A stretch of DNA of 64,000 nt, from the sequence record KY963424; one strand, given 5' to 3'. Below the pieces are notes generated by a model. The model searched no databases and was not told where the DNA came from. It saw only the letters and a program-made list of their open reading frames with translations. This DNA is from Shigella phage SSP1. Below, one piece after another: positions 1 to 64,000 of the stretch; positions within the stretch are counted from its first letter, which is position 1; every line of letters starts with the position of its first letter. The translations under genes and the position numbers were made by a program.

Positions 1-2
1 TT

Positions 3-2051
3 TATGGTGTGCAGAAAATACCTGGAATACCTATTTTTGCGGATACGGAATTACATAATCCTAATATAGTTTACGTAGTATATGCTTTTGCTGAAGGAGA
101 GATAGACGGTTTTCTTGACTTTTCCTTTGGTGATAATCCTATGATTTGTATGGACTCTAATGATAGCTCTGCTAGAACCTGCTTCGGTGTTAAAAAAGTA
201 GCAGGAGACACCATGCAAAGAATAGCATCAGGAATATCTTCTAGTAGTCCTTCTGTGCATGGCCAGGAATATAAATATAACGATGGTAATGGTGATATAA
301 GGATTTGGACTTATCATGGAAAAGCCGATCAAACTGCTTCTGAAGTATTAGTAAATATAGCGAAGGAGCGTGGGTTCTATCTCCAAAGTATGAACGGTAA
401 TGGACCTGAGTACTGGGATGCTAGATATAAACTATTAGATACTGCATACGCGGTAGTACGCTTTACTATTAATGAAAATAGAACTGAGATCCCAGAAGTT
501 AGTGCTGAGATTCAGGGTAAGAAGATAAAAATCTACCATTCTGATGGTAGAGTAACTGCTAATAGTACTAGTTTAAATGGTATTTGGCAAACACTTGACT
601 ACTTAACTTCAGATAGGTATGGTGCAAACATTGCTATTGATCAGTTCCCTCTCCAACAATTGGTACAAGAAGCTGCTATCTTAGATATTATAGATGAATC
701 TTACCAGGTATCTTGGCAGCCATACTGGAGATATGTTGGGTGGACTGATCCATTAGCAGAAAATAGGCAAATAGTACAAATGAATACTATTCTAGATACA
801 TCTGAATCAGTATTTAAAAACGTGCAAGGTTTGCTAGAGTCCTACGGTGGGGCTATTAACAACTTATCTGGTCAATATAGGATTACTGTAGAAAAATATT
901 CTAATACTCCATTAGAGATTAATTTTCTGGATACTTATGGTGATTTAGAGCTATCAGATACTACTGGTAGAAATAAATTCAACTCAGTTCAAGCATCCAT
1001 CGTAGACCCAGCTCTTAGCTGGAAAACTAACTCTATTACCTTTTACAACTCTAAATATAAAGAGCAAGATAAAAATTTAGACAAAAAATTACAATTATCT
1101 TTTGCAAATATAACTAACTACTATACTGCTAGAAGTTTTGCAGACAGAGAGCTTAAAAAATCTAGGTATTCTAGAACCCTCTCATTTTCTTTACCATACC
1201 AATTCATTGGTATTGAGCCTAACGATGCTATTGCATTTACATACGACCGTTATGGATGGGATAAGAAATACTTTTTAGTAGATGAAGTCGAAAACTCTAG
1301 AGAAGGAAAGATAAATGTTACTCTACAAGAGTATGGGGAAGATGTATTTATCAACTCTGATCAAGTAGATAATAGTGGTAATGATATACCAGATATTAGT
1401 AACAATGTTCTTCCTCCTAGAGATTTTAAATATACCCCTACACCCGGTGGTTTAGTTGGTTCTATAGGAAAAAATGGTGAGCTATCTTGGCTTCCAAGTT
1501 TAACTAATAACGTAGTTTATTACTCTATCATGCATTCAGGTCATGCTGAACCCTATATCGTACAGCAACTAGAAACAAATCCCAATGAACGCATGATCCA
1601 AGAGATAATTGGAGAGCCTGCAGGTTTAGCAATATTTGAAATAAGGGCCGTGGATATAAACGGTAGAAGAAGTTCTCCAGTAACATTATCTATAGAACTT
1701 AACTCTGCTAAAAACCTAAGTGTAGTATCTAATTTTAGGGTAACTAATACGGCTTCTGGGGATGTAACTGAGTTTGTAGGCCCAGATGTAAAACTAGCTT
1801 GGGATAGGATACCAGAAGAAGATATAATAGAAAGTATATTCTATACTCTGGAGATCTATGATTCTCAGAATAGAATGCTAAGAAGTGTACGTATTGAAAA
1901 TCAGTATACTTATGACTATTTATTAATGTATAATAAGGCAGATTTTGCTCTTCATAACAGCGATGCTCTAGGAATCAATAGAAAACTATATTTTCGTATT
2001 AGAGCAGAAGGAGATGATGGAGAACAGTCTGTGGAGTGGGCATCCATTTAA
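3..2051 (+). CDS. Tail tip/baseplate protein, pb3-like, 5'-partial (reading frame is open to the window edge)
   Basis: Long ORF with no in-frame stop upstream of position 9; sits directly upstream of pb4-like and tail-fibre genes; product assigned by gene order and size only. Confidence 0.55.
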   Translation, partial: YGVQKIPGIPIFADTELHNPNIVYVVYAFAEGEIDGFLDFSFGDNPMICMDSNDSSARTCFGVKKVAGDTMQRIASGISSSSPSVHGQEYKYNDGNGDIRIWTYHGKADQTASEVLVNIAKERGFYLQSMNGNGPEYWDARYKLLDTAYAVVRFTINENRTEIPEVSAEIQGKKIKIYHSDGRVTANSTSLNGIWQTLDYLTSDRYGANIAIDQFPLQQLVQEAAILDIIDESYQVSWQPYWRYVGWTDPLAENRQIVQMNTILDTSESVFKNVQGLLESYGGAINNLSGQYRITVEKYSNTPLEINFLDTYGDLELSDTTGRNKFNSVQASIVDPALSWKTNSITFYNSKYKEQDKNLDKKLQLSFANITNYYTARSFADRELKKSRYSRTLSFSLPYQFIGIEPNDAIAFTYDRYGWDKKYFLVDEVENSREGKINVTLQEYGEDVFINSDQVDNSGNDIPDISNNVLPPRDFKYTPTPGGLVGSIGKNGELSWLPSLTNNVVYYSIMHSGHAEPYIVQQLETNPNERMIQEIIGEPAGLAIFEIRAVDINGRRSSPVTLSIELNSAKNLSVVSNFRVTNTASGDVTEFVGPDVKLAWDRIPEEDIIESIFYTLEIYDSQNRMLRSVRIENQYTYDYLLMYNKADFALHNSDALGINRKLYFRIRAEGDDGEQSVEWASI

Positions 2052-4108
2052 TGATTTCGAATAATGCACCAGCCAAAATGGTCTTAAATAGTATAATGAC
2101 TGGATATACAATGGCATATGTCCAGCACTCTATATATACTGACTATGACGTTATTGGCAGATCTTTTTGGTTAAAGACAGGAGAAAGTGTAGATAGACGT
2201 GATTATACTGGTATAGATACTTTCTTCGTAATGATTAATAATCTGACCCCTTCAACCTCTTATGAGATTCAAGGGGCTTTCTACGACTCTATTATTGATT
2301 CTGAACTGTTAGAGGCTAAGATTGGTATCAATCTCTCTAATGAGACTAACTTTAGGACAAAAGAGAAGCCAACAATTGTTGCAGCAAGATCTGAATCAGA
2401 ACCTGTGGATGTTGGGGTAGGTGCACCGATAGTTATCGTAGAAACAACTGGTGAAGCAAGCTACTGTACTATTGAGTTAAAAAGTACAGCTACTGAAGAC
2501 AGTCCTTGGACTAAGTATTACATTGGTGCTTTAGGTTCTACTATTAAATTTGGTGGAGTTCCTATCGGAGATTACAAGATCAGAATATCTGGTCAAGTAA
2601 CTATGCCTGATGGTGTTACAGTTGATTCTTCTGGGTATTATGAATTCCCTAATATTTTAACTGTAGCGTATAATTTTGTTCCTCCTACTGCACCTATCAA
2701 TATTGTTTTTAAAGCTGCACGAATTGCTGATGGTAAAGAACGCTATGATGTTAGAATTGAGTGGGATTGGGAACGCGGTGGCGGTGCTAATGTTCGTGAG
2801 TTCTTGGTTACTTATATAAACTCTGAAGAATACGGTAAGACTGGCTGGGCTAAAGCCCAAAAGATAAACGTTGGTGCTGCTAGAGCTGCAACAATTATAT
2901 CCTTTCCATGGAAAGTTGAGCATACTTTTAAGGTATCATCAATTGCCTGGGGACCAAATAAGCAGGATATAACAGAATCAGCTCCTGTAACATTTATATT
3001 GAATGAAGATACTCCTCTAGACAACAGCTTTGTCAATGAGACGGGTATTGATGTTAACTATGCCTTTATTAAAGGCAGCATGAAAGATGGAGAAATCTGG
3101 AGACAGACATTCTTAATCGATGCAGCTACTGGTGCTATTAACATCGGTCTGCTAGATGAAGAGGGAAAAGCACCTATTTCTTTTGATCCTATAAACCGTG
3201 TTGTTAACGTTGATGGTAAAGTAATTACTAGAGATATTAATGCTGCGAATTTTATCATGACTAACTTATCCGGTAAGGATAATCCAGCAATTTATACTCA
3301 AGGTAAATCTTGGGGAGATAATAACTCCGGTATTTGGATGGGCATGGATAATACCTCTGCCAAAGCTAAGTTAGACATTGGTAATGCCACACAGTGGATT
3401 CGTTATGATGGTGATGTGCTACGTATCTCTAGTGGTGTAGTAATTGGGACACCAAATGGCGATGTAGATATTGGTACTGGGATGCAGGGTAAACAAACAG
3501 TATTTGTTTATAAGTTAGCAACATCTCTACCCGCTAAACCACTAGAACAAGATTACCCGCCTCCTGGTTGGTCAAAAACTCCACCTAACCGTACAGATAT
3601 GACACAAAATATCTATGCAACTACGGGTACACTTGATCCGGTTACTAACAAACTTCTTGAAGGTACTAGCTGGTCTGATGTAGTTCAGTGGAGTGGTACT
3701 GAAGGTACTATTGGTGCAGATGGTCAAAGGGGGCCTGGCATGTATTCCTTAGGTATTCCAGGTCTTGGAGGCTGGGATGATGGACAAGCTAATGCCTTCT
3801 TCCAGAATAACTTTGGTAGTCCACCAGTTAGATATGATGTATTGACTGAGTTTAATAGTAATGCTCCGCAATCTGCATTTACTCGTCAATGGAATGGTTC
3901 CGGTTGGATTAACCCTGCAATGGTTCTTCATGGCAACATGATTGTTAATGGAACTGTGACTGCTGATAAGATTGTGGCAGGAAATGCCTTCTTATCACAA
4001 ATCGGTGTTAATATAATCTATGATAGAAATGCTGCGTTATCAGGGAACCCTGAAGCATACTATAAGATGAAGATAGACCTAAATAGTGGGTATATCCATA
4101 TAAGGTAA
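2051..4108 (+). CDS. Tail straight-fibre/baseplate protein, pb4-like (about 686 aa)
   Basis: ATG overlaps upstream stop (TAATG); size and position match T5 pb4 as recalled; a GTG/ATG at 2036 is an alternative start. Confidence 0.55.
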
Positions 4109-4112
4109 AATA

Positions 4113-4535
4113 ATGAGTACAGAAAATAGAGTAATTGATATTGTTGTTGATGAGAAAGTACCTTATGGTCTTGTCATGCAGTTTATGGATGTTGATGATA
4201 GTGTCTACCCTCCCTCTGAAATACCTGTTAACCTAACAGGTTACTCACTTCGTGGAACTATTAAAGCAAGTCTTGATGAAGATGCAGAAACTTTAGCTAC
4301 TTTTAAAACTCGTATAATCGATGCGGCTCAAGGAGCTGCTGCTATTAGCCTTAGTGTTGGAGATGTTAATAATATTGGTATTAAGGCATCCAAAGAGCGT
4401 GATAAATATAACCCAAGACAACGTTTTGCAGGCTATTACGATATTCTAATGACCCGCGATGTTATTGGTTCAGAAGTCAGTTCTTTCCGTATTATGGAAG
4501 GAAAGGTTTATGTGAGTGATGGGGTAACTCAATAA
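4113..4535 (+). CDS. Small tail protein, 140 aa, possibly collar (p132-like)
   Basis: Compact ORF between pb4-like and tail-fibre genes; same length as T5 p132 as recalled. Confidence 0.45.
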
Positions 4536-7500
4536 TGGCACTTAAAACTAAAATTATTGTACAGCAGATTCTGAACATAGATGACACTACAACTACTGCT
4601 AGTAAGTACCCTAAATATACAGTAGTTTTAGGAAATTCTATTAGCTCTATTACTGCTGGTGAATTAACTTCTGCTGTAGAAGCCTCCGCTGCTTCTGCGG
4701 CAGCAGCAAAAGGTTCTGAAATTGCTGCTAAAGATTCTGAGAATAAAGCAAAAGACTCCGAAATTATGGCGGGTATCTATGCAGATTCTTCCCAAACATC
4801 AGCTACTCAATCCGCAGCTTCAGCAGCAGAATCTGAGAAACAAGCTAGATTATCTCAGAAGAGTGCAGATGCTTCTGCTACATCAGCGGAAGAGTCTAAA
4901 GGATTTAGAGATTCTGCTGAACTAGCTGCTCAGAATGCTGAGAACAGTCGTAGACTTGCTGAACAAGCTAAGTCTGCTGCGCAAGCTGCTCAAACAGCGG
5001 CTGAAACTGCTAAGACTGGTGCTGAAACAGCAAAAGCTGGAGCAGATGCTGCTGCTACAACTGCTGGAGAACACGCTGCTGCTGCGAAACAATCAGAATT
5101 AAATGCTAAAACTTCTGAGACTAATGCTGCTAGCTCTGCTACAGAAGCGGGGGACAAAGCTATTGATGCTACTACTGAAGCAGATCGTGCTAAAGCTGAA
5201 GCAGATCGTGCAACTCAGATTGTTGATAGTAAACTTGATAAGGTAGATATTTCTGGTTTCATCAAAGTTTATAAGACTAAAGCAGAAGCCGATGCGGATG
5301 TTGGAAGTCGTGTACTAGGGGAGAAGATCCTAGTATGGAATCAAACTGATTCAAAATATGGGTGGTATAAGGTCACTGGTACTGCCGAAGCTCCTGTTCT
5401 AGAATTAGCAGAAATAGAGCAAAAGCTAGTTTCTATTAATAACGTTCGTGCAGATGACGCGGGTAACGTACAGATTACTCTTCCTGGTGGTAACCCCTCT
5501 TTATGGCTAGGTGAAGTTACTTGGTTCCCTTATGATAAAGATTCAGGTGTTGGCTATCCCGGTGTTCTGCCTGCCGATGGCCGTGAAGTCCTTCGTGTAG
5601 ACTACCCAGACACTTGGGAAGCCATCGAAGCTGGTCTAATTCCTTCTGTATCAGAAGCTGAATGGCAGGCTGGTGCAATACTCTACTTCTCCACTGGTGA
5701 TGGTTCTACAACCTTCCGTTTACCAGATATGATGCAAGGGCAGGCTTTCCGTGCACCAACTAAAGGTGAAGAAAATGCTGGTGCTATCAAAGAACAAATT
5801 CCTTATATCACCACTGTGAATGGAATTAGTCCTGCTGACGATACTGGAGCTATTAAGCTCCCTTACGTGGCGATGGTTAATGGAACTATTATACCAGATG
5901 AGAATGGAAACCTAGCACTAGGTAACGTTGTTACTAAGAATGTTTGGAATGGTACTGATGGAGAAGTTCTACTTCGTGGTGCTTTTGGTTTAGGTGGTGC
6001 TGGTATTGCGTTAAATGAACCTGATATAGTATCATTTTTTAAGGCTATGAGAGCTTTTGGCTCTGGGTATTATCGCAATGATACGGGATTTGATGGCTTG
6101 CCTGCATACGCTGCAGGTTTCTACTCCAGGGTAGCAGATACTAACTCGTTTATCTGCCCATCGTATGGTAGTGCTTCAGTATTTGTAGCTGCAATCAATG
6201 ATGCTGGTTTAGATAGTGAAAACCCTATTGTTCATACTAATATTCTTTATGGTACTGTTAATAAGCCAGATCTAAATGGTGATACTAATGGAGTTCTTAG
6301 TGTTGGTAAAGGCGGTACTGGAGCTACCACAGTTAGTGCTGCTAAGAAAGCTTTAGAAGTTGGTGGAGTTTTCTGTAATGATAGCCCAGCTGATGCTGCT
6401 TTCAACTCTCTCCAGAGCCCTGCTGGTATTCATGAGTTTAGACTAACTAATGAGGGGTTATGGGGTGTATGGAAGAAGGGGGAAGAAACGGTAGCTGCGT
6501 TGCCTATAGGCTCTGGTGGTACAGGAGCTACTGATAAAGTTGCTGCACGTGATAACTTTGAATTGGGGTATCATAATACTCCTAGATTTACTGGGGTAGA
6601 TCTATCTAATCCCGAAAGCATACCCTATAGTGGTATCCTTAATCTAAACAGGCTAAAGGAATCTGATCAAAATGTTATTACTCAGGGTAGAATCTATCAT
6701 GAGATGCAATCAGATTTGGCTAAAATTACCCTTCATATTAACAATACTTTAAATGGTGCAAACCGTTATATACAGTTTGTAGAAAATGGTGATTTAACTG
6801 GGCTACAGAATGTACATGCAGTTAACTACCTTGCAAGTGGTTATGTTACAGCCCAGGGATGGATCAAAGGCGGGGAAAAAATCTATATACAGCAAACAGG
6901 TGGGGGCAACAGGGAAATTAGTATGGCTGTACCTACTCCTAATAATGACCCTGGTGCTGGTTCTTGGGTTAACTTACTACAGGGTAACTGGTATAACGGT
7001 TACTGGCAAGTAGGTGGTATCCGTGGTAGTGGACCGGACTTAGACTGCCTCCGTATTGGAGTTAACAACTCTGGTACAGATTGGAAGGAATTCAATTTCT
7101 ACAACTCCTATGGTGGCCATATAACTGCTCCAAAAGGTTTTCGTGGTCAGTGTACTCAAGGATATTGGGGCTTAGAGTGGGATTACATGGGCGCCCCATT
7201 TCATGCAGAGTCTGTAGCAAATAATGATGGTGGTTGGTCTCCTATAGTATCGGGAGGTTCTTTATCCGCTGGTGGATATCATTTAAGAATAGGCCTTGGC
7301 TGTATCTCTAATGGTAACGCTGCATGGCCTGACGCTGCTCTTAAGTTAAATGGGGATGGCCAGTTCCACCGTTCATTCAACTTTAGAACAAACGGTAGCG
7401 TGTATACTTGGGGTAATGATCCTTGGGGAGGTAACTATGACTTTGCTATGAACCCTTCTTCAGATAGAGATATCAAAAGAGATATTAATTATGATGATGG

Positions 7501-7885
7501 GTTAGCCTCCTATGAGAATATAAAGCAATTTAAACCTACCACATTTATCTATAAACTAGATAAGTATAATCGTGTACGCCGTGGTGTTATTGCTCAAGAT
7601 CTTTATAAAATTGACCCTGAGTACGTAAAACTGGTTCCTGGTTCCCCTATCATAGAAACTCCAGAACATCATTGCTGTGACGAAAAAACTGAGAACGTAG
7701 AAAGTAAGATCATTGACTATGAGGATGATACTTTAGCTCTGGATATTAACCCGATCGCTATTGATACGGCATTAGCAGTTCGTTACTTGTCTCTAAAGTT
7801 CGAAGAGTCCCAGGAAGAACTGAAGTCCGTTAAGGCAGAACTGGCAGAGTTAAAAGCTCTAGTAGCCACTCTGGTAAATAAGTAA
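4535..7885 (+). CDS. L-shaped tail fibre protein (LtfA/pb1-like) with C-terminal intramolecular chaperone (peptidase S74) domain
   Basis: 1116 aa; Ala/Ser/Glu-rich N-terminal coiled region; repeated GGTGAT..AKKAL motifs; C-terminal DIKRDINYDD...VIAQDLYKIDPEYVKL resembles the self-cleaving chaperone domain of phage fibres and endosialidases. Confidence 0.8.
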   Translation: MALKTKIIVQQILNIDDTTTTASKYPKYTVVLGNSISSITAGELTSAVEASAASAAAAKGSEIAAKDSENKAKDSEIMAGIYADSSQTSATQSAASAAESEKQARLSQKSADASATSAEESKGFRDSAELAAQNAENSRRLAEQAKSAAQAAQTAAETAKTGAETAKAGADAAATTAGEHAAAAKQSELNAKTSETNAASSATEAGDKAIDATTEADRAKAEADRATQIVDSKLDKVDISGFIKVYKTKAEADADVGSRVLGEKILVWNQTDSKYGWYKVTGTAEAPVLELAEIEQKLVSINNVRADDAGNVQITLPGGNPSLWLGEVTWFPYDKDSGVGYPGVLPADGREVLRVDYPDTWEAIEAGLIPSVSEAEWQAGAILYFSTGDGSTTFRLPDMMQGQAFRAPTKGEENAGAIKEQIPYITTVNGISPADDTGAIKLPYVAMVNGTIIPDENGNLALGNVVTKNVWNGTDGEVLLRGAFGLGGAGIALNEPDIVSFFKAMRAFGSGYYRNDTGFDGLPAYAAGFYSRVADTNSFICPSYGSASVFVAAINDAGLDSENPIVHTNILYGTVNKPDLNGDTNGVLSVGKGGTGATTVSAAKKALEVGGVFCNDSPADAAFNSLQSPAGIHEFRLTNEGLWGVWKKGEETVAALPIGSGGTGATDKVAARDNFELGYHNTPRFTGVDLSNPESIPYSGILNLNRLKESDQNVITQGRIYHEMQSDLAKITLHINNTLNGANRYIQFVENGDLTGLQNVHAVNYLASGYVTAQGWIKGGEKIYIQQTGGGNREISMAVPTPNNDPGAGSWVNLLQGNWYNGYWQVGGIRGSGPDLDCLRIGVNNSGTDWKEFNFYNSYGGHITAPKGFRGQCTQGYWGLEWDYMGAPFHAESVANNDGGWSPIVSGGSLSAGGYHLRIGLGCISNGNAAWPDAALKLNGDGQFHRSFNFRTNGSVYTWGNDPWGGNYDFAMNPSSDRDIKRDINYDDGLASYENIKQFKPTTFIYKLDKYNRVRRGVIAQDLYKIDPEYVKLVPGSPIIETPEHHCCDEKTENVESKIIDYEDDTLALDINPIAIDTALAVRYLSLKFEESQEELKSVKAELAELKALVATLVNK

Positions 7886-7891
7886 GAGTAT

Positions 7892-7912
7892 AGGGGAGTA
7901 ATTCTCCCCTAT
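7892..7912 (+). terminator. Hairpin after first tail-fibre gene
   Basis: AGGGGAG-TAATT-CTCCCCT inverted repeat followed by ATTTACT. Confidence 0.45.
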
Positions 7913-7928
7913 TTACTAAGGAAATACT

Positions 7929-10016
7929 ATGTCACGTAATTTAATGCCTAAATCTGGCGCAATGGCGCCTTACGTAGTAGTTAACAGAGACGCTGCAGTT
8001 GCTGGTGTTTTCTCTGTCGATGGAGAGGCTGGTGCTGTTGTACTAACTTCCAAATATCTACAAATTACAAAATATACTACTGATAAAGCTGCTACTGATG
8101 CATCTATTAATAGTATTAATGAATCAATTGGTAATATTAATACTGCATTAGGTGGTATTAATACTACTTTAGGTACTAAAGCTGCTAAAGGTGCTAATAA
8201 CGATATTACAGAATTAAATGCACTGACTAAAGCTATTACTATTGCTCAGGGTGGTACTGGTGCTACTACGTTAGAGGGTGCTAAGAAGGCCTTACAAGTT
8301 GAGCGCCTTCGCCAACAGAGTAATGGAACTTTTATTGTATCTCCTAATGAGAAATATTCTTTATTTATATATGATAGTGGAGATTTTGGTCTACTTGATA
8401 ATTCTACCGCAGCAGTACAAGCATTAAAAGTTGCATTTGGTGGTACTGGAGGAACTACTCCAAAAGCAGCAAGAAAAAATCTTAATGTTCCGGTTGGCGC
8501 CTCGGCTGAAAAAATTGCTGATGGGGAAGATGTTCTAAACTATATTGCGGTTGCAGGTCAAAGTGGATACTATTCATCTGGTGAATTAATAGTTAATGGG
8601 CCTCCTAAGCAAGAAGGTTGGTGGGCCTATAACTTCCACTGTCATGGTGTGGATATTAACGGAGCTGCTCAGTATGGTACACTAAAAGCTACAGGAGCAC
8701 TTGGAAGTACTTGGATCAATATTCTAGATGGTACAGACAACTGGAGAGGATGGAAAGAGCAATTTAATACCCAGTCTATCATACAGTTTTCAAATGGGGG
8801 TACTGGTGCTACTTCTAAAGATGGTGCAAGAACTAACCTGGATATTGACAGATTCAAACAAAGTGCTACTGAGACTATGGTATATGCTCCCGGAAGTGGA
8901 TTTAGAATCACTGCTAGGCCTAATGGGGAATGGGGTACATGGAGAGATGATACCGGTACTTGGGTTCCTTTGGCTATTACAGCCGGGGGTACAGGAGCTA
9001 ATTCTGCCGACCAAGCTAGAAAAAATCTAGAGTTAACAGAGTGGAACCTCTTATCCTCTATGGATGGTAAATACCCTAATGGGTTTAATTTTGACACTCT
9101 TGCTGTAAATAGTAAGTTTACTGTTCCACCTACTGGAGGAAATATTGTTGGTACCCGACCATACCAACAAATAAACGGGTTGGAAGACGCTTGGTTTTTC
9201 CTAGAGACTCTAGTACACCCAGATCCTAACTATAGAATGCAAAGAGCCACCACGTTTACAGGAACTTGGAAAGGTTCAGTAAGCGTACGTATTATGGAGA
9301 ATGGTACTTGGGGTGTATGGCAACAAGCTCATGGGGCTTTGGGGCAATTAGTTAATGCAATCTCTAACCGAGGTGCCATTAGAGTACAGGGGGCTGCAAG
9401 TGGGGAATCTGGGTCACTAATAAGTGGTGCTATTACTGGTGGTTCATTTACTGATTGGAGATCAAGACCTACAGGAGTACTAGTAGAACATACTGGATTG
9501 GATTCTGCATCTTCTGTATTTAAAAGCGTAATGTGGGGTGTAGACTGGTTAGCCGGTATGGATGTAGTAGGCTGGAGTGCCGGCGGTGCACAGTTAAACA
9601 TGTATTGCAGGGGGGCTGAGTTTCGTTTTGATAGCGCTGGTAATGCTGTTGGTGGTAACTGGGTAAGCAGTTCTGATATTCGCATGAAAGCCAATCTTAA
9701 GGAAATTGAGAATGCTCGTGATAAGGTTAAGTCTCTAGTAGGCTATACATACTACAAGAGAAATACTCTAGCAGAAGAAAGAGATACCGTGTACAGTACT
9801 GAGGCTGGTGTTATCGCTCAAGATGTGCAATCTGTTCTCCCAGAAGCAGTGTACAAGATTGAGCCACAAAAAGAAGACAGTATGCTTGGTGTCTCCCATG
9901 CAGGTGTCAATGCTCTTCTAGTTAATGCTTTTAATGAACTTAACGAAGTTGTTGAAAAGCAGCAACAAGAGATTGATGAGCTTAAGAAACTGGTAAAACA
10001 GTTACTTGATAAATAA
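7929..10016 (+). CDS. Second tail fibre protein (LtfB-like) with C-terminal intramolecular chaperone (S74) domain
   Basis: 695 aa; four GGTGAT(T)..A(K/R)KAL/NL repeat units; C-terminal SSSDIRMKANL...VIAQDVQSVLPEAVYKI chaperone-like domain; RBS AAGGAAA upstream. Confidence 0.8.
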   Translation: MSRNLMPKSGAMAPYVVVNRDAAVAGVFSVDGEAGAVVLTSKYLQITKYTTDKAATDASINSINESIGNINTALGGINTTLGTKAAKGANNDITELNALTKAITIAQGGTGATTLEGAKKALQVERLRQQSNGTFIVSPNEKYSLFIYDSGDFGLLDNSTAAVQALKVAFGGTGGTTPKAARKNLNVPVGASAEKIADGEDVLNYIAVAGQSGYYSSGELIVNGPPKQEGWWAYNFHCHGVDINGAAQYGTLKATGALGSTWINILDGTDNWRGWKEQFNTQSIIQFSNGGTGATSKDGARTNLDIDRFKQSATETMVYAPGSGFRITARPNGEWGTWRDDTGTWVPLAITAGGTGANSADQARKNLELTEWNLLSSMDGKYPNGFNFDTLAVNSKFTVPPTGGNIVGTRPYQQINGLEDAWFFLETLVHPDPNYRMQRATTFTGTWKGSVSVRIMENGTWGVWQQAHGALGQLVNAISNRGAIRVQGAASGESGSLISGAITGGSFTDWRSRPTGVLVEHTGLDSASSVFKSVMWGVDWLAGMDVVGWSAGGAQLNMYCRGAEFRFDSAGNAVGGNWVSSSDIRMKANLKEIENARDKVKSLVGYTYYKRNTLAEERDTVYSTEAGVIAQDVQSVLPEAVYKIEPQKEDSMLGVSHAGVNALLVNAFNELNEVVEKQQQEIDELKKLVKQLLDK

Positions 10017-10020
10017 AAGA

Positions 10021-10050
10021 AAACCCCAGTGGATTGCCCACTGGGGTTTA
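10021..10050. terminator. Bidirectional intrinsic terminator between convergent late (+) and early (-) blocks
   Basis: CCCCAGTGG-ATTGC-CCACTGGGG perfect hairpin flanked by A-run upstream and T-run downstream. Confidence 0.7.
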
Positions 10051-10053
10051 TTA

Positions 10054-10320
10054 TTACCTGCTACCAGCAATAATACCTAAATTAAACACTGCTAACATAG
10101 CTCGAAGAGTAGGATCTTCTGAATTACTACATAGTTCGATAAAAGCCTCCTCATCCCAATGGATTACATTGCCTTCACGATCTACTTTGAGAACTACGTT
10201 ATTCATGTCTGGTTCTGCTACCATAACATGATGATATGTAGCGGGATGTTCAAATGATCCTACCATATTAGGATCAACAAAATTATTTACTTCCTGAACT
10301 TCCAAATCCACCTTCTCCAC
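10054..10320 (-). CDS. Hypothetical protein (88 aa)
   Basis: ORF at 3' end of the minus-strand early block; no recognisable motif. Confidence 0.4.
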   Translation of the reverse strand: MEKVDLEVQEVNNFVDPNMVGSFEHPATYHHVMVAEPDMNNVVLKVDREGNVIHWDEEAFIELCSNSEDPTLRAMLAVFNLGIIAGSR

Positions 10321-10729
10321 GATTAGTCTCCTCTAGTTCGTCAACGATTTTAAAATTATGGGTTGAGTAGTGTGGTACTATCACCAACTGACAAAGTCTT
10401 TCGAAATTTTCTAATGTTTGTATTTCAGAACCGTAGTTAAATAGATTCATCTTAATAGTTCCACGATAGTCTGAGTCAATCACTCCTGCGGTGTTTGCGA
10501 TCATCAGATGACGCTTACCTAAAGAGCTGCGAGGAACTACCAAACCGAACCAACCTCGCGGAATTTCCACCGCGACACCGGTGTCAATCATTAAGGATTT
10601 GCCTGGTGCAATAGCACGTAAATCTGCGGCAGGGTTAGTACCAAAGAACGCTCGTAAATCCATACCTGCGGCATCTTCGGAACCAATCTTAGGCATACAA
10701 TCTGGATGAGTTAATTTAATTTTAATCAT
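10283..10729 (-). CDS. dut: dUTP pyrophosphatase
   Basis: 148 aa; motifs AGMDLRA, RSSLGKRHLMIANTAGVIDSDYRG typical of trimeric dUTPases. Confidence 0.85.
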   Translation of the reverse strand: MIKIKLTHPDCMPKIGSEDAAGMDLRAFFGTNPAADLRAIAPGKSLMIDTGVAVEIPRGWFGLVVPRSSLGKRHLMIANTAGVIDSDYRGTIKMNLFNYGSEIQTLENFERLCQLVIVPHYSTHNFKIVDELEETNRGEGGFGSSGSK

Positions 10730-11601
10730 TGTTCTGCAATCTCCAAAATATCTTTTGTAAACTTATCTAATACATCTTGACCTACAGCAGCAATAGCATC
10801 TACACAGTAGGTAGGTAAATCAACCAGAATTAAGTTTCGGTAAAGCAATTCTTCCGAAGCATTTAAATTCTGTATATATTTCTGTTTTCCAGGTAGTGGA
10901 AGCTGATCAATAATATCCAGAACGTTACCAAATTCACGAATAATATTATACCCGCGTTTTGCCCCAATACCTTCAACACCACGGATATTATCCCCTAAAT
11001 CACCCATAATTGCTTTCAGAGAGATAAACTGCTCTACATCGTCAACATTATGATGCTCATACATATCACGAAGATGGTATTCGCGACGTGTTGTAAAAGA
11101 GAAGCGAGAAACTTTATCAGTTAATAAAGTATCCCAGTCACCATCAGTAGAAATCAACCAAACGTGATCATACAGATGTCCAATGAGTTTAACGATATAA
11201 GCCGCCATATCATCTGCTTCTACACCACGAATAGTGAATGTTGGGAATGTAGTTTCACATAGTTCGAAAGCATCTTTCAAATACTCGAAGAACTGCTCAT
11301 CTAACGCTTTCTCCTCTTCCGTACGCTGCGAGTATTTCTCATCTCGATTCCCTTTATACTCAGGGAGATGCTCTAAGCGGAATGCAGACTTCCCTTTATC
11401 TCCTAAAACTATTGTAGTTCTAGCGGAATAAGATTTTGCTAGAGACTGAATAGTGGAAACATAACTTGAGGCAAATGGTTTTTTACTGTTATTATGCTTG
11501 AAGCGAAAGCCTAAGTTAGTTCCATCAACAATCATTAGGTTACGACGGGAAGCCATTTCAGCTTCCTCTTCTTCAATAAATTTTCCCCAGGATTTACTCA
11601 T
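10726..11601 (-). CDS. Flap endonuclease / 5'-3' exonuclease (T5 D15-like)
   Basis: 291 aa; N-terminal MSKSWGKFIEEEE...NLMIVDGTNLGFRF and acidic metal-binding residues characteristic of FEN/5' nuclease family. Confidence 0.8.
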   Translation of the reverse strand: MSKSWGKFIEEEEAEMASRRNLMIVDGTNLGFRFKHNNSKKPFASSYVSTIQSLAKSYSARTTIVLGDKGKSAFRLEHLPEYKGNRDEKYSQRTEEEKALDEQFFEYLKDAFELCETTFPTFTIRGVEADDMAAYIVKLIGHLYDHVWLISTDGDWDTLLTDKVSRFSFTTRREYHLRDMYEHHNVDDVEQFISLKAIMGDLGDNIRGVEGIGAKRGYNIIREFGNVLDIIDQLPLPGKQKYIQNLNASEELLYRNLILVDLPTYCVDAIAAVGQDVLDKFTKDILEIAEQ

Positions 11602-12083
11602 TATTTAATTAAGTCCTCAACAGATGCATGATGTAGCCACGGCTCAAATAAACCAATTACGATTTCCATGTCTTTCTTATTTAACACCATATGGGTACGA
11701 CTCATTAAGTTGTCAACCATCGGGTCTGAGCTATCCAAAGCTATTAACCACTGTCCTCTGTCTTTCTTGAATATTAATGCAGGTTTGGAGTTCATCTGCT
11801 CACCTTCACGTGAGCACTGCTGCCACCACTTCTCTAGAGTGGATTCACCAACATTAAATAAATTACTTGATATATTATCATCTTTATACCACTTAACTTC
11901 GAAGCAGTATTTACTAATGTGTCCGCTTTGTGGTGGAAGGTAGATGTCACCCTTCAATCCGTGGCTCTGGCCAAAAGCACCAGAACCAGGAACACGTTCC
12001 CACTCAAGACCTGTACGTTCACGTAAAATATCTCTTACCTGATATTCACCACGTTTACCCTTCTCTCTACTATCTACAGCCAT
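11601..12083 (-). CDS. Hypothetical protein (160 aa, D14-like position)
   Basis: Conserved position between flap endonuclease and SbcC-like gene. Confidence 0.5.
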   Translation of the reverse strand: MAVDSREKGKRGEYQVRDILRERTGLEWERVPGSGAFGQSHGLKGDIYLPPQSGHISKYCFEVKWYKDDNISSNLFNVGESTLEKWWQQCSREGEQMNSKPALIFKKDRGQWLIALDSSDPMVDNLMSRTHMVLNKKDMEIVIGLFEPWLHHASVEDLIK

Positions 12084-12086
12084 GTT

Positions 12087-13925
12087 TTATTCTAAGTAGG
12101 AAAATCCTTCTGCATCTTTTTTGACAGTAATCTTATGGGCCAATGGATGCGTATGCCCATGAGAAACAATGATAGAATTTAGACTTTCTTCCTCATTTAA
12201 TAATTCAACAAGGGTGTCAAGTCCTTTAGTATCAATAAAGCTAATTACTTCATCAAGGAATAGAAGATTAATATTAACTTTACTAATAGATGTTAGTAGC
12301 ATTCGAATAGCTAACAGAGTTGCTAGGTTGATTCTACTTTGCTGACCAGTAGAGCAGTTCTCCATACTGGTACGGTTTCCATCATTGAAGATTACTACTT
12401 GTAATTTCGTTTCATCAAGCTCAAATCCAAGTGCGAACTTACCGCCAGTCATAATAGAAAGGTATTTATTGATAAGCTCTTCAAATACTTTCACACTATG
12501 CTCTAGTTTATACCCTACCAGATTTTTCAATGCGGCGATCAGAATATCGAGATCAGCAACAGCTTCTGATACTCCATCTAGTTTGGAAGTAATCTCAGAC
12601 ATTTCTGCCTCAGCTTTCTCAATCTGTTCTAGTTTCGCTCTATATTTTGCATTGGCTAATTCAACATTTGCATTATGCTCTTTGGCAATTGCAACCTTAG
12701 AACGTCCGTCAGCGATTTCCTGTTCTAGTTGTCGGATTTGCACCTGTAGGTTTTGCACATTGAGTTCTTCAAAAGAGGCATCACTCATTGAATTTTTGAA
12801 CTCGTCTCTAGCTGCTACTGCTTTATCCAAAGCATCCTTTGCTCTGATATACGTAGTGTACTCAAGTTGTTCTTTCTTCAGCTGTTCTAGCTTGGTTTCA
12901 AGAGATTGCTTCTCTTTGAACAGAGGATCATATTCTGTTCTAGCCATATCCATTGCTTTTTGAGCAGCAGTTATATCCAGATGAGTACCACAAGTAGGAC
13001 ATTCAGTATTTGAAGCCTCTTGCTTGAACTTCTGATAACGTTTCTTGACTTCGCCCGCACGTGAGGTCACAATTGTTAGGTCACGCGTAACACTCGAGAT
13101 CTCTTCATTTTGGTCGGTGGGCGCAGGTAAATTTTTGAAAGGCTCGAAAGATTGTTCGGCAACTTGTACAGCTTTGTCCAAATTACGCAATTTAGTAATA
13201 TTAGCCTCTTGAGACTTGGCTAATGCCGCCTTAATTTTCGATTCAGTAAGTTCTTGTGCTAAGGGTTCTTCGTCAAACTCAGGCACTTCGACTGGTTCCT
13301 GCAAAGTTCCCAGATTATTCTTTCCATTAAGGATTTTCGTAATTACAGCCATTTGGCCCTGCAAATTATTCAAGGTATTTGCTATTTCTTTACGGTCGGC
13401 CTTAATAGTTTCTGACATTTCTTTGTACTGTTCTTGATTGAACAAGTTAACAAGAAAAGCCTTACGTGTTGCATCTGTTGCTTTTAGAAAATCTAGGTTG
13501 GAACCCACTGATTGATAAATTAGTTTGGTGAATGTTTGGAAGTCACCACCCATAATCTCTTCAATCATCTTGTATGTTTGAGTTGCCGTGTGGCCACTAA
13601 TATCTTCTCCATTCTTAATAAGAGTTACTTTAGCAGTTGATTTAACTACTTTATGCAATTCATACTCATCTTCATCTTTTGAGAAGTAAGCGTGCATATC
13701 ATACTCTTTTTTCGGAGAAGACCAGGAGAACAGAGCATCCTTCTTAATACCACGTGAGTTCTTATTATAAAATAGTTCTTCAATAACAGTAGCAATAGTG
13801 GATTTTCCTAACCCATTGCCACCAATTAGTTGGGTAACTGGATTCTTATCGAAATGAATTACGATGTCCTTACCGTAAGACATAACGTTACTAAATTTTA
13901 GTGTCTTAATTGTAATCTTTGACAT
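12087..13925 (-). CDS. SbcC/Rad50-like recombination ATPase
   Basis: Walker A GGNGLGKST near N-terminus, long coiled-coil middle, C-terminal LLFLDEV signature/D-loop; start chosen at MSKITIK (ORF extends to 14006). Confidence 0.8.
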   Translation of the reverse strand: MSKITIKTLKFSNVMSYGKDIVIHFDKNPVTQLIGGNGLGKSTIATVIEELFYNKNSRGIKKDALFSWSSPKKEYDMHAYFSKDEDEYELHKVVKSTAKVTLIKNGEDISGHTATQTYKMIEEIMGGDFQTFTKLIYQSVGSNLDFLKATDATRKAFLVNLFNQEQYKEMSETIKADRKEIANTLNNLQGQMAVITKILNGKNNLGTLQEPVEVPEFDEEPLAQELTESKIKAALAKSQEANITKLRNLDKAVQVAEQSFEPFKNLPAPTDQNEEISSVTRDLTIVTSRAGEVKKRYQKFKQEASNTECPTCGTHLDITAAQKAMDMARTEYDPLFKEKQSLETKLEQLKKEQLEYTTYIRAKDALDKAVAARDEFKNSMSDASFEELNVQNLQVQIRQLEQEIADGRSKVAIAKEHNANVELANAKYRAKLEQIEKAEAEMSEITSKLDGVSEAVADLDILIAALKNLVGYKLEHSVKVFEELINKYLSIMTGGKFALGFELDETKLQVVIFNDGNRTSMENCSTGQQSRINLATLLAIRMLLTSISKVNINLLFLDEVISFIDTKGLDTLVELLNEEESLNSIIVSHGHTHPLAHKITVKKDAEGFSYLE

Positions 13926-14883
13926 ATTTCGCAGCTCTAGCCAAGATTCTATCAATGTCACCTTGAGATAGCTTCTCAACTTCACGGAAGTAAAGTTCAA
14001 GTTCACCTAACATATCAAGATCAACAAGATTTAACTTAGCGTCTTTAGTAACTCGATGATTAATCTTCTTATCTAATAAATCAGAGTCTTTGATAGACTT
14101 TAATTGAACAACGTCACCAGTAACTTCATAGACTACACGATCATAATCACTAGGTTCCATCTCTTCACCAGCTCCGATTGTTTTACGAATCAGTTGTGGT
14201 AAATCACCGAGTTCAATCCATTCTACTTTTAATGTATCGGTATCAATGATAAAGCAACCATTTGTACCTTTTGTGCGTTCTCTATGGAACGATGTAGTTA
14301 ATGGAGACCCTGGGTAGAGGAGTCTAGTAGATCCGATAGTCTGGCTATTAGTATAAGAATGTAAATCGCCAGCAATTACAGTATCATAACAGTTGTACTT
14401 AGTTAGATCAATTTCTGGTTTTACATGTGGAGGGATTTCACCACGAACATGCGTGAAACATAGTTTTGATTCAGATGGTTTCCACTTAGACTTATGGATC
14501 TCATCATACGGAACAATATCAAATTCAGGGGAACGATATGGTTTGGTAATTACTTCCCACTTCCCACTCGTTACTTTATTAATAACTCCCGCATAATGAT
14601 ATAGGCATGAAATAGTTTTAGTTAACATTTCATGATTTCCAGTAAAGATTTTGCCCGGATGGTCAAGTCTTGACATGAACTGTTCAAGCAGTTCTATTTC
14701 TTCTGACGACGGGTCGGCAACATCAAGTATATCACCACCAGCAATATGAAGATCACAGTTATGATTATGGAATATATCATTTAACCGTTCTCCTAGCATC
14801 AGGAAGCGACGCTTCTGCCATTCCTTTGGAACTTTATCTTGTCCTAGTTTGATATGATGATCAGCACTAAATAATATTCTCAT
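13906..14883 (-). CDS. SbcD/Mre11-like nuclease
   Basis: MRILFSADHH, GDILD, GNHE calcineurin-like phosphoesterase motifs. Confidence 0.8.
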   Translation of the reverse strand: MRILFSADHHIKLGQDKVPKEWQKRRFLMLGERLNDIFHNHNCDLHIAGGDILDVADPSSEEIELLEQFMSRLDHPGKIFTGNHEMLTKTISCLYHYAGVINKVTSGKWEVITKPYRSPEFDIVPYDEIHKSKWKPSESKLCFTHVRGEIPPHVKPEIDLTKYNCYDTVIAGDLHSYTNSQTIGSTRLLYPGSPLTTSFHRERTKGTNGCFIIDTDTLKVEWIELGDLPQLIRKTIGAGEEMEPSDYDRVVYEVTGDVVQLKSIKDSDLLDKKINHRVTKDAKLNLVDLDMLGELELYFREVEKLSQGDIDRILARAAKYVKDYN

Positions 14884-14888
14884 TGGTT

Positions 14889-14912
14889 AAAAAGAAAGGG
14901 GCCGAAGCCCCT
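14889..14912 (-). terminator. Intrinsic terminator (minus strand)
   Basis: AGGGGC-CGAA-GCCCCT hairpin with T-run on minus strand. Confidence 0.55.
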
Positions 14913-14919
14913 CTATTTA

Positions 14920-15693
14920 TTAGTCGTCCAGATCGCTTGCAGCTTCTGTGTCAATACCTTTCTGGGAGCCTGCATTGCTATTACCAGATTTGGCATCATC
15001 ATCTTTATTCTCACGACCCTCCATGAAGGCTTGAATTGCTTCTTTCTGCTCTTCATAGGTAGGAACCGGATAGGTTTGTTCCAGAGAAGGAACTTTTTCG
15101 AACTTAATGATGTCGCCATCTTCATCACACATAGCTTCACCGATCAGATCTACGTCTGCAGCATATTGCTTAGATTCTGCACTGTTAGGATCTTGCAGCT
15201 TAATCTGGAACTGCATAGCAGCAATCTGCTGTACATCATACTCAGTATCGAAACCTTTACCTTTTTTCTCGATAGAAATATCAATATCAAACGGAGTTGC
15301 CAGATTCAACTGCTTCATGATAGACTGGATGCCTTTCAGAATCGTAGCCTTGACTTCCATTACTTTCAGTTTGTTATCAGAACGGTCGATAACAAAAGCG
15401 ATATAGTTTTTCTTCGGTTTCAGCGGAACACGATTACCATCTTTATCCAGCTCTTTCTCGAAGAAGCCCATCTCATGAACCGGATCAGCTTTACCACGAA
15501 CAAAGCTCTCTTTGTCACGGTTAAAACGGAGGCATTCGAAAGGAGCTACGTTACCCTCTTTATTAGTCAGCCAATAGACATAACGTGGAAGAACACCAGA
15601 AACGATACGAACACGAGTGATACCGTTGTTGAACTTCAGGAATTCGATTTTATCGTTAGAACCGCCAGTAGTTTCGCCCCAAGACTTAGCCAT
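14920..15693 (-). CDS. Putative ssDNA-binding protein (acidic C-terminal tail)
   Basis: 257 aa; C-terminus DTEAASDLDD acidic tail typical of SSBs; location within replication module; assignment tentative. Confidence 0.45.
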   Translation of the reverse strand: MAKSWGETTGGSNDKIEFLKFNNGITRVRIVSGVLPRYVYWLTNKEGNVAPFECLRFNRDKESFVRGKADPVHEMGFFEKELDKDGNRVPLKPKKNYIAFVIDRSDNKLKVMEVKATILKGIQSIMKQLNLATPFDIDISIEKKGKGFDTEYDVQQIAAMQFQIKLQDPNSAESKQYAADVDLIGEAMCDEDGDIIKFEKVPSLEQTYPVPTYEEQKEAIQAFMEGRENKDDDAKSGNSNAGSQKGIDTEAASDLDD

Positions 15694-15970
15694 ATTTTAT
15701 TTCCTCTTTAAAGATTAATTTCGATTTGTTAATTGCGATTAGTGGGTTAGTGTCGATTACTAAACGTGGTATCCATACTGGAACATATTGTATGTCCAAA
15801 CTAGGATCGTTTGTAAACTTGTATTCGGCATAATTTCGTAGACTTAAAATCCCTAGATATTCTGCCAGTTGTCTATTAGACAATTTATTTGGATTATCAA
15901 CTATTGTTGATTCATTCAAAATGAATGAGGAACCGACCAATAATTGGTGAGCATCAGGCTCTGTAAGCAT
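15686..15970 (-). CDS. Hypothetical protein (94 aa)
   Basis: ORF downstream of tandem early promoters. Confidence 0.45.
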   Translation of the reverse strand: MLTEPDAHQLLVGSSFILNESTIVDNPNKLSNRQLAEYLGILSLRNYAEYKFTNDPSLDIQYVPVWIPRLVIDTNPLIAINKSKLIFKEEIKYG

Positions 15971-16077
15971 TCTTTTGAATAGCTTAATAATTAGGTCGGA
16001 ATTTCCTCTAGCTAGTAAGTATAGCTTTTCATAATCGAAGAATTTAATTTTTGTTTTCTCCTCGAATTTATGTATAT

Positions 16078-16107
16078 ATTATACTAGATTTCGAGAGAAT
16101 TTAGCAA
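16078..16107 (-). promoter_or_regulatory. T5-type early promoter (TTGCTA-18-TATAAT)
   Basis: Reverse complement reads AAAATTTTAGTTGCTAAATTCTCTCGAAATCTAGTATAAT with A-rich upstream region. Confidence 0.6.
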
Positions 16108-16178
16108 CTAAAATTTTTATTTTTCTGCTTCGGACTTTCTTATCAAACCGAAACTTTCTCTCTCAAATTTATGTATAT

Positions 16179-16207
16179 ATTATACATCATTTATGAGCTA
16201 TTGCCAA
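16179..16207 (-). promoter_or_regulatory. Second tandem early promoter (TTGGCA-17-TATAAT)
   Basis: Reverse complement TTGGCAATAGCTCATAAATGATGTATAAT followed by conserved ATACATAAATTTGAGAGAG box; overlaps stop of helicase gene. Confidence 0.5.
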
Positions 16208-17543
16208 ATGCAATTTTAGCTAATTGAACTGCTTTCTCCGGAGTCATAGTAATAGTTTTCCACCCGTTATTACGATATACTGCCATACGTCCAGAAGCCT
16301 GTCTTAGTCCAGTACCACCTTTCATAATTAGATCTACAACAATAGGATCGAGTTTACCCTTGACAATACGTTGAACACGGCCTGCAAGCTGTTCAATGAG
16401 AGATTCATTATTAATAAGACTTCCCATTATTAAACAAGACAGCTCATTAAGGGAAATACCTTCAGAGAAGATACTTTGAGCGGCTGCGAGTACACAAGGT
16501 CCACCTTTTGCTATATCTTCCTGAATTTTTAATCGATCATCTAAGTGGGTTGCCCCTATAATTTCATATGTTGTAACACCACGCTGTGCAAGAGCTTCTA
16601 GTACTGTTTGGATTAACTCTGTTCTGTCACTTACAATGAGTACTTTATGCCCCATATTCACATATAAATGTGCTAGATTTATAATAGTCTCTCGATATTC
16701 AGGATGGTTGTACACATCATTAGCACGTAATGCCCATGGCACATTCTGATTTCCTGATAACTCAACAGGCACGGAGTACCTATGGATTGTAGGTGCAATA
16801 GTATTATTAACCGGCGGGCTAAAGATCTTATATCCAAAGAAATCTTTGAACATAACTTGTAGACCATCTTTTCTTTTTAATGTTCCAGATAGCCCGATTT
16901 TATAGCGAGCACATGATATTTCTAGGAAGTTAGTGAAAGTTGTAGCCACACAATGGTGAACTTCATCAACTATAACAGTACCGAATACTTTAGAAAGATT
17001 ATTCGCATGTTTATTCACTGTTTGAATATTACTGACCACAATTGGTGGGTCAATATTGTATTTCCCGGAACCTATGATGCCTGGTTCAAACCCAAACCAT
17101 TTACGAACTTCTGCCGCCCACATTTCACGAATAGATGTGTTGGTACAAATTACCAAAGTTTTCTGGCCAAATTTATACGCAAGCGCAAGGGCTAGGATAG
17201 TTTTACCAAATCCAGGCTTACCATTAATAATACAGGTATCATCGCATTCTTCGTATATTGGAAGCTGGTCTTCTTCACGCAGCTTGAACTTAGGTTTTGG
17301 TATATCTACCGGAGCTAATGTGCGTTTATCAACTAATTCGTATTTTACTCCTTTAGCATCTAGTAAGTCTAGACGTGTAATAGGAATCCACTTAATCTCT
17401 TTGGCAACAACACCACTATTCTTATACATAATAGGGTATTTACTAGTCATTGTCTCAATGTGATAAGTGGTTTGCTTACTACAATAATCCCAAAGTTCAT
17501 CATCGGGCTTGAAATAGGCTTTATTAGATATAACAACCTTCAT
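16191..17543 (-). CDS. SF2 DNA helicase (DEAH box)
   Basis: Walker A GKPGFGKT, Walker B VIVDEVHH, C-terminal helicase domain. Confidence 0.8.
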   Translation of the reverse strand: MKVVISNKAYFKPDDELWDYCSKQTTYHIETMTSKYPIMYKNSGVVAKEIKWIPITRLDLLDAKGVKYELVDKRTLAPVDIPKPKFKLREEDQLPIYEECDDTCIINGKPGFGKTILALALAYKFGQKTLVICTNTSIREMWAAEVRKWFGFEPGIIGSGKYNIDPPIVVSNIQTVNKHANNLSKVFGTVIVDEVHHCVATTFTNFLEISCARYKIGLSGTLKRKDGLQVMFKDFFGYKIFSPPVNNTIAPTIHRYSVPVELSGNQNVPWALRANDVYNHPEYRETIINLAHLYVNMGHKVLIVSDRTELIQTVLEALAQRGVTTYEIIGATHLDDRLKIQEDIAKGGPCVLAAAQSIFSEGISLNELSCLIMGSLINNESLIEQLAGRVQRIVKGKLDPIVVDLIMKGGTGLRQASGRMAVYRNNGWKTITMTPEKAVQLAKIAFGNSS

Positions 17544-18037
17544 AATTTTATTCTAAGTCTAGGAATTTCAGGCTCCTCTTGATGGACTTGATAAATAACA
17601 GGGCTATTATTTACCAGAATATAGCTTATATAAGCTGGAACATAGGATAATACAAATGGATATGGAACCTTAGCTACATAGCATTGGTATTTTCCGTTAT
17701 AAATTCTAGCTGAATGCAAAACTTTAGAGGTGACAACATCATAGAACGTAGTTTTCTTCCAGTTAATAAGATTTCCATCAGAATCTATAAATTGGCTACG
17801 CTTTGACCCAACTAATTGAGACAACATTGATATTCTACCTCTAATAGGGTAGAGCTTGTATGGTAATTCTTTCCGTTTCTCAAATAGAATAAGCCTACGT
17901 TGAGAAAACGTGCCAGGCAACTTCCTGTTATCTAGCACATATTTATTATATCTTGTTGTAATTACGGAATAATCACCTTCTTGCTCAATTGATACAAATG
18001 CCCGTAAAGCATATACGGGCAATTTGAAATCAAGCAC
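17540..18037 (-). CDS. Hypothetical protein (165 aa)
   Basis: ORF translationally coupled between DNA polymerase and helicase. Confidence 0.5.
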   Translation of the reverse strand: MLDFKLPVYALRAFVSIEQEGDYSVITTRYNKYVLDNRKLPGTFSQRRLILFEKRKELPYKLYPIRGRISMLSQLVGSKRSQFIDSDGNLINWKKTTFYDVVTSKVLHSARIYNGKYQCYVAKVPYPFVLSYVPAYISYILVNNSPVIYQVHQEEPEIPRLRIKL

Positions 18038-20597
18038 CGAGAATCCTTCTCACGTTATCCAAATCTTTACATACAGCAATAAACTTATCATCCTTGTATT
18101 TGCTATGATCTGGATGCTCTTTATCCATTGCAGCTAGTTTCTTATACTCGAACTCTGCATCAAGTAATACACCCTTAACATAACGAGTATATTCATCATC
18201 ATCAATACAAGCGATTGATGGGTGCTGTTTCTTCATCTTACCACAAGAATAGTCACGAGAACCTCCAGCTTCAGAATCTGAATCAATACCAATCGGACAG
18301 CCAGGAATACTGATACCACGGTCTTTTTGAATATTACGAATCAGGATTTCATTGTATTGGTCGATCAAATCCTCACGAACAATAGCAACTACGGAGTCGT
18401 GAACCAGCATAACAATCTTCATCTCTTGTTCTAGGCCAAGAGAGATGATCTCATTATCTGCATCTACAGCCCCTAAAAGGAGACTATCAGAAGAAGCAGA
18501 CTGAATGATTGCGTTAAATCCAGAACGGATTTCTTCACCCTGAACACCACGGTCTTCGGAGTGGATATTATGCAGACGACGTTTACGACCAAAGTGACTA
18601 TAGATAAATCCATGATTCTTGATCTGATCGTGGCACTTATCAATCCAACGCTTAAGCTGTGGGAACTGACCGAAGTAAGTTTCAATGTACTCTTTAGCAT
18701 CTGCAACAGTACACTCTACAAACGGTTCACCTGTCTTAGCAGCCTGTTCCAGAAGAGCTTCGTTAACAGAATGAGCTACTTTAGCTGGGCCAGAACCATA
18801 CAGAATACCAAAGGTGATTGCTTTAGCTGCTTGACGCAGAGCTGGGAATAGCTTTTTAACATCACGAGGCTCGCATTGGAGTTTAAATACCATGTGTGCG
18901 ATGTTAGAGTGGAAGTCAGGGTATTTATCTGGTTCATTTCTCATGTTGATAAATACTTGTTGCATATTTCTATCGCCAGATAGAACAGCAGCATAATAAA
19001 CTTCCGCAGTTGTTAAGTCCCATGCAATTACACGGTATCCTACAGGGGCTACTACACAACCCTTGATAATGGATTCATCACGTGGTAACTGTTGCAGGTT
19101 CAGTTTACCAGAAGAACTCAGACGACCAGAAGTAGTCATATGTTCATGGAAGCCAGTACGAATGCAACCATCAGCATCAATACTCAGAAGAATTTTCTCA
19201 ACGTAAGTAGAGATCAGCTTAGTCAGCTTACGAATCTCTAGTAGAGTCTTAGCAATTGGATGCTGCGTAGACAATTCGTTCAGAGCTTCTGCATCTGTAG
19301 AGTCTGCTCCAGTATCCGTCAATTTACCTGTTGGAGTTAACCCAACATAATCAAACAGAAGAACACGGAGTTGTTTAACAGAGTTTGGGTTAAACGCTTC
19401 GTTCTGATCTTTCTCTAGCTGAACGACTTCTGGGTAAGTATACAGCTTCTCACGGGCTTTATTCAGATTATGAGTTAACTGATACTGAGCTTCTTTCAAG
19501 CGATCAATAGAAATTGGTACACCACGATCCTCAACACGCTGGAGAAATACACAACCAGGCATTAGGACATCATAATACAGGCTGCAAAGTTTTTCATTCT
19601 TCTCAATTTTTGGTAAGAAGAAGTTGTGCAAACGTAGTGTGGCATCAGTATCTTTTGCAGCGTAAGGCCACATAATATCAAACGGAATTAAATCATAGGT
19701 GAAATCTTCTTTCTTGATTTTATGTGCTTTGCAGTAATCCTCCTTGAACTTATCTAGTTCAAAGTCATAGTCACCCATATCGGTATACTTCATTGCTAGA
19801 GATTTCAAGCCATGAGTACCACGACGCTCATCTAGAACATAATGCTGCAACATTGTATCATGGAGCCTGCGTTCTTTATGTGCTTTATCAAAAGTAAGTC
19901 CCAGATGGTACTTATAAAAGTGCATATCAAACTTCAAGTTGTGAAAAACAATAGTGTGGTTTTCACTATCTAGAATTTTCTGGAGATAATATACTGCAAC
20001 CTCTGTGAGACAATCAGAATCGATATACACACCCTGATACTCTTGGTGAGACATAGAAACACCAAGCAGATAACCATCTCGACAGTATAGTGCTGAGGTT
20101 TCGGAGTCGAATGCGACAGGTCCGATAACCATATTATACACCATCTTGATATATTCTTCCGCCTCGTCAGGGTCAGTAATAGGACGGTAATCACCAGCTT
20201 TTGCAATCTTCTCACGACCATTGATAATATCGTGGATATTTTCTACTGTTGCATCGAAAACTGGTTTCATTTCAGGCTTAAAGTGTAACTGGGCTGGGCT
20301 GATACTCGCAATCCAGTTAGCATATCCATTATACTCTACACGTTTACCAGTATAGTCACCAATGCCTTTCTTACCTGCGAAATACAGGAAAGGTTCAGCA
20401 CCTACTAGTATAACAAAATCGTAATCATTCGGATCAAATGGGTTTTCTGGTGTTCCAATAGTAATGTGCTTTTTAAGCAAACGACCGGATAACTTTTCGT
20501 TACACATATGGAATACATCAACTTTCTCGCCGTATAGCTGGAAATGTTTATCGTAACGAGTGTTATTTAGAGCTTTATCAACTACTGCTATTTTCAA
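18030..20597 (-). CDS. DNA polymerase, family A, with 3'-5' exonuclease domain
   Basis: 855 aa; exo motif FDSETSALY; Pol A motif B RQAAKAITFGILYGSG; motif C VHDS. Confidence 0.9.
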   Translation of the reverse strand: MKIAVVDKALNNTRYDKHFQLYGEKVDVFHMCNEKLSGRLLKKHITIGTPENPFDPNDYDFVILVGAEPFLYFAGKKGIGDYTGKRVEYNGYANWIASISPAQLHFKPEMKPVFDATVENIHDIINGREKIAKAGDYRPITDPDEAEEYIKMVYNMVIGPVAFDSETSALYCRDGYLLGVSMSHQEYQGVYIDSDCLTEVAVYYLQKILDSENHTIVFHNLKFDMHFYKYHLGLTFDKAHKERRLHDTMLQHYVLDERRGTHGLKSLAMKYTDMGDYDFELDKFKEDYCKAHKIKKEDFTYDLIPFDIMWPYAAKDTDATLRLHNFFLPKIEKNEKLCSLYYDVLMPGCVFLQRVEDRGVPISIDRLKEAQYQLTHNLNKAREKLYTYPEVVQLEKDQNEAFNPNSVKQLRVLLFDYVGLTPTGKLTDTGADSTDAEALNELSTQHPIAKTLLEIRKLTKLISTYVEKILLSIDADGCIRTGFHEHMTTSGRLSSSGKLNLQQLPRDESIIKGCVVAPVGYRVIAWDLTTAEVYYAAVLSGDRNMQQVFINMRNEPDKYPDFHSNIAHMVFKLQCEPRDVKKLFPALRQAAKAITFGILYGSGPAKVAHSVNEALLEQAAKTGEPFVECTVADAKEYIETYFGQFPQLKRWIDKCHDQIKNHGFIYSHFGRKRRLHNIHSEDRGVQGEEIRSGFNAIIQSASSDSLLLGAVDADNEIISLGLEQEMKIVMLVHDSVVAIVREDLIDQYNEILIRNIQKDRGISIPGCPIGIDSDSEAGGSRDYSCGKMKKQHPSIACIDDDEYTRYVKGVLLDAEFEYKKLAAMDKEHPDHSKYKDDKFIAVCKDLDNVRRILGA

Positions 20598-20658
20598 ATT
20601 TAATCTCCTCTTGGTAAGTAAGTATAACTTCAGTGTTTCTTCTCTAACTTACCAATAT

Positions 20659-20688
20659 ATTATACCAAATCTTTAAGCGATTCAGCAA
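20659..20688 (-). promoter_or_regulatory. Putative early promoter inside 3' end of primase gene (TTGCTG-18-TATAAT)
   Basis: Reverse complement TTGCTGAATCGCTTAAAGATTTGGTATAAT upstream of polymerase start. Confidence 0.45.
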
Positions 20689-21550
20689 CTAAAATTTCAA
20701 TACGTTTTGCTAACATATCAATTTCATCTTTGTTTAAGTCACCTGGATCTTTGCCTTCTGGTAGAAGAAAGTTAGCAACTACAGGTGTTAAACGCGTTTT
20801 TGTACGAATTAATTTGGCCAATGCTTGTGCAGCTTTATTACCAGAAGCATCATTATCTAGTAAGATAACAACAACTTTAACACCAGCAATAATATAAGGA
20901 CTGAACTTATCTGCAATGTTATCTGGAGTGAACTGATGTGTACCAAAGCAGCAAGAAGCATAGTCTATACCATTATCCTCTAGGTTCAGCATATCAAAGA
21001 TACCTTCAACTAGGATAAGAACTGGAGTATTATATCGTACAGGGAAAATCGGTGGTGAAACTTGTTTTGGTTTTACTAAGTATTTAGGAGGGGCAGAACT
21101 GTTTATAGAACGACCCAAAAATAGGATATTGCGTCCAACAGCATCTGTGATTGGGAATACAATTCTGCCTTCCCAGTCTGCTTGGTGTTGGAAAGCAAAA
21201 TATTTCTTCAAGGTCTTAGAACTTATACCTCGGAAATCACCTTCGAAAAGGTAAGCAGATTCAGGAATTGCAAGATTCGTAGATCCATTCCTAATCTCTG
21301 AAATCTTTTTACGTACCTGCGATAGTCTTGGGGACTGTCGGTACTGAGTCTCATTAAAATAATGGTAAATGCTCGGTATACCTTTACCGAAGCCACAACT
21401 CAAGCAGTGCATAATACCTGTTTCAGGATCAATACGCAAACTTGGGTGTTTATCGTCATGATCTGGATTGAGACAACAGATGAGGATGTCCCCACCTGTG
21501 TCTTTATATTCAATGCCTTTCAGATCAAGTAGTTCTGTTATTCTACTCAT
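20660..21550 (-). CDS. DNA primase (DnaG-like zinc-binding + Toprim)
   Basis: CxxC...HCLSCGF zinc ribbon near N-terminus; Toprim-like acidic cluster VVILLDNDASG. Confidence 0.75.
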   Translation of the reverse strand: MSRITELLDLKGIEYKDTGGDILICCLNPDHDDKHPSLRIDPETGIMHCLSCGFGKGIPSIYHYFNETQYRQSPRLSQVRKKISEIRNGSTNLAIPESAYLFEGDFRGISSKTLKKYFAFQHQADWEGRIVFPITDAVGRNILFLGRSINSSAPPKYLVKPKQVSPPIFPVRYNTPVLILVEGIFDMLNLEDNGIDYASCCFGTHQFTPDNIADKFSPYIIAGVKVVVILLDNDASGNKAAQALAKLIRTKTRLTPVVANFLLPEGKDPGDLNKDEIDMLAKRIEILVAESLKDLV

Positions 21551-23019
21551 ATATCGCTGGCCTGTTCACCTGTTGAATTTTCAGCTTTGTCTTTCTTAGC
21601 ACGTTTAGGTTGAGCCGGCTTATCCTTCTCAATAGGGATAACGAACTCAGCTTCCATTTGAGATATATCTTCCATTGCTAGGTTGGTAGTGTTATCCATT
21701 CGCAGAGTTTCCCAGTTCATTTTAGGCATAAACTTCACGCTATCAGAAGAACGAGTCTTAACGAAGTCAAACATAATAGCACCTTGACCATTATCAGCTT
21801 TTGCAGCATTAAGATTAGCAGCCATGTCTGCGGAATCAAGAATCCCCTTTGACATACGTGTTCTACCATCTTGATCGATCTGGTAAGGAGCTACACCAGC
21901 CACGTTATGTTTCTGGCAGATAGATTTGAAAGACGAGCTGACAACCATCTGTTCTTTCCAGTCATACATATCAATGGTTTTAGAGTCTGGAAGTCGGGTT
22001 TGGTTAATATAGTCCAGTAAAGCTACTGTAACTTTATCACCATATCTAGCAACTAATTTATTTAGTTCTACGTCAACTGTTGTAATGGACAGTTCAGGAT
22101 CATAAACAATAATCATAGGAGTATGTAGCTCATACCCTTCTATTAGTTTACTCTCCATATCGTAGAAATCACTCATCTTAGCCATTGTGTACTGTTTAAC
22201 GAAGCTATCGAAAAGCTCTTCACCACCATTAAACATTCTAGCTCTAGTTCTGGCTAATCTCAACAGAGCTGCACCTTCTAGAGTATTATTACGCATTGCT
22301 AGTGCTGATACACCTGCTAACATGGCTAAATTACGCCTAAATACTTCATGTTCTTTCATCTCAATTGAGAAGTATGGAGCAATATCCCCATTCAAATATT
22401 GCTGAACCTGTATGTTTGAACAGATAATGGATTTACCAGTACCACGCCAACCACCAAGCAGTAACGTTTCTGTGCGAGCTAAACCAATTTGAGCGTCGAA
22501 CTCATTACAAATACCAAGAGCGATTAAGTTCAGTTTGGTATCTTCTTCTCTCTGGAAAATACGCATGTTATCTGCGTTGAATACTTTTCCAGTATTCGTT
22601 ACTTTCTCTTCTAATTTTAAGTGAAGGGAGGCAACTCGGTTGAGAATTTCTCCCTGATCCAGCATTGTTAAATCTTGAAGCACGTCTGTTTCTAGAAGCT
22701 TCAGGAATAAATCCTGTGTATATTCGGCTTCTAGGACTTCAAGTGCCTGTTCCATGCTCACTTCTGGAATTTGAGTGTTAGCTAAGACGACTAGAGCTTG
22801 AGAAAGGCGGGCGTTCCTATTAGCTTCAAGCATAAGTGCGTCAATGGACGGCATTGTGTTATATTTTTTATAATAATTCTGGACGGCTTGGTAAATTGAG
22901 GAGAAAGCGTCATTAAAATGATCTTTATGCAGTTTTGAGAATGTTTCCAATGCTATTTGCTTCTGTTCGGAAGCTAGAAGCATCTTCAACACTACAGCTT
23001 GCACGTTAAACAAGGTCAT
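21547..23019 (-). CDS. Replicative helicase, DnaB-like
   Basis: Walker A GGWRGTGKS; RecA-fold C-terminal half; start set at MTLFNV with AGGAGA RBS (ORF extends to 23070). Confidence 0.7.
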   Translation of the reverse strand: MTLFNVQAVVLKMLLASEQKQIALETFSKLHKDHFNDAFSSIYQAVQNYYKKYNTMPSIDALMLEANRNARLSQALVVLANTQIPEVSMEQALEVLEAEYTQDLFLKLLETDVLQDLTMLDQGEILNRVASLHLKLEEKVTNTGKVFNADNMRIFQREEDTKLNLIALGICNEFDAQIGLARTETLLLGGWRGTGKSIICSNIQVQQYLNGDIAPYFSIEMKEHEVFRRNLAMLAGVSALAMRNNTLEGAALLRLARTRARMFNGGEELFDSFVKQYTMAKMSDFYDMESKLIEGYELHTPMIIVYDPELSITTVDVELNKLVARYGDKVTVALLDYINQTRLPDSKTIDMYDWKEQMVVSSSFKSICQKHNVAGVAPYQIDQDGRTRMSKGILDSADMAANLNAAKADNGQGAIMFDFVKTRSSDSVKFMPKMNWETLRMDNTTNLAMEDISQMEAEFVIPIEKDKPAQPKRAKKDKAENSTGEQASDI

Positions 23020-23049
23020 TCTCCTTTGCACGCTTTCGTGCCTTCTAAA

Positions 23050-23095
23050 TGCAAAAAGGGGAAGGAGCATAGCCCCCTCCCCTTAGGTTTAATTT
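23050..23095 (-). terminator. Possible hairpin terminator
   Basis: GGGGAAGG...CCCCCTCCCC imperfect inverted repeat with T-run on minus strand. Confidence 0.35.
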
Positions 23096-23101
23096 ACCAG
23101 A

Positions 23102-23869
23102 TTATTCAGCAGCCGCAGCTTTTGCATCCAGTTTAGCACGCTTAGCGGCACCATCATAGTCCTTAGCAACCAGACCACGACGAGACAGCATAGATTTAAC
23201 ACCACGCTCAGACTTACCAGTTTTCTCAGCGATCTCAGCAACAGTCATGTTAACCAGATCCAGACCTTCTAACAGATCTTCACGAGTTTTAGCACTTGAA
23301 GTTTCCTGTACCGGCATAGCAGCGATACGACCTTCACGAAGCAGGCTCAGAGCTTTACCACGGATCTGCTTAATATTGCGGCCGAAGTGAGCAGCGATAG
23401 CTTCAATAGTAGCACCAGCAACAACCTGATTAACAAAATCAGTTTCTTCATCCGGAGTGAAGGAACGAACAGCAGCAGCTTTTTCAGTTGGCTTAACAGA
23501 AGCGGTCATTTCCAGGCTCAGAATCTTACCCTGTACCTGCTTAGCACCGAACTGACCACCAGCTACAGCAGCAGCGATTTCAGCATAGGTATACTGACCA
23601 GCATGAGCGTTCAGGAAATCAACCAGTTCAGCTTCCTGCTCAGGAGTCCACGGGGATTTCTGTACTTCGTTAGCTTTCTGTACTTCAAAACCTTCTTTAC
23701 GCAGTTTAGAGCCAACAGAGCGAGCAGTAACGTCTTTGCCAGTTTCAGCAGCCAGTTCAGTAGCGATAGCAGCTACTTGTTCTTGAGAGATTACAGCAAC
23801 ACCCAGAGCAGTGGCTTTTGCTTTCAGAGACTCGGTTACACCTTCTACGTTCCAGTTCAGTTTAGACAT
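23102..23869 (-). CDS. Ala-rich hypothetical protein with internal repeats and C-terminal HTH-like segment
   Basis: 255 aa; visibly higher GC and host-like codons (CTG, CGT, GCA) than neighbours; repeated ...EIAAAV/IEAIAAHF...; TVAEIAEKTGKSERGVKSMLSRRGL resembles an HTH. Confidence 0.6.
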   Translation of the reverse strand: MSKLNWNVEGVTESLKAKATALGVAVISQEQVAAIATELAAETGKDVTARSVGSKLRKEGFEVQKANEVQKSPWTPEQEAELVDFLNAHAGQYTYAEIAAAVAGGQFGAKQVQGKILSLEMTASVKPTEKAAAVRSFTPDEETDFVNQVVAGATIEAIAAHFGRNIKQIRGKALSLLREGRIAAMPVQETSSAKTREDLLEGLDLVNMTVAEIAEKTGKSERGVKSMLSRRGLVAKDYDGAAKRAKLDAKAAAAE

Positions 23870-24644
23870 TATTATTTTTCTCCAATAGTTCTTTAATCGA
23901 CAGGATTTCTATCCCATTCGTTTCGGCTTTCTTATAAGATGAGGAAGAACGTTTTGATTCATCCTCACAGATTAGGTATTTGACGTCTTTAGTAACGGAT
24001 TTCTTAACCGTATACCCTAGACTTTCTAAATAGTTTGTTGCATCCGTTCTATTTGCAAAATCTTGCAAAGATCCGGTAATACATACCGCGATTCCGTTTG
24101 GCTGGGCAACTAATTCATCTGTAATTATGATATTAGCTTTTGCACCTCTGATACCAGTTGAGAATTTCCACGGTAGTTCGATAACATCCTTGCCTTGTGG
24201 GGAATTTAGCCAGGCTCTATAGTTTTCTCCAGCCTTGCCGTCAGCCTTCACATCGTGGAAGCTAGTGCAATTTTGGGATAATTTCTTTGCTGCAACCTCT
24301 CCAATTAGAGGGATTCCTAAAGAACCGAGAACTGAATCAAAGTCAATGTCTCCGCGAACTTTAGTATTTAATTCGCTAATTAACTTAGCGGCAACCTTGC
24401 TACCCACGGCTCTAACCAAATCTTCTTCGGTTAGGTAAAACAGTTCTGAAATCTTCGTCAGCTCCAGCTTCTCAATAGTTTTTGGGCCAAAGCCCTTTAA
24501 CTTCATTTTTGTACAGAAGTTCTCAATTAACTTACTTGATTGCGCTGGACAGTTGGACTTATTCCGACAGAATAATTGTCCGTTGACAAGATCTAGCTTA
24601 GAACCACAAGAGGGACATTGTGTTGGAATTTCGATTTTCATCAA
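23862..24644 (-). CDS. NAD-dependent DNA ligase, C-terminal part (zinc finger/HhH/BRCT-like), subunit B
   Basis: CPSCGSKL...CRNKSNCPAQ Cys4 zinc finger, helix-hairpin-helix region, C-terminal BRCT-like fold. Confidence 0.65.
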   Translation of the reverse strand: MMKIEIPTQCPSCGSKLDLVNGQLFCRNKSNCPAQSSKLIENFCTKMKLKGFGPKTIEKLELTKISELFYLTEEDLVRAVGSKVAAKLISELNTKVRGDIDFDSVLGSLGIPLIGEVAAKKLSQNCTSFHDVKADGKAGENYRAWLNSPQGKDVIELPWKFSTGIRGAKANIIITDELVAQPNGIAVCITGSLQDFANRTDATNYLESLGYTVKKSVTKDVKYLICEDESKRSSSSYKKAETNGIEILSIKELLEKNNNV

Positions 24645-24671
24645 ATTTCTTCCTTATCAATTTATATAAAT

Positions 24672-24700
24672 ATTATAGCAAGTATTTAAGCATTTAGCAA
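24672..24700 (-). promoter_or_regulatory. T5-type early promoter in ligase inter-subunit gap (TTGCTA-17-TATAAT)
   Basis: Reverse complement AAAATTGTAGTTGCTAAATGCTTAAATACTTGCTATAAT. Confidence 0.6.
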
Positions 24701-24843
24701 CTACAATTTTAACTAACTTTGCTTACCCTCGCCATAACTTTCTATCCCTCAACTGAATGATAATAGTATATACCTAAGCGGCGAAAATGTCAATAACCAC
24801 TTTATAATTCCGATATGGTAGATGGGTAGCAAAGGGTTATGTA

Positions 24844-25815
24844 TTAATCGTATACTCGCTCTACTATGCACGGGATTACACCACCAGCACGAATTACTCG
24901 AATCTGGCAACCGATCTCTAGATCAAGAGAGTTAATATAATCAACGTTATTAAGAGTCGCTTTAACAATTGTAGCATCATCAATAATTACCGGTTCGAAA
25001 TAACCAACTGGAGTTACTTTACCAGAAGCCCCTACCTGCCACTCAACTTTAGTAAGAGTTGTAATCTCGCCTTCTTCATCCTCTTTAATAGCGAATGCTC
25101 CACGAGGGAATTTATTAGTCCAGCCTTCTCGGAAGAATTTGTTGTTGTCATTAATACGAACAACTTTACCGTCCGTCGGAATCCATTTAAAGAAGGAACG
25201 CACATTAACAACTGTTAAGAAATCTTCATTCTCTAGCCAGAGCATATCTTTTAAATATGATTCTGTAATACCTACAGATTCAGCAGAACACTGGATACCA
25301 TATGCAACGAAGATTAAACCACCTTCCCCGATACGTTGTACGAAATCATCGCTATCTTTGAGGTTAATAGCGCCAGAGGCAAAGTTACGTTTATTTTCTA
25401 CTTCTTTTGTAATTAGAACTTCACCAGTGATTTGAGTAGGTACTTTTTGGGAAATCTTTTGAGGGATATTTAGCAATCTTACGTTGCTTGTGACATCATT
25501 CCCTAGAATACCATTACCACGAGTTAGTGCTTGAACAAAATCTCCATTAATATATAACAGAGAAATCGCACAACCATCTAACTTATCAGTTTCTACCTGA
25601 CCTAATGGATTAAATGGAGGTTTATCTCCACGATTATAATAAACTTTCTGTAAAGAATACATACGATACAGATGTGGAATATCACCTTTAGGCCCGATCT
25701 CTTCTTCTAACGGAAATCTTTTAATCAGACGATCATATTCTTCGTCAGAGATTAAAGACATTCCCTGGTAATATGCTTCTTGACAACGTTTAATAAAGTC
25801 TTTTACATTAGTCAT
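24844..25815 (-). CDS. NAD-dependent DNA ligase, N-terminal adenylation/OB part, subunit A
   Basis: SDEEYDRL and KLDG (adenylation lysine motif) typical of LigA domain Ia/NTase. Confidence 0.75.
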   Translation of the reverse strand: MTNVKDFIKRCQEAYYQGMSLISDEEYDRLIKRFPLEEEIGPKGDIPHLYRMYSLQKVYYNRGDKPPFNPLGQVETDKLDGCAISLLYINGDFVQALTRGNGILGNDVTSNVRLLNIPQKISQKVPTQITGEVLITKEVENKRNFASGAINLKDSDDFVQRIGEGGLIFVAYGIQCSAESVGITESYLKDMLWLENEDFLTVVNVRSFFKWIPTDGKVVRINDNNKFFREGWTNKFPRGAFAIKEDEEGEITTLTKVEWQVGASGKVTPVGYFEPVIIDDATIVKATLNNVDYINSLDLEIGCQIRVIRAGGVIPCIVERVYD

Positions 25816-26014
25816 TCATTTCTACCTGTAGTTCTTTATTATACTGAGTAGTGAGATCGGCTAACTCTTGCGCTTCTTTCAACCACGCATCTTTGTACGC
25901 TTTATCGTTGATTCCACCAAAGTTATCTAGATAGTTATTTCTAGCAGTTGATACTAGGTTTAACTTTGCTTGAATTTTTGGAAGTGTTATGTTCATAATT
26001 GATCCTCTCATCAA
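25808..26014 (-). CDS. Hypothetical protein (68 aa)
   Basis: ORF directly downstream of an early promoter. Confidence 0.45.
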   Translation of the reverse strand: MMRGSIMNITLPKIQAKLNLVSTARNNYLDNFGGINDKAYKDAWLKEAQELADLTTQYNKELQVEMND

Positions 26015-26025
26015 TTTATATAAAT

Positions 26026-26054
26026 ATTATATAACAAAACTGAGTTGAAAGCAA
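26026..26054 (-). promoter_or_regulatory. T5-type early promoter (TTGCTT-17-TATAAT)
   Basis: Reverse complement ATTTGCTTTCAACTCAGTTTTGTTATATAAT. Confidence 0.6.
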
Positions 26055-26081
26055 ATACATTTATAAAGAAAAAGCCAAGAA

Positions 26082-26390
26082 CTAGGCATTCTTGGCTTTT
26101 AGTTCTTCAGCTCGTTTCTGTACTTCATGTAAAACCTCAGATTCGCTAAGAATCTGTGTAAACGCATAGAAAAGCTGTGATGTTGTTTCTAGGGTGTAAG
26201 GAAAAGAGAAGCCAGATTTCGTTGGAAACCATTCATCATTAATATCAAGAAGCCAGTAACGAATACCCATGTATAGATTCCCACGAAATTCAGATACTGT
26301 TAATCTTACTTGTTCTCCCTCCTTCTCCCAAAGTATGATGGACTGGTCATCAACGTGTCCTTCATAGTTTTGATTTACCTGTTCGCTCAT
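26082..26390 (-). CDS. Hypothetical protein (102 aa)
   Basis: ORF with upstream RBS. Confidence 0.5.
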   Translation of the reverse strand: MSEQVNQNYEGHVDDQSIILWEKEGEQVRLTVSEFRGNLYMGIRYWLLDINDEWFPTKSGFSFPYTLETTSQLFYAFTQILSESEVLHEVQKRAEELKAKNA

Positions 26391-26410
26391 TTACATATCC
26401 CAAATACACA

Positions 26411-26430
26411 AAAAGCCCCATATAGGGGCT
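26411..26430 (-). terminator. Intrinsic terminator (minus strand)
   Basis: AGCCCC-ATAT-AGGGGCT hairpin, T-run on minus strand. Confidence 0.6.
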
Positions 26431-26440
26431 AATTGGTTTC

Positions 26441-26737
26441 TTATCGGCCTACTGGAGAAGCACGATCTAACTCTGATTGGAGGCTAGTCACACGACGGAC
26501 TTTCTCGACAGGAATAAAACGGAAGCTATCATTAGTACGAGAGAAGACAAGGATCTCATCATCTTTCGCTTTACGAATACGTTCACGTTTAATACGCTCA
26601 GCCAGATATTTATCTTGGGCTGGATCAAATTCCATCGTACCCTGAAGGTACGTGGTTCCTTTCTGACGAAGTTTCTCGTAATGAAGATAAAACTCACCAA
26701 ATTTTTCACATTGTGCGATAATTTCAGCTTTGGTCAT
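26441..26737 (-). CDS. Hypothetical protein (98 aa)
   Basis: ORF; basic/acidic mixed small protein. Confidence 0.5.
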   Translation of the reverse strand: MTKAEIIAQCEKFGEFYLHYEKLRQKGTTYLQGTMEFDPAQDKYLAERIKRERIRKAKDDEILVFSRTNDSFRFIPVEKVRRVTSLQSELDRASPVGR

Positions 26738-26773
26738 AACTGTATTCCTTTTGTTGGTGGATTTATCTAAAAA

Positions 26774-27184
26774 TTACTTAGTGATAGCTCGGATTGCTTC
26801 TGCCAGATGAGCAGCTGCTTTACCGGTCAGTTTGTCGATAATTGCATCATCCAGAAAATCTGGTGCTAGGCCAGCATCAGAGAATGCTGAACGAAGATCG
26901 GCATGAGCTTGGGCTTTGGAAGTACGAGAACCACCAGAGGCTTTTTCTCCAGTAGATGCGCTAGATTTAGAAGCAGAGCCAGCAGCTTTCTTGATATACA
27001 AACCTGCTTTAGTCAGCTTCATACGAAAACCGTTCGGAGTTACACCATTTTCCTGGGCAATTTCGCTAACAATTTCCATGCTAACACCGGGACGTTCATC
27101 CTCTGGGAATTGCTCCATACGAGCAACGTATTCGGAAGACATTTTTTCGAACAGTTCATCAGTCCACTGAGTTGGAGTAGTCAT
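26774..27184 (-). CDS. Hypothetical protein (136 aa)
   Basis: ORF downstream of early promoter at 27242..27270. Confidence 0.5.
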   Translation of the reverse strand: MTTPTQWTDELFEKMSSEYVARMEQFPEDERPGVSMEIVSEIAQENGVTPNGFRMKLTKAGLYIKKAAGSASKSSASTGEKASGGSRTSKAQAHADLRSAFSDAGLAPDFLDDAIIDKLTGKAAAHLAEAIRAITK

Positions 27185-27241
27185 ATTTTATATTTCCTTA
27201 ATTAAGAATTAAACAGAATAGTTCTTTCAAACTATGAGAAT

Positions 27242-27270
27242 ATTATATCAAGAATTATAGAATTAAGCAA
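27242..27270 (-). promoter_or_regulatory. T5-type early promoter (TTGCTT-17-TATAAT)
   Basis: Reverse complement TTTCAGTTGCTTAATTCTATAATTCTTGATATAAT. Confidence 0.6.
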
Positions 27271-27290
27271 CTGAAATTTTTCGGTAATTG

Positions 27291-27545
27291 CTACACATCT
27301 AGTTCAACAATCTCCCAATCATCAGCCAGAGCCTCGTCTAGGGTAAGGTTTACTTGACGGATAAGCGGGGATTCCATACCGTTCTCCCACACATGTTCAG
27401 TCACTGTACCCTGCTCTACGTTAAATTCTAAAACCACTGTAAAGTGTTTATTGTTTTCCCAGCAATCTCGCTGGAGATATTTTACGTCCCCAGCTTTCAG
27501 CAAATCTGTTAGCTTACTCACGGCGTTTTCCTTTTTCTTTATCAA
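27291..27545 (-). CDS. Hypothetical protein (84 aa)
   Basis: ORF overlapping stop of upstream gene. Confidence 0.45.
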   Translation of the reverse strand: MIKKKENAVSKLTDLLKAGDVKYLQRDCWENNKHFTVVLEFNVEQGTVTEHVWENGMESPLIRQVNLTLDEALADDWEIVELDV

Positions 27546-28218
27546 GTTTCAGGGCAGCCTTAACAGCTTCGTTAATCAACGTAATAATTTCTTCACGAGT
27601 CCATTTATATCCCAGAGATTTTACGTCAACCCCTAGCTTTTCCAGGTGTTTAACAGAAGCCAGCTCGTAATTCATATAATGGACGTTCTGTTGTTTGCCT
27701 TCTGATAGAAGCCATACACGGTAGCAACCAACAGGATTATCCATTGCTTTTTTGATTTCACCGATACACTGGTATCCAGGAACCCAAACAAGCTCACCAA
27801 CTGCAAATTCTTCTGCTACAGCATCATCAGGAATAATTGGAGGATTCAATGGATCTACAATATCGTTCAAACGAAGTAAAGCACCATAGCGTTCCAAAAC
27901 TGATTTGACCATTGCTACAGAGCGATAATTACGATCAGCAATTTCTTCAAAAGAATCACCAGATAAATACTGCTCAATAACGTTAGCTAACTCAATGCCT
28001 TCAATGAGTGTGCCACGTTTCTTTTTCTTCATTTCGGCAACTTGGATCTGGCGGTCTTGCCATTCTTCAATCATCCTTTCCATAGTTGGATTGGATGATA
28101 CGCCGAGCATTTCACATGCTGCTTTCTTAGTACCACCGTTCTCCAGATGCTCTATAACTTTTTTAAAGACTTCATCCGGGATTTCATGGATATGTTTCTT
28201 TCTACGAGAACCAGCCAT
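27514..28218 (-). CDS. Putative DNA-binding protein (HTH), first gene behind PN25-like promoter
   Basis: 234 aa; GGTKKAACEMLGVSSNPTMERMIEEW helix-turn-helix-like N-terminus. Confidence 0.55.
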   Translation of the reverse strand: MAGSRRKKHIHEIPDEVFKKVIEHLENGGTKKAACEMLGVSSNPTMERMIEEWQDRQIQVAEMKKKKRGTLIEGIELANVIEQYLSGDSFEEIADRNYRSVAMVKSVLERYGALLRLNDIVDPLNPPIIPDDAVAEEFAVGELVWVPGYQCIGEIKKAMDNPVGCYRVWLLSEGKQQNVHYMNYELASVKHLEKLGVDVKSLGYKWTREEIITLINEAVKAALKLDKEKGKRRE

Positions 28219-28249
28219 ATTTAAACTCCTCTCTCAAATTTATGAATCT

Positions 28250-28278
28250 ATTATACAGAAAAATTTTCCTGAAAGCAA
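28250..28278 (-). promoter_or_regulatory. Early promoter matching T5 PN25 as recalled (TTGCTT-17-TATAAT + ATAAATTTGAGAGAGG box)
   Basis: Reverse complement reads AAAAATTTATTTGCTTTCAGGAAAATTTTTCTGTATAATAGATTCATAAATTTGAGAGAGGAG, which matches the PN25 sequence as I remember it. Confidence 0.8.
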
Positions 28279-28286
28279 ATAAATTT

Positions 28287-28529
28287 TTACGATTCCTTGA
28301 GCAAAGAAGCAAGTTCAGCATAGACTTTATCTAACTCAAAGCCGATGCGAAGAGACACGTTTGTTTTCCGTTGTTTAAGTAACCACTCGGATATGTTAGG
28401 GATGCCAGCTAATCTATGCGGTACCACCCTACATAGCTTTTCCGAAGTGTCGTAAACAGGAACTTTACGTTCTTTTACTGGGAACTTCCTTGTTTCCCAT
28501 TTTTTATTCTTCACTGTCATTTCTAGCAC
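28287..28529 (-). CDS. Hypothetical protein (80 aa)
   Basis: ORF overlapping end of 929-aa gene. Confidence 0.4.
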   Translation of the reverse strand: MLEMTVKNKKWETRKFPVKERKVPVYDTSEKLCRVVPHRLAGIPNISEWLLKQRKTNVSLRIGFELDKVYAELASLLKES

Positions 28530-31293
28530 CTAGCTCTGCCATTGCTTCATCATGCATATGTTTCTCCTCGTCAGTCATAAACTTATATGGGATTGGCATA
28601 CACTCGATTTTACAATAAGTTCTGTACCAGTCTACAATATTCTCCGTATTCATATCCTTACCAATACCCATCATACCAAGATACATTCTCGCATATTTTG
28701 GGTTAGCACTCTGACCTGTTTTAAGGAAGAAATCTTTCTTTTTACCTTTCAGAGCTTCTATGAATGGTTTGATAGTGACATTTGAACACTTCTTAATATC
28801 TTCCCAGAACATCTCGTGCATTTTATGGAAAAATGCCGCTCGATCATTCGGTTTATCCTTGATATATTGTTCAACATGCTCAACTGTTACATCTTTAATA
28901 GACTCAAGATGATAGTAGCGAACAAGAAGTAGTTTAGCTTCATACGCATCTGCATGGCGTGGAGCACAATAATCAGGAGTTGAATACAAAATAGCTTTGA
29001 TTCGCTCTTCCGTATATTCCTTCCCAGCACCTTCGATAGTTCCCCAGCTTTCACTGAAAATATCAATAGTTGCACCCTGATCAAGCAAGTAATAACGTAA
29101 AGTACTAGTATAGTTCCTAGATTCCAGCTCCCTACGACGTGCGTATAATTGCTGTGCTAACTCCAGCCAACCTTCATCAATGTTATATTGCTCAGAACCT
29201 GCGGAGAATCCACTCGTAGATTTATCAATAAAATAATAAATGTTCTGAGCGCCACGGTCGCGCCTGATTGCTTGAAAACGCATGTTTGGCGCTTGGTTGC
29301 TGGTTCTAGTAATAACGAATACGTTATCAAAATAGTTGAAGTCAACACCACTAGTTACTGATGGACTACATAATAAGCAATCAATTTGTTGGTCAATTAG
29401 CTCATTAGTTGTGTAATCCAGAATACGTCTAATATCTACATCAGACGTAGAGTTTGAGTGGATTTCCTTAACTAACGCACCCGTATTACGACGCAACGCC
29501 ATGCCCTTCTCATTCAGTTCATCTGGACCACAGTCAGATACTAGGATAGATTTCTCACCCATCTCTAGAGAAGTCTGAAGTGCAACCCAAATACTGGATT
29601 CATCAGGGAACTCATAAGCATGAGCTTTTGACAGCATTTTACGGTGGTGATTATAAAATGCAACCGGTTTATCAAAATCAATTAGAGAACCGTAGGCTTC
29701 AATAGTCTCAGCACTAATATCACCATCGGATAAGATTACAGTTTTAGCTGTCATGAGGATGTCACGTAGAACTTGAATACACTCGCGACGTTGTTTAACA
29801 ACTGGGGCGAATAATAGATCATTCATTACAGCGTCACATTCATCAATAAAGATGGTGTCTATTTGACCAATAAAACTTTTGAACTTATGCAAAGAGTGAA
29901 TAGTTGTGGACATACGATCAATAGCTCCACGTTTAAAGTTGAGCATATCTACAGACTTATCATATTGTCCTGCGCTAAATTTCTTAGCGTTTGAAGATAC
30001 CAGCGCTCTAGTATTTGTAACTGCTAAAAAGTTGCCAGGAAGAACCCCTGCGTCCAGCCATTTAGTTACTGCCGTAGTTTTACCAGTACCAAGACTTGCC
30101 TTAACAAATGTTATATGGCCCTTTGGGGGCACAATGTTAATCTTCAGGTATGGAACTTCTGGTGGAGAATCCACTTCTAATTTCTTGAGTGGAACACCCT
30201 TCAGATTTAATGGAATCTCACGTTTAGAATTATTAACAAACGCTTTGAGAGCCTGCTTACGACCGTTATTAAAGTAATCTTGAATATTACGACTGTTATC
30301 TTTAGTTGCAATATATTCAGATAAAGCGGGTTTAATCTCACGTTCTAGCCATGCGAAATCAACACCATCCTCTAATGCTCTATGGTATAGTTTGGGGATA
30401 ATACGCAAGTACACCCCATCATCAGCTTCTTCCAATTCGCTGATGGTTTCTTCTACTTTATCAGAAGCAATCTTTTTGCCTTTAATTTGATCAAGTAAAG
30501 AATAAAACTCTTCCTTAAACTCCCCTCTAGTTGTTTCATAGTCAACCAGATTATTAGGCAAATTTACCTTCGAACCTTTAACATACACCAGACGTGGCTT
30601 ACTCTCCGCTTTAAACGGATCAACAATACCATCGCTAAATAAAGGGTCGGCAAAATAGTGAAGCTGGACAGATGAATAATAAGCTAAGTCGGCAATATCA
30701 AAACCGAATTTTTGCTTACTACTATCATTGATAGACGTAAATAGGAACTTTAACTGACCTTGAGTTACCTTGACGTTAGATTCTAGCATTAAGTGCATTC
30801 GGATACCTGGTTTTAGGCCAGCCGAAGACGATGCATGAGCAATAAACCCTGCATCAAGAGGAAACATGTCCTCACTAATACTATTCAACATCTTAATAAT
30901 GTGGCGGGCCATACCTACAAGATTAAACTTGTCGTACCCACCGGTATCTATGATACCATCCACGTCCATAGCAATAATATTGCTAGGGTTGGATACATTA
31001 AAGTTACCTTTCTTACGTCGCACATTATTTTTAGGTGCAAGACATCGACCTCGTACCGCAACGATATGAGGGTCAGACGTTAAACGTCTCATAAGTGGTA
31101 ACATTTCGGCAAGGCTTTGCGGGTCATGCTCTTCTATTACATCAAATTTGAAGGGCATAGAAGCTGGTTTACCTTCTGGATGCTCTTTCGAGAATCGTTT
31201 GGCAAAGGTATAATCTTCCGCTTTGATTTCTCGCCAAATACCTGTTGCTAAATCACGAGAAAATCCGGCGTGACCTTGGAGGATAGAAAACAC
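28504..31293 (-). CDS. Putative replication-origin-binding protein / SF2 ATPase (UL9-like)
   Basis: 929 aa; Walker A VKASLGTGKTT, Walker B/DExD IFIDECD; large N-terminal domain. Confidence 0.65.
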   Translation of the reverse strand: MFSILQGHAGFSRDLATGIWREIKAEDYTFAKRFSKEHPEGKPASMPFKFDVIEEHDPQSLAEMLPLMRRLTSDPHIVAVRGRCLAPKNNVRRKKGNFNVSNPSNIIAMDVDGIIDTGGYDKFNLVGMARHIIKMLNSISEDMFPLDAGFIAHASSSAGLKPGIRMHLMLESNVKVTQGQLKFLFTSINDSSKQKFGFDIADLAYYSSVQLHYFADPLFSDGIVDPFKAESKPRLVYVKGSKVNLPNNLVDYETTRGEFKEEFYSLLDQIKGKKIASDKVEETISELEEADDGVYLRIIPKLYHRALEDGVDFAWLEREIKPALSEYIATKDNSRNIQDYFNNGRKQALKAFVNNSKREIPLNLKGVPLKKLEVDSPPEVPYLKINIVPPKGHITFVKASLGTGKTTAVTKWLDAGVLPGNFLAVTNTRALVSSNAKKFSAGQYDKSVDMLNFKRGAIDRMSTTIHSLHKFKSFIGQIDTIFIDECDAVMNDLLFAPVVKQRRECIQVLRDILMTAKTVILSDGDISAETIEAYGSLIDFDKPVAFYNHHRKMLSKAHAYEFPDESSIWVALQTSLEMGEKSILVSDCGPDELNEKGMALRRNTGALVKEIHSNSTSDVDIRRILDYTTNELIDQQIDCLLCSPSVTSGVDFNYFDNVFVITRTSNQAPNMRFQAIRRDRGAQNIYYFIDKSTSGFSAGSEQYNIDEGWLELAQQLYARRRELESRNYTSTLRYYLLDQGATIDIFSESWGTIEGAGKEYTEERIKAILYSTPDYCAPRHADAYEAKLLLVRYYHLESIKDVTVEHVEQYIKDKPNDRAAFFHKMHEMFWEDIKKCSNVTIKPFIEALKGKKKDFFLKTGQSANPKYARMYLGMMGIGKDMNTENIVDWYRTYCKIECMPIPYKFMTDEEKHMHDEAMAELGARNDSEE

Positions 31294-31790
31294 AACAATA
31301 CTCCTGTATTGATTAATCGAAATCTTTTCTTTAGGACTATTCAGAAAGAATAGAACAACTATTACTACTATTTACGTAAACATCAATTATCATCAAACAA
31401 TATGAATAAGTTATCATATCTCAGTGCTGTGCTCTCTTCGCTCATATACAGAATAGAACCTAGGTCATTGGCCGCTAAGCCGATTCTATTTGTCCTCACT
31501 ATCCTATTGGTAGGTGACTACTGTACGTGCCGCCATTCGCTGCTCTTTTCGTTCGCACCCCCATATAAAGCTCTGCCTATATAACGAGCTAAATATGCAC
31601 GGTTTGGATTTACCTTTCCGAATTCAGGGTACACAGATCACTTAATTGAAGATTAACTAATGCAATATAAACACTAGTAATAGTTAAAACAACCCTTAAT
31701 GGGGCAGCCTAACTGTTCCGTATCGCGGATTGTAAACAAGAAAAATTAGCAAAATCAATTTTTACTAATGTCTCTCAATTCAATATAAAT

Positions 31791-31819
31791 ATTATATCAA
31801 GATTTTGGGCATCCTGCAA
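31791..31819 (-). promoter_or_regulatory. Early promoter (TTGCAG-17-TATAAT)
   Basis: Reverse complement TTTTACTTGCAGGATGCCCAAAATCTTGATATAAT; followed by about 480 nt leader before the 929-aa gene. Confidence 0.5.
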
Positions 31820-31913
31820 GTAAAATTTTCCGGATGGTGCTATCATTGGTCTTGAGTACGGGTAAAACCGAGCCAAAATGACTCGGTAATCAGAGTTCAG
31901 CCAATAAAAATCA

Positions 31914-32303
31914 TTAGTCATTTAATCCCGGAACATAGATCCCAACACGGTTTAATTGTTCTTTAGCTTCTTTGAGAATATCTGGAGTGTACTCCCAAAT
32001 ATCATCTTCCACCTGTAAAAGATGGGGCGAACAACCGTCATCCGGCACACGGCATATGGCCAAACCACGTGGGTGGAACAAAGAGAAATTTAGGGCAACA
32101 ATTAAACCCATAGCAGACAATTCATTCCAATCCAATTCCCATTCCCCCGCGTAGCCGGATAGGAAAACACCAACACAGGGATCATCTATTTGCTGCTCCG
32201 GAAAAGTGAAGGAGGCTTGTCTTACCCCCAACCAACGTTGTAGCAGCTTCTCCGCACGTTTCACCAAACTAGGATCAATCTGACGCCAATATACTTGTTC
32301 CAT
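31914..32303 (-). CDS. Hypothetical protein, paralog A (129 aa)
   Basis: Shares ...GxxExxxxELxxMGLxxALNxxLF...VPGL(N/T) architecture with adjacent ORF. Confidence 0.55.
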   Translation of the reverse strand: MEQVYWRQIDPSLVKRAEKLLQRWLGVRQASFTFPEQQIDDPCVGVFLSGYAGEWELDWNELSAMGLIVALNFSLFHPRGLAICRVPDDGCSPHLLQVEDDIWEYTPDILKEAKEQLNRVGIYVPGLND

Positions 32304-32312
32304 TGTGCCCCC

Positions 32313-32741
32313 TTAGGCAGTTAAACCTGGGATCATATACCCGAAACGTCGAAGTTTCTGAATCCCCTCATTTACTTCTTCCGGTGAGTAAGACCAACCA
32401 TAACGTTCATTAACCTGAAAACCAGGAGATTCACTAGTTTTATAGTTAACAACGAGGCGATGCTTAGCAGGCATAAACAGCTTATAGTTTAACGCAAAAA
32501 CTAAGCCCATTTCATCTAACTCTTTCCAGCCGACAATCTCTTCAAGACCCTCCTCTACCTGAACAATTAAACCAATACAGGGAGCCTCATCAATATCATC
32601 TTTAAAAGCAAAGGAGATTTCGTTATTCTCACACCATATTTTCAAAGAGTTAATAGCCTCATTATACAGGCTAGCTGGGAGAGTACGCCAAAAGTTAACC
32701 AAAATTGGATTAGCTTCTTTAGAGAATACATTATTGAACAT
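32313..32741 (-). CDS. Hypothetical protein, paralog B (142 aa)
   Basis: Tandem paralog of 31914..32303. Confidence 0.55.
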   Translation of the reverse strand: MFNNVFSKEANPILVNFWRTLPASLYNEAINSLKIWCENNEISFAFKDDIDEAPCIGLIVQVEEGLEEIVGWKELDEMGLVFALNYKLFMPAKHRLVVNYKTSESPGFQVNERYGWSYSPEEVNEGIQKLRRFGYMIPGLTA

Positions 32742-32743
32742 AT

Positions 32744-33256
32744 TTACACCTTAAATTGTTGTAGGGCTTTACACATTTCAAGATCTGGACTAAATTCTAA
32801 CATATAGCTAACAGCTCTTAAATCTTGAAGATTTATCCCAGTTCTACCATTGACTATAACTGTTGGATACTGATACATCATAGCACCGGCATCATCCAGC
32901 ACACACCAATGTTTGAGCCTATGCTTTTCAACGAAGCGAAGAACAGAATTACCCCTAGATAATCCACCCCCAGTAAAATCCGTTGTACCAAGAAAACGAT
33001 CGATAAGGCCTAATCCGGTCATAATCTGAACGTTCTCCATCTCATTTCTGACAGAGAACCAAGATGATACTCCAACAATCATTATCGGAGAAGGACGAAT
33101 AAAGTCCTGAAAAGCCTTGAGAAGCGGTTTGAAAACCCAGTCACTTCCAAAGAAAATCTTTTCATCATCAGGTGCATGATGGTGGGAGATGCTCGAATTG
33201 AGCACCCCATCAATGTCTAGAAAAATAATTGGAATATTACTTATTTCCTGACACAT
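32744..33256 (-). CDS. HAD-superfamily hydrolase (putative nucleotidase/phosphatase)
   Basis: N-terminal IIFLDIDGVL HAD motif I (DxDGx). Confidence 0.6.
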   Translation of the reverse strand: MCQEISNIPIIFLDIDGVLNSSISHHHAPDDEKIFFGSDWVFKPLLKAFQDFIRPSPIMIVGVSSWFSVRNEMENVQIMTGLGLIDRFLGTTDFTGGGLSRGNSVLRFVEKHRLKHWCVLDDAGAMMYQYPTVIVNGRTGINLQDLRAVSYMLEFSPDLEMCKALQQFKV

Positions 33257-34052
33257 AAGGTCTACCCCCTAAATGAGCTTCTACACGAGCAATAAAATCA
33301 GTATCACTGAAAGCATCTACCGCACCTTTACTCCAGTAAGGGATACCGCGTTCTTCCAGCTGGTACATCTCACTACGAGTCATACCTTGATAGCTCGGTT
33401 CCGCCGCTAGTACACTATCATAGTAGTTAACAACCATAAGTTTCGCAGCAGTCAAATTAAGAACAGGAAATAATTCCCAATAGAAGTTAATTACTTGGTT
33501 AGAGCAACCAACCACAATGATCATATCTTGACTAGTAATACCATCAAAAACATTATACATTTCTGCATACGCTGGAGCATGCTCCCCAAAGAAGACTACA
33601 TTAGGTTTAACCCATTTATAATCATCTGGGTCAATAGAATTGTATCCTACATCAATAATCCGTTTATTGCTACTATTGTAGCTATCAGCTACAACAACCT
33701 CTTTTAAATATCCGTGAATGTGCAGAATGTCACTATGTGGAACGCCAGCACGCTCAATAAGGTCATCAACGTTGGTAGTCAAGTTTACTACTTGACCTGG
33801 GTATTGTTTATACCATTCACCAATACGCAAATGCGCAAGATTGGGTTCAACAGTTTTTAGCTCTTCACGACGCTTGTTGTAAAACATATGGGTTTTATGG
33901 TAAAAATTACCACGAAAGGCATGAATATTACACACTTCTTCTAGATCATAATCATCCCACAATGCTTTACCACTAGCAGTATCAGTACGAAAAGCTCGTA
34001 CACCACTTTCAACACTCAAACCTGCACCGCTAATAATAATTAACCTACGCAC
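33237..34052 (-). CDS. SIR2-family (sirtuin-like) NAD-dependent enzyme
   Basis: LIIISGAGLSVESGVRAFR Rossmann/NAD-binding sirtuin signature; 271 aa. Confidence 0.65.
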   Translation of the reverse strand: MRRLIIISGAGLSVESGVRAFRTDTASGKALWDDYDLEEVCNIHAFRGNFYHKTHMFYNKRREELKTVEPNLAHLRIGEWYKQYPGQVVNLTTNVDDLIERAGVPHSDILHIHGYLKEVVVADSYNSSNKRIIDVGYNSIDPDDYKWVKPNVVFFGEHAPAYAEMYNVFDGITSQDMIIVVGCSNQVINFYWELFPVLNLTAAKLMVVNYYDSVLAAEPSYQGMTRSEMYQLEERGIPYWSKGAVDAFSDTDFIARVEAHLGGRPYVSGNK

Positions 34053-34246
34053 TATACGATTCCTCGCTTAAATCCTTCGATAATATTTCGGAGTAAAATT
34101 GCTTCCTCCGGGCGTACCTTTTCTTGCTTAATAAGCATATCCAATCCAGCAATACAACTAGCTACACCAGCATTATAACCAGAGTTCCATTGCTCAATAA
34201 GCATGTTTTCTAGATTACTTTTTAGACTCTGATTCAAGAAGTCCAT
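34052..34246 (-). CDS. Hypothetical protein (64 aa)
   Basis: Small ORF. Confidence 0.35.
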   Translation of the reverse strand: MDFLNQSLKSNLENMLIEQWNSGYNAGVASCIAGLDMLIKQEKVRPEEAILLRNIIEGFKRGIV

Positions 34247-34418
34247 AAAGTTTCTCCTCTAGTTCCATAACACGATTTTCATAAGAAGCACGCAACTTTT
34301 CAATTGCCAGCGCACGCACTGTAACCTCATTAGAATTAATAGCTAACTGGGCCAGGTCTTCTGTTTCCATACGTCCGTTGTAAATTAAGCGATATTTAAG
34401 ATGTTTTACGTTTTTCAT
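34215..34418 (-). CDS. Hypothetical protein (67 aa)
   Basis: Small ORF. Confidence 0.35.
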   Translation of the reverse strand: MKNVKHLKYRLIYNGRMETEDLAQLAINSNEVTVRALAIEKLRASYENRVMELEEKLYGLLESESKK

Positions 34419-34427
34419 TCTTGTTCC

Positions 34428-34709
34428 TTAGTTCTGTACTGTAAACTCATTCTTATCACAGTGAGCATAATAATACCCATACATACGATAAATTTTCACA
34501 GCCTTAGTAGACCCCTTCGATTCTTCATAATCAATCCAGAGCCACTTGTCTTTACCTACATAATGTACCCGAAACTTCTTAACTTTCTTATCATTCCATG
34601 TTGCAACAACACGACGATAATCAAATCCACCCAACCAATCTAGAGCCTTACGTTCTTCACTAGGCTCTCCAAGATGGGAGACATCTACTTTAGGAAGCAA
34701 CTCGCTCAT
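34428..34709 (-). CDS. Hypothetical protein (93 aa)
   Basis: ORF downstream of early promoter at 34738..34766. Confidence 0.45.
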   Translation of the reverse strand: MSELLPKVDVSHLGEPSEERKALDWLGGFDYRRVVATWNDKKVKKFRVHYVGKDKWLWIDYEESKGSTKAVKIYRMYGYYYAHCDKNEFTVQN

Positions 34710-34737
34710 AGCTTTCTCCTCTCAAATTTATAAATCA

Positions 34738-34766
34738 ATTATACATAAATTTTTGGCTGAAAGCAA
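34738..34766 (-). promoter_or_regulatory. T5-type early promoter (TTGCTT-17-TATAAT + ATAAATTTGAGAGGAG box)
   Basis: Reverse complement TTTATTTGCTTTCAGCCAAAAATTTATGTATAATTGATTTATAAATTTGAGAGGAG. Confidence 0.65.
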
Positions 34767-34808
34767 ATAAAATAAAAGCCAGGTCGACTAGCAACCCGGC
34801 TGATTAGC

Positions 34809-36683
34809 TTATTTAGCTCGAATATCCTGATGTTTCACTCTGCCCATAACCTCGTGCTGTTTGCCGGGGTTAAATGGACGAGCACCCGGATTTCCAAGAT
34901 ACCCACAAACTCGACGAGTTACCTCAAGAGTTTCGGGGTCATGATTACCACAGATAGGGCACTTAAATCCATCTTCGGATGCTATTGTTTCACCTAAGAA
35001 TCCACATTTACCGCAAGAATCCACTGGAGTATTAATACCGAAGTAATGAACTTTACTAGCAGCATAATTAATAACCCATTCCAGTGCATCTGGGAATCGT
35101 TTCATATCTGGTAGTTCTACATAGGAAATGCACCCACCAGAAGCAATCGGAGTGAAATTAGATTCATAATCAAATTTCACGTTAGGAGCAACTTTACGTT
35201 CTACATCAAGGTGGTGAGAGTTAGTGTAGTATCCTTTGGACAGAATATCTTCATGCTCCGGGAAATATTCGCGGTCTAGACGACAAAAACGGTCACATAG
35301 GGATTCTGATGGTGTAGCATACAGGCTATAACCTAATTTAGTTTCTTCCTTCTTCTGATCGACTCTATCCCGCATGTACTGCAATACACGCTGAACAAAC
35401 TTGATGCAGGTCTCGGACATTGTGTCTACATCTTTGCCAAACATAAACTGTAGCATTTCATGGCAACCAATATACCCTAGAGATACAGAAGCACGGTTAT
35501 AGAAATGATCGAATACATACTCATCCGGCTCCAAGCGTAACCCAAAGGCTCCTGACATATAGAGGATGGGTGCAGCTTTAGCTTGAATGTATTTTAAGCG
35601 ATCAACTCTCCACTCCAATGCTTTTAACGCTGTATCCACACGTAGCTCAAGCAAATCAAAGAATAGATCAATATTTCCTTCAGCTTCGATAGCAATTCTA
35701 GGCAAGTTTACAGAAACAACACCTAAGTTATTACGACCGGCAGTTTCACCATCTTCTGTAGCAGCTAGGAATGAACGGCAGCCCATAGAAACTTTATAGT
35801 CACCAGTAACTTCCACAACCTTATCATAGCTGATATAATCTGGATACATACGTTCAGCAGTACATTTCATAGCTAACTTCTTGATGTCATAATTAACATC
35901 TCCTGGTTTCATATTTACGCCATCACGAAGTACAAATACCAGTTTCGGGAAGATAGCTGTACGTTTATTGATACCTAAACCATCCATGCGTACTTTCAGT
36001 ATTGCTTTCTGTACTAGACGTGCTTCCCAAGAAGTTCCTAGACCAAAACCAAAGGTAATAAATGGACTCTGCCCATTAGAGTTGAACATGGTATTGATTT
36101 CATATTCTAAACCCTGACAAGCGTCATAGACTTCTTTTTCAGTCATCTCCGTAGCCATTACGGATGCTTTGGCTTCATCCTTAGTCCAACGTTTTGCAAA
36201 CGCATGATTTTTGTCATAGGATTTACGAACATAAGGGGCTAATACTTCATCAAGGCGATCTACAGAAGTACCACCATACTGATGGGAGCTAACCTGAGTG
36301 ATAATCTGAGCAGTAATAGCCGCCGCAGTAGTGATAGAGTTTGGAGTGCTAATTTCAGCATTACCAACCTTCATGCCATTCTTCAACATATCTTCCAGGG
36401 CCACCAGACAACAGTTAGTCATGCCTAATGCAGCATAATCAGCATCATGGAAATGAATATCCCCAATCATATGAGCATTTCGAATCTGAATTGGCATTTC
36501 TTCTAGAATTAGATACTTACTCAACTCACCTGCAAGCATATCCCTTTGTGTAGGGAAACGTTCTGAGGGTTTATTGGCATTATTAAATAGCAGTTCTTCA
36601 TCTGCTGACCCTTCGATAATCTCTTTGCAGTTTCTAATTAACGCCTGCATTTCTTTATACTTTAGTTCTTCATTACGATTCAT
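34809..36683 (-). CDS. nrdD: Anaerobic ribonucleoside-triphosphate reductase (class III)
   Basis: 624 aa; C-terminal glycyl-radical motif RVCGYLG and Cys4 zinc site CGKCGF...CPICG. Confidence 0.9.
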   Translation of the reverse strand: MNRNEELKYKEMQALIRNCKEIIEGSADEELLFNNANKPSERFPTQRDMLAGELSKYLILEEMPIQIRNAHMIGDIHFHDADYAALGMTNCCLVALEDMLKNGMKVGNAEISTPNSITTAAAITAQIITQVSSHQYGGTSVDRLDEVLAPYVRKSYDKNHAFAKRWTKDEAKASVMATEMTEKEVYDACQGLEYEINTMFNSNGQSPFITFGFGLGTSWEARLVQKAILKVRMDGLGINKRTAIFPKLVFVLRDGVNMKPGDVNYDIKKLAMKCTAERMYPDYISYDKVVEVTGDYKVSMGCRSFLAATEDGETAGRNNLGVVSVNLPRIAIEAEGNIDLFFDLLELRVDTALKALEWRVDRLKYIQAKAAPILYMSGAFGLRLEPDEYVFDHFYNRASVSLGYIGCHEMLQFMFGKDVDTMSETCIKFVQRVLQYMRDRVDQKKEETKLGYSLYATPSESLCDRFCRLDREYFPEHEDILSKGYYTNSHHLDVERKVAPNVKFDYESNFTPIASGGCISYVELPDMKRFPDALEWVINYAASKVHYFGINTPVDSCGKCGFLGETIASEDGFKCPICGNHDPETLEVTRRVCGYLGNPGARPFNPGKQHEVMGRVKHQDIRAK

Positions 36684-36712
36684 TACACCCTCCTTCTCTA
36701 ACTAAGACTACT

Positions 36713-36741
36713 ATTATAACTCATTCGAGGGCGGATGTCAA
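36713..36741 (-). promoter_or_regulatory. Consensus sigma70-like promoter for nrdD (TTGACA-17-TATAAT)
   Basis: Reverse complement TTGACATCCGCCCTCGAATGAGTTATAAT. Confidence 0.6.
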
Positions 36742-36876
36742 TATAATTTTTCTCTTAGATATCGTATTTTGATCTGTGCTAAGAAACTTGATCAGAGTGT
36801 CAAAATTTTATTGACACCACCGTAACTTTTGTATAAGATATACACATAATTTAAGAAATTTGACAAGGAAATAAAA

Positions 36877-37368
36877 ATGAACACTGAAATAACACAAGAC
36901 CTACTAAGAACTTACTTTGACTATAAAGATGGAGAATTGTTTTACAAACCAACTTATAAAACCCCTGCAGGAAGAATATCCAAAAAAGCAGGTAAATCCG
37001 CCAGACTAACTCCGAGTAACGGGTACTATCGTATAAATGTACCAAGAATAGGTGTACAGAAAGAACATAGGATGATTTTCCTATATCATGAAGGATACCT
37101 ACCAGAAGTAGTAGATCATATTGATAGGGATAAGGAAAATAATAGGATAGAGAACCTTAGGGCATCTAATCTTCAGGACAACGCTATTAATCGCTCCATA
37201 AGTAAGAGTAACACCTCTGGCATTGTGGGTGTCCATTATGATGAATCGTATGGTAAGTGGGTTGTAACGTATAGGGGTAAGTACTTTGGAAGATTTGATA
37301 CCAAAGAAGAAGCTGCCGAAGTTAATGCTAATGTTCGTGCCCTTGATCAAACCCGTATAAATAGTTGA
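36877..37368 (+). CDS. HNH homing endonuclease with AP2 DNA-binding domain
   Basis: VDHIDRDKENNRIENLRASNLQDNAIN (HNH) followed by GVHYDESYGKWVVTYRGKYFGRFDTKEEAA (AP2-like). Confidence 0.75.
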   Translation: MNTEITQDLLRTYFDYKDGELFYKPTYKTPAGRISKKAGKSARLTPSNGYYRINVPRIGVQKEHRMIFLYHEGYLPEVVDHIDRDKENNRIENLRASNLQDNAINRSISKSNTSGIVGVHYDESYGKWVVTYRGKYFGRFDTKEEAAEVNANVRALDQTRINS

Positions 37369-37451
37369 TTATCTAGTATCACACATCTCCCGTTAAAAGC
37401 AAGCAAATTTTTTATTTAAATGCAATATCATAGGCTTATTTAAAATTGTAG

Positions 37452-37480
37452 TTGCTTTTTACTGTATATATTGGTATAAT
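37452..37480 (+). promoter_or_regulatory. T5-type early promoter (TTGCTT-17-TATAAT)
   Basis: AAAATTGTAGTTGCTTTTTACTGTATATATTGGTATAAT. Confidence 0.6.
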
Positions 37481-37553
37481 ATATTTGTAAGTTGATAAAC
37501 AAGATCTTTTTGTTGATCCTCTGTTAGCGAAGTACACTATAGGAGTGTTATTT

Positions 37554-38306
37554 ATGGGAAAAGCACGTCAAAAAAGAGAGAACCGCAATGGTTCAAGAAA
37601 GCGTGGCAACAAATATGAGAACAACGTAATTCAGGCTGATTTTTCTAATGATTACGCTAATCCAGTTGCTAAATCCCTAGTAGGTAAAAACCGCGAGCAA
37701 AAATCATATATCAATATGATCAAGAACAACACAGTGACTGTGGGTATCGGTGAGCCAGGTACTGGTAAAACCTTTATTCCGTCCGTTCTTGCAGCTCAGG
37801 AACTCGTAGACATTCACTCAGATATTGAGCAAGTGATCCTCGTACGTCCTAATGAACCTCTAGGTAAGTCTCTTGGTATGCTTCCTGGTGATCTAGCGGA
37901 AAAGCTAGAGCCTTGGTTAGAGCCAATAGCTGATGGTATGAAATGGGCCATCGGCGATCATGCGTATAAAGGATATGTCGAACGTCAGAAAATTAAATTT
38001 TTGGCTGTCGAACATGCTCGTGGCAGAACTTTCAACAACTCCTATGTAATTGTCGATGAAGCTCAGAATATTTCCGTTGAGGCAATGATTTGTCTCCTAA
38101 CTCGTGTAGGACAAGACTGCCGTTTAATTATCTGCGGAGATATAGCTCAGAAAGACATTAAAGGTGACTCAGGTCTAGCACTCCTTATGGAAGTCTATGA
38201 AAAATACGAAAATGCCCCATTCTCAATGATCGAATTGATTGATAACGTTCGTTCTGTTGAGTCTAAAGCATTCTATGATATTTTTAAAGACATGGGGAAG
38301 GTGTAA
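37554..38306 (+). CDS. phoH: PhoH-like ATPase
   Basis: Walker A GEPGTGKT, Walker B VIVDEAQN; ATG with AGGAG RBS (ORF track starts at GTG 37545). Confidence 0.8.
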   Translation: MGKARQKRENRNGSRKRGNKYENNVIQADFSNDYANPVAKSLVGKNREQKSYINMIKNNTVTVGIGEPGTGKTFIPSVLAAQELVDIHSDIEQVILVRPNEPLGKSLGMLPGDLAEKLEPWLEPIADGMKWAIGDHAYKGYVERQKIKFLAVEHARGRTFNNSYVIVDEAQNISVEAMICLLTRVGQDCRLIICGDIAQKDIKGDSGLALLMEVYEKYENAPFSMIELIDNVRSVESKAFYDIFKDMGKV

Positions 38307-38307
38307 T

Positions 38308-38550
38308 ATGGGAAACGTCGTTCATCTGAGCCGTAAAACTAAAATACATCGTACTTCACTGAGTGCTGCTAATATGATTACACGTAAGGAAGGGGAAGAA
38401 AGTCCTAAGACAACCCTAGCGTGGAAAATTGTAACCTCAAATCCAAATAAACCATTCAATTATAACGAGTTGAGCACCTCCATAGATATTCTATTAAAAG
38501 AGGCAGCTAGAGCTAAAGTAATTGAACAAGCTAAAAAGCTAGACTGGTAA
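38308..38550 (+). CDS. Hypothetical protein (80 aa)
   Basis: ATG with GGGGAAGG RBS immediately after phoH stop. Confidence 0.45.
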   Translation: MGNVVHLSRKTKIHRTSLSAANMITRKEGEESPKTTLAWKIVTSNPNKPFNYNELSTSIDILLKEAARAKVIEQAKKLDW

Positions 38551-38671
38551 TATACAGGGCCTGGGTATGAAAATACTCGGGCCTTTTCTATCAGAAAATT
38601 TTATTTGCCTAATGACCGATAATAAAGTAGAATATTCCTTAAATCCTGATAACTATAAAAAGGAAAGCCAA

Positions 38672-41002
38672 ATGAGTCATCGCATTGAAAAAGTAATTAA
38701 ACGTGACGGTACTGTAGAAGACTTTGCTCCTGAAAAAATCAATGGTTGGGCAGAGTATGGTTGCAAAACAGTTGATGTAAGTTGGTCAGCCATTACTATG
38801 GCTGCTCAAAAAACTCTGCCTAAAGGGGTTGTAGATTCCGACACTCTGATGGATGCATTAATTAAAGCTGCTGAAAGTCTTATTAAAGATAATCCAGCAT
38901 ATGATGTGCCAGCAAAGGAATTACGTCTTGCGCAAATGCGTAAACGCCTTTATGATTCTTTCGAACCACCTTCTCTACGCTTCTTCCATGATCACATGGT
39001 TAGCGTAGGTGCATGGGAAGACATGAGTGCATGGATTACCGATGAGCAATTTGAAGCTCTGAATCAGGTTATCGACCATGATCGTGACCGTCTTTTTACT
39101 AGTGGTGGGCTGAAGCAGTTCTTTGATAAGTATTCCCGTCGTAACATAGCCACTGGTGAAATCTATGAAACTCCGCAGTTTGCCTACATGGGTATGGCAA
39201 TGGCGATGTTATCTCAACCTAACTGGACAATTCTAGATGCAATCGACCTCTACAACGCAATGTCACTCCACAAAATCAACGTTCCTACGCCGCCACTGGT
39301 TGGTCTGCGCTCTAGTGACCGTGGATTTGCTAGTTGCTGCCTCGTGGATTCCACTGACACGTTGGATTCAATCGACACCGCCGAGCACATCGTCTTCAAA
39401 ATGGTCGCAGCCAGAGCGGGAATCGGGTATCATCTTGAAAGCCGATCAATTGCTGATCCGGTGCGAAATGGGGCATTCCCGCATTCCGGAAAACTGCCAT
39501 ATTATCGACACATTGACCGCTCAGTAAAGGCCAATACTCAGCAAACTCGTGGTGGTTCTGCTACAGTGTCTTATCCGTACTTCGACCCTGAAATCATTCA
39601 ATTGATGCAGGTTAAGCAGCAACGTGCTACAGATGAGAATAAAATCGATAAGATGGATTATTCTCTGAGCTTTAACAATCTTTTGTTAAAACGTTATCTT
39701 AAAAACGAAGATATTACGCTAATGTCATACTTCTATGCTCCAGAAGTTCATGAAGCGTTTTATAGTGATGACGAGGCTAAATTTGAAGAAATCTACGTGG
39801 CAGCGGAGAAACGTGTGGCATCTCTTACAAAGATCGACCACGAAGGAAAAACAGTTCCAGCAGCTCCTAAAGTCTCTGCAAAAGAAATCCTAGATACTTG
39901 GCTACGTATCCGAATGGAAACAGGACGTATGTATGCTCATCACATCGGGGAATCTAATCGTCACGGTAACTTCCTTGATCCGATCCGTATGACAAACCTT
40001 TGTGTTGAAATTACTCAGCCTACACGCCCATTCCATCATATCACGGAACTGTATAAAACAAAAGAACAACTTGATCAAATGAAGCCGGAGGATATTGGTG
40101 AAGTATCTCTGTGTAACTTAGGTGGTGTTGTACTTGGACGCATGGAATCTCTGGCCGAGTGGGAAAAAACTTGCTACATCCTCCTGAAATTCGTTGATAC
40201 AATTATTGAAATTCAGGATTATCCGTTCCCAACTATGGAATATACGGCTAAGAAACGTCGTAATGTTGGTATTGGCCTGATGAACGCAGCAGGTGCAATG
40301 GCAGCAGAAGGTCTGGCTTATGAAGGTATTGAAGCCCGTAACTGGATTCACCGTGAGGCTGAAAAACTGTCTTACTTCCTGCATAAAGCCTCTGTACGCC
40401 TAGCTAAAGAACAGGGCGCATGTGAGTGGTTTGATCGTACTAAACCATCTAAAGGAATTCTGGTAATCGACACGTACAAGAAAACTGTTGATGAACTGGT
40501 ATCCGTAGGTCTAGAAATGGATTGGGAGTCTCTACGTGCAGATATTCTGAAATATGGTATGCGTAACTCTGTTCTGACTGCTCAGATGCCGGGAGAAAGT
40601 TCTTCTGTTCTGTTAGGTGTTACTAACTCTATCGAACCACCTCGTAAGATTGTATCTATCAAGGGTAGTGCAGTTAATAAAGTAATTGCAATTGCTCCAG
40701 GTGCAACCGATTGGGAAACGTTAATGAGCTATAAACTGGCTTATGATGTAGATCGTATCGAGTGGATCAAGTGGGTAGCAACTATGCAGAAATTCTTCAG
40801 TCAGTCTATCAGTACGAATATGTACTATGACTACACCAAGTTTGAGAATGAAATCATTCCTGGCCCAGTAGTAGTTCGTGATTTCATGACTGCTGTTAAG
40901 TATGGGTGGAAAACTTGGTATTATGCTAACTTCAATACCGCAAATGGTGGAGGTGCTGGAGAAGAAGCAGCCGGTTGTGCATCCGGCGGTTGTACTATTT
41001 AA
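38672..41002 (+). CDS. nrdA: Ribonucleoside-diphosphate reductase, alpha subunit (class Ia)
   Basis: N-terminal ATP-cone (IKRDGTVEDF), catalytic core, C-terminal CxxxxC tail; start at MSHRIEK with AAAAGGAAAG RBS. Confidence 0.9.
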   Translation: MSHRIEKVIKRDGTVEDFAPEKINGWAEYGCKTVDVSWSAITMAAQKTLPKGVVDSDTLMDALIKAAESLIKDNPAYDVPAKELRLAQMRKRLYDSFEPPSLRFFHDHMVSVGAWEDMSAWITDEQFEALNQVIDHDRDRLFTSGGLKQFFDKYSRRNIATGEIYETPQFAYMGMAMAMLSQPNWTILDAIDLYNAMSLHKINVPTPPLVGLRSSDRGFASCCLVDSTDTLDSIDTAEHIVFKMVAARAGIGYHLESRSIADPVRNGAFPHSGKLPYYRHIDRSVKANTQQTRGGSATVSYPYFDPEIIQLMQVKQQRATDENKIDKMDYSLSFNNLLLKRYLKNEDITLMSYFYAPEVHEAFYSDDEAKFEEIYVAAEKRVASLTKIDHEGKTVPAAPKVSAKEILDTWLRIRMETGRMYAHHIGESNRHGNFLDPIRMTNLCVEITQPTRPFHHITELYKTKEQLDQMKPEDIGEVSLCNLGGVVLGRMESLAEWEKTCYILLKFVDTIIEIQDYPFPTMEYTAKKRRNVGIGLMNAAGAMAAEGLAYEGIEARNWIHREAEKLSYFLHKASVRLAKEQGACEWFDRTKPSKGILVIDTYKKTVDELVSVGLEMDWESLRADILKYGMRNSVLTAQMPGESSSVLLGVTNSIEPPRKIVSIKGSAVNKVIAIAPGATDWETLMSYKLAYDVDRIEWIKWVATMQKFFSQSISTNMYYDYTKFENEIIPGPVVVRDFMTAVKYGWKTWYYANFNTANGGGAGEEAAGCASGGCTI

Positions 41003-41010
41003 TAAAAACA

Positions 41011-41038
41011 AGGAGATCTTCGGGTCTCCTTTTTCTTT
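41011..41038 (+). terminator. Intrinsic terminator after nrdA
   Basis: GGAGATC-TTCG-GGTCTCC hairpin followed by TTTTTCTTT. Confidence 0.65.
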
Positions 41039-41048
41039 GAAATTTTAC

Positions 41049-41078
41049 TTGCTAATCGCTACCAGATTTGCTATAATA
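41049..41078 (+). promoter_or_regulatory. T5-type early promoter (TTGCTA-18-TATAAT)
   Basis: AAATTTTACTTGCTAATCGCTACCAGATTTGCTATAAT. Confidence 0.6.
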
Positions 41079-41108
41079 TTCCTGAAATAGTGAGAAAGAG
41101 GAAAATCA

Positions 41109-42254
41109 ATGACTACTTTACTAAACCTGAACTGGGATCATACTAACGCTGACCTTTTCCTGGGAGATTCTCTCGGTATCGCAGATTATGTACGTGTAGC
41201 ACATCCAGAACTAGAACGTCTGGCACTTCTGCAACGCTCTCAATTTTGGACTGAAACTGAAATCAGTCTGGAAGCAGATAAGAAACAATGGCCTAATCTC
41301 CCGCGTGAAATTCAGGAAATTACACTCCTGAACTTAGCATGGCAGACTCAAACAGATTCCTTTATCAGTCGTGCTCCTGAAGCAGCTATTATGCCGCTTG
41401 TAAGTCGTCCAGAATTGGAAGGTATGCTCAAGCAGTGGAGCTACTTCGAAGATCTACATAGTCGTGCTTATAGCAATATTATTCGTAATGTGCTAACTGA
41501 TCCAGCAGAATTTATTGATTCTGTAACCAAAAACCAAGAAGCATTCGCACGCATCGCTGATTCTGTTGAACTATTCGATGAACTGTACCAGTTAGGTCAG
41601 TATTTCATCGCAGTACGCGATCATCGTGGCGACAATACATATCCAGAAACTGAGTTCCCTGAAGTTAAACGTGAAACTCAGGCTAAACTATTAGACGCTT
41701 ACTTTGCGATCTATGGTCTGGAAGCAATGCAGTTTTACGCATCCTTTGCATGTACCTTTGCATTAGCAGAGAACGATATTCTGCAAGGTATTGCTAAAAA
41801 TCTGCAATTAATCGCTAAAGATGAAGCTCTGCACACTCAGATGTCCAAAGCAATCATCCAGATTATGTTCCAGCAGTTTGACAAAGACCTGGTGGATGAA
41901 GCAGTGGCTAAAGCACCAGCACAGCTCCTGAAAACTCTGAAAACTGAAATTGAATGGGGTCACTTCATTTTCAAAGGTCGTAGTCTGATTGGCTTGAATG
42001 CAGAACTTCTAGAAGAATATCTGTACTTTGTGGGGCGTAATGCATTTATGCACATCGGTGTAGAATGGCCAAGTAACCTGCCGGTAATCACCAAGAACCC
42101 TATTCCATGGATCATGAACTGGTTGGATACCACTTCTTTACAGCCTGCTCCACAAGAAATCCAGATTGGTGCAGCATATCGTGTAGGTCAGGTAACTGAG
42201 ACCTCTACTGATACTCTGAAAGATCTGGGCAATGAATTTGGAGATTTCTTATGA
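41109..42254 (+). CDS. nrdB: Ribonucleoside-diphosphate reductase, beta subunit
   Basis: 381 aa; di-iron/tyrosyl radical ferritin-like fold; follows nrdA. Confidence 0.9.
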   Translation: MTTLLNLNWDHTNADLFLGDSLGIADYVRVAHPELERLALLQRSQFWTETEISLEADKKQWPNLPREIQEITLLNLAWQTQTDSFISRAPEAAIMPLVSRPELEGMLKQWSYFEDLHSRAYSNIIRNVLTDPAEFIDSVTKNQEAFARIADSVELFDELYQLGQYFIAVRDHRGDNTYPETEFPEVKRETQAKLLDAYFAIYGLEAMQFYASFACTFALAENDILQGIAKNLQLIAKDEALHTQMSKAIIQIMFQQFDKDLVDEAVAKAPAQLLKTLKTEIEWGHFIFKGRSLIGLNAELLEEYLYFVGRNAFMHIGVEWPSNLPVITKNPIPWIMNWLDTTSLQPAPQEIQIGAAYRVGQVTETSTDTLKDLGNEFGDFL

Positions 42255-42784
42255 TAACGGCATTATATGCAGTTGGGCCGAATGGGGAGTTCGGCCTCCG
42301 AGGTAAACTCCCCTGGGGTTCCTTCAAAGAAGAACTAGATGCTTTCTACTCTCAACTGGACGTGTTGAACCCAGATAACATCATCATTGGTGCGGGCACT
42401 TATTTAGCACTTCCAGAAGTTGTTCGGCAACGTATGATTGGAGAATCTGACCTCTTTATTCGTGCGGATCGTCCTCTGCCTGATGATATTAAACATGGTA
42501 TTTACACTCCAATTTCTAAGATTGGGGATACATTACCTACGTTCTTAAAAGATCAACAGACAGTGGTTTTAGGTGGTGCAACATTACTGTACGAAATGTA
42601 TATTCATGGACATATTGAAAGTGCTTTTGTATCAACAATCTTTAGTAATCAAAAACTAGAGGCAGATGTACATCTGGATAATATGATTCTAGATTACAAC
42701 TATGAATCTACTCGTTTAGTTTACGCAACTGGCGCAAACAGTGATAACAGCCTGCGATTTGTACAGGAATTGGTTACTTATTAA
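42251..42784 (+). CDS. Dihydrofolate reductase
   Basis: MITALYAVGPNGEFG...LPW DHFR N-terminal signature; translationally coupled to nrdB and thyA. Confidence 0.85.
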   Translation: MITALYAVGPNGEFGLRGKLPWGSFKEELDAFYSQLDVLNPDNIIIGAGTYLALPEVVRQRMIGESDLFIRADRPLPDDIKHGIYTPISKIGDTLPTFLKDQQTVVLGGATLLYEMYIHGHIESAFVSTIFSNQKLEADVHLDNMILDYNYESTRLVYATGANSDNSLRFVQELVTY

Positions 42785-43623
42785 TGCAACAATATTTAAA
42801 AATTCTAACAGATGTAATTCTACTAGGTGAACCACGTAACGATCGTACAGGAACAGGCACAGTTTCAATTTTTGATTCCTATGCTAAGTTCGACCTACGT
42901 GAAGGATTCCCTGCCGTAACCACTAAACGTCTAGCTTGGAAATCGGTAGTTGGAGAACTCTTATGGTTTTTATCTGGATCTACAAATCTCCATGATCTGC
43001 GAGTATTCACATTTGGGCGTGACGAAGGACAGTGGACTATCTGGACTCCAAATTATGAAGACCAAGCCATAAGCATGGGTTATGACAGGGGTAATCTGGG
43101 GCCAGTATATGGTAAACAATGGCGCAACTTTGGTGGACGAGATCAGATCCTAGAACTCATTGAGGGTCTTAAGAATAATCCACATGGTCGTAGACACCTA
43201 GTATCTGCATGGAACGTTGCCGAACTAGATAAGATGGCACTACCACCATGTCACTATGGTTTCCAGTGTTACGTAAGTAATGATGGATACTTAGATCTTA
43301 AATGGACACAACGTTCTGTAGACTGTTTTCTAGGTCTGCCTTTTAATATTGCTAGCTATGCTTTATTAACACATATCCTGGCAAAACTGACTGGATTAAA
43401 ACCTCGTTATCTCATCTTTAGTGGTGGAGATACACATATTTACAGTGATCATATAGAGCAAGTAGAGGAGCAAATGAAACGTAAACCACGTCCTTTGCCA
43501 ACTCTAGTAATGCCAGAGTTTGTAGATCTCTATGATTTATTAGAGAATAATACTGCGGCTTGGTCCTTCCAACTTGAAGGATATGATCCACATCCCGCTC
43601 TTAAAGCTAAAATGTCCTCTTAA
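42784..43623 (+). CDS. thyA: Thymidylate synthase
   Basis: RNDRTGTGT, catalytic PPCH, and DxxxxxxNxxxY motifs. Confidence 0.9.
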   Translation: MQQYLKILTDVILLGEPRNDRTGTGTVSIFDSYAKFDLREGFPAVTTKRLAWKSVVGELLWFLSGSTNLHDLRVFTFGRDEGQWTIWTPNYEDQAISMGYDRGNLGPVYGKQWRNFGGRDQILELIEGLKNNPHGRRHLVSAWNVAELDKMALPPCHYGFQCYVSNDGYLDLKWTQRSVDCFLGLPFNIASYALLTHILAKLTGLKPRYLIFSGGDTHIYSDHIEQVEEQMKRKPRPLPTLVMPEFVDLYDLLENNTAAWSFQLEGYDPHPALKAKMSS

Positions 43624-43627
43624 CTTA

Positions 43628-43650
43628 AGTAGCCCTTCGGGGCTATTATA
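43628..43650 (+). terminator. Intrinsic terminator after thyA
   Basis: AGCCC-TTCG-GGGCT hairpin followed by ATTATATTT. Confidence 0.6.
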
Positions 43651-43693
43651 TTTGAAATTGTACTTGCTTATTAAGTACAATTTCAAATATAAT
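43651..43693 (+). promoter_or_regulatory. Early promoter embedded in a 15-17 bp perfect inverted repeat (TTGCTT-18-TATAAT)
   Basis: TTTGAAATTGTACTTGCTTATTAAGTACAATTTCAAATATAAT; the two arms are exact reverse complements flanking the -35. Confidence 0.55.
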
Positions 43694-43722
43694 ATACTCA
43701 ATAAGTACAAAAGGATAATAAA

Positions 43723-44106
43723 ATGAGTAAAGAAATTGAATTAGAACAAGCCCTTCTGAATTACTCCAATTACTTGCAGGGTGATAAAGAAACTATTACT
43801 AAGGAACAGGTATTATTAATACTAGACTCTATCACTTCTAAATTCAGGACTTTAGAAGACTACTACTCTGTAGGCAATGGAGATGAGAAGGTAGAGTTAT
43901 GTCTAAATCTCCTAGAAGATATGGGTTGGGATGAGGAAGATCAAGTAGGGTATTTAGGTATATCTACAGAAATTCTAGAAAATACAGAGCATGAAAATAT
44001 ACTTGAAGTAAAGAGCAGAAGTGCTATTCGATATAATACTTATGGTACAGGTATTACAGGAATAAAAGCATTACTTAGTATAGACATAGGATGGTTAGAT
44101 GAGTAA
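43723..44106 (+). CDS. Hypothetical protein (127 aa)
   Basis: ORF with GGATAA RBS-like sequence. Confidence 0.5.
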   Translation: MSKEIELEQALLNYSNYLQGDKETITKEQVLLILDSITSKFRTLEDYYSVGNGDEKVELCLNLLEDMGWDEEDQVGYLGISTEILENTEHENILEVKSRSAIRYNTYGTGITGIKALLSIDIGWLDE

Positions 44107-44647
44107 AAAGTTACCTAGCCAAGAAAGATTAAAAGAAATACTAATCTATGATCCAGATACTGGTATATTTACTAATAAGGTAAGTCGTGGTAGGGGAGGA
44201 AAAGCAGGTTCGCCAGCTGGATACCTAAGAAAAGATGGCTATATAACTATTAAGATAGATAAAATAGATTATTTAGCGCATAGGTTAGCCTTTCTATACA
44301 TGACAGGATCAATACCTGATTTAATAGACCACAAAAATAGAATTAGGTCAGATAATAGGTGGATAAATCTAAGAGAAGCTACAAGCCAGTCTAATAACAG
44401 AAATTGTACCGCATCGAGTAAATCTGGATATCTAGGTGTACACTGGAACAAACAACTACAGAAATGGCAAGTACAGGTGATTGATAATAATGGTAAAAAT
44501 ATTTACGGGGGTGTTTTTGATTACTTAGACCTAGAAAGTGCGGTCATAAAGGCTAATGAACTAAGAAAAACACTTCATGGTAGCGAAGCAGTTATAGAAG
44601 ATTTCTATACCAACTATTACCCACCAATAGAGGAACTTAATAAGTGA
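44099..44647 (+). CDS. HNH homing endonuclease with AP2 domain
   Basis: DHKNRIRSDNRWINLREATSQSNNRN (HNH) and GVHWNKQLQKWQVQVIDNNGKNIYGGVFD (AP2-like). Confidence 0.75.
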   Translation: MSKKLPSQERLKEILIYDPDTGIFTNKVSRGRGGKAGSPAGYLRKDGYITIKIDKIDYLAHRLAFLYMTGSIPDLIDHKNRIRSDNRWINLREATSQSNNRNCTASSKSGYLGVHWNKQLQKWQVQVIDNNGKNIYGGVFDYLDLESAVIKANELRKTLHGSEAVIEDFYTNYYPPIEELNK

Positions 44648-45120
44648 GCGTTTTCCACATTTACACAGATGGTGCTTGTAAGTCTAACCCAGGTCCAGGT
44701 GCTTGGGGTTTTATTGTTTATGATGATAACGACGATCGTTTAGGTTCTAAATCTGGTTATAATCCTAAAACTACAAATAATGAGATGGAACTCACAGCTA
44801 TTGTAGAAGCTTTACGTTGGTCTGTTAAAAAAGATAATAGACCAATTGCTATCTATACTGACTCTGCTTATTGCAAAAATGGCATGGAAAGTTGGATGTT
44901 TTCTTGGCAAAGGAAAGGCTGGAAGAAAGCAGATGGTGAAGTTCCTCTTAATCTAGAACTTTGGCAGGAAGCATTTAAATTAACACAGCAGTATATCAAC
45001 TTTCATAATACTAATCCTACCTTTATTAAGGTTAAAGGACATTCTGGTATTAGTGGTAATGAAGCTGTAGATGCATTGTGTAATACTGTTATTACTGAAG
45101 CTGAAATGGCTGAGATGTAA
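44644..45120 (+). CDS. Ribonuclease H
   Basis: IYTDGACKSNPGPGAWG...TNNEMEL...YTDS...H motifs of RNase HI. Confidence 0.8.
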   Translation: MSVFHIYTDGACKSNPGPGAWGFIVYDDNDDRLGSKSGYNPKTTNNEMELTAIVEALRWSVKKDNRPIAIYTDSAYCKNGMESWMFSWQRKGWKKADGEVPLNLELWQEAFKLTQQYINFHNTNPTFIKVKGHSGISGNEAVDALCNTVITEAEMAEM

Positions 45121-45140
45121 TAAATAAATTAAAAATTCAC

Positions 45141-45169
45141 TTGCTTAAAGCCCTCTAATTTAGTATAAT
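45141..45169 (+). promoter_or_regulatory. T5-type early promoter (TTGCTT-17-TATAAT)
   Basis: AAAAATTCACTTGCTTAAAGCCCTCTAATTTAGTATAAT. Confidence 0.65.
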
Positions 45170-45196
45170 ATTCGTATTGAAAGTGAGGAGGGCTTT

Positions 45197-45481
45197 ATGC
45201 GGATTTATAACTCAAATTCATTAGGATTTAAGCCATTGAGAAAACGTGCACAATCACCTCGTCAAATAAGAAAGGCTAATATTGGTGAGCCAGAAACACG
45301 TCTTCCACCTCCTCCAGAGCAACGTTTAGTTTATCTGGACGAAGAGTTAGCTGAACGCGAAAGAAAAGCTCAAGAAGAGATTGAGCGTAAGAAAATGTGT
45401 ACTGCTCCAGCCTACTCCAAAGGGGCTTATCAGTATATCTATACAGCCGAGGAGGCTAAAGATGCGGGGCGTAAAAAATGA
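45197..45481 (+). CDS. Hypothetical protein (94 aa)
   Basis: ORF with GAGGAGGG RBS. Confidence 0.5.
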   Translation: MRIYNSNSLGFKPLRKRAQSPRQIRKANIGEPETRLPPPPEQRLVYLDEELAERERKAQEEIERKKMCTAPAYSKGAYQYIYTAEEAKDAGRKK

Positions 45482-45927
45482 AGATTACCGAATTTAAAGG
45501 TACTTATAGTTTCTTATCTAACTTTTATTTATCACCAATTACTTTCGAATACCTAAACGAGATATGGCATGCTGATACTGTAGAACATGCTTTTCAGGCT
45601 ATGAAATCCGACCAAAAAGATGATGTAGCTCATGTACTGCGCTCCCTAAATGCAGGTGTTGCCAAACGTAGAGGACGTAAATTAACTCTGCGCTCTGACT
45701 GGGATAAGGTAAAAGATGATGTAATGCTAGAGCTTTTACGGTTAAAGTTTGCAATCCCTGATTTGAGAGACAAACTGTTAGCAACAAAAAATGCAACTTT
45801 GATCGAAGGAAATACCTGGGGAGATACATATTGGGGTGTTTGCCGAGGAATCGGGGATAATACTTTAGGAGTTCTTTTGATGCAGGTAAGGTCTGAAATT
45901 AAAAGAAGCTTACAGTTAATAAATTAA
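45478..45927 (+). CDS. NADAR-family (YbiA/DUF1768-like) protein
   Basis: 149 aa; FLSNFY...EHAFQA...KSDW...GxxxWG pattern typical of the NADAR domain. Confidence 0.6.
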   Translation: MKITEFKGTYSFLSNFYLSPITFEYLNEIWHADTVEHAFQAMKSDQKDDVAHVLRSLNAGVAKRRGRKLTLRSDWDKVKDDVMLELLRLKFAIPDLRDKLLATKNATLIEGNTWGDTYWGVCRGIGDNTLGVLLMQVRSEIKRSLQLIN

Positions 45928-45935
45928 AAATTCAT

Positions 45936-45964
45936 TTGCTAAACGCTTCAAATTCTCGTATAAT
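45936..45964 (+). promoter_or_regulatory. T5-type early promoter (TTGCTA-17-TATAAT)
   Basis: AAAAATTCATTTGCTAAACGCTTCAAATTCTCGTATAAT + CATAAATTGA box. Confidence 0.65.
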
Positions 45965-46002
45965 ATACTTCATAAATTGATAAACAAAAAGGAAAACAAA
46001 TA

Positions 46003-46518
46003 ATGGCTAAGCAGAAAAACGCAAAAACTCAAGCAGCTCCGGCAGTTAAAACTTTCCCGAAGACTGAGGCTAATCGCAAAGCTCGTCTGGAACGTCACCT
46101 GCGTAAGCATCCTACCGATGCTCAGGCTGCGCAAGCACTGAATAATCCGGCTCCGATTCGTCAGAAGCCTAAAGCTAAAAATGCCACCCGTAAATCCTAC
46201 AAAATGGTTATGTATGTAGAAAATTACGGCCACAAATCTGTCCCAGTTTCCCTGAGCTTCAACGCCGGGGCTGAATTGTTCTCTCGTAATGGCATGGCTA
46301 TGAAAGACTATGAGAAAGCAGTTAACCAAAAACGTAAACCAACGGCAGACGTACTACGTGATGCTCGTGGACAGTTTGGTTCTGTTAAGCCAAATATCTT
46401 TGGCGTAGAGTATAGTAAAGATAACGTTCGCGCTCTGTGTTACGGCGTAGGTATTAAGTTCACGGGTGATTCTGCTCGTAAATCTGCTAAACCAGCTCGT
46501 AAGCGTAAAGCGAAGTAA
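46003..46518 (+). CDS. Basic hypothetical protein (171 aa), Lys/Arg-rich termini
   Basis: Strong RBS AAAAGGAAAACAAATAATG; high-GC host-like codon usage. Confidence 0.55.
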   Translation: MAKQKNAKTQAAPAVKTFPKTEANRKARLERHLRKHPTDAQAAQALNNPAPIRQKPKAKNATRKSYKMVMYVENYGHKSVPVSLSFNAGAELFSRNGMAMKDYEKAVNQKRKPTADVLRDARGQFGSVKPNIFGVEYSKDNVRALCYGVGIKFTGDSARKSAKPARKRKAK

Positions 46519-46582
46519 TAGATAAATAGGGGCTTCTGCCCCTACAATCTACTAATTCTCTAACTAATCAAGGATATTTTTT

Positions 46583-46798
46583 ATGTTCTCTAAGAAACCA
46601 CGTTCCGTTACTGAAATCGTTGCTTCCTTTACCACTATCACTGATGAGCTTCAAGCCCGTATTGAAGCTGATCAAAAAATTGCTGCGGATATTCAGAAAC
46701 AGCAGGAAGAACTCGCTTTAAAGTTGGCTGAAACCAACAAGAGTGAAAAATCTGCCCAAACTATTATGGAAAATATCCTTAAACTGCTGGGTAAGTAA
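46583..46798 (+). CDS. Hypothetical protein (71 aa)
   Basis: ORF with AAGGA RBS. Confidence 0.45.
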   Translation: MFSKKPRSVTEIVASFTTITDELQARIEADQKIAADIQKQQEELALKLAETNKSEKSAQTIMENILKLLGK

Positions 46799-46799
46799 T

Positions 46800-47060
46800 A
46801 TGAAAGAAAATAACGCTCGTATTATGTCAGGTATGCTGCAACGCCTGTTCTACGATGGTGCAGTAAAAGCGTACAAAACTGAATTTCCAAATATCTGGAA
46901 ACTAGAGTTTCGGTCATCAGATGACCCAGATTTTTTGTACAACCAAACATTTACTTGGTATGAATATTCTGATGAGTGTGAACAGTTTAGCGAGGGCTAC
47001 TTCGTTACGCCTGGAGAGGCTCAGGCTGCTTTAGAGCATTACTGTCGAACTTGTCTTTGA
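46800..47060 (+). CDS. Hypothetical protein (86 aa)
   Basis: Start MKENNAR coupled to upstream stop. Confidence 0.45.
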   Translation: MKENNARIMSGMLQRLFYDGAVKAYKTEFPNIWKLEFRSSDDPDFLYNQTFTWYEYSDECEQFSEGYFVTPGEAQAALEHYCRTCL

Positions 47061-47065
47061 TAGGT

Positions 47066-47095
47066 AGGGGGCGAAAGCCCCTCTTATTTGGAGAA
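47066..47095 (+). terminator. Intrinsic terminator
   Basis: AGGGGGCG-AAA-GCCCCTCT hairpin followed by TATTT. Confidence 0.55.
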
Positions 47096-47098
47096 ACT

Positions 47099-47335
47099 AT
47101 GCGTAATTTTGTAGCAAAGAATGATTTTAACCGTGCTAGCACCCATAAGTCAGCTAGGGATTATACACGACTTTCTAGTCATGAGGTAATGGATACTTGT
47201 TATGAAGAGCTGGAAGGTAGCTGGAATGAGTGGCCCGACTTCTCTATGGAAGAGAACTGGGATGTCGGTGAGGATATGCTTCCTGGTTTTAAAGACCCCA
47301 AGAAGTGGGAGTCTATTAAAGAGACAGCTCTTTAA
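47099..47335 (+). CDS. Hypothetical acidic protein (78 aa)
   Basis: Start MRNFVAK after terminator. Confidence 0.4.
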   Translation: MRNFVAKNDFNRASTHKSARDYTRLSSHEVMDTCYEELEGSWNEWPDFSMEENWDVGEDMLPGFKDPKKWESIKETAL

Positions 47336-47363
47336 TAGTTTTCTACACAATAAAGGATAAGTT

Positions 47364-48065
47364 ATGAAAGTAAAACCATTTGGTATGCTAGATATTGAAT
47401 CTCTAGGAACTCCAGGAGATTGTGGTACTACTCATATCGCAATGCCTTCTTTCGCTTTTGTGGCTATGCATGGAATTGATAAAGATCCTGATCTAGTATT
47501 TGTTACTTTGGATGTACAAGATCAGCTTAATTCTGGTGCTAAAGTTACAGCATCTACTCTAGCATTCTGGATGGATCAAGCTAAAAATAGCCCGTCTGCT
47601 ATCCACATTATGGAAGCTATGAAGGAACGTAATCCAAAACTGATTGCCTTCCAAAATGGTAAACATCATTGCACTAATAAATTAGGCTCAAACTATGCTG
47701 CCTTCTCTATGGCTCAAAATATTATGGAGTTGGCTCTAGGCGAAAACGCTTTGTATTATGGCAATGGTCCAGAGTTTGATATGACTATCTACTCCGCAAA
47801 TACGTTCCATGCTGGAACCAATGGAGAGGTAGTTCCGTGGAAATTCTGGAATTTGGGCAATGTTCGATCTCTTCGTAATCTCTGGATGCAAACTGGCTAT
47901 AGTTATAAAGCTCTAGAAACCGAAGGTATTAGCTGGGCAATAGCTAAAATGGAGAAGATGGACACCATTCGTTATGGGATCTATCCGGTTAAGCACGACC
48001 CAGCATTCGATGCCCTAGTTGAGAGCTATTGTGTTGCAGCTATGATCGAAAAAATGAAAATTTGA
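47364..48065 (+). CDS. Putative DEDDh 3'-5' exonuclease
   Basis: MLDIESLG (Exo I-like D-x-E) and KHDPAFDA (Exo III H-x4-D) motifs; tentative. Confidence 0.45.
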   Translation: MKVKPFGMLDIESLGTPGDCGTTHIAMPSFAFVAMHGIDKDPDLVFVTLDVQDQLNSGAKVTASTLAFWMDQAKNSPSAIHIMEAMKERNPKLIAFQNGKHHCTNKLGSNYAAFSMAQNIMELALGENALYYGNGPEFDMTIYSANTFHAGTNGEVVPWKFWNLGNVRSLRNLWMQTGYSYKALETEGISWAIAKMEKMDTIRYGIYPVKHDPAFDALVESYCVAAMIEKMKI

Positions 48066-48066
48066 T

Positions 48067-48095
48067 TTGCTTCCGGCTCCAAAATTCTGTATAAT
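48067..48095 (+). promoter_or_regulatory. T5-type early promoter (TTGCTT-17-TATAAT)
   Basis: GATTTGCTTCCGGCTCCAAAATTCTGTATAAT + CATAAATTTGAGA box. Confidence 0.65.
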
Positions 48096-48135
48096 ATATT
48101 CATAAATTTGAGAAAACAATAAAAGGAAAACAAAT

Positions 48136-48318
48136 ATGCCAGTATCTAAAAATGTTCGTAAAAATGGTAAGAAAGCTACTCGTAATCTGGGTATCCGTCG
48201 TATGGCTGAACGTCAATCAGGTATCCAGAAAATCTTTGATCTGCTAAATCGTGCTAATCCTAAAATTGATAACAGTAACGATACTGTTCTGCGCACTCTG
48301 CTGGCAATTGGTCTGTAA
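48136..48318 (+). CDS. Hypothetical basic protein (60 aa)
   Basis: AAAGGAAAACAAATATG RBS. Confidence 0.45.
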   Translation: MPVSKNVRKNGKKATRNLGIRRMAERQSGIQKIFDLLNRANPKIDNSNDTVLRTLLAIGL

Positions 48319-48371
48319 TAGACCAACTTTAAACAAATTCAAATCTCAAACTTCATATAAGGAAACAAATA

Positions 48372-49010
48372 ATGACTACTCGTATTTCTAAAACTCGCGC
48401 TCTGGCAACTATTAAATCTCTGGAAGCTAAAATCCGTAAAGCTACTGAACAGCAGCTTCTGATCGCTGTTGGTGAAGGTAAGGATAAAAACCAGGTTGTA
48501 GTTGGCGCTGCAATCGAAGTAGCTGATCTGTCTACTCGTATTAAGGCAGATTTCCAATCTCTCCTGGATATGATGTCCCAGCGTGATCGTATCAAAGCCG
48601 CTCTGATTAAGAGCAATGCGGAAACAGTAGTTGAGATTGGTTCTCGTAAGATGACTGTTGCGGAAGCAATTGAAGCTAAGCGTTCTATGGAACTTAAAGC
48701 CCAACTGCTGGCTAATATGCGTAAGCAGTTCCATGCCGCTACGGTTAAGTTTAATACGCAGAAAGCACAGTTTGATGCTAAATATGAGCGTTTGCAGGAT
48801 AGCATGGCTACCCGCGATAAGAAAACTTCCGAAGATGAAGTTAAAATGCAGCTCAACCTGCTGGAACTCAAGAATACTCCATTCTTGATTGATCCGCTGG
48901 AACTGGAAAAGCTGATTAAGCAGCATGATGAGGAATATCAGGACTTTGCAACAAATGTTGACTTTGTTCTGTCCGAGTCTAACGCCTCTACCTTCATTGA
49001 AGTAGAGTAA
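48372..49010 (+). CDS. Hypothetical coiled-coil protein (212 aa)
   Basis: AAGGAAACAAATAATG RBS; heptad-like charged pattern. Confidence 0.55.
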   Translation: MTTRISKTRALATIKSLEAKIRKATEQQLLIAVGEGKDKNQVVVGAAIEVADLSTRIKADFQSLLDMMSQRDRIKAALIKSNAETVVEIGSRKMTVAEAIEAKRSMELKAQLLANMRKQFHAATVKFNTQKAQFDAKYERLQDSMATRDKKTSEDEVKMQLNLLELKNTPFLIDPLELEKLIKQHDEEYQDFATNVDFVLSESNASTFIEVE

Positions 49011-49393
49011 TAATTTAAAAGCTAGTAAATCGGTAGACGAAAGCCCAAGCATCTTACCTCGCAGCAGCGGTTGAAATACGAGGTTAAATAGGACCGCTGA
49101 CCATACTATAAAGTATAATCTATTGGAGATTATGTTTATTACACCAGCCTTTTAAGCTGACACGTAAGAACAAAGCGTCGTTGATATTACCGACACAACT
49201 TCAAAGATCAACATTTAAGTATGAAAGCTGAAAAGTTTAAAGAACTCAAACTTCTAAACTTCTAAAGCTAAAAGATGCAAAGTATTCGTTGATGATTCAA
49301 ACCCTAGATCAAAGGTACATGGCTCATAAGATATGGCCTGTGGCGCCTCTAGGCTGTTTATCGGTTTACTAGTTTCACAATTTAAAAATGTAT

Positions 49394-49422
49394 TTGCTAA
49401 TCTACTAAATTATATGTATAAT
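49394..49422 (+). promoter_or_regulatory. T5-type early promoter (TTGCTA-17-TATAAT)
   Basis: AAAAATGTATTTGCTAATCTACTAAATTATATGTATAAT. Confidence 0.65.
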
Positions 49423-49452
49423 ATATTTTTAAATTGATGAAACGAGGCTATT

Positions 49453-49770
49453 ATGACTTTTCATATTTTGATTGATGATGTGCGTAATCTTCACGGAATG
49501 GACATTATCATTCGAACCCCAGAAGCCGCTGTAGAGTTTCTGAATAAAACTGATACCACAGGCCATTTCGTTTATATGGATAATGACTTGGCTGTAGATG
49601 GTATGGAAGGTTATCAAATTCTTCGTTTACTCTTAGAATTTGGGCAGAGACCAAAGAAAGTGGTACTAGTAACCTCGAACCCAGTAGCTAAGCAAAATAT
49701 GCGTAATGATTTGCTTGACTTAGGGTATAAAGAAAATCCCAATCGTGTTGAATATGATTGGCAGGAGTAA
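49453..49770 (+). CDS. Small protein with receiver (CheY-like) domain-like pattern
   Basis: HILIDDV...FVYMDNDLAVDGMEGYQILRLL...VVLVTSNP resembles an orphan REC fold (acidic pocket, phospho-Asp position, T/S, hydrophobic beta strands); tentative. Confidence 0.4.
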   Translation: MTFHILIDDVRNLHGMDIIIRTPEAAVEFLNKTDTTGHFVYMDNDLAVDGMEGYQILRLLLEFGQRPKKVVLVTSNPVAKQNMRNDLLDLGYKENPNRVEYDWQE

Positions 49771-49775
49771 AAAGA

Positions 49776-50225
49776 ATGAAGGCAGCTTTGCTTTTAGTAG
49801 CTGCCCTTACCTTCAGCTTTAGTAGTCAGGCATCGCACGATGCAAAAGAAATAGATTGCATTGCTAAAAATATCTATTTCGAGAGTCGTGGTGAGGGCAT
49901 AAAGGGAATGACGGCGATTGCACATGTTACTAAAAACCGTGTAAACTCCGGTAAATTCCCAGATTCCTACTGTAAAGTAGTATATCAGTCTAACCAGTTC
50001 TCTTGGGTATCTAAGAGACCAAAAGTTGATAAAACTGATGAGGCTTGGCAAACCGCTAAGAATTTAGCTAGAGTGATATACTACGTTGATTTACCACAAG
50101 ATCCTACATATGGAGCACTATACTTCCATAGTGGTAAAGATAAACCTTACTGGACAAAGAAGTTTAAGAAAACAACTAAGATTAAGGGGCATACGTTTTA
50201 TAAACCTGTTGTCACTAAAACTTAA
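49776..50225 (+). CDS. Secreted cell-wall hydrolase, SleB-like (Hydrolase_2)
   Basis: N-terminal signal peptide MKAALLLVAALTFSFSSQA; IAKNIYFESRGEG...AIAHVTKNR core similar to SleB/CwlJ-type hydrolases. Confidence 0.55.
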   Translation: MKAALLLVAALTFSFSSQASHDAKEIDCIAKNIYFESRGEGIKGMTAIAHVTKNRVNSGKFPDSYCKVVYQSNQFSWVSKRPKVDKTDEAWQTAKNLARVIYYVDLPQDPTYGALYFHSGKDKPYWTKKFKKTTKIKGHTFYKPVVTKT

Positions 50226-50233
50226 AAATTTAC

Positions 50234-50262
50234 TTGCTTAAATACTTAAATTTCCGTATAAT
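50234..50262 (+). promoter_or_regulatory. T5-type early promoter (TTGCTT-17-TATAAT)
   Basis: AAAAATTTACTTGCTTAAATACTTAAATTTCCGTATAAT. Confidence 0.65.
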
Positions 50263-50293
50263 ACTTCCATAAATTAATGAGAGGAAGCGAAAT

Positions 50294-50464
50294 ATGAAAT
50301 CAGTTGTAATTATTGGTGTTAACACTCGCGGTATTCGTACTACGAAAACTGTTAAAACTTCTAACGTTGCTGAAATCACTACGAACCCTAAAAAGTTTGA
50401 TTTCGCCAAAGTCTCAGCAGTTATGACAGAACAATCTTTTAACCAAGCGTTAGGAATGAAATAA
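50294..50464 (+). CDS. Hypothetical small protein (56 aa)
   Basis: GAGGAAGCGAAATATG RBS; below 60-aa cut-off of ORF track; stop overlaps next start (TAATG). Confidence 0.35.
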   Translation: MKSVVIIGVNTRGIRTTKTVKTSNVAEITTNPKKFDFAKVSAVMTEQSFNQALGMK

Positions 50465-50907
50465 TGGAAGAGAATATTTTAGATGTTTTGCGTAGAGCTT
50501 TGCAGGATTCTAAGTTTAATGGTTCTGATAAAGAAGTCGCTAAAAGCTATCAGACCATAATTGGGGATCTTCAGCGTATTGATAAAGATTTCATCACTTC
50601 TGAACAATTTGTGTCTTATCTCAAAGCTCAACTAAAAAGCATTAACCAGATGAAAGCTAAACTTCATGGTCAAGATCTTGATAGTTATAGCTTGCAGTCT
50701 GCTCAGTATGAATACATTCTAAATAAGTGGTTGCAGGAGTATCTGCCCCCTCAGTTATCTGATACTGAGATTCGTAAATACTTTGCAGAATTAGTTAAGC
50801 TAAACCCTGGAATTACAAAAGGTATGCTGATGAAAGCGATTAAGGAAGAATTTCCTGGGCGTTATGATGGTGGTACTGCTGCTCAGATTGCTGGCGAATT
50901 TAATTAA
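50464..50907 (+). CDS. GatB/YqeY-domain protein
   Basis: 147 aa; LSDTEIRKYFAEL...GMLMKAIK pattern typical of YqeY/GatB C-terminal domain. Confidence 0.55.
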   Translation: MEENILDVLRRALQDSKFNGSDKEVAKSYQTIIGDLQRIDKDFITSEQFVSYLKAQLKSINQMKAKLHGQDLDSYSLQSAQYEYILNKWLQEYLPPQLSDTEIRKYFAELVKLNPGITKGMLMKAIKEEFPGRYDGGTAAQIAGEFN

Positions 50908-50915
50908 AAATTTAT

Positions 50916-50944
50916 TTGCTAAATGCCTTTAAATTCTGTATAAT
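50916..50944 (+). promoter_or_regulatory. T5-type early promoter (TTGCTA-17-TATAAT) preceding ORF-less region
   Basis: AAAAATTTATTTGCTAAATGCCTTTAAATTCTGTATAAT + CATAAATTAGGGAAC. Confidence 0.65.
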
Positions 50945-51182
50945 ATATTCATAAATTAGGGAACAGCGAGCCGATTACGCTGAACTTGTCTTAATGTAAG
51001 ATGCGTCGAGCACTAAGATTCGTTGAATAGAGTCGGTGGGTTAGTTGTAAAACTAGTACACATGGGGCGGCAATCCCGGTTAGTGGCTAGAACGTGTAAA
51101 ATGAGGCGTCTGAAACCTCTCCCCTAAACTCTTCTCTAATTTATAAATAGTGGGGTGTGGAAATCACTTATGTAGTAACACT

Positions 51183-51254
51183 GCCGTCCTAGTATAATTG
51201 GTATTATCAAGCCGTAACTGGTGGAAGATGTAGGTTCGAATCCTACGGTCGGTA
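51183..51254 (+). ncRNA. tRNA-like element (canonical T-arm, 6/7 acceptor pairs, no recognisable anticodon arm)
   Basis: GTAGG-TTCGAAT-CCTAC T-arm; 5' GCCGTCC pairs with 3' GGTCGGT except one U-U; D- and anticodon regions do not fold canonically. Confidence 0.35.
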
Positions 51255-51754
51255 AGAACTGGATAACTGATGCTTTTAACGTAAAAGCTTCCGAGGTTAG
51301 TTGCGCACTGCCTAAACCACGCGGTAGTTGGTTCCAGACTAACCAACCAGTCTGCTGAATAGTTTTATTACGATTTAACTATGTCCAGGCTAAAGAAGAA
51401 CTTTAGAAGGTATTCTAGGATAGTGAAGTTCTTCCTCCATATCGGAGTAGTTTTTCAAGCTATCCACAAAGTGGGAAATGCTGACATGAGAGATGTCACT
51501 AATGGTGCACAATAGCACAGGTAATTCGCGATAATTCCTGTTGAGTAGCAGCAAAAGGCGGGAAGTCATGACCCCAAGCCTAACCGAGTCCTCAATATAC
51601 CGCAGGACATAACCACTAAGTCACCCTGACTTAAACTGGAAAATAATAGACGTTACCGTATTTTGTCTTGAAATACTTAATGAGTGAGACTTATGACTCT
51701 CCCGGTATCGTCTGTATTTTTAAGAGTTTTTACGAGAGTTCTTAAAAATACTTA

Positions 51755-51827
51755 AACGGGGTGTAGTCTAAGGGAGAGGCAGGAGTCTTCTAAATTCCTT
51801 TATGCAGGTTCGAATCCTGTATGAGCA
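51755..51827 (+). ncRNA. tRNA-like 3' element (T-arm GCAGG-TTCGAAT-CCTGT) at end of ORF-less region
   Basis: Canonical T-loop; no complementary 5' acceptor strand found by eye. Confidence 0.3.
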
Positions 51828-52734
51828 AAAATTGATGCGTAATATCAAACGTTGGGGTATTGGTGCTGCAGTTGGTTTGGTAGGTTTAGTTCTGGCCCTT
51901 AACTCCTATACTGTTGTTCAAGACGGTACTGTTAAAACCCAGACTTTCCTGGGTAAAGTTGACCCTAGCCCAGTATTACCCGGCTTTCATATTGTAAATC
52001 CTTTTGCTTCTTTCGATACTTTTAGTACTAAAGATATTGCTCTAAAATTAGATAAACTTCAGGTTCCTAGTCAGGATAAGTTTAAATCCACTGTTGACCT
52101 GACTGTTATGTTGCAGTTTGATGGTTCTAAGGCACCGATTAACCGTATTAATGCAGGTACTCAGGATCAATCGTTAGACAAATATGTAACTGAAAAATTA
52201 CTGTCTACTATTCGTGAGTTTGGTAAATCTGTACCTAAAGCACAAGATTTGTTTGATGCTAAAATTCAGGCTCAATTGCAAACTGCAATTCAACAGGAAG
52301 TTGAAGAGTATGCACGCCCATATGGTTACACAGTTAAGCAGGTGTTCCTTCAGGATATTACTTTGCCACCGGTAATCATGGAACAGGTACAGAATACCAA
52401 AGTTCGTGAAGAGCAGGTTAATGCTGCTAAAGCTGAATTAGCTCGTGTTGAACAGGAAGCACAGCAAAAAGTTAAACAAGCAGAAGCAGATCGTGAAGCC
52501 CGCAACAACCAAGCTATTGCCAATGAACGTGACGCAGATGCTAAACTATACGCAGCTAAGAAAGAAGCTGAAGCTAACGCCGCATTACAACGTACCATTA
52601 CTCCTGAGATGATTCGCTGGAAGCAACTGGAAGTCGAAATGATTCGTGCTCAGAAATATCAAGGTGGTGTACCCCAGACTGTGGTAGGTACTGGCTACGA
52701 TGGTCAAATGATCATGGATATGCGTAATAAATAA
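51802..52734 (+). CDS. SPFH/band-7 domain membrane protein (prohibitin/HflC-like)
   Basis: N-terminal TM helix WGIGAAVGLVGLVLAL, SPFH-like core, C-terminal Ala/Glu/Gln-rich coiled coil; likely start at ATG 51835 (MRNIKRW); no clear SD. Confidence 0.65.
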   Translation: MQVRILYEQKLMRNIKRWGIGAAVGLVGLVLALNSYTVVQDGTVKTQTFLGKVDPSPVLPGFHIVNPFASFDTFSTKDIALKLDKLQVPSQDKFKSTVDLTVMLQFDGSKAPINRINAGTQDQSLDKYVTEKLLSTIREFGKSVPKAQDLFDAKIQAQLQTAIQQEVEEYARPYGYTVKQVFLQDITLPPVIMEQVQNTKVREEQVNAAKAELARVEQEAQQKVKQAEADREARNNQAIANERDADAKLYAAKKEAEANAALQRTITPEMIRWKQLEVEMIRAQKYQGGVPQTVVGTGYDGQMIMDMRNK

Positions 52735-52759
52735 TACCCGCATGTAACATCTGAAGTAA

Positions 52760-52796
52760 GCCCTGCGTTCCCTGGAGAGCGCAGGGTTTTTCTGTA
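52760..52796 (+). terminator. Intrinsic terminator after SPFH gene
   Basis: CCCTGCG...CGCAGGG hairpin followed by TTTTTCTG. Confidence 0.65.
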
Positions 52797-52812
52797 TTTA
52801 AGATAAAAGAAA

Positions 52813-52850
52813 AGCCCCTAAGTCTTTCGACTAGGGGCTTTATTGTTTGG
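52813..52850. terminator. Second hairpin, potentially bidirectional terminator
   Basis: AGCCCCTAG-TCTTTCGA-CTAGGGGCT flanked by A-run upstream and TTATTGTTT downstream. Confidence 0.55.
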
Positions 52851-53058
52851 TTCTTTAGAACCATATACTCTTATTACAGCAACCACCCATACGGGAGGCC
52901 AACCTTGACTGAAAATCTACTCTAGGGGGCAGGATAAGAGTAGGCTTAAAGGCAAACGGATTGAACGCCGGTATTTGCGTAAACATTGCTGGAGAGCAAC
53001 AACGTGCTACAGGCATTGGGCAGCACGAAACAGATTTTCTGCAACACATAATTCCTCC

Positions 53059-53475
53059 TTAGGAGTTATTACCACCATTTTGAGCTTTTGCAACTTGGCT
53101 TTGGCAGAAGCTATTAAACTTACCCATAAGTGATACAAGCTGTTTCCCATCCTCTGTCTTTGCGAAGTCTTCGAAAAGGGCTAGTACTGCCTGTCCTTCC
53201 GCAGAAACCTGCGGTTGTTGGGTTTGTTGCTGAACTTGCTGCTGCGGCACCTGTTGCTGCATTTGTTGAGGCATTTGCGACTGCCCGCTCATTTGCTGCA
53301 TCATTTGCATAGGACTCACACTTCCAGGGTTTTGCTGGAGTTGTTGCTGCATCTGTTGCGCTTCTGCTAAACGCTGTTGCAATTGTTGTAAGTAGGGGTT
53401 ATCCAGACCCGGAACGGGCTGCTGGGAGCCCATATTTTGATTAAGTCCGTTATTTACAAAACCATATTTACTCAT
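53059..53475 (-). CDS. Gln-rich low-complexity protein (138 aa)
   Basis: About 30% Gln (QQLQQRLAEAQQMQQQLQQ...QQMQQQVPQQQVQQQTQQPQ); RBS GGAGGAG upstream; second gene of minus-strand island. Confidence 0.6.
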   Translation of the reverse strand: MSKYGFVNNGLNQNMGSQQPVPGLDNPYLQQLQQRLAEAQQMQQQLQQNPGSVSPMQMMQQMSGQSQMPQQMQQQVPQQQVQQQTQQPQVSAEGQAVLALFEDFAKTEDGKQLVSLMGKFNSFCQSQVAKAQNGGNNS

Positions 53476-53496
53476 AATGGGCTCCTCCCCTTAATA

Positions 53497-54483
53497 TTAA
53501 GCCGGCAGTTTAGCCTGCAGACCAGCCAGAGTCTGAGTGATAGCACCAAGACTTAAAGCGATTTGATTAATTACCTGACCGTTAGCACCGCTACCCGCAG
53601 CGATTGCTTCACGTAGGCGACATGCGTCTAACTCATCCTGGATACGCGCAGTAGTTACACCAGCTATCGCAGTCTGAAGTTCACAGCAACATTCAGCGAT
53701 CTGACGTTCCAAAGAGTTCTGGTTAGCACACATCTGAGCCTGAACAGCGGCAAACTGGTTATTAGTTTGTAAAGTCTGCTGGAAAGCGATCTGTGCAGAA
53801 TCAAACTTATCTTGTGCACGAGCTATCTGATTAGCTGCGAAAGATTGATCAATCTGGCGAGAAAGATCGAACTGACCCTGAATAACGTTGCGAGTTTCCT
53901 GGCAGATTTGATTAGACAGATTAGCACCCGTACCATAGATCGTAGTTAGTACAGACTGAGTATCACGGCTCTGGTTTTGGGATGTCTGGCTAAAACCATT
54001 GTTAACTGCGCTTAAAACAGCTCCAGTACCCTGGTTAGCTTCTGTACGAGTAGTGTTAATAGCTGCTAGAATACTAGCGGTATCTTGGTTCTGAAGTACT
54101 GCATCAACTGCGGTACCTTCACCAACTACACCACGTCCACCGAATCCACCGAAACCACCGAATCCGCCTGTTAATAGAGCACCGATTAGGATAGCTCCGA
54201 ATAGCCCCATACCTTCACCACCGAAAGCACCTGCGTTTGCTGGGTAACCACCCAGTAGGCCAGGGAAGCCACTAGTGAATACGTTTACTGGTTCTTGCAT
54301 TTTATGTTTTCCATATTTATGACAATGTTCATCATCGTCATCTTCTTCATCGTCGTGTTCGCGATGTTTCTCTTCGTAGGCTCTGACCTTCTCCCACTTT
54401 TTCTTATCTGATTCCTCGTGACGGTGCAGTTCTGCTGCAACGCTAGCGACGGTCTCAGGACTCTTAGCTACTTCTTCTGTCAT
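53497..54483 (-). CDS. Membrane protein with acidic/His-rich N-terminus, glycine-zipper TM (GGFGGFGGFGG) and Gln/Asn/Thr-rich C-terminal domain
   Basis: Start MTEEVAK with AGGAGGTG RBS (ORF track extends to 54543); MGLFGAILIGALLTGGFGGFGGFGG hydrophobic Gly-zipper; long Q/N/A/T-rich tail. Confidence 0.6.
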   Translation of the reverse strand: MTEEVAKSPETVASVAAELHRHEESDKKKWEKVRAYEEKHREHDDEEDDDDEHCHKYGKHKMQEPVNVFTSGFPGLLGGYPANAGAFGGEGMGLFGAILIGALLTGGFGGFGGFGGRGVVGEGTAVDAVLQNQDTASILAAINTTRTEANQGTGAVLSAVNNGFSQTSQNQSRDTQSVLTTIYGTGANLSNQICQETRNVIQGQFDLSRQIDQSFAANQIARAQDKFDSAQIAFQQTLQTNNQFAAVQAQMCANQNSLERQIAECCCELQTAIAGVTTARIQDELDACRLREAIAAGSGANGQVINQIALSLGAITQTLAGLQAKLPA

Positions 54484-54545
54484 TTTTTGACACCTCCTAG
54501 TATATAGAAAATGTGTGTCTCTTTGATCACTCATCCATAACATAT

Positions 54546-54574
54546 ACTTTACACTACCCCAGCGAAAATGTCAA
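54546..54574 (-). promoter_or_regulatory. Host-like sigma70 promoter for minus-strand island (TTGACA-17-TAAAGT)
   Basis: Reverse complement CCCTTGACATTTTCGCTGGGGTAGTGTAAAGT; differs from the phage early-promoter family. Confidence 0.5.
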
Positions 54575-54690
54575 GGGGTCTTTAAAAATTGCCCCCGGAT
54601 TTTTAGTGGGGTCACAAATTTTGGTCCTCACCACTTATCTGCTACCCTTAAGTGCCCTATGATTTTCCTCTAAAAAGTTAAAAAATTTGA

Positions 54691-54719
54691 TTGCTTGAAT
54701 GCTAAATTCTCTGTATAAT
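54691..54719 (+). promoter_or_regulatory. T5-type early promoter (TTGCTT-17-TATAAT)
   Basis: AAAAAATTTGATTGCTTGAATGCTAAATTCTCTGTATAAT + CTATAAATTTGAGAGAGG. Confidence 0.65.
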
Positions 54720-54749
54720 ATATCTATAAATTTGAGAGAGGAACCAAAT

Positions 54750-55268
54750 ATGAATGTTGATGAGCTAACACAGCACCTCTTATCTAGAGGATTTGATACA
54801 GATAAATATCATTGCTGGTTAAGTCCGGAAGGGTGGCTAACTGTCCCGTTGTATGACTTCTCTGGGATGTTGAGAGGCTATCAGACGTATAATCCTTCTG
54901 CTCCAAAAGGTCATGGTAAGTGCCCCTTTGAAGCTAAATATTTTACTTATTCTACTACACAGTGTGTATGGGGACTAGAAACTCTCAATGGAGATGAAAA
55001 AGTAGTATTGATTGCTGAATCTGTATTTAAGGCAGTTGCATTACATAACGCTGGTTATCCAGCCCTGGCAATGTTGGGTTCTTCTCCAGGAAAAGCGTTA
55101 TTAAAGCAACTGAAATTATTACCTTTTAAATTGGTAGCTGTCGGGGACAACGATCCTGCTGGTGAAAAATTTGCTAGAAAATTGAACGGCTTTGTTTCTC
55201 CCGTAGATGTGGATGAGATGTCTACCGAAAACTTGAAAAATTTTCTTGCTATGAAGCTAAATTTCTAA
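54750..55268 (+). CDS. Toprim-domain protein (primase-like)
   Basis: VVLIAESVFKAVAL (Toprim Glu) and VAVGDNDPAGEKFARKL (DxD) motifs; start MNVDEL with GAGAGAGG RBS. Confidence 0.5.
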   Translation: MNVDELTQHLLSRGFDTDKYHCWLSPEGWLTVPLYDFSGMLRGYQTYNPSAPKGHGKCPFEAKYFTYSTTQCVWGLETLNGDEKVVLIAESVFKAVALHNAGYPALAMLGSSPGKALLKQLKLLPFKLVAVGDNDPAGEKFARKLNGFVSPVDVDEMSTENLKNFLAMKLNF

Positions 55269-55289
55269 TATAATATATCTTATAAATTC

Positions 55290-55378
55290 GGAAGAATAGC
55301 ATAACGGTATTGCAGCAGATTGCTAATCTGTCGGTTTGAAATATAGCCTTGTGGGTTCGATTCCCACTTCTTCCGCCA
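55290..55378 (+). tRNA. tRNA-Ser(GCT), type II
   Basis: Acceptor GGAAGAA/TTCTTCC, anticodon loop TTGCTAA, long variable arm, T-arm GTGGG-TTCGATT-CCCAC, encoded CCA. Confidence 0.8.
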
Positions 55379-55384
55379 GATTTT

Positions 55385-55462
55385 GGTTCTCAAGCTCATA
55401 TGGTATGAGCACCCGGCTCATAACCGGAAGGTACGTAGGTTCGAATCCTCGGGGAGCCACCA
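55385..55462 (+). tRNA. tRNA with CAT anticodon (Met or Ile2)
   Basis: Acceptor GGTTCTC/GGGAGCC (with G-U pairs), D-stem GCTC/GAGC, anticodon loop CTCATAA, T-loop TTCGAAT with imperfect stem, CCA encoded. Confidence 0.6.
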
Positions 55463-55480
55463 GTTAAATAGAGGTCACAA

Positions 55481-55669
55481 ATGGATCTATATATAGTTTA
55501 TGTTGTGTTTATTCAAGATAGAGAATACCCGGATGAATATAAAAAAGGATATAGGTTAGCCAGAGCTACCTCTGTAGCCCAAGCTATGGATAAAGTGGCA
55601 GATTATATGATTACGGTAGAAAACGTACACTATATCGACTACCTTGAAGCCTCAAAAGTAATTGACTAA
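55481..55669 (+). CDS. Hypothetical protein (62 aa)
   Basis: ORF immediately after tRNA; weak RBS. Confidence 0.4.
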   Translation: MDLYIVYVVFIQDREYPDEYKKGYRLARATSVAQAMDKVADYMITVENVHYIDYLEASKVID

Positions 55670-55678
55670 GGAGACTAT

Positions 55679-55864
55679 ATGTCTAAGTTTCAAGAACTCA
55701 AGCAAGAGCTAGAAGAATGTGCCTGCCCCGAATGTAGGGGAATTGGTGAAAGTTCTGATGCAGAAGCAGGAGATACTTTTTGCAATATCTGGGTTTGCTC
55801 AAATTGCAATGGTACAGGTATTAATCCTAACTGCGGTATTTCCCTAGATATTGAACGAGGATAA
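55679..55864 (+). CDS. Small Cys-rich (zinc-ribbon-like) protein (61 aa)
   Basis: CPECRG...CSNCNGTG two CxxC pairs; AGGAGACTATATG RBS. Confidence 0.45.
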   Translation: MSKFQELKQELEECACPECRGIGESSDAEAGDTFCNIWVCSNCNGTGINPNCGISLDIERG

Positions 55865-55965
55865 TACCTGTGAAACTAAAAGATTATTATATTGGTTGGT
55901 TTGTAGGATTAGTAGTAGGATTTTCACTAGGCTATAATATGTATCAACTAATAAACTGATTACAT

Positions 55966-56042
55966 GGGGGTGTAATCGAATTGGCATAGGTACTGGACTT
56001 AAAATTCAGGTTTTGTGGGTTCGAATCCCACCACCCCTACCA
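55966..56042 (+). tRNA. tRNA with anticodon TAA (Leu-type anticodon) but short variable arm
   Basis: Acceptor GGGGGTG/CACCCCT, anticodon arm CTGGA-CTTAAAA-TTCAG, T-arm GTGGG-TTCGAAT-CCCAC, CCA encoded; D-arm non-canonical. Confidence 0.55.
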
Positions 56043-56057
56043 AATTAAGGAAATAAG

Positions 56058-56225
56058 ATGTATAGACATCCACCTCCGCCAACACGTCGTTCTAGAGAAG
56101 TTATTCTCATGGAATTGACTAAAAACTTCAAGGCAACCCTTGAAGATAGAGATCTAGGCACGGATGAAGACATTGATTTTATTTGTAGACTATTAAAGAT
56201 GAAACTGGAGAAACAACATGGCTAA
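56058..56225 (+). CDS. Hypothetical small protein (55 aa)
   Basis: AAGGAAATAAGATG RBS right after tRNA; below ORF-track cut-off. Confidence 0.35.
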   Translation: MYRHPPPPTRRSREVILMELTKNFKATLEDRDLGTDEDIDFICRLLKMKLEKQHG

Positions 56226-56424
56226 TCCTGAAATTACCGCACAACGCTTCATGCTTAAAGGCATGATTGCTGAGGCAGGTATAACTCAAGAGGTTGCAGA
56301 TTTTCATAAGCAATTTCTTGATATTATAACTCTAGCTAAAGAGACTGGAGAAAAAGAGCACGGAGCAGCAATTATGGCTATATCTCTTATTAGTCTAGAC
56401 TTGGCTGAAGAATCTGGAGTTTAG
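56218..56424 (+). CDS. Hypothetical protein (68 aa)
   Basis: ORF overlapping previous stop. Confidence 0.4.
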   Translation: MANPEITAQRFMLKGMIAEAGITQEVADFHKQFLDIITLAKETGEKEHGAAIMAISLISLDLAEESGV

Positions 56425-56454
56425 CTCCTCCAAACAGAATTTTTAAAAATGTAC

Positions 56455-56484
56455 TTGCCTTTTGCTTTAAATTTCTGATATAAT
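56455..56484 (+). promoter_or_regulatory. T5-type early promoter (TTGCCT-18-TATAAT)
   Basis: AAAAATGTACTTGCCTTTTGCTTTAAATTTCTGATATAAT. Confidence 0.55.
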
Positions 56485-56514
56485 AGTTATATAAATTGAT
56501 GAAGGAGTTAACGA

Positions 56515-56790
56515 ATGCAAAATCGTGTTATAGCTGCTGGTATTGAAAGTGCAATCTGTAAATCCTGGGAAGGCTGGGAAGGTGAGATTGAATGGCTTTA
56601 TTTCTACGATGTAGAACTTCTGCCGGAAATTAAAGCTAAATGTGTTGAAGCTGGCATGGCTCCAGATGCAAAAGCTGATATTGATATTTCAATGTCTGAA
56701 CTTAAAGGTCGTGTAATCACTGTTAGTGATGAGGGTGAAGAAGTTTTTGAACTTCCGTTCTCCTTAACTGTCACTCCTAAGTTCGACTAG
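56515..56790 (+). CDS. Hypothetical acidic protein (91 aa)
   Basis: GAAGGAG RBS. Confidence 0.45.
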   Translation: MQNRVIAAGIESAICKSWEGWEGEIEWLYFYDVELLPEIKAKCVEAGMAPDAKADIDISMSELKGRVITVSDEGEEVFELPFSLTVTPKFD

Positions 56791-56826
56791 CTAATACAGC
56801 ATTGGGCAAGTTCTTTAAAATTTGAC

Positions 56827-56855
56827 TTGCTCAGTGCCTTAAAACTTGATATAAT
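56827..56855 (+). promoter_or_regulatory. T5-type early promoter (TTGCTC-17-TATAAT) upstream of tRNA-Tyr
   Basis: AAAATTTGACTTGCTCAGTGCCTTAAAACTTGATATAAT. Confidence 0.6.
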
Positions 56856-56979
56856 AGTTATCTAATTTGGAAACATATCTGAATGAGAAGTAATTAAGCG
56901 AGTTGCTTTGAGGGGTAAAGTCAGGAAATCCTGAAATATTCCACCTTGAGTTTAACCGACTTACTTTTCATTCAAATAT

Positions 56980-57060
56980 GAGGGATTGGCTCAGTGGCGA
57001 CGGCGCCTGGCTGTAGACCGGGTATATCACGCGGAGGTTCGAGTCCTCCATCCCTCACCA
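56980..57060 (+). tRNA. tRNA-Tyr(GTA)
   Basis: Acceptor GAGGGAT/ATCCCTC perfect, anticodon arm CCTGG-CTGTAGA-CCGGG, extended variable region, T-arm GGAGG-TTCGAGT-CCTCC, CCA encoded. Confidence 0.7.
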
Positions 57061-57078
57061 AATTACTAAGGAAGTAAT

Positions 57079-57624
57079 ATGCACAATAAGTTAATAAATG
57101 AGCTTCAAAAAAGACAAATAATAACAAAAACTAAGGAGTTTGATATAACTCCAGATTTAATAGTTGAATGTTCAAAAGTTTACTTAGAATTAAGTAACAC
57201 AAAAGCTAAGAAAGTCTCTTTAGGGGATCTTAGATATAACGTTAAACTATTGTGCTTATCATTAATTAAATTTAAACAGGAAAATAAACTTGCTATAAAA
57301 GAAGGCTTCATATATTTTATAGCAAATAAGGCCTGGCCCAATTATTTTAAGATTGGTATGTCAGCTAACCCAAAGAAACGCTTAGCGAACTATCAAACAT
57401 ATAGCCCCTTTAGGGATTATACAATGCTACACTGGTCTTTCTGGTTTGATAGAAAGGAAGGTGAAAAGTTTGTCCATAGTCTCTATCATGATAGAGATCA
57501 TGAATGGGTTAAGTTGCCTCAAAGAAAACTAAATAAAATATTTGAACAAATTAATAAACTTTCTGGTTTGGAACATTTAGTACAGAAAGTTAATAGAGAA
57601 ATAGTTAATGCACCTATCGTCTAA
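57079..57624 (+). CDS. T5orf172/GIY-YIG-like domain protein (mobile-element-type)
   Basis: GFIYFIANKAWPNYFKIGMSANPKKRLANYQTYSP resembles the T5orf172 (GIY-YIG-related) signature; AT-rich codon usage; stop overlaps tRNA-Glu 5' end. Confidence 0.55.
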   Translation: MHNKLINELQKRQIITKTKEFDITPDLIVECSKVYLELSNTKAKKVSLGDLRYNVKLLCLSLIKFKQENKLAIKEGFIYFIANKAWPNYFKIGMSANPKKRLANYQTYSPFRDYTMLHWSFWFDRKEGEKFVHSLYHDRDHEWVKLPQRKLNKIFEQINKLSGLEHLVQKVNREIVNAPIV

Positions 57625-57684
57625 TGGTTAGGACATCAGGATTTCAATCTGAGAATCGGAGTTCAATTCTCCGTGGGTGTACCA
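57610..57684 (+). tRNA. tRNA-Glu(TTC)
   Basis: Acceptor GCACCTA/TGGGTGT (two G-U), D-stem GTC/GAC, anticodon arm TCAGG-ATTTCAA-TCTGA, T-arm CGGAG-TTCAATT-CTCCG, CCA encoded. Confidence 0.75.
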
Positions 57685-57692
57685 GTTTCTGC

Positions 57693-57769
57693 ATTCCTAG
57701 AGTGTTACTGGACAGCATGTCGGTCTCCAAAACCGTACGGTCTAGGTTCGAGTCCTAGTAGGTTTGCCA
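57693..57769 (+). tRNA. tRNA-Trp(CCA)-like (acceptor stem with two U-U mismatches)
   Basis: Anticodon arm CGGT-CTCCAAA-ACCG, D-stem GTGT/GCAT, T-arm CTAGG-TTCGAGT-CCTAG, CCA encoded; acceptor ATTCCTA/TAGGTTT pairs only 5 of 7. Confidence 0.5.
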
Positions 57770-57775
57770 AAATTT

Positions 57776-57850
57776 GCACCTTTAGCTGAGATGGATTAGC
57801 GCTTGCCTGAAGAGCTTGAGAGGTTCGTTCGATACGAACAGGGTGCACCA
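57776..57850 (+). tRNA. tRNA-Phe(GAA)-like
   Basis: Acceptor GCACCTT/AGGGTGC, D-stem GCTG/TAGC, anticodon loop CTGAAGA (stem has two U-U), T-arm GTTCG-TTCGATA-CGAAC, CCA encoded. Confidence 0.6.
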
Positions 57851-57852
57851 AT

Positions 57853-58140
57853 TTGAATGAGCTGCTGATGCATCCTGAAAACTTCTTTATTTACTGCGCG
57901 GATAAGTCGCTGAAACGTAGAATTAACAAAGTCTATCATTATCGTGCTAGTCAACAGCCTTATGTATATGCTTTTGACGGTGATCACATTCCACTAGAAC
58001 AATTATCTTGTGATTACATGATATTGAAGAACTTTGACGAGACGAAGATCTCAAGCGTTCATAATCGACAGAATCCATTAACGTGGAAATATAAGAAGAA
58101 AAAGAAAGGCATCAAATTCTTAAAAAATGTAGTTGCTTAG
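57853..58140 (+). CDS. Hypothetical protein (95 aa)
   Basis: ORF following tRNA block; 3' end overlaps a promoter; weak evidence. Confidence 0.35.
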   Translation: MNELLMHPENFFIYCADKSLKRRINKVYHYRASQQPYVYAFDGDHIPLEQLSCDYMILKNFDETKISSVHNRQNPLTWKYKKKKKGIKFLKNVVA

Positions 58141-58161
58141 TTTCCAAAAGTTCTGTATAAT
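58133..58161 (+). promoter_or_regulatory. T5-type early promoter (TTGCTT-17-TATAAT)
   Basis: AAAAATGTAGTTGCTTAGTTTCCAAAAGTTCTGTATAAT + ACATAAATTGAACTGGAG. Confidence 0.6.
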
Positions 58162-58190
58162 AATTACATAAATTGAACTGGAGAAGCAAC

Positions 58191-58415
58191 ATGACAGAAC
58201 AAGAATTGAATGAACGTAAGCTGGTAATGCTTCGCTTACTAAATATTTTCTCTGGTATGGACGGTGGAATTGACTTTGTTCATCTACGTTCTTTCGTAGA
58301 AGAAGCCGAAGGCGAATCTATCACTAAAATCCTTAAACACATGGGATTACTTTTAGATGCTGCTAATGTGGCTACTGAATATAAACTAGAAGATCTACCG
58401 AAGCGTGTTAAATGA
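58191..58415 (+). CDS. Hypothetical protein (74 aa)
   Basis: Start MTEQEL with GGAGAAGCAACATG RBS. Confidence 0.45.
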   Translation: MTEQELNERKLVMLRLLNIFSGMDGGIDFVHLRSFVEEAEGESITKILKHMGLLLDAANVATEYKLEDLPKRVK

Positions 58416-58603
58416 GAAAGTTAGTTAAATTTAAGTGTTGTGGTTCTGAACATATTTTCACACATCTTCGTGAATTTAAAATGTGTGATTGTGGTAAATC
58501 AGGCTATGACTCAGGAGATGGGTTCTACACCCGTACTCTAGGGAACTTCAATGATCTAGAATTTGAAGATCTCGAAAAACAAGATAAATCGACCGTTGGC
58601 TGA
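58412..58603 (+). CDS. Small Cys-containing protein (63 aa)
   Basis: Translationally coupled; CCGSEH...CDCGKSG; stop overlaps tRNA-Cys 5' end. Confidence 0.4.
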   Translation: MRKLVKFKCCGSEHIFTHLREFKMCDCGKSGYDSGDGFYTRTLGNFNDLEFEDLEKQDKSTVG

Positions 58604-58665
58604 ATGGCTTAGGCGAAGGATTGCAAATCCTTTTTATGTGAGTTCAAATCTCATGCGGTCGTCCA
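58590..58665 (+). tRNA. tRNA-Cys(GCA)
   Basis: Acceptor CGACCGT/GCGGTCG, anticodon arm AAGGA-TTGCAAA-TCCTT, T-arm GTGAG-TTCAAAT-CTCAT, CCA encoded. Confidence 0.75.
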
Positions 58666-58667
58666 AT

Positions 58668-58808
58668 TTGCTGAAAGAATTGTTAAATCAATTCAGGCAC
58701 GCGTAGGAACACTGTCTCCGCAATTGAAAGATGAGGCACGGTTTGGAGAGGTATGCCGCTACACGCTACGGTGCTAACTCCGTCTAGGTGAAAATCCTAG
58801 TCAGCAAT
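58668..58808 (+). ncRNA. 141-nt tRNA-like structured RNA (perfect 7-bp terminal stem, T-arm-positioned hairpin, long insertion)
   Basis: 5' TTGCTGA pairs perfectly with 3' TCAGCAA; hairpin CTAGG-TGAAAAT-CCTAG immediately precedes the 3' strand; no ORF. Confidence 0.35.
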
Positions 58809-58817
58809 ATAAATTTA

Positions 58818-58900
58818 GGGTCGTTAGCCAAGCGGTTTGGCGGTGGACTGTTAATCCATGTCGAAAGACAACGTAGGTTCGAATCCTACACGGCCCGCCA
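58818..58900 (+). tRNA. tRNA with Asn-type anticodon arm (GTT) but extended 13-nt variable arm
   Basis: Acceptor GGGTCGT/ACGGCCC, D-stem GCC/GGC, anticodon arm GTGGA-CTGTTAA-TCCAT (close to the E. coli tRNA-Asn arm as recalled), variable GTCGAAAGACAAC, T-arm GTAGG-TTCGAAT-CCTAC, CCA encoded. Confidence 0.6.
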
Positions 58901-59002
58901 AATTCTGTGTAGAGTTAAGTAAACCGGTAGCCAACCAGCTATCATTGCTGATATCGAATTCAGCCACAGATACCATTTTCATTAATAACTGAGGAAACAA
59001 GC

Positions 59003-59188
59003 ATGTCCAAGAATGTAATTGCACAGTTAGAAGTTCATCGTGATAGCACTATCAACAATATTGAAGTTGAGAAGAAATACATAGAAGAACTTAAACACGA
59101 TATACTAGTAAGTCTCAATCGTCTTAATGTACGAAAAGAGTTTCTTAAAGAACTTAATGCAGCTATTGAAAAACTCAAAGCTGAGTAA
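59003..59188 (+). CDS. Hypothetical coiled-coil protein (61 aa)
   Basis: GAGGAAACAAGCATG RBS. Confidence 0.45.
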   Translation: MSKNVIAQLEVHRDSTINNIEVEKKYIEELKHDILVSLNRLNVRKEFLKELNAAIEKLKAE

Positions 59189-59195
59189 ATGAATT

Positions 59196-59777
59196 ATGCA
59201 CGGAATATTTTTACCTATTCCTATGTTTGATGAATATCTGGTAAGTCTAGATGGGTTAGTGTTCAGTATTAAATCAAATAAAATACTAACCCCAATAACT
59301 AGTAATTATGGATATGTATCTGTACGCCTACATCATAACGGTAGGCAAAGAAATACTGGTATACATAGAATCATAGCATGTGCCTTTAAAAGGTTACCTA
59401 GTTTAGACTCTGTACTAGAGGTTGATCATATTGATACAGATATCACCTATTGGGGATTAAATAATCTACAAGTCCTTACTAAAGAACAGCATTTAGAAAA
59501 AACCCTGAAAGATAAGGGCTATAATAAACTAATACATAATAAACAGTGTAGTATATGTGGTGAACCTATATCACTGAAAGCAGATAAGTGTCAAAAATGC
59601 TCATCACATAAACTGAAAGATCCATCTATTACTAAAGAAATAATAGAATCTACTGTAAAAGAGTTAGGATGGTCTGGTGCTGGAAGAAGATTATCTTATT
59701 CTGATAACGGGTTAAGAAAACGTTATAAAGCATTAGGTGGTGATCCAAAAGAATTAAAAAAGTTAAAGGTACTATAG
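59196..59777 (+). CDS. HNH homing endonuclease (NUMOD4-like N-terminus + HNH)
   Basis: IHRIIACAF...EVDHIDTDITYWGLNNLQVLTKEQHLEKT HNH core; paralog of 62914..63474 with shared C-terminal SGAGRRLSYSDNGLRKRYKALGG; stop overlaps tRNA-Asp. Confidence 0.7.
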   Translation: MHGIFLPIPMFDEYLVSLDGLVFSIKSNKILTPITSNYGYVSVRLHHNGRQRNTGIHRIIACAFKRLPSLDSVLEVDHIDTDITYWGLNNLQVLTKEQHLEKTLKDKGYNKLIHNKQCSICGEPISLKADKCQKCSSHKLKDPSITKEIIESTVKELGWSGAGRRLSYSDNGLRKRYKALGGDPKELKKLKVL

Positions 59778-59842
59778 TCTAACGGTTAGGATACTCCCCT
59801 GTCACGGGAGAGGTAGGGTTTCGATTACCCTTAGTACCGCCA
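59768..59842 (+). tRNA. tRNA-Asp(GTC)
   Basis: Acceptor GGTACTA/TAGTACC perfect, anticodon arm CTCCC-CTGTCAC-GGGAG, T-arm AGGGT-TTCGATT-ACCCT, CCA encoded. Confidence 0.8.
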
Positions 59843-59868
59843 AACTAAACTAGCACGAGAAATATGCT

Positions 59869-60216
59869 ATGATTAATGCTAAAGAAGAATTGTTACTTGC
59901 CCTAAAGAATATTAATTCTGAAGTTAAGTGTATTAAGATAGAATTCGGTTATTATGGGGACAAAGAAGTTTGGGTATTACCCATAGGTTATACAGAAAAA
60001 GATATTGAAGATTTTCTAAATAATCTAGACTTTAAATATGATTCTGGTTTCGGTGGACAATTGCTTTATGGTAACGTATGGTTTACTGATGGAACTTGGT
60101 TAGAACGTGGTGAATATGATGGTTCTGAATGGTGGGAATATAAGACTACACCGGCAATCCCAGAAGAATGCCGAACAATTAATGGTGAAGTAGATAATAC
60201 TTTACGGTTAAACTAA
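59869..60216 (+). CDS. Hypothetical protein (115 aa)
   Basis: ORF with Trp/Gly-rich C-terminus. Confidence 0.5.
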   Translation: MINAKEELLLALKNINSEVKCIKIEFGYYGDKEVWVLPIGYTEKDIEDFLNNLDFKYDSGFGGQLLYGNVWFTDGTWLERGEYDGSEWWEYKTTPAIPEECRTINGEVDNTLRLN

Positions 60217-60220
60217 TAAA

Positions 60221-60329
60221 ATTTCAGTGCAGAACACGGAGCTAGCAATTCGGAAGTGCTGACTCATGATAAGCTGCCTATGTACTTGCTAAGCGGTCGT
60301 GTCCAAGACTCGGACTCTTGCACTGAAAA
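60221..60329 (+). ncRNA. Structured RNA candidate closed by about 11-bp terminal stem
   Basis: TTTCAGTGCAG (60222-60232) is complementary to CTTGCACTGAAA (60317-60328); internal hairpin GTCC-AAGACTC-GGAC; no ORF. Confidence 0.35.
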
Positions 60330-60338
60330 CAATCAAAC

Positions 60339-60459
60339 ATTCTAGCGTGGTTGATGGAGAAACCAGCTTGGCGAGGGCAGAAGCTCGTTCGATTCGAGTG
60401 AAAGAATGGTTCTCGTAAGTCCGCACAAGTGATAACAGGTTCGAGTCCTGTCTAGAATG
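60339..60459 (+). ncRNA. 121-nt tRNA-like RNA (perfect acceptor stem + canonical T-arm, oversized body)
   Basis: 5' ATTCTAG pairs with 3' CTAGAAT; T-arm ACAGG-TTCGAGT-CCTGT; second internal T-arm-like hairpin GCTCG-TTCGATT-CGAGT; no CCA encoded. Confidence 0.4.
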
Positions 60460-60469
60460 ACACTATAAA

Positions 60470-60592
60470 GTTTACTTATTATGTAGGTTCCGATAGATCG
60501 GCGGGTCTATTCTGGCATTTAAGAGAGGTCTCGCAAACTTCTTTGTCAGCCGTGGGGTTCATAGCCTCCAGGTGGCCTACACAATAAGTAAA
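60470..60592 (+). ncRNA. Structured RNA candidate closed by 14-bp terminal stem
   Basis: ACTTATTATGTAGG (60474-60487) pairs with CCTACACAATAAGT (60576-60589) with one mismatch; internal palindromes; no ORF. Confidence 0.35.
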
Positions 60593-60608
60593 TTTATTAA
60601 AAATTCAT

Positions 60609-60638
60609 TTGCTATTCTGCTTTATTATCTGTATAATA
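60609..60638 (+). promoter_or_regulatory. T5-type early promoter (TTGCTA-18-TATAAT)
   Basis: AAAAATTCATTTGCTATTCTGCTTTATTATCTGTATAAT. Confidence 0.6.
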
Positions 60639-60669
60639 TATTTTATAAAGTGAAGAGAAGGAAAGCTAA

Positions 60670-60867
60670 ATGAAGAAAGTTTTATTACTATCTGTATTCC
60701 TACTTACTGGTTGTTTTAAATTTGACTCAACCATTAATAAAGAGTATGAATTTGCTAAAAATTTCTGTGGCGGAGAGAGTAATATAAAGAATTTCTACAT
60801 ATATAGTACAATTCCTAGTACCGTTTATTGTGTAGACGGACGAATTATTAATATTCCTCCACAATAA
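60670..60867 (+). CDS. Small lipoprotein (65 aa)
   Basis: MKKVLLLSVFLLTGC lipoprotein signal peptide with lipobox LTGC; GAGAAGGAAAGCTAAATG RBS. Confidence 0.55.
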   Translation: MKKVLLLSVFLLTGCFKFDSTINKEYEFAKNFCGGESNIKNFYIYSTIPSTVYCVDGRIINIPPQ

Positions 60868-60876
60868 AAGAATTAA

Positions 60877-60952
60877 CAGTGCGTAGCGCAGTTGGTAGCG
60901 TGGGAGCCTTGGATGCTTCGGGTCGCAGGTTCGAGTCCTGCCGCACTGACCA
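60877..60952 (+). tRNA. tRNA-Pro(TGG)
   Basis: Acceptor CAGTGCG/CGCACTG perfect, D-stem GCGC/GCGT, anticodon arm GGAGC-CTTGGAT-GCTTC, T-arm GCAGG-TTCGAGT-CCTGC, CCA encoded. Confidence 0.8.
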
Positions 60953-60958
60953 AACAAT

Positions 60959-61036
60959 TGCGGGTTAGATCTCTGGTAGAGATCACTAGTCTCATAAGCT
61001 AGAAAGAGGTAGGTTCGATTCCTGCACCCGCTTCCA
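60959..61036 (+). tRNA. tRNA with CAT anticodon (second Met/Ile2-type), unpaired 1-72
   Basis: D-stem GATC/GATC, anticodon arm CTAGT-CTCATAA-GCTAG, T-arm GTAGG-TTCGATT-CCTGC, CCA encoded; acceptor TGCGGGT/ACCCGCT with T-T at 1-72. Confidence 0.6.
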
Positions 61037-61056
61037 TTTTAATAGAGGATTTCGAA

Positions 61057-61224
61057 ATGAAAGTATTTCGATTAGTAGTAAGTGACAAACGTTCAGGTAA
61101 AAATACCTCAAAATCCTTACTCGCTCATTATGGTAAAAATTGGGATGAAGTAATGTCAGAGTTTAATACTAATCACCCTTACTTGAAAGTTCACTCTATT
61201 AAAGAAGTATATAATGGTTACTAA
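61057..61224 (+). CDS. Hypothetical small protein (55 aa)
   Basis: TAGAGGATTTCGAAATG RBS; below ORF-track cut-off. Confidence 0.35.
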   Translation: MKVFRLVVSDKRSGKNTSKSLLAHYGKNWDEVMSEFNTNHPYLKVHSIKEVYNGY

Positions 61225-61225
61225 T

Positions 61226-61304
61226 AGATCGCTAGCTCAATAGGTTTAGTAGCATCCGACTTTTAATCGGAAGGTTCTGGGTTCGAGTCCCAGGCGATCT
61301 ACCA
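61226..61304 (+). tRNA. tRNA-Lys(TTT)
   Basis: Acceptor AGATCGC/GCGATCT perfect, anticodon arm TCCGA-CTTTTAA-TCGGA, T-arm CTGGG-TTCGAGT-CCCAG, CCA encoded. Confidence 0.8.
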
Positions 61305-61323
61305 ATTTCAAGAAAAATGTACT

Positions 61324-61351
61324 TGCTTGATGCTTAATTTCTTGTTATAAT
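61324..61351 (+). promoter_or_regulatory. T5-type early promoter (TTGCTT-16-TATAAT)
   Basis: AAAAATGTACTTGCTTGATGCTTAATTTCTTGTTATAAT + ATATAAATTGATGGGGAG. Confidence 0.55.
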
Positions 61352-61589
61352 ATTTATATAAATTGATGGGGAGAAATCCTCATCATAGTTCACTAAGGTA
61401 TTAGCTCGACCTAGGACTGGCTGCCAAAAAGCACGATCCCTACGATTCGGGAGAAGTTCTAGATTAGTCCACTAGATTCAGTGGCAACTGAGTAGTGTAT
61501 CGGGTTTGCGAGATGACGCGGTTCCTTCCGCTTGAAGCGAAGGTGCTGTAGTTACGCCGAGCTAATAGCCTTAGTAAACTAAAGAATTT

Positions 61590-61663
61590 GGGGATATAGT
61601 TTAATGGTAGAACATCTGCTTTGCACGCAGAAGACGAGGGTTCAACTCCCTCTTTCTCCACCA
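61590..61663 (+). tRNA. tRNA-Ala(TGC)
   Basis: Acceptor GGGGATA/TTTCTCC (one mismatch), anticodon arm TCTGC-TTTGCAC-GCAGA, T-arm GAGGG-TTCAACT-CCCTC, CCA encoded. Confidence 0.7.
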
Positions 61664-61668
61664 AATTT

Positions 61669-61753
61669 GGGGCTATGCTGGAACTGGTAGACAATACGGC
61701 CTTAGATTCCGTAGCTTAAATGCGTGGGAGTTCGAGTCTCCCTAGCCCCACCA
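61669..61753 (+). tRNA. tRNA-Leu(TAG), type II
   Basis: Acceptor GGGGCTA/TAGCCCC perfect, D-loop with GGTAGAC, anticodon loop CTTAGAT, 13-nt variable arm, T-arm GGGAG-TTCGAGT-CTCCC, CCA encoded. Confidence 0.75.
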
Positions 61754-61865
61754 AATTTGATGGTCAGAGTAAAATAAACCTACTATCTCGGTTGAGCTGT
61801 TTTAATGGGTTCGAATCCCAGCGAGGCGTAACTGCCTGGTGTGATAGAGGCATCATCTTATTATT

Positions 61866-61956
61866 GGAAGAGCAAATCGAATTGGCGACGAAAACCGCTT
61901 GGAAAGTGGCTGACTGGTAAAACGGCTTGAGAGTTCAAATCTCTCCTCTTCCGCCA
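61866..61956 (+). tRNA. tRNA-Ser(GGA), type II
   Basis: Acceptor GGAAGAG/CTCTTCC perfect, anticodon loop TTGGAAA, long variable arm, T-arm GAGAG-TTCAAAT-CTCTC, CCA encoded; D region irregular. Confidence 0.6.
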
Positions 61957-61978
61957 AACAATTTATATGGTAGGTCAA

Positions 61979-62073
61979 TCCAACGGCTGGCGCTGGACTC
62001 CGACTTGAAATCGGTTGATCGTAGTGATACGGTGTAAGGGTTCGATCCCCTTACCTACCTCCAAATCTTGAAG
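61979..62073 (+). tRNA. tRNA-Ser(TGA), type II
   Basis: Acceptor GGTAGGT/ACCTACC perfect, anticodon arm CCGA-CTTGAAA-TCGG, long variable arm, T-arm AAGGG-TTCGATC-CCCTT, CCA encoded. Confidence 0.7.
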
Positions 62074-62439
62074 TATGCCGGAATCGGTAGACGGGGCTGC
62101 CTAAAAGGTTTATAGGGAACATCCACTCCCTGCAATATACCTCATAAAGCGGCTGAGATAAATGGTCTATCTCGTGAAGGTTCAAGTCCTTCTACTTCTT
62201 GATATATCAATGGCTCAAAGTGTAACGGTGCTATTTGATGCGCTTGGAAAGACTTCCCCGACATGCGTTCGGGAGTAAGCTACTAAGGCTAGAGTAGAAG
62301 AGTTTCGGAGAGCCGCCACAATTGAAAATTCGTACTCGTCTTGAGCTGCGTGCAATAGGAGATAACTTGATTAGTATTCTAGAACATGCTAATTGAGGAA
62401 GGTTTCGCTAACCCTGCGAGTTTTCAATTGTGGCTATAT
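62074..62439 (+). ncRNA. ORF-less segment with degenerate tRNA-like pieces and a 14-bp long-range stem
   Basis: T-arm GAAGG-TTCAAGT-CCTTC without matching acceptor; ...GAGAGCC-G-CCA 3'-end-like motif at 62308-62318; GCCACAATTGAAAA (62314-62327) is the exact reverse complement of TTTTCAATTGTGGC (62431-62444). Confidence 0.3.
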
Positions 62440-62516
62440 CATAATTGGTTAATGATCCTGATTGTGAATCAGGCCTATGTGGATTCGAATTCCACTAGCC
62501 ACCCCAAATTAACTTA
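62440..62516 (+). tRNA. tRNA-His(GTG)
   Basis: Acceptor GTGGCTA/TAGCCAC perfect, D-stem TCAT/ATGA, anticodon arm CCTGA-TTGTGAA-TCAGG, T-arm GTGGA-TTCGAAT-TCCAC, CCA encoded. Confidence 0.8.
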
Positions 62517-62531
62517 AATAGGAAATAAAAT

Positions 62532-62732
62532 ATGGCTGATTTCTGCAAACAATGCTCCATTGATATGTGGGGCAGAGATACTGGTGATCTTTCTGGTTTG
62601 ATTACAGAAGCTGAAGTTAAAGAAGGCTACGGTGCTGTTGTGATTTGCGAAGGATGCGGAGTTATTCGAGTAGATCATGAAGGCAAACGTTTAGAAGATC
62701 CAGAACCAATCGCCACGGTTCCTGTAGAATAA
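62532..62732 (+). CDS. Small zinc-ribbon-like protein (66 aa)
   Basis: CKQC...CEGC two CxxC pairs; AATAGGAAATAAAATATG RBS. Confidence 0.45.
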   Translation: MADFCKQCSIDMWGRDTGDLSGLITEAEVKEGYGAVVICEGCGVIRVDHEGKRLEDPEPIATVPVE

Positions 62733-62739
62733 AAATTAT

Positions 62740-62815
62740 TGGGATGTAGATCAATTGGCAGATCGTCGGCCTCTGACTCCGAAGGTTCCACGTTCGATCC
62801 GTGGCATCCCAGCCA
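62740..62815 (+). tRNA. tRNA-Gln(CTG)
   Basis: Acceptor TGGGATG/CATCCCA perfect, D-stem GATC/GATC, anticodon loop CTCTGAC, T-arm CCACG-TTCGATC-CGTGG, CCA encoded. Confidence 0.7.
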
Positions 62816-62821
62816 AATAAT

Positions 62822-62897
62822 TGGAGAGTAGTGTAACGGTTAGCACAACGGCCTTTGACTCCGTTAATGGTAGGTTCGATTCCTCCTTCTCCAGCCA
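62822..62897 (+). tRNA. tRNA-Gln(TTG)
   Basis: Acceptor TGGAGAG/TTCTCCA, D-stem GTG/CAC, anticodon loop CTTTGAC, T-loop TTCGATT, CCA encoded; near-duplicate of the CTG isoacceptor. Confidence 0.7.
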
Positions 62898-62913
62898 AAA
62901 TAAATAAAGTATT

Positions 62914-63474
62914 ATGAAAATAATTCCTGAATTTCCAAACTATAGTATAACTGAGGATGGTAAGGTATGGTCTAAAAATATTAATGCATTTTTATCTCCA
63001 TATGTTAATAACTCAGGATACCCATGCTATAAACTCCACAAGAATGGTATTCAGTACACACAGTCTATCCATAGATTACTTGCTAGAGTGTATAAGGGTT
63101 TACCTTCACTAGACTCTGAACTAGAGGTAGATCATAAAGATACCGATCCTTCTAATTATAGTTTAGATAATATACAAGTTCTAAGTAAAGAAGAACACTT
63201 GAAGAAAACCCTTCAAGATAGGAAACAGTTGCCTTATAATACTATTTGCCCACTTTGCTCAGGCTACAAAGATCCTGGTGCTTCTAAGTGTAAGAAATGT
63301 TCTTCTTTATCACAAGTAAAAGATAAATCTGTTACCGTAGAACAGATCGAATACTGGGTTAAAAACTATTCTTGGGTAAGAGCTGGAAAGGAATTAGGTT
63401 ATTCAGATAGTGGATTACGTAAACGTTATAAAGCTCTTACTGGTAAAGACCCTAAACAAATAAAATGCGGTTAG
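62914..63474 (+). CDS. HNH homing endonuclease (NUMOD4-like N-terminus + HNH)
   Basis: EFPNYSITEDGKVWS; IHRLLARVY...EVDHKDTDPSNYSLDNIQVLSKEEHLKKT; paralog of 59196..59777; stop overlaps tRNA-Gly. Confidence 0.7.
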   Translation: MKIIPEFPNYSITEDGKVWSKNINAFLSPYVNNSGYPCYKLHKNGIQYTQSIHRLLARVYKGLPSLDSELEVDHKDTDPSNYSLDNIQVLSKEEHLKKTLQDRKQLPYNTICPLCSGYKDPGASKCKKCSSLSQVKDKSVTVEQIEYWVKNYSWVRAGKELGYSDSGLRKRYKALTGKDPKQIKCG

Positions 63475-63538
63475 CCTCATGGTGGGGACTTAGTCTTCCA
63501 AACTAATGGAGAGGGTTCGATTCCCTCTAGCCGCTCCA
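63467..63538 (+). tRNA. tRNA-Gly(TCC)
   Basis: Acceptor GCGGTTA/TAGCCGC, anticodon arm TTAGT-CTTCCAA-ACTAA, T-arm GAGGG-TTCGATT-CCCTC, CCA encoded; short D-arm. Confidence 0.7.
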
Positions 63539-63554
63539 ACTTTAAGGAAACGTT

Positions 63555-63776
63555 ATGCACGTTTTTGAATTTCGTAATAAAAGTACCGATAAACGAGTTA
63601 TTGTTATTGGAGAAACATACCGAGCATACGAACAAACTGACGGCTCTGTTATCCTGAATGACGAGAAAGGAGGTTTTAGCTTTTATCCCAAAGAAACTTA
63701 CGAAGAATTTCGTACAAAGTTTCTTCTACCAGACTGGCTAGAAGTAGCGCAGCAACGAGAACCCGAAGATGGCTGA
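63555..63776 (+). CDS. Hypothetical protein (73 aa)
   Basis: AAGGAAACGTTATG RBS. Confidence 0.45.
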   Translation: MHVFEFRNKSTDKRVIVIGETYRAYEQTDGSVILNDEKGGFSFYPKETYEEFRTKFLLPDWLEVAQQREPEDG

Positions 63777-63933
63777 TAATCTGAAAGTCAAGATCGATAA
63801 ACAAAAGAAACGTGTAGAAGTAGAGATTGGTGAAGAACGTGTAGCCTTCACCTTTGAATTTCTACAACAAATGGCAATGACAGTCATGACTGACAAGTCC
63901 CCTGTTATTGAAAAAGAAATCCCGTTGAAATAA
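63769..63933 (+). CDS. Hypothetical small protein (54 aa)
   Basis: ATG overlapping previous stop; below ORF-track cut-off. Confidence 0.3.
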   Translation: MADNLKVKIDKQKKRVEVEIGEERVAFTFEFLQQMAMTVMTDKSPVIEKEIPLK

Positions 63934-63941
63934 CGGGTTCT

Positions 63942-64000
63942 GCTGGGTTGGCAGAATGGTTGAATGCACCTGATTTGTAATCAGGAGGAGTAATCCCGTT
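63942..64000 (+). tRNA. tRNA, 3'-truncated by window edge (anticodon loop TTTGTAA, Thr-type TGT)
   Basis: D-arm GCA-GAATGGTTGAA-TGC and anticodon arm CCTGA-TTTGTAA-TCAGG visible; T-arm lies beyond window. Confidence 0.4.

What the first reader, a model, noticed from the sequence alone, without database searches (positions are those of the whole stretch)
51802..52734. Phage-encoded SPFH/band-7 membrane protein
The product has an N-terminal membrane anchor, an SPFH core and a long Ala/Glu/Gln-rich coiled coil, followed by two terminators. SPFH proteins organise membrane microdomains and regulate membrane proteases; in a phage it might modulate host membrane proteases, lysis timing or defence systems. 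No Shine-Dalgarno precedes either candidate start, and the 5' end overlaps a tRNA-like hairpin, so translation may be coupled to RNA processing.
Basis: partly seen in the sequence, partly recalled or inferred. Interest (0 to 1): 0.4.

Follow-up and report, generated by a model that had tools for sequence, protein, structure and literature searches.

The report
Truncated T5-type phage SPFH gene
This is the well-known SPFH (band-7) membrane-protein gene of T5-like phages, and its missing ribosome-binding site and overlap with a tRNA-like hairpin come from a 79-base deletion, seen only in this genome, that cut off the gene's true start and the end of the neighbouring arginine tRNA.

Summary
The ORF 51802-52734 is real and is an SPFH/band-7 protein (Pfam Band_7, E 1e-19). 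An AlphaFold model matches full-length chains of the erlin, prohibitin, HflK/C, stomatin and QmcA cages. It is the ortholog of phage T5 gene T5.080 and is 98% identical to a 249-member cluster. The window is a Tequintavirus.

Compared with T5, KPP2018, Spc35 and Kenya-K18, the window lacks 79 bp at 51819/51820. The lost segment holds:
- the 3' acceptor strand and CCA of tRNA-Arg(UCU);
- the spacer carrying the native Shine-Dalgarno (AAGGA, 5-6 nt from the ATG);
- the true ATG and the first 11 codons.

ATG 51802 is a chance in-frame ATG inside the tRNA remnant. It is buried in a 9-bp hairpin that the deletion lengthened.

The segment is present in 419 phage records. The junction occurs in none of them, and in no viral, metagenome or genome contig collection.

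So this is a private 5'-truncated allele (or an assembly artefact), not translation coupled to RNA processing. The tRNA is dead. Any SPFH protein would come weakly from ATG 51835.

The common "lipoprotein" label is wrong, because the protein has no cysteine. The family's function is untested. Its gene neighbours (rI antiholin, secreted cell-wall hydrolase) hint at an envelope or lysis role.

The parts
50916..50944 (+). Sigma-70-type promoter (TTGCTA-17-TATAAT). It is the equivalent of T5 promoter P16-17, which drives RNAX, tRNA-Arg and the SPFH gene.
   Evidence: Promoter scan, 10 of 12 matches. It aligns to the T5 promoter region annotated at 41554-41628.
50958..51756 (+). Non-coding stretch equivalent to T5 'RNAX' (stable RNA of unknown function). 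It contains a tRNA-like element at 51183-51254.
   Evidence: Alignment to T5 RNAX 40848-41566. Rfam tRNA hit of 35.5 bits at 51183-51254 with no proper anticodon arm; ARAGORN makes no call there.
51757..51820 (+). Remnant of tRNA-Arg(UCU). The 5' acceptor strand and the D, anticodon and T arms are present. The 3' acceptor strand, discriminator base and CCA are deleted.
   Evidence: Alignment A1. Rfam scores 28.4 bits over model positions 8-63 here, against 49.3 bits over positions 1-71 in KPP2018. ARAGORN calls tRNA-Arg(tct) in three relatives and nothing in the window.
51819..51821 (.). Junction of the 79-bp deletion (G51819 | T51820 | A51821). The T is 1 nt of microhomology shared by both deletion ends.
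   Evidence: Alignment A1. BLAST pieces end and start at window 51820, matching locus positions 1921 and 2000. The deleted 79 nt were listed from KPP2018.
51802..51834 (+). Spurious 5' extension of the ORF. A chance in-frame ATG in the variable-loop/T-stem part of the tRNA remnant is followed by 11 codons. The first six (MQVRIL) are not part of the native protein.
   Evidence: Alignments A1 and A2. ATG 51802 is paired in a 9-bp stem, 51800-51808 with 51816-51824. The nearest GGAG is 16 nt upstream.
51835..52734 (+). SPFH/band-7 coding sequence retained from the first remaining Met (299 aa), ortholog of T5.080. It keeps the basic tail, TM helix, SPFH domain, CC1 and CC2 helices and the conserved C-terminal strands.
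   Evidence: Pfam Band_7. PHROG 200, E 1e-84. 98% identity to P0001. AlphaFold mean pLDDT 80. Foldseek hits to SPFH cage subunits.
52758..52789 (+). GC-rich hairpin followed by a T-run (terminator-like). Its 3' arm carries GCGC at 52779-52782, the position where T5 is annotated with a major single-strand interruption.
   Evidence: dG -22.4 kcal/mol, z -4.8. T5 misc_feature at 39746/39747 and alignment A4.
52811..52841 (.). Bidirectional intrinsic terminator shared with the convergent minus-strand genes (52855-54543).
   Evidence: Folds at -19.8 kcal/mol (+) and -20.2 kcal/mol (-), z -4.5 and -5.4. It aligns to the T5 terminator at 39678-39720.

Best explanation
The window is from a T5-like phage (Tequintavirus). 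The ORF is the ortholog of T5 gene T5.080, a single-pass inner-membrane SPFH protein.

The normal arrangement in T5 and its relatives is one transcription unit: promoter P16-17, RNAX, tRNA-Arg(UCU), a spacer of about 35 nt with an AAGGA Shine-Dalgarno, the ATG of the SPFH gene, a hairpin, then a bidirectional terminator.

In this genome a 79-bp deletion with 1 nt of microhomology removed three things:
- the 3' acceptor strand and CCA of the tRNA;
- the spacer with the Shine-Dalgarno;
- the ATG and the first 11 codons.

Shown here:
- The tRNA can no longer form an acceptor stem, so it is a dead gene.
- The SPFH reading frame is open upstream only by accident, back to an ATG inside the tRNA remnant.
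- That ATG sits in a hairpin which the deletion lengthened from 5 to 9 bp.

Inferred:
- Translation of the SPFH protein is abolished or strongly reduced.
- Any product starts at ATG 51835, which is A/U-rich and has no Shine-Dalgarno. It would be a 299-aa protein that keeps every conserved part of the family.
- The RNAX-tRNA-mRNA precursor is probably no longer cut at the tRNA.
- The intact protein most likely inserts N-in/C-out, following the positive-inside rule. It would assemble, like other full-length SPFH proteins, into a homo-oligomeric dome over a patch of inner membrane on the periplasmic side.
- Its client is unknown. An envelope or lysis-timing role is the best lead.
For: Identity and synteny:
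- The region is 96-99% identical to Tequintavirus genomes.
- The T5 annotation shows T5.080 preceded by tRNA-Arg, RNAX and promoter P16-17, and followed by a nick site and a bidirectional terminator. The window aligns to all of these.

The deletion:
- Alignment A1 shows a clean 79-nt gap with 100% identical flanks. BLAST break points agree.
- The 79 nt are present in 419 phage records, with at least 80% coverage in 371.
- Every record that covers 100% of a 91-nt query across the junction matches it in two pieces spanning 170 nt.
- The exact junction was not found in viral, metagenome or genome contig collections.
- The segment is not elsewhere in the window.

The tRNA:
- ARAGORN and Rfam call an intact tRNA-Arg(tct) in relatives, at 49.3 bits over model positions 1-71.
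- The window has only a partial, sub-threshold match.

The start codon:
- The native start has AAGGA at a 5-6 nt spacing. ATG 51802 has GGAG at 16 nt, and ATG 51835 has only GAG.
- The Met at 51835 is not conserved: it is ATT in Spc35 and GTT in T5.
- ATG 51802 lies inside a 9-bp stem.

The protein:
- Band_7 match, AlphaFold model and Foldseek matches to full-length SPFH cage subunits at E 1e-10 to 1e-13.
- Synonymous versus non-synonymous codon differences from relatives are 26/1, 4/1 and 26/3, so the coding part is undamaged.
- N-terminal tails vary in length across the family, so the short tail is tolerable.
Against: - The sequence alone cannot show that the deletion exists in the phage rather than only in its assembly.
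- No expression data are available. A/U-rich leaders without a Shine-Dalgarno can be translated in E. coli, so ATG 51835 might still give useful amounts of protein. The KPP2018 annotators chose that start.
- The coding sequence shows no decay. That fits a very recent deletion, but it also fits a gene that is still in use.
- The topology, oligomeric cage and function of the protein are inferred from homology and were not tested.
Confidence: 0.8

Rival explanations
1. The 79-bp gap is an assembly or sequencing artefact, or a deletion picked up during laboratory passage. On this view the natural phage has the intact tRNA-Arg, Shine-Dalgarno and 315-aa gene like all its relatives.
For: The junction is unique among about 440 related phage records and absent from three large contig collections. 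Neither the 310-aa nor the 299-aa product is on record anywhere. The flanks are 100% identical to 14 records.
Against: A clean 79-bp loss with 1-nt microhomology in non-repetitive sequence is not a typical assembler error. The tRNA-Arg/SPFH junction and the RNAX region do vary by indels in nature: a 66-aa ORF is inserted there in phage SuperGirl, and the window differs from T5 by 162-nt and 87-nt indels.
Confidence: 0.2
2. The truncated gene is still functional. Translation starts at ATG 51835 on an unstructured A/U-rich leader and yields enough of a 299-aa SPFH protein. Only the tRNA is truly lost.
For: The truncated product keeps the basic tail (RNIKR), the TM helix and all conserved domains. 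Family members naturally have tails as short as about 10 residues. The coding sequence is free of damage. The region around 51825-51850 is weakly structured in the predicted fold.
Against: Pairing to the anti-SD is only -1.9 kcal/mol, in the weakest 14% of the window's long ORFs. The Met is not conserved in T5 or Spc35, so it is not a normal alternative start. The 5' end is now fused to a structured tRNA remnant and RNAX.
Confidence: 0.35
3. One reading: the tRNA-like hairpin overlapping the start is an evolved device that couples translation of the SPFH gene to RNA processing.
For: In the intact relatives the mRNA really is co-transcribed with a tRNA and a stable RNA (T5 annotation). So tRNA 3' processing probably does create the mRNA 5' end in this family.
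Against: In relatives the tRNA and the gene are separate and the gene has a normal Shine-Dalgarno. The overlap exists only in this genome. It destroys the acceptor stem that processing enzymes need.
Confidence: 0.04

Closest known systems
Phage T5 gene T5.080 (YP_006908.1, annotated 'lipoprotein', single transmembrane domain) and its orthologs in Tequintavirus and Epseptimavirus, often annotated 'SPFH domain / band 7 family protein'
   Same: Same position between tRNA-Arg/RNAX and the bidirectional terminator. 98% amino-acid identity to the main cluster P0001. Same domain layout.
   Different: The window copy lacks the native ATG, the first 11 codons and the Shine-Dalgarno, and it is fused to a truncated tRNA-Arg. 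The 'lipoprotein' name does not fit any member examined here: the window protein has no Cys and therefore no lipobox.
E. coli HflK/HflC (FtsH-regulating SPFH cage; PDB 7vhq, 7wi3, 9cz2)
   Same: N-terminal TM helix, SPFH domain, long CC1/CC2 helices and a C-terminal strand region. Foldseek E about 1e-9 to 1e-11 over about 300 columns. The predicted N-in/C-out topology is that of HflK/C (inference from the positive-inside rule).
   Different: Only 16-18% identity. No NCBIfam HflK or HflC match. It is a single gene rather than a tandem paralog pair. Binding to FtsH is untested.
E. coli QmcA-YbbJ (SPFH-NfeD complex, PDB 8z5g)
   Same: Best PDB sequence match (E 1.1e-6, residues 35-261). Likely homo-oligomeric, like QmcA.
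   Different: No NfeD-type partner among the neighbouring ORFs scanned. About 20% identity. QmcA is reported to face the cytoplasm (from my own knowledge), whereas the phage protein is predicted to face the periplasm.
Eukaryotic prohibitin, erlin and stomatin cages
   Same: Top structural matches: erlin1/2 at E 8e-14 and PHB1/2 at E 2e-12. The overall subunit architecture is the same.
   Different: Distant sequences (15-19% identity), different membranes and different clients. This is resemblance of fold only.
SPFH genes of T4-like phages (RB43 ORF139c, Cronobacter GAP161, Enterobacter EC-F2, Aeromonas 60AhydR15PP, Morganella Mm5)
   Same: Same phage-specific clade, 56-82% identical over the full length.
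   Different: Different genomic setting: next to the rI-type antiholin and DUF5856 rather than next to a tRNA.

Membership tests
SPFH / Band 7 superfamily (Pfam PF01145) | Profile match above the curated threshold | tested here: met
   71.6 bits against a cut-off of 23.6, E 1.1e-19, residues 47-220.
SPFH / Band 7 superfamily (Pfam PF01145) | Subunit architecture of the cage-forming members: N-terminal membrane anchor, alpha/beta SPFH domain, long coiled-coil helices, C-terminal strand segment | tested here: met
   AlphaFold mean pLDDT 80, with helix 3-33, a strand/helix core at 35-187, helices 190-265 and 268-285, and C-terminal strands. Foldseek full-length matches to erlin, PHB, HflK/C, stomatin and QmcA.
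SPFH / Band 7 superfamily (Pfam PF01145) | Assembly into a ring or dome oligomer on a membrane | not testable with these tools
   Needs cryo-EM or native mass measurement of an intact homolog.
T5.080 orthologous group (Demerecviridae) | High identity plus conserved position between tRNA-Arg/RNAX and the bidirectional terminator | tested here: met
T5.080 orthologous group (Demerecviridae) | Own ATG preceded by AAGGA, downstream of an intact tRNA-Arg | tested here: not met
   The 79-bp deletion removes it. This makes the window copy a truncated allele, not a different gene.
HflK / HflC (FtsH modulators) | Equivalog-level sequence match | tested here: not met
   NCBIfam gave 0 families at E <= 0.01.
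HflK / HflC (FtsH modulators) | Two paralogous SPFH genes in tandem | tested here: not met
   Only one Band_7 ORF in the locus. The neighbours have no Band_7 hit.
HflK / HflC (FtsH modulators) | Physical binding and regulation of FtsH | not testable with these tools
   Needs a pull-down or a CII/FtsH-substrate stability assay.
SPFH-NfeD operons (QmcA-YbbJ type) | Adjacent NfeD-family gene | tested here: not met
   Pfam scans of the flanking ORFs gave YqeY, DUF7616, Hydrolase_2, cREC_REC or nothing, and no NfeD. ORFs under 50 aa were not scanned.
Bacterial lipoproteins (the label carried by PHROG 200 and many records) | Lipobox with an invariant Cys after a signal peptide | tested here: not met
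   The 310-aa product contains no cysteine.
tRNA-Arg(UCU) gene | Complete cloverleaf including the 7-bp acceptor stem | tested here: not met
   In the window, Rfam scores 28.4 bits (gathering score 29) over model positions 8-63, and ARAGORN makes no call. Relatives score 49.3 bits over positions 1-71 and are called tRNA-Arg(tct).
Known anti-phage defence system components | Match to a PADLOC model | tested here: not met
   0 families.

The most novel reading that the evidence does not exclude
The phage-specific SPFH clade shared by T5-like and T4-like phages (56-98% identical) may be a periplasm-facing membrane cage that controls envelope events late in infection.

Possible roles are lysis timing, for example by corralling a holin/antiholin or a secreted cell-wall hydrolase, or sequestering a host envelope protease.

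The basis for this reading is the gene's repeated placement next to an rI-type antiholin plus DUF5856, or near a secreted SleB-like hydrolase.

The window's natural allele, which has lost both the start codon and the tRNA, would then be a ready-made loss-of-function variant for testing both this role and the value of a phage tRNA-Arg(UCU). The window's long ORFs use AGA/AGG for 32% of their Arg codons.
Probability: 0.12. Interest if true: 0.55.

Novelty: already known. Interest (0 to 1): 0.2.

Why it matters
- It corrects a plausible but wrong reading. The 'SD-less start overlapping a tRNA-like hairpin' is a deletion scar, not a regulatory device. The ORF start that an automatic caller would report (51802) is spurious.
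- It flags that the widespread 'lipoprotein' annotation of this family is unfounded.
- If the deletion is real, this phage has lost what is, by synteny with T5, its only tRNA-Arg (AGA/AGG decoder), although AGA/AGG make up a third of the Arg codons in the window's long ORFs. It has also lost normal expression of a strongly conserved membrane protein.
- That gives a natural comparison for two open questions: what phage SPFH proteins do, and how much individual phage tRNAs matter. Published work shows that other T5 tRNAs act as spare parts against tRNA-cutting defences (PMC11464382).

Tried and rejected
- **Source genome or another carrier of the junction.** I searched a 91-nt junction query in 50,697 phage records and exact junction patterns in viral, metagenome and genome contigs. 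I also looked up the 310-aa and 299-aa products by exact sequence. All were negative.
- **Deleted segment moved elsewhere in the window.** Not found.
- **HflK/HflC or other curated bacterial family.** No NCBIfam hit.
- **Defence-system component.** No PADLOC hit.
- **Lipoprotein.** Rejected, because the protein has no Cys.
- **NfeD partner or a second SPFH gene nearby.** None among the scanned neighbours.
- **Alternative acceptor-stem pairing for the tRNA remnant.** Inspecting the sequence, only 1 of 7 positions can pair with the bases now following the T arm.
- **Literature on the T5 SPFH gene.** Searches for 'SPFH' with T5 or Tequintavirus, and for 'T5.080', gave no functional study. Papers on other phages say the function is poorly understood (PMC7760394) or speculate about HflC-like control of lysogeny (PMC10269572).
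- **Classical T5 deletable region.** It spans 29191-38625 (PMC11464382) and does not include T5.080 or tRNA-Arg, so dispensability cannot be taken from that work.
- **One failed call.** One paper search failed on a term that was too short.

Full report
**What is at the coordinates**

The + strand carries an ORF at 51802..52734 (310 aa). Its product matches Pfam Band_7 (PF01145) at E 1.1e-19, with 71.6 bits against a cut-off of 23.6. It also matches PHROG 200 at E 1e-84.

The protein's features are:
- one hydrophobic segment, residues about 19-38;
- an Ala/Glu/Lys/Gln-rich stretch at 200-265;
- no cysteine at all.

An AlphaFold model built on an 18-sequence alignment has mean pLDDT 80. It shows helix 3-33, a mixed strand/helix core at 35-187, an unbroken helix at 190-265, a second helix at 268-285 and short C-terminal strands.

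Foldseek against the PDB returns full-length subunits of SPFH cages over 270-310 aligned columns:
- erlin1/2, E 8e-14;
- prohibitin 1/2, E 2e-12;
- HflK/C, E about 1e-11;
- stomatin;
- QmcA, E 1e-10;
- flotillin.

By sequence, the nearest solved protein is E. coli QmcA (E 1e-6). The domain assignment is therefore sound.

Two hairpins follow the stop codon:
- 52758-52789, followed by a T-run;
- 52811-52841, which is bulged and folds equally well on both strands.

**Where the window comes from**

The region is 96-99% identical to many Tequintavirus genomes (T5-like phages, Demerecviridae). In the T5 reference (NC_005859) the orthologous gene is T5.080, annotated 'lipoprotein; contains single transmembrane domain'.

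Read in the direction of transcription, the T5 annotation gives this order:
1. promoter P16-17;
2. 'RNAX', a 719-nt stable RNA of unknown function;
3. tRNA-Arg;
4. T5.080;
5. a 'major DNA single-chain interruption';
6. an 'efficient bidirectional rho-independent terminator'.

The window aligns to all of these. Its promoter-like site is at 50916-50944. Its RNAX equivalent runs from about 50958 to 51756 and includes a tRNA-like element at 51183-51254. The second hairpin is the T5 bidirectional terminator. The first hairpin carries GCGC at 52779-52782, exactly where T5 is annotated with the nick.

**The key result: a 79-bp deletion**

I aligned 51700-51960 with Kenya-K18, KPP2018 and Spc35 and with T5. 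The flanks are identical, but the window lacks 79 nt between G51819 and A51821. T51820 is shared by both ends of the deletion.

The missing segment, read from KPP2018, is TCACCTCGGCCAATTTTATTAACTGTAACTAAAACAAAGGAAATATATGTTTGCTACTAAAAACACTAAAGAACTGACT. It contains:
- the 3' acceptor strand, discriminator base and CCA of tRNA-Arg(UCU);
- the intergenic spacer with the Shine-Dalgarno AAGGA, 5-6 nt before the ATG;
- the ATG itself and the first 11 codons.

In the three relatives ARAGORN calls tRNA-Arg(tct), and in KPP2018 Rfam scores it 49.3 bits over model positions 1-71. In the window ARAGORN finds nothing there. Rfam gives 28.4 bits, just under the gathering score, and only for model positions 8-63. 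The seven bases that now follow the T arm (ATGAGCA) can pair with the 5' strand CGGGGTG at one position only.

**Why the ORF appeared to start in a tRNA-like hairpin**

The tRNA's variable-loop/T-stem region happens to contain an ATG (51802). After the deletion that ATG is in frame with the SPFH gene. An ORF finder therefore extends the gene to it, adding six non-native residues (MQVRIL).

ATG 51802 is a poor start:
- The nearest GGAG lies 16 nt upstream, inside the anticodon stem.
- The ATG is paired in a 9-bp stem, 51800-51808 with 51816-51824.
- Four of those nine pairs exist only because the deletion brought ATGA next to the T arm.

The next Met, ATG 51835, has only GAG at 9 nt. Its pairing to the anti-SD is -1.9 kcal/mol, which is weaker than or equal to that of 86% of the window's ORFs of at least 120 aa. 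It is not a conserved alternative start, because the codon is ATT in Spc35 and GTT in T5.

**How unusual the deletion is**

- The 79-nt segment is present in 419 phage records, at 80% coverage or more in 371.
- A 91-nt query across the junction matched 439 records. Every record that covers it fully does so in two pieces spanning 170 nt, which is 91 + 79.
- Exact junction patterns occur in no viral, metagenome or genome contig of the collections.
- Neither the 310-aa nor the 299-aa product is on record.
- The segment has not moved elsewhere in the window.

The deletion is therefore private to this genome, or it is an artefact of its assembly. I cannot tell these apart without reads, and I put about 0.2 on an artefact.

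The neighbourhood does vary by indels in nature. Phage SuperGirl has a 66-aa ORF inserted between the tRNA and the SPFH gene. The window differs from T5 by a 162-nt insertion (about 50965-51126) and by having one copy of an 87-nt repeat unit that T5 has twice (at 51631/51632).

**Consequences**

Shown:
- The tRNA-Arg gene cannot give a cloverleaf with an acceptor stem.
- The SPFH gene has lost its start codon and ribosome-binding site.
- The remaining 299 codons are intact. Their synonymous/non-synonymous differences from three relatives are 26/1, 4/1 and 26/3.

Inferred:
- The tRNA is non-functional.
- RNase P and 3' processing at this site are probably lost, so the mRNA stays fused to RNAX.
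- SPFH synthesis is abolished or much reduced.
- If ATG 51835 is used, the product keeps the basic tail (RNIKR), the TM helix and all conserved regions. Family members naturally have tails of very different lengths, so it would probably work.

By synteny with T5, whose annotated tRNA region lists a single tRNA-Arg, this was probably the phage's only tRNA-Arg. The window's 18 ARAGORN tRNAs include no Arg. AGA and AGG together make up 32% of Arg codons (14.5 per 1000 codons) in the window's long ORFs. From general knowledge, these codons are rare in E. coli. Losing this tRNA could therefore carry a cost.

**What the intact protein probably does**

The family is phage-specific and tightly conserved. 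Members in T5-like phages, in T4-like phages (RB43, GAP161, EC-F2, Aeromonas and Morganella phages) and in other large phages are 56-98% identical over the full length. The nearest cellular protein of known structure is about 20% identical.

The protein is not an HflK or HflC equivalog (no NCBIfam hit). It has no tandem paralog and no NfeD partner among the scanned neighbours. It matches no PADLOC defence model. With no cysteine, it cannot be a lipoprotein.

The native tail has six Lys/Arg against two Glu, and the residues after the TM helix are neutral. By the positive-inside rule this predicts N-in/C-out, which is the topology of HflK/C.

My best mechanistic guess is a homo-oligomeric, periplasm-facing SPFH dome that fences off a patch of inner membrane. 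This is inferred and not tested.

The gene neighbourhoods give one lead:
- In two T4-like lineages the gene directly follows an rI-type antiholin (PF24205) and DUF5856.
- In an Aeromonas phage that antiholin-DUF5856 pair lies 2.9 kb away.
- In a 124-kb phage contig the SPFH gene lies about 0.4 kb upstream of a Hydrolase_2 cell-wall hydrolase.
- In the window a Hydrolase_2 enzyme lies 1.6 kb upstream (49758-50225). By inspection its N-terminus looks like a signal peptide.

This hints at an envelope or lysis-timing role. However, T4-like genomes share synteny, so these are few independent observations.

**Comparison with the literature, and verdict**

Phage SPFH genes have been noted repeatedly without functional work (PMC7760394; PMC10269572). 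I found nothing on T5.080 itself.

T5 tRNAs are known to act as decoys or spares against tRNA-cleaving defences. The published deletions of the tRNA region (29191-38625) do not reach tRNA-Arg or T5.080 (PMC11464382).

The feature as reported is an already known, widely annotated gene. What is new is only that this copy is a 5'-truncated allele fused to a dead tRNA. That explains the anomalies and removes the case for a special translation mechanism. Interest is low (0.2). The family's unknown function remains a fair question, and the deletion, if real, offers a natural mutant for studying it.

Noticed in passing
window 52758-52789 (GCGC at 52779-52782): The first terminator-like hairpin after the SPFH gene carries the Pu-GCGC motif at the position where the T5 reference is annotated with a 'major DNA single-chain interruption' (T5 39746/39747). 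The hairpin is conserved in T5 through a G-C to G-T change and a C-G to T-G change.
   Followed up: partly
window 50958-51756, especially 51183-51254: A long non-coding stretch equivalent to T5 'RNAX' (stable RNA, function unknown). It contains a tRNA-like element (Rfam tRNA, 35.5 bits) with acceptor, D and T arms but no proper anticodon arm. That element is nearly identical in T5 and KPP2018, and ARAGORN does not call it.
   Followed up: partly
window about 50965-51126 and 51631/51632: Relative to T5, the RNAX region has a 162-nt insertion just after the promoter, and one copy of an 87-nt unit that T5 carries as a direct repeat. The non-coding region is prone to indels.
   Followed up: no
L005/L006 3250-4915, L009 3320-4924, L007 4001-8387: In T4-like phages the orthologous SPFH gene sits directly after an rI-type antiholin (PF24205) and a DUF5856 gene, or 2.9 kb from that pair in an Aeromonas phage. 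This is a possible functional link to lysis inhibition.
   Followed up: partly
L008 337-5837: In a 124-kb phage contig the SPFH gene is preceded by TelA, vWA-TerF-like and TerD genes (tellurite-resistance-type stress proteins). It is followed, one gene later, by a Hydrolase_2 cell-wall hydrolase.
   Followed up: no
window 49758-50225 (+): A SleB-type cell-wall hydrolase (Pfam Hydrolase_2, E 4e-25), the T5.083 ortholog, lies 1.6 kb upstream of the SPFH gene. By inspection its N-terminus looks like a cleavable signal peptide.
   Followed up: partly
window 55385-55459 (+): A tRNA with anticodon CAT (Rfam, 40.3 bits) lies right after tRNA-Ser and was missed by ARAGORN. By position it corresponds to T5 tRNA-Ile2(CAU).
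   Followed up: no
window 49453-49770 and 50294-50464 (+): Two small conserved genes sit upstream: a cREC_REC 'cyclic-phosphate processing receiver' domain protein (E 4e-15) and a DUF7616 protein (E 5e-33). A YqeY-like protein at 50464-50907 is labelled 'tRNA amidotransferase' in T5, but its Pfam score (25.4 bits) is below the cut-off of 27.
   Followed up: no
window 52855-54543 (-): A convergent three-gene unit ends at the same bidirectional terminator. It encodes a Cys-rich 64-aa ORF, a Gln-rich 138-aa protein and a 348-aa protein with a Gly-rich hydrophobic segment. The 138-aa and 348-aa proteins have no Pfam match; the 64-aa ORF was not scanned.
   Followed up: no
L011 739-939 (Escherichia phage SuperGirl): This Epseptimavirus has a 66-aa ORF inserted exactly between tRNA-Arg and the SPFH gene. 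The junction deleted in the window is therefore a recurrent site of rearrangement.
   Followed up: no
P0025, P0061, P0063: Some members of the phage SPFH clade are labelled in NCBI as bacterial or plasmid proteins (Klebsiella 'plasmid', Flagellimonas marina, Enterobacter asburiae). They sit on contigs of about 174-178 kb, which are most likely T4-like phage genomes filed as bacterial sequence.
   Followed up: no

Follow-up and report, generated by a model that had tools for sequence, protein, structure and literature searches.

Within a 64,000-nucleotide stretch of Shigella phage SSP1 DNA (sequence record KY963424; hereafter the window), the minus strand carries a real, self-contained and dispensable operon of three genes, gA, gB and gC, already listed in phage T5 as the hypothetical genes T5.077-079. 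We tentatively propose that its products form an early-expressed thiol- or metal-dependent complex tethered to the inner membrane, a conditional host-interaction module encoded by an autonomous mobile accessory operon. T5 is a model phage, yet these genes have been called "hypothetical" for twenty years, and all three are annotated "unknown function" in every record; a literature search covering the T5 locus tags, phage CCC motifs and T5 exclusion genes found no functional study of them. New here are the conserved small gene gC, omitted by most annotations (it is unannotated in most GenBank records); precisely mapped cassette boundaries and a triad that extends beyond T5-like phages; and, at the core of the cassette, a large Pfam-less family with an invariant Cys triplet that reaches giant viruses.

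Gene structure, promoter and terminator of the operon

The original prediction, made from the window's letters, described an island of two minus-strand genes beginning at 53059. Both ORFs are present where it placed them, gA with an ATG behind an AGGAGG ribosome-binding site (sequence and ORF list). A third ORF, gC, preceded by an AAGGAGG ribosome-binding site, also belongs to the unit; the start at 53059 cuts it off, and the true unit runs on to the operon terminator (Table 1). The listed 348-aa ORF, which begins at an in-frame ATG at 54543, is probably unused because transcription likely starts at or downstream of that codon.

Table 1. Features of the gA-gB-gC cassette and its boundary in the window
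Feature	Coordinates	Strand	Description
Sigma-70 promoter TTGACA-17-TAAAGT	54546..54574	-	T5 promoter P12
5' untranslated leader	54484..54539	-	AGGAGG ribosome-binding site; from sequence
gA	54483..53497	-	328 aa; T5.077/T5p075; phrog_8119
gB	53475..53059	-	138 aa; T5.078/T5p076; phrog_7894
gC	53049..52855	-	64 aa; T5.079/T5p077; Cys/Pro-rich; PHROG singleton
Operon intrinsic terminator	52803..52841	-	13-bp stem, GAAA loop, U-run
Convergent terminator of neighbouring SPFH gene	52758..52789	+	terminator scan

The island runs against its neighbours and is independently transcribed from its own promoter to its own terminator, as had been supposed. It was said to sit inside the tRNA cluster; it lies at the cluster edge, with all 18 called tRNAs at 55290 or beyond. 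Its GC content is indeed unlike the flanks (0.46 versus 0.394 for the window, in the top 0.8% among segments of equal size), while the same claim for codon usage held only in part: GC3 is 0.43-0.45 in gB and gC, and the 0.347 of gA is ordinary for the window. The high GC of gA thus stems from its Ala/Gly-rich composition.

The predicted TTGACA-17-TAAAGT promoter is present. It scored 10/12 in a promoter scan, is annotated as "promoter P12" in the T5 record AY734508 and is conserved 100% across Tequintavirus and Epseptimavirus. Contig L012 has the same AAAGACCCCTTGACATTTT...TGTAAAGTATA promoter although its gA is just 41% identical, and TTGACA promoters resembling that of the window occur in both L011 and L012. 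Promoter-like matches were not enriched as a class in the scanned region (7 found versus 10 expected), so that support for the promoter comes from its conservation and the T5 annotation, not from the scan. The idea that it is "host-like" as opposed to the phage early promoters had to be dropped: T5 early promoters are all sigma-70 promoters, and P12 merely has a consensus -35 element. Downstream, the 5' leader is almost invariant among six diverged phages and its predicted fold was no better than shuffles (z = -0.9).

A hairpin terminator had also been predicted after the unit. The one we mapped folds at -20.7 kcal/mol (z = -4.36), changes in its stem between phages are compensatory, and the T5 annotation includes it in the "bidirectional terminator ter1". 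The convergent terminator of the SPFH gene is retained in relatives without the triad; it lies outside the cassette and marks its boundary.

The orthologous T5 locus (AY734508) has the same gene order, P12, ter1 and the same SPFH and Toprim neighbours. Identity to the T5 proteins is 81% for gA, ~97% for gB and 100% for gC. Measured by dS against T5, gA is a diverged allele (0.50) whereas gB and gC are near-identical (0.08-0.10), which implies recombination within the cassette.

Distribution, loss and dispensability

The original prediction proposed mapping presence and absence across T5-like genomes. The flanks match 445 records and the triad is found in only about 210-221 of them, leaving about half of T5-like genomes without it; gA, gB and gC are held by 221, 221 and 220 phage records, respectively, showing that the three genes strictly co-occur. 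All 220 records found with gC by tblastn match at 80% identity or more. The locus bears marks of loss: in NBEco002, which lacks the triad, the SPFH gene runs straight into the Toprim gene, and phage rutana keeps a deletion scar consisting of the terminator and ~45 nt of the gC 3' end.

The ordered triad is also found outside the T5-like phages: in the Pseudomonas siphophage KPP23/RSP, where it stands first in the early arm and diverges from the terminase gene; in an N4-like contig that carries a virion RNA polymerase; and in two divergent ~110 kb phage contigs. It opposes the neighbouring genes in L011-L013 too. A tblastn search with the N4-like gA (P0025) returned the same 221 records only, and hence no cultured N4-like phage holds the triad. 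These distributions show that the triad has been transferred between phage families and is subject to presence/absence polymorphism. Its carriers are virulent (Demerecviridae and the contig with an N4-type virion RNA polymerase). The genes are under purifying selection, with dN/dS well below 1: 0.06-0.20 for gA, 0.02-0.35 for gB and 0-0.4 for gC, the last figure having few substitutions behind it.

The triad is dispensable for growth on laboratory E. coli. It falls within the st0 deletion recorded for T5 (AY734508), and the ~8 kb deletions of the tRNA-rich region (TRR) in T5n and SP15m include its locus (PMC11555353). A ~4 kb deletion in BF23 removes T5 ORF071-075, called an anti-defence locus by the authors (PMC10644984); judged by position, this deletion should include the triad. 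In a CRISPRi-ART screen, knock-down of each of T5.077-079 was scored "Not Fit", meaning no effect (PMC11879866 supplement). Because the triad is missing from the widely used st0-type deletion stocks, its role has been invisible to standard experiments.

The adjacent gene (54699..55268) encodes the anti-retron protein ORF75/Rad. In the retron study, fragments F6 and F8 of the tRNA-rich region were the only ones that rescued phage growth, rescue from retron-Eco2 and retron-Eco7 mapped to ORF75 and tRNA-Tyr only, and the TRR deletion notably changed sensitivity only to these two retrons among the panel tested (PMC11555353). Thus, no counter-defence activity was seen for the triad.

Protein architecture and the CCC-helix family

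gA begins with a helix, an acidic/His-rich linker and an MQEPVNVF motif, followed by a glycine-zipper membrane segment (approximately residues 91-115) and a ~200-aa helical domain in which the alignment shows C252 and C265-C267 to be invariant. Its C-terminal tail, NGQVINQIA.SLG..TQ.LA.LQ. (NGQVINQIAVSLGAITQTLAALQAK), is invariant as well. The features expected of this protein were all found: the acidic/His-rich N-terminus (K+R 24, D+E 39, H 7), the hydrophobic segment MGLFGAILIGALLTGGFGGFGGFGG (Kyte-Doolittle 19-mer 1.72) and the CCC triplet, as ECCCE. gA most likely has one membrane segment.

As the original prediction had it, neither gA nor gB belongs to a characterised family when Pfam, PHROGs, NCBIfam, PADLOC and PDB are searched. 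gA matches phrog_8119 (2.7e-204 over residues 1-328) and gB phrog_7894 (2.4e-80 over 1-138), PHROGs returning unknown-function families only; gC matches no PHROG family. PADLOC and NCBIfam profiles, searched for defence and exclusion proteins, matched none of the three. No characterised structural or lysis homologue emerged, nor any homology to spanins, holins, toxins or defence proteins; dN/dS is low in gA and gB, and nothing showed the ORFs to be untranslated. Neither the gA alignment nor the CCC-domain alignment gave a significant match to PDB profiles, and an AlphaFold2 model of gA (15-sequence alignment) had a pLDDT of 50 and showed long helices only.

Judged from profile searches, gA is a member of a large undescribed family without a Pfam entry, marked by an invariant Cys triplet (AECCCE.K...RLRD.L). 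We propose the name "CCC-helix" for its motif, [LIM][AES][ED]CCC[ES].K followed ~20 residues later by R[LI][RK]D.L; gA falls within it (IAECCCELQ...ARIQDELD). With a profile made from gA, 103 cluster representatives are matched at E <= 1e-3, and CCC is carried by 85 of the 112 proteins examined (profile matches plus an earlier homologue set); IMG/VR contributed another 51 loci. Members also occur in crAss-like, T1-like and Seurat-like phages and in giant-virus MAGs. Other searches returned less: a word-indexed protein search with the CCC-domain profile gave 9 proteins only, the IMG/VR scan with the gA profile gave T5-like isolates only, tblastn of the soluble CCC protein P0047 against cultured phages gave no match, and a search for MCC-type peptides near the giant-virus CCC genes found none.

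The 138-aa gB was predicted to be about 30% glutamine and contains 27.5%. Its N-terminal helix (YLQQLQQ.L.EAQ) and 45-aa C-terminal domain (LFE.FA.TEDGKQLV...GKFN.FCQS), the latter with an invariant Cys, are conserved, and the Gln/Pro-rich linker between them is variable. A word-indexed protein search with the C-terminal domain returned nothing, likely a limit of the search since T5.078 is expected in the database. Gln-rich gB and Gly/Phe-rich gA, with its GLFG and GGFGG repeats, had suggested a disordered pair driving phase separation as a scaffold or condensate. We consider this extremely improbable: the Gln tract is the part of gB that varies in length, with a Pro-rich substitute in the N4-like and L011 versions, whereas the ordered segments that flank it are invariant, and the Gly/Phe segment of gA lies within a hydrophobic run of 25 residues that carries no charge, as is typical of a membrane helix.

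gC starts MCCRKSVSCC; its 8 Cys are arranged as four CC pairs, and it also contains 8 Pro. The MCC start is invariant, and MCC-initiated counterparts directly follow gB in KPP23/RSP, L011, L012 and L013. Signal peptides and membrane segments are absent from both gB and gC, and gC also lacks a lipobox and any hydrophobic signal region (best hydropathy 19-mer 0.85). Conserved cysteines thus occur in all three proteins: C252 and CCC in gA, FCQ in gB and MCC/CC in gC. Vicinal Cys pairs typically serve as ligands for soft metals, for example in MerT, MerA, Cox17 and metallothioneins, and the triad could be a metal-handling module in which the His-rich/acidic N-terminus of gA, the CCC helix and gC bind Zn, Ni, Cu(I) or an Fe-S cluster in the course of infection and sequester or deliver it. 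The invariant cysteines and the four CC pairs of gC would fit, as would the His/Asp/Glu-rich segment of gA, which expands to HHYHHHHHEH in Epseptimavirus variants and is poly-His in relatives including P0057 and P0095. However, nothing in gA is less conserved than this His-rich stretch, which several triads lack altogether (those of L011, L012 and RSP among them); no metal-binding family is matched, and no obvious need ties metal handling to a dispensable mobile cassette. As a separate explanation, metal handling is distinctly unlikely, and it overlaps the thiol/metal complex that we prefer rather than excluding it.

Among the 53 family members that have a membrane segment, D/E comes before the uncharged run in 49 and R after it in 39; by these flanking charges, the CCC domain probably faces the cytoplasm. 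Counting against this orientation, it would be hard to export the 90-residue lysine-rich N-terminal domain of gA without a signal peptide. gA may instead be N-in/C-out or a hairpin, and the odd-numbered cysteine cluster would equally suit periplasmic disulfide cross-linking.

An N-in/C-out gA would suit a periplasm-facing envelope device, in which a periplasmic helical domain is held by DsbA-made CCC/C252 disulfides. A long N-terminal domain without a signal peptide is the usual type II signal-anchor layout, and the long helical ectodomain with conserved cysteines recalls the i-spanin Rz. TM-bearing CCC homologues (phrog_9288) directly follow the tail-fibre gene in eiAU, Seuratvirus and T1-like phages, and exclusion genes such as cor and llp are often located after a tail-fibre gene. 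One CCC-only homologue sits between a CHAP endolysin and an Rz-like spanin, within a lysis cassette, and the giant-virus homologues would suit disulfide-linked virion proteins. Against this stand the flanking charges, which point the opposite way in 39-49 of 53 members, and the lack of export signals in gB and gC. In addition, 57 of the 85 CCC-bearing members score as non-hydrophobic, with N-termini that by eye look unlike signal peptides; no PHROG or Pfam match links the triad to spanins, holins or known exclusion proteins; and T5-like phages already have Rz-like spanins and the exclusion lipoprotein Llp. Such a device, which might for example block superinfecting DNA entry (Imm/Sp/SieA-like exclusion) or change lysis in a spanin-like manner, is unlikely.

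A membrane-active toxin or lysis-timing factor was another of the roles first suggested; in such a role, the glycine zipper of gA would oligomerise into a pore or depolarising lesion. The segment does resemble those of pore-forming and membrane-remodelling proteins (the best PDB profile match of gA, non-significant, was SlyB at E = 0.3), there is a second endolysin gene at 49758..50222, ~3 kb from the triad, and the homologue in the lysis cassette may be counted here as well. However, a promoter active early would supply a toxin long before lysis, phage fitness is unaffected by knock-down or deletion, gA is far larger than holins, and conservation is strongest in the soluble CCC domain and the C-terminal tail, not in the membrane segment alone. 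T5-like phages encode holin, endolysin and Rz-like spanins together elsewhere in the genome (PMC11664485), and the holin of T5 is homologous to T4 gp t (PMC12894885). A PHROG scan of the window from 46 to 51 kb found the second endolysin and no spanins, whose location is taken from the literature. We regard a toxin or lysis role as very unlikely.

Three specific identities were rejected. gC is not a spanin component, since it has no lipobox, no spanin profile matches, and T5-like phages have separate Rz-like spanins. gA is not a holin: holins are under ~150 aa, are encoded with the endolysin and are needed for timed lysis, whereas gA has 328 aa, is mostly soluble helix and is dispensable. Nor does gA belong to the SlyB/glycine-zipper family, given the non-significant SlyB match, no Pfam match at E <= 1 and no signal peptide.

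A candidate membrane-tethered complex and its relation to known systems

Returning to the thiol- or metal-dependent complex, we infer its membrane insertion and orientation, the association of its proteins, the role of its cysteines and its biological purpose as follows. Host sigma-70 RNA polymerase would transcribe the triad during infection, which is probable because the promoter sits in the T5 early gene region. The three proteins most likely act jointly on the cytoplasmic side of the inner membrane, where gA would be tethered by its one glycine-zipper helix. The long helical CCC domain of gA, probably cytoplasmic, would oligomerise. gB and gC are its probable cytoplasmic partners; a physical association with gA is suggested by their co-inheritance. 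The cysteines of the three proteins may form a shared thiol-based site that holds a soft metal or cluster or presents reactive thiols. The complex could then be a conditional host-interaction device acting in counter-defence, in exclusion of competing phages or in membrane protection, and the triad would persist under selection by some hosts and disappear in other settings.

A role in exclusion or host interaction is possible. A bolder version seems doubtful to us: a mobile system whose shared cysteines build a metal/thiol complex on the inner membrane that counters the host or a competitor, the CCC helix being a virus-wide domain common to several families of tailed phages and to the giant viruses of eukaryotes. 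Should the cysteines turn out to form a joint metal/thiol site, the triad would represent an effector chemistry new to phages. Purifying selection maintains the triad in T5-like, N4-like and Pseudomonas phages, yet it is repeatedly lost in culture. This combination points to a conditional host-interaction module and makes the triad well worth screening on natural hosts and against defence panels.

Several known systems resemble parts of the triad. Like Rz/Rz1, it pairs a membrane-anchored helical protein with conserved cysteines and a small downstream Pro- and Cys-rich partner. Unlike in Rz/Rz1, the membrane segment of gA lies ~90 residues from the N-terminus, a third gene stands between gA and gC, gC has neither signal peptide nor lipobox, no spanin PHROG is matched, and the promoter is in the early gene region. 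gA shares a GxxxG-rich hydrophobic segment with SlyB, Gly-zipper_Omp and Rick_17kDa_Anti but has no lipoprotein signal, and the rest of gA is unrelated to them. With regard to apolipoprotein/LEA-type 11-residue repeats, the hydrophobic periodicity of the gA helical domain peaks at 3.64-3.72 residues, not 3.5, and exceeds shuffle controls for residues 126-230 only, not for segments 126-328 and 230-328; one distant family member, P0066, matches Pfam Apolipoprotein at 3e-10, with 40.5 bits, below the 90-bit cut-off.

The triad also adjoins Rad in the anti-defence island of the T5 tRNA-rich region (Rad/ORF75 and tRNA-Tyr), is co-deleted with it in T5n, SP15m and, by position, BF23, and is equally accessory and mobile, but it has no homology to known anti-defence proteins. 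The triad can further be set beside the morons of lambdoid phages: a sigma-70 promoter and an intrinsic terminator of its own bound it, its base composition is atypical and its orientation opposed to that of its neighbours, and it is present or absent between close relatives, dispensable and common to unrelated phages. Classical morons are expressed from a repressed prophage and benefit the lysogen, whereas the triad is carried by strictly virulent T5-like and N4-like phages and its expression is placed in lytic infection. Triad and morons are alike in organisation and differ in life-style.

A three-gene cassette on the minus strand

The predicted minus-strand island is real but was incompletely described: a third gene was overlooked and the left boundary was set too early. 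We find three genes, gA, gB and gC (the triad), flanked by plus-strand SPFH and Toprim genes. The region is 98–99% identical to many Tequintavirus genomes and its source is a T5-like phage.

Features of the triad and its neighbours in the window, and phrog_9288 clusters in other phages
Feature	Coordinates	Strand	Basis
Promoter TTGACA-17-TAAAGT	54574..54546	minus	sequence, conservation, earlier annotation
Leader, ~55 nt, AGGAGG ribosome-binding site	upstream of gA	minus	sequence
gA, 328 aa	54483..53497	minus	ORF
gB, 138 aa	53475..53059	minus	ORF
gC, 64 aa, own AAGGAGG site, Cys/Pro-rich	53049..52855	minus	ORF
Hairpin terminator, GAAA loop and U-run	~52841..52803	minus	sequence, folding
SPFH gene, convergent on triad	51802..52734	plus	
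SPFH gene's own terminator	52758..52789	plus	terminator scan
Toprim gene, 189 aa, phrog_849	54699..55268	plus	
Glycine-zipper and CCC protein (phrog_9288) clusters of eiAU, STP-SP5 and P-K7R	L020 4839..6693; L021 3068..5114; L022 3545..5365		

The proposed promoter is present. Promoter-like sites as a class were not enriched in the region (7 found versus 10 expected in the promoter scan); support for the gA promoter is its conservation and prior T5 annotation rather than the scan. Taken from an in-frame upstream ATG at 54543, the mechanical gA ORF is 348 aa long. This ATG follows the -10 hexamer by only 3 nt and is thus probably absent from the transcript; the AGGAGG-preceded ATG at 54483 agrees with the T5 annotation. 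The expected terminator hairpin folds at -20.7 kcal/mol (z = -4.4 against shuffles), and its stem changes are compensatory among phages (for example, CCCC/GGGG versus CCAC/GTGG).

The composition of the first two products was as originally described: gA (K+R 24, D+E 39, 7 His, 7 Cys) has an ECCCE triplet and a single hydrophobic stretch, whose Kyte-Doolittle value over 19 residues is 1.72; gB contains 27.5% Gln. The GC content of the cassette indeed deviates: at 0.46, against 0.394 for the whole window, it ranks within the highest 0.8% of windows of that size. The suggested difference in codon usage is borne out only in part: GC3 is 0.43–0.45 in gB and gC but ordinary in gA (0.347); the GC excess of gA therefore reflects Ala/Gly codons, and the compositionally foreign look is limited to gB and gC.

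The locus is already catalogued as hypothetical T5 genes. In record AY734508 the same ORFs appear as T5p075, T5p076 and T5p077, alongside "promoter P12" and the "bidirectional transcription terminator ter1"; the record puts the entire region within the st0 deletion. The reference numbering lists T5.077 (phrog_8119), T5.078 (phrog_7894) and T5.079 (a singleton), all of "unknown function". Most GenBank records have no feature annotated over gC; these include the full T5 record AY587007 and all four Epseptimavirus records inspected.

Several features nearby deserve mention. A T5 nick ("major DNA single-chain interruption") is annotated between two convergent terminators (6066..6067 of the T5 locus L002), at a position equivalent to window ~52780, about where the SPFH terminator hairpin sits. 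Relatives carry an annotated tRNA-Arg (or "tRNA-OTHER") immediately before the SPFH gene (window ~51700; 1979..2050 in compared locus L001); ARAGORN called no tRNA in the window before 55290. Two plus-strand ORFs of the early region match a "tail fiber protein" family (48372..49007, phrog_1491, 4.7e-82) and an endolysin family (49758..50222, phrog_938), distant from the late structural and main lysis genes.

Conservation, spread and loss of the triad

Using tblastn, we detected gA and gB in 221 phage records each and gC in 220, with gC at least 80% identical in all 220. Pairwise dN/dS among six Tequintavirus and Epseptimavirus genomes was 0.06–0.20 for gA, 0.02–0.35 for gB and 0–0.40 for gC, the last based on few substitutions. 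The three genes form one conserved unit that, where kept, is under purifying selection. Between the window and T5, dS was 0.50 in gA versus 0.08–0.10 in gB and gC; this contrast implies that a recombination breakpoint separates gA from gB, making the cassette itself a mosaic.

Unrelated genomes also contain the triad in this gene order: the GC-rich Pseudomonas siphophages KPP23 and RSP, where it opens the early arm divergently from the terminase gene, an N4-like contig encoding a virion RNA polymerase, and two divergent phage contigs of ~110 kb. gB of these triads keeps the N-terminal helix YLQQLQQ.L.EAQ and the C-terminal domain LFE.FA.TEDGKQLV...GKFN.FCQS, with its Cys invariant, while the Gln-rich middle is shorter or Pro-rich. 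Directly after gB there is always a short ORF that starts with MCC and has a second CC pair; these gC-like ORFs have an aromatic residue at or near the end. All three metagenomic triad contigs (L011–L013) carry the triad on the strand opposite to its neighbours. In L012, gA is only 41% identical to that of the window, yet the promoter is nearly the same (AAAGACCCCTTGACATTTT...TGTAAAGTATA), and L011 has TTGACA-17-TAGAGT. In these two contigs, the cassette therefore has a sigma-70 promoter similar to that of the window.

Presence/absence mapping, proposed with the original prediction, revealed the triad in only about 210–221 of the 445 phage records that match an SPFH-to-Toprim query. In Salmonella phage rutana, an Epseptimavirus (L015, about 2480..2560), the triad terminator and ~45 nt of the gC 3' end are still present, after which the sequence resumes upstream of the neighbouring plus-strand promoter, joining window ~52886 to ~54640. 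This junction is, on its sequence, a deletion scar. The absence in NBEco002 is cleaner and larger: the Toprim ribosome-binding site directly follows the SPFH terminator. The absence pattern and the scar thus indicate that the triad was ancestral in at least some lineages and was lost repeatedly, with losses both in nature and in laboratory stocks. Loss combined with purifying selection is a pattern typical of conditionally useful accessory genes.

gA and the wider CCC family

gA and gB were not recognised in the original prediction, and none of the three proteins had a significant match in Pfam, NCBIfam, PADLOC or the PDB; the top PDB profile match, the glycine-zipper lipoprotein SlyB, was not significant (E = 0.3). 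The gA profile did match 103 of 1.84 billion cluster representatives at E <= 1e-3. Of 112 proteins examined, 85 have the Cys triplet in the context Q[IL]AECCCE[LIV]K, followed ~20 residues on by R[LI]RD.L; 28 of the 85 carry a glycine-zipper membrane segment at the N-terminus, and the other 57 scored as non-hydrophobic. Another group has in common with gA the N-terminal half alone (His-rich region, EPVNVF motif, glycine zipper); gA therefore resembles two modules fused together. This CCC family matches no Pfam or PDB entry, and the related PHROGs 9288, 16490 and 9415 are all of unknown function.

Settings of CCC genes include a crAss-like phage, a position with a CHAP endolysin gene on one side and an Rz-like spanin gene on the other, and a PB1/E217-like head module (L008, 5779..7823), where the CCC gene sits between MuF and capsid genes, two genes downstream of a Tad2-like (anti-Thoeris) gene. 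In Edwardsiella phage eiAU, Seuratvirus STP-SP5 and T1-like Klebsiella phage P-K7R, the phrog_9288 gene directly follows the tail-fibre gene and heads a conserved four- to five-gene cluster with phrog_9157 (His-rich, 106–121 aa), phrog_8329 and phrog_7239, all of unknown function. The STP-SP5 cluster ends with a 69-aa MCGNACC...F peptide (phrog_25697) reminiscent of gC. Scanning IMG/VR with the CCC motif returned 51 loci, including ~18 giant-virus MAGs and several more contigs of 200–470 kb. Their proteins (motif AECCCE.KE; for example L045, L046, L049, L058 and L074, within L042-L092) are non-membrane, 280–600 aa long, and end in PPC-rich (PPCPPPC), RS-rich or RGG-rich tails; no MCC-type peptide was found nearby. 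These findings suggest that the CCC helix is a domain present across viruses and so far undescribed.

AlphaFold2 modelled gA poorly from a 15-sequence alignment (mean pLDDT 50), with helix 11–44, a short membrane helix, and long helices 134–167, 175–296 and 302–324. Hydrophobic periodicity of the helical domain peaks at 3.64–3.72 residues rather than 3.5, closer to 11-residue amphipathic repeats than to a canonical heptad coiled coil; in gA it beats shuffle controls only for residues 126–230. In the 53 family members that have a membrane segment, Asp/Glu comes before the charge-free run in 49 cases and Arg comes after it in 39; by the positive-inside rule, this would place the C-terminal CCC domain in the cytoplasm. 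This predicted topology is consistent with the many non-membrane members and with gB and gC having no export signal. Against it, the 90-residue lysine-rich N-terminal domain of gA would be hard to translocate. Conserved Cys in all three proteins suggests a shared thiol site, metal-bound or reactive; the His-rich tract of gA, variable and unconserved, is compatible with metal binding. The last 25 residues of gA are almost identical even where the proteins are 41% identical overall, which points to a conserved binding partner.

A possible role in host interaction

The Toprim neighbour, for which "DNA primase" is the usual annotation, is orthologous to SP15 ORF75/T5.076, now named Rad, which experimentally lets T5-like phages evade retron-Eco2 and retron-Eco7 (PMC11555353). 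Deletions of ~8 kb in the tRNA-rich regions of T5n and SP15m take out the triad, and among the defence systems tested these mutants showed notably raised sensitivity only to the same two retrons; the effect mapped to ORF75 and tRNA-Tyr, and no fragments other than F6 and F8 rescued growth (PMC11555353). In a genome-wide CRISPRi-ART knock-down, T5.077–079 all scored "Not Fit", that is, silencing was harmless to T5 (PMC11879866, supplements 8 and 16). The only experiments that bear on a role of the triad were negative, both on retrons and by knock-down on K-12. The BF23 stock that was sequenced lacks ~4 kb covering T5 ORF071-075, Rad included, at what its authors call a mobile anti-defence locus (PMC10644984); by position, the deletion should take the triad too, which the paper does not name.

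Our analysis does not support the toxin/lysis and condensate functions first suggested for gA and gB; exclusion or host interaction may apply. Because of its genomic behaviour and its position beside the anti-retron gene Rad, we favour the triad as a conditional host-interaction module, which might act in counter-defence, exclusion or membrane protection.

What we add to existing annotation is the third gene, the precise limits of the cassette, the deletion scar, the cross-family mobility of the triad (with a similar promoter in two cases), and the definition of a large CCC-motif family extending to giant viruses. The triad is an ordinary type of element, an accessory cassette, made of undescribed proteins and well suited to experimental follow-up.
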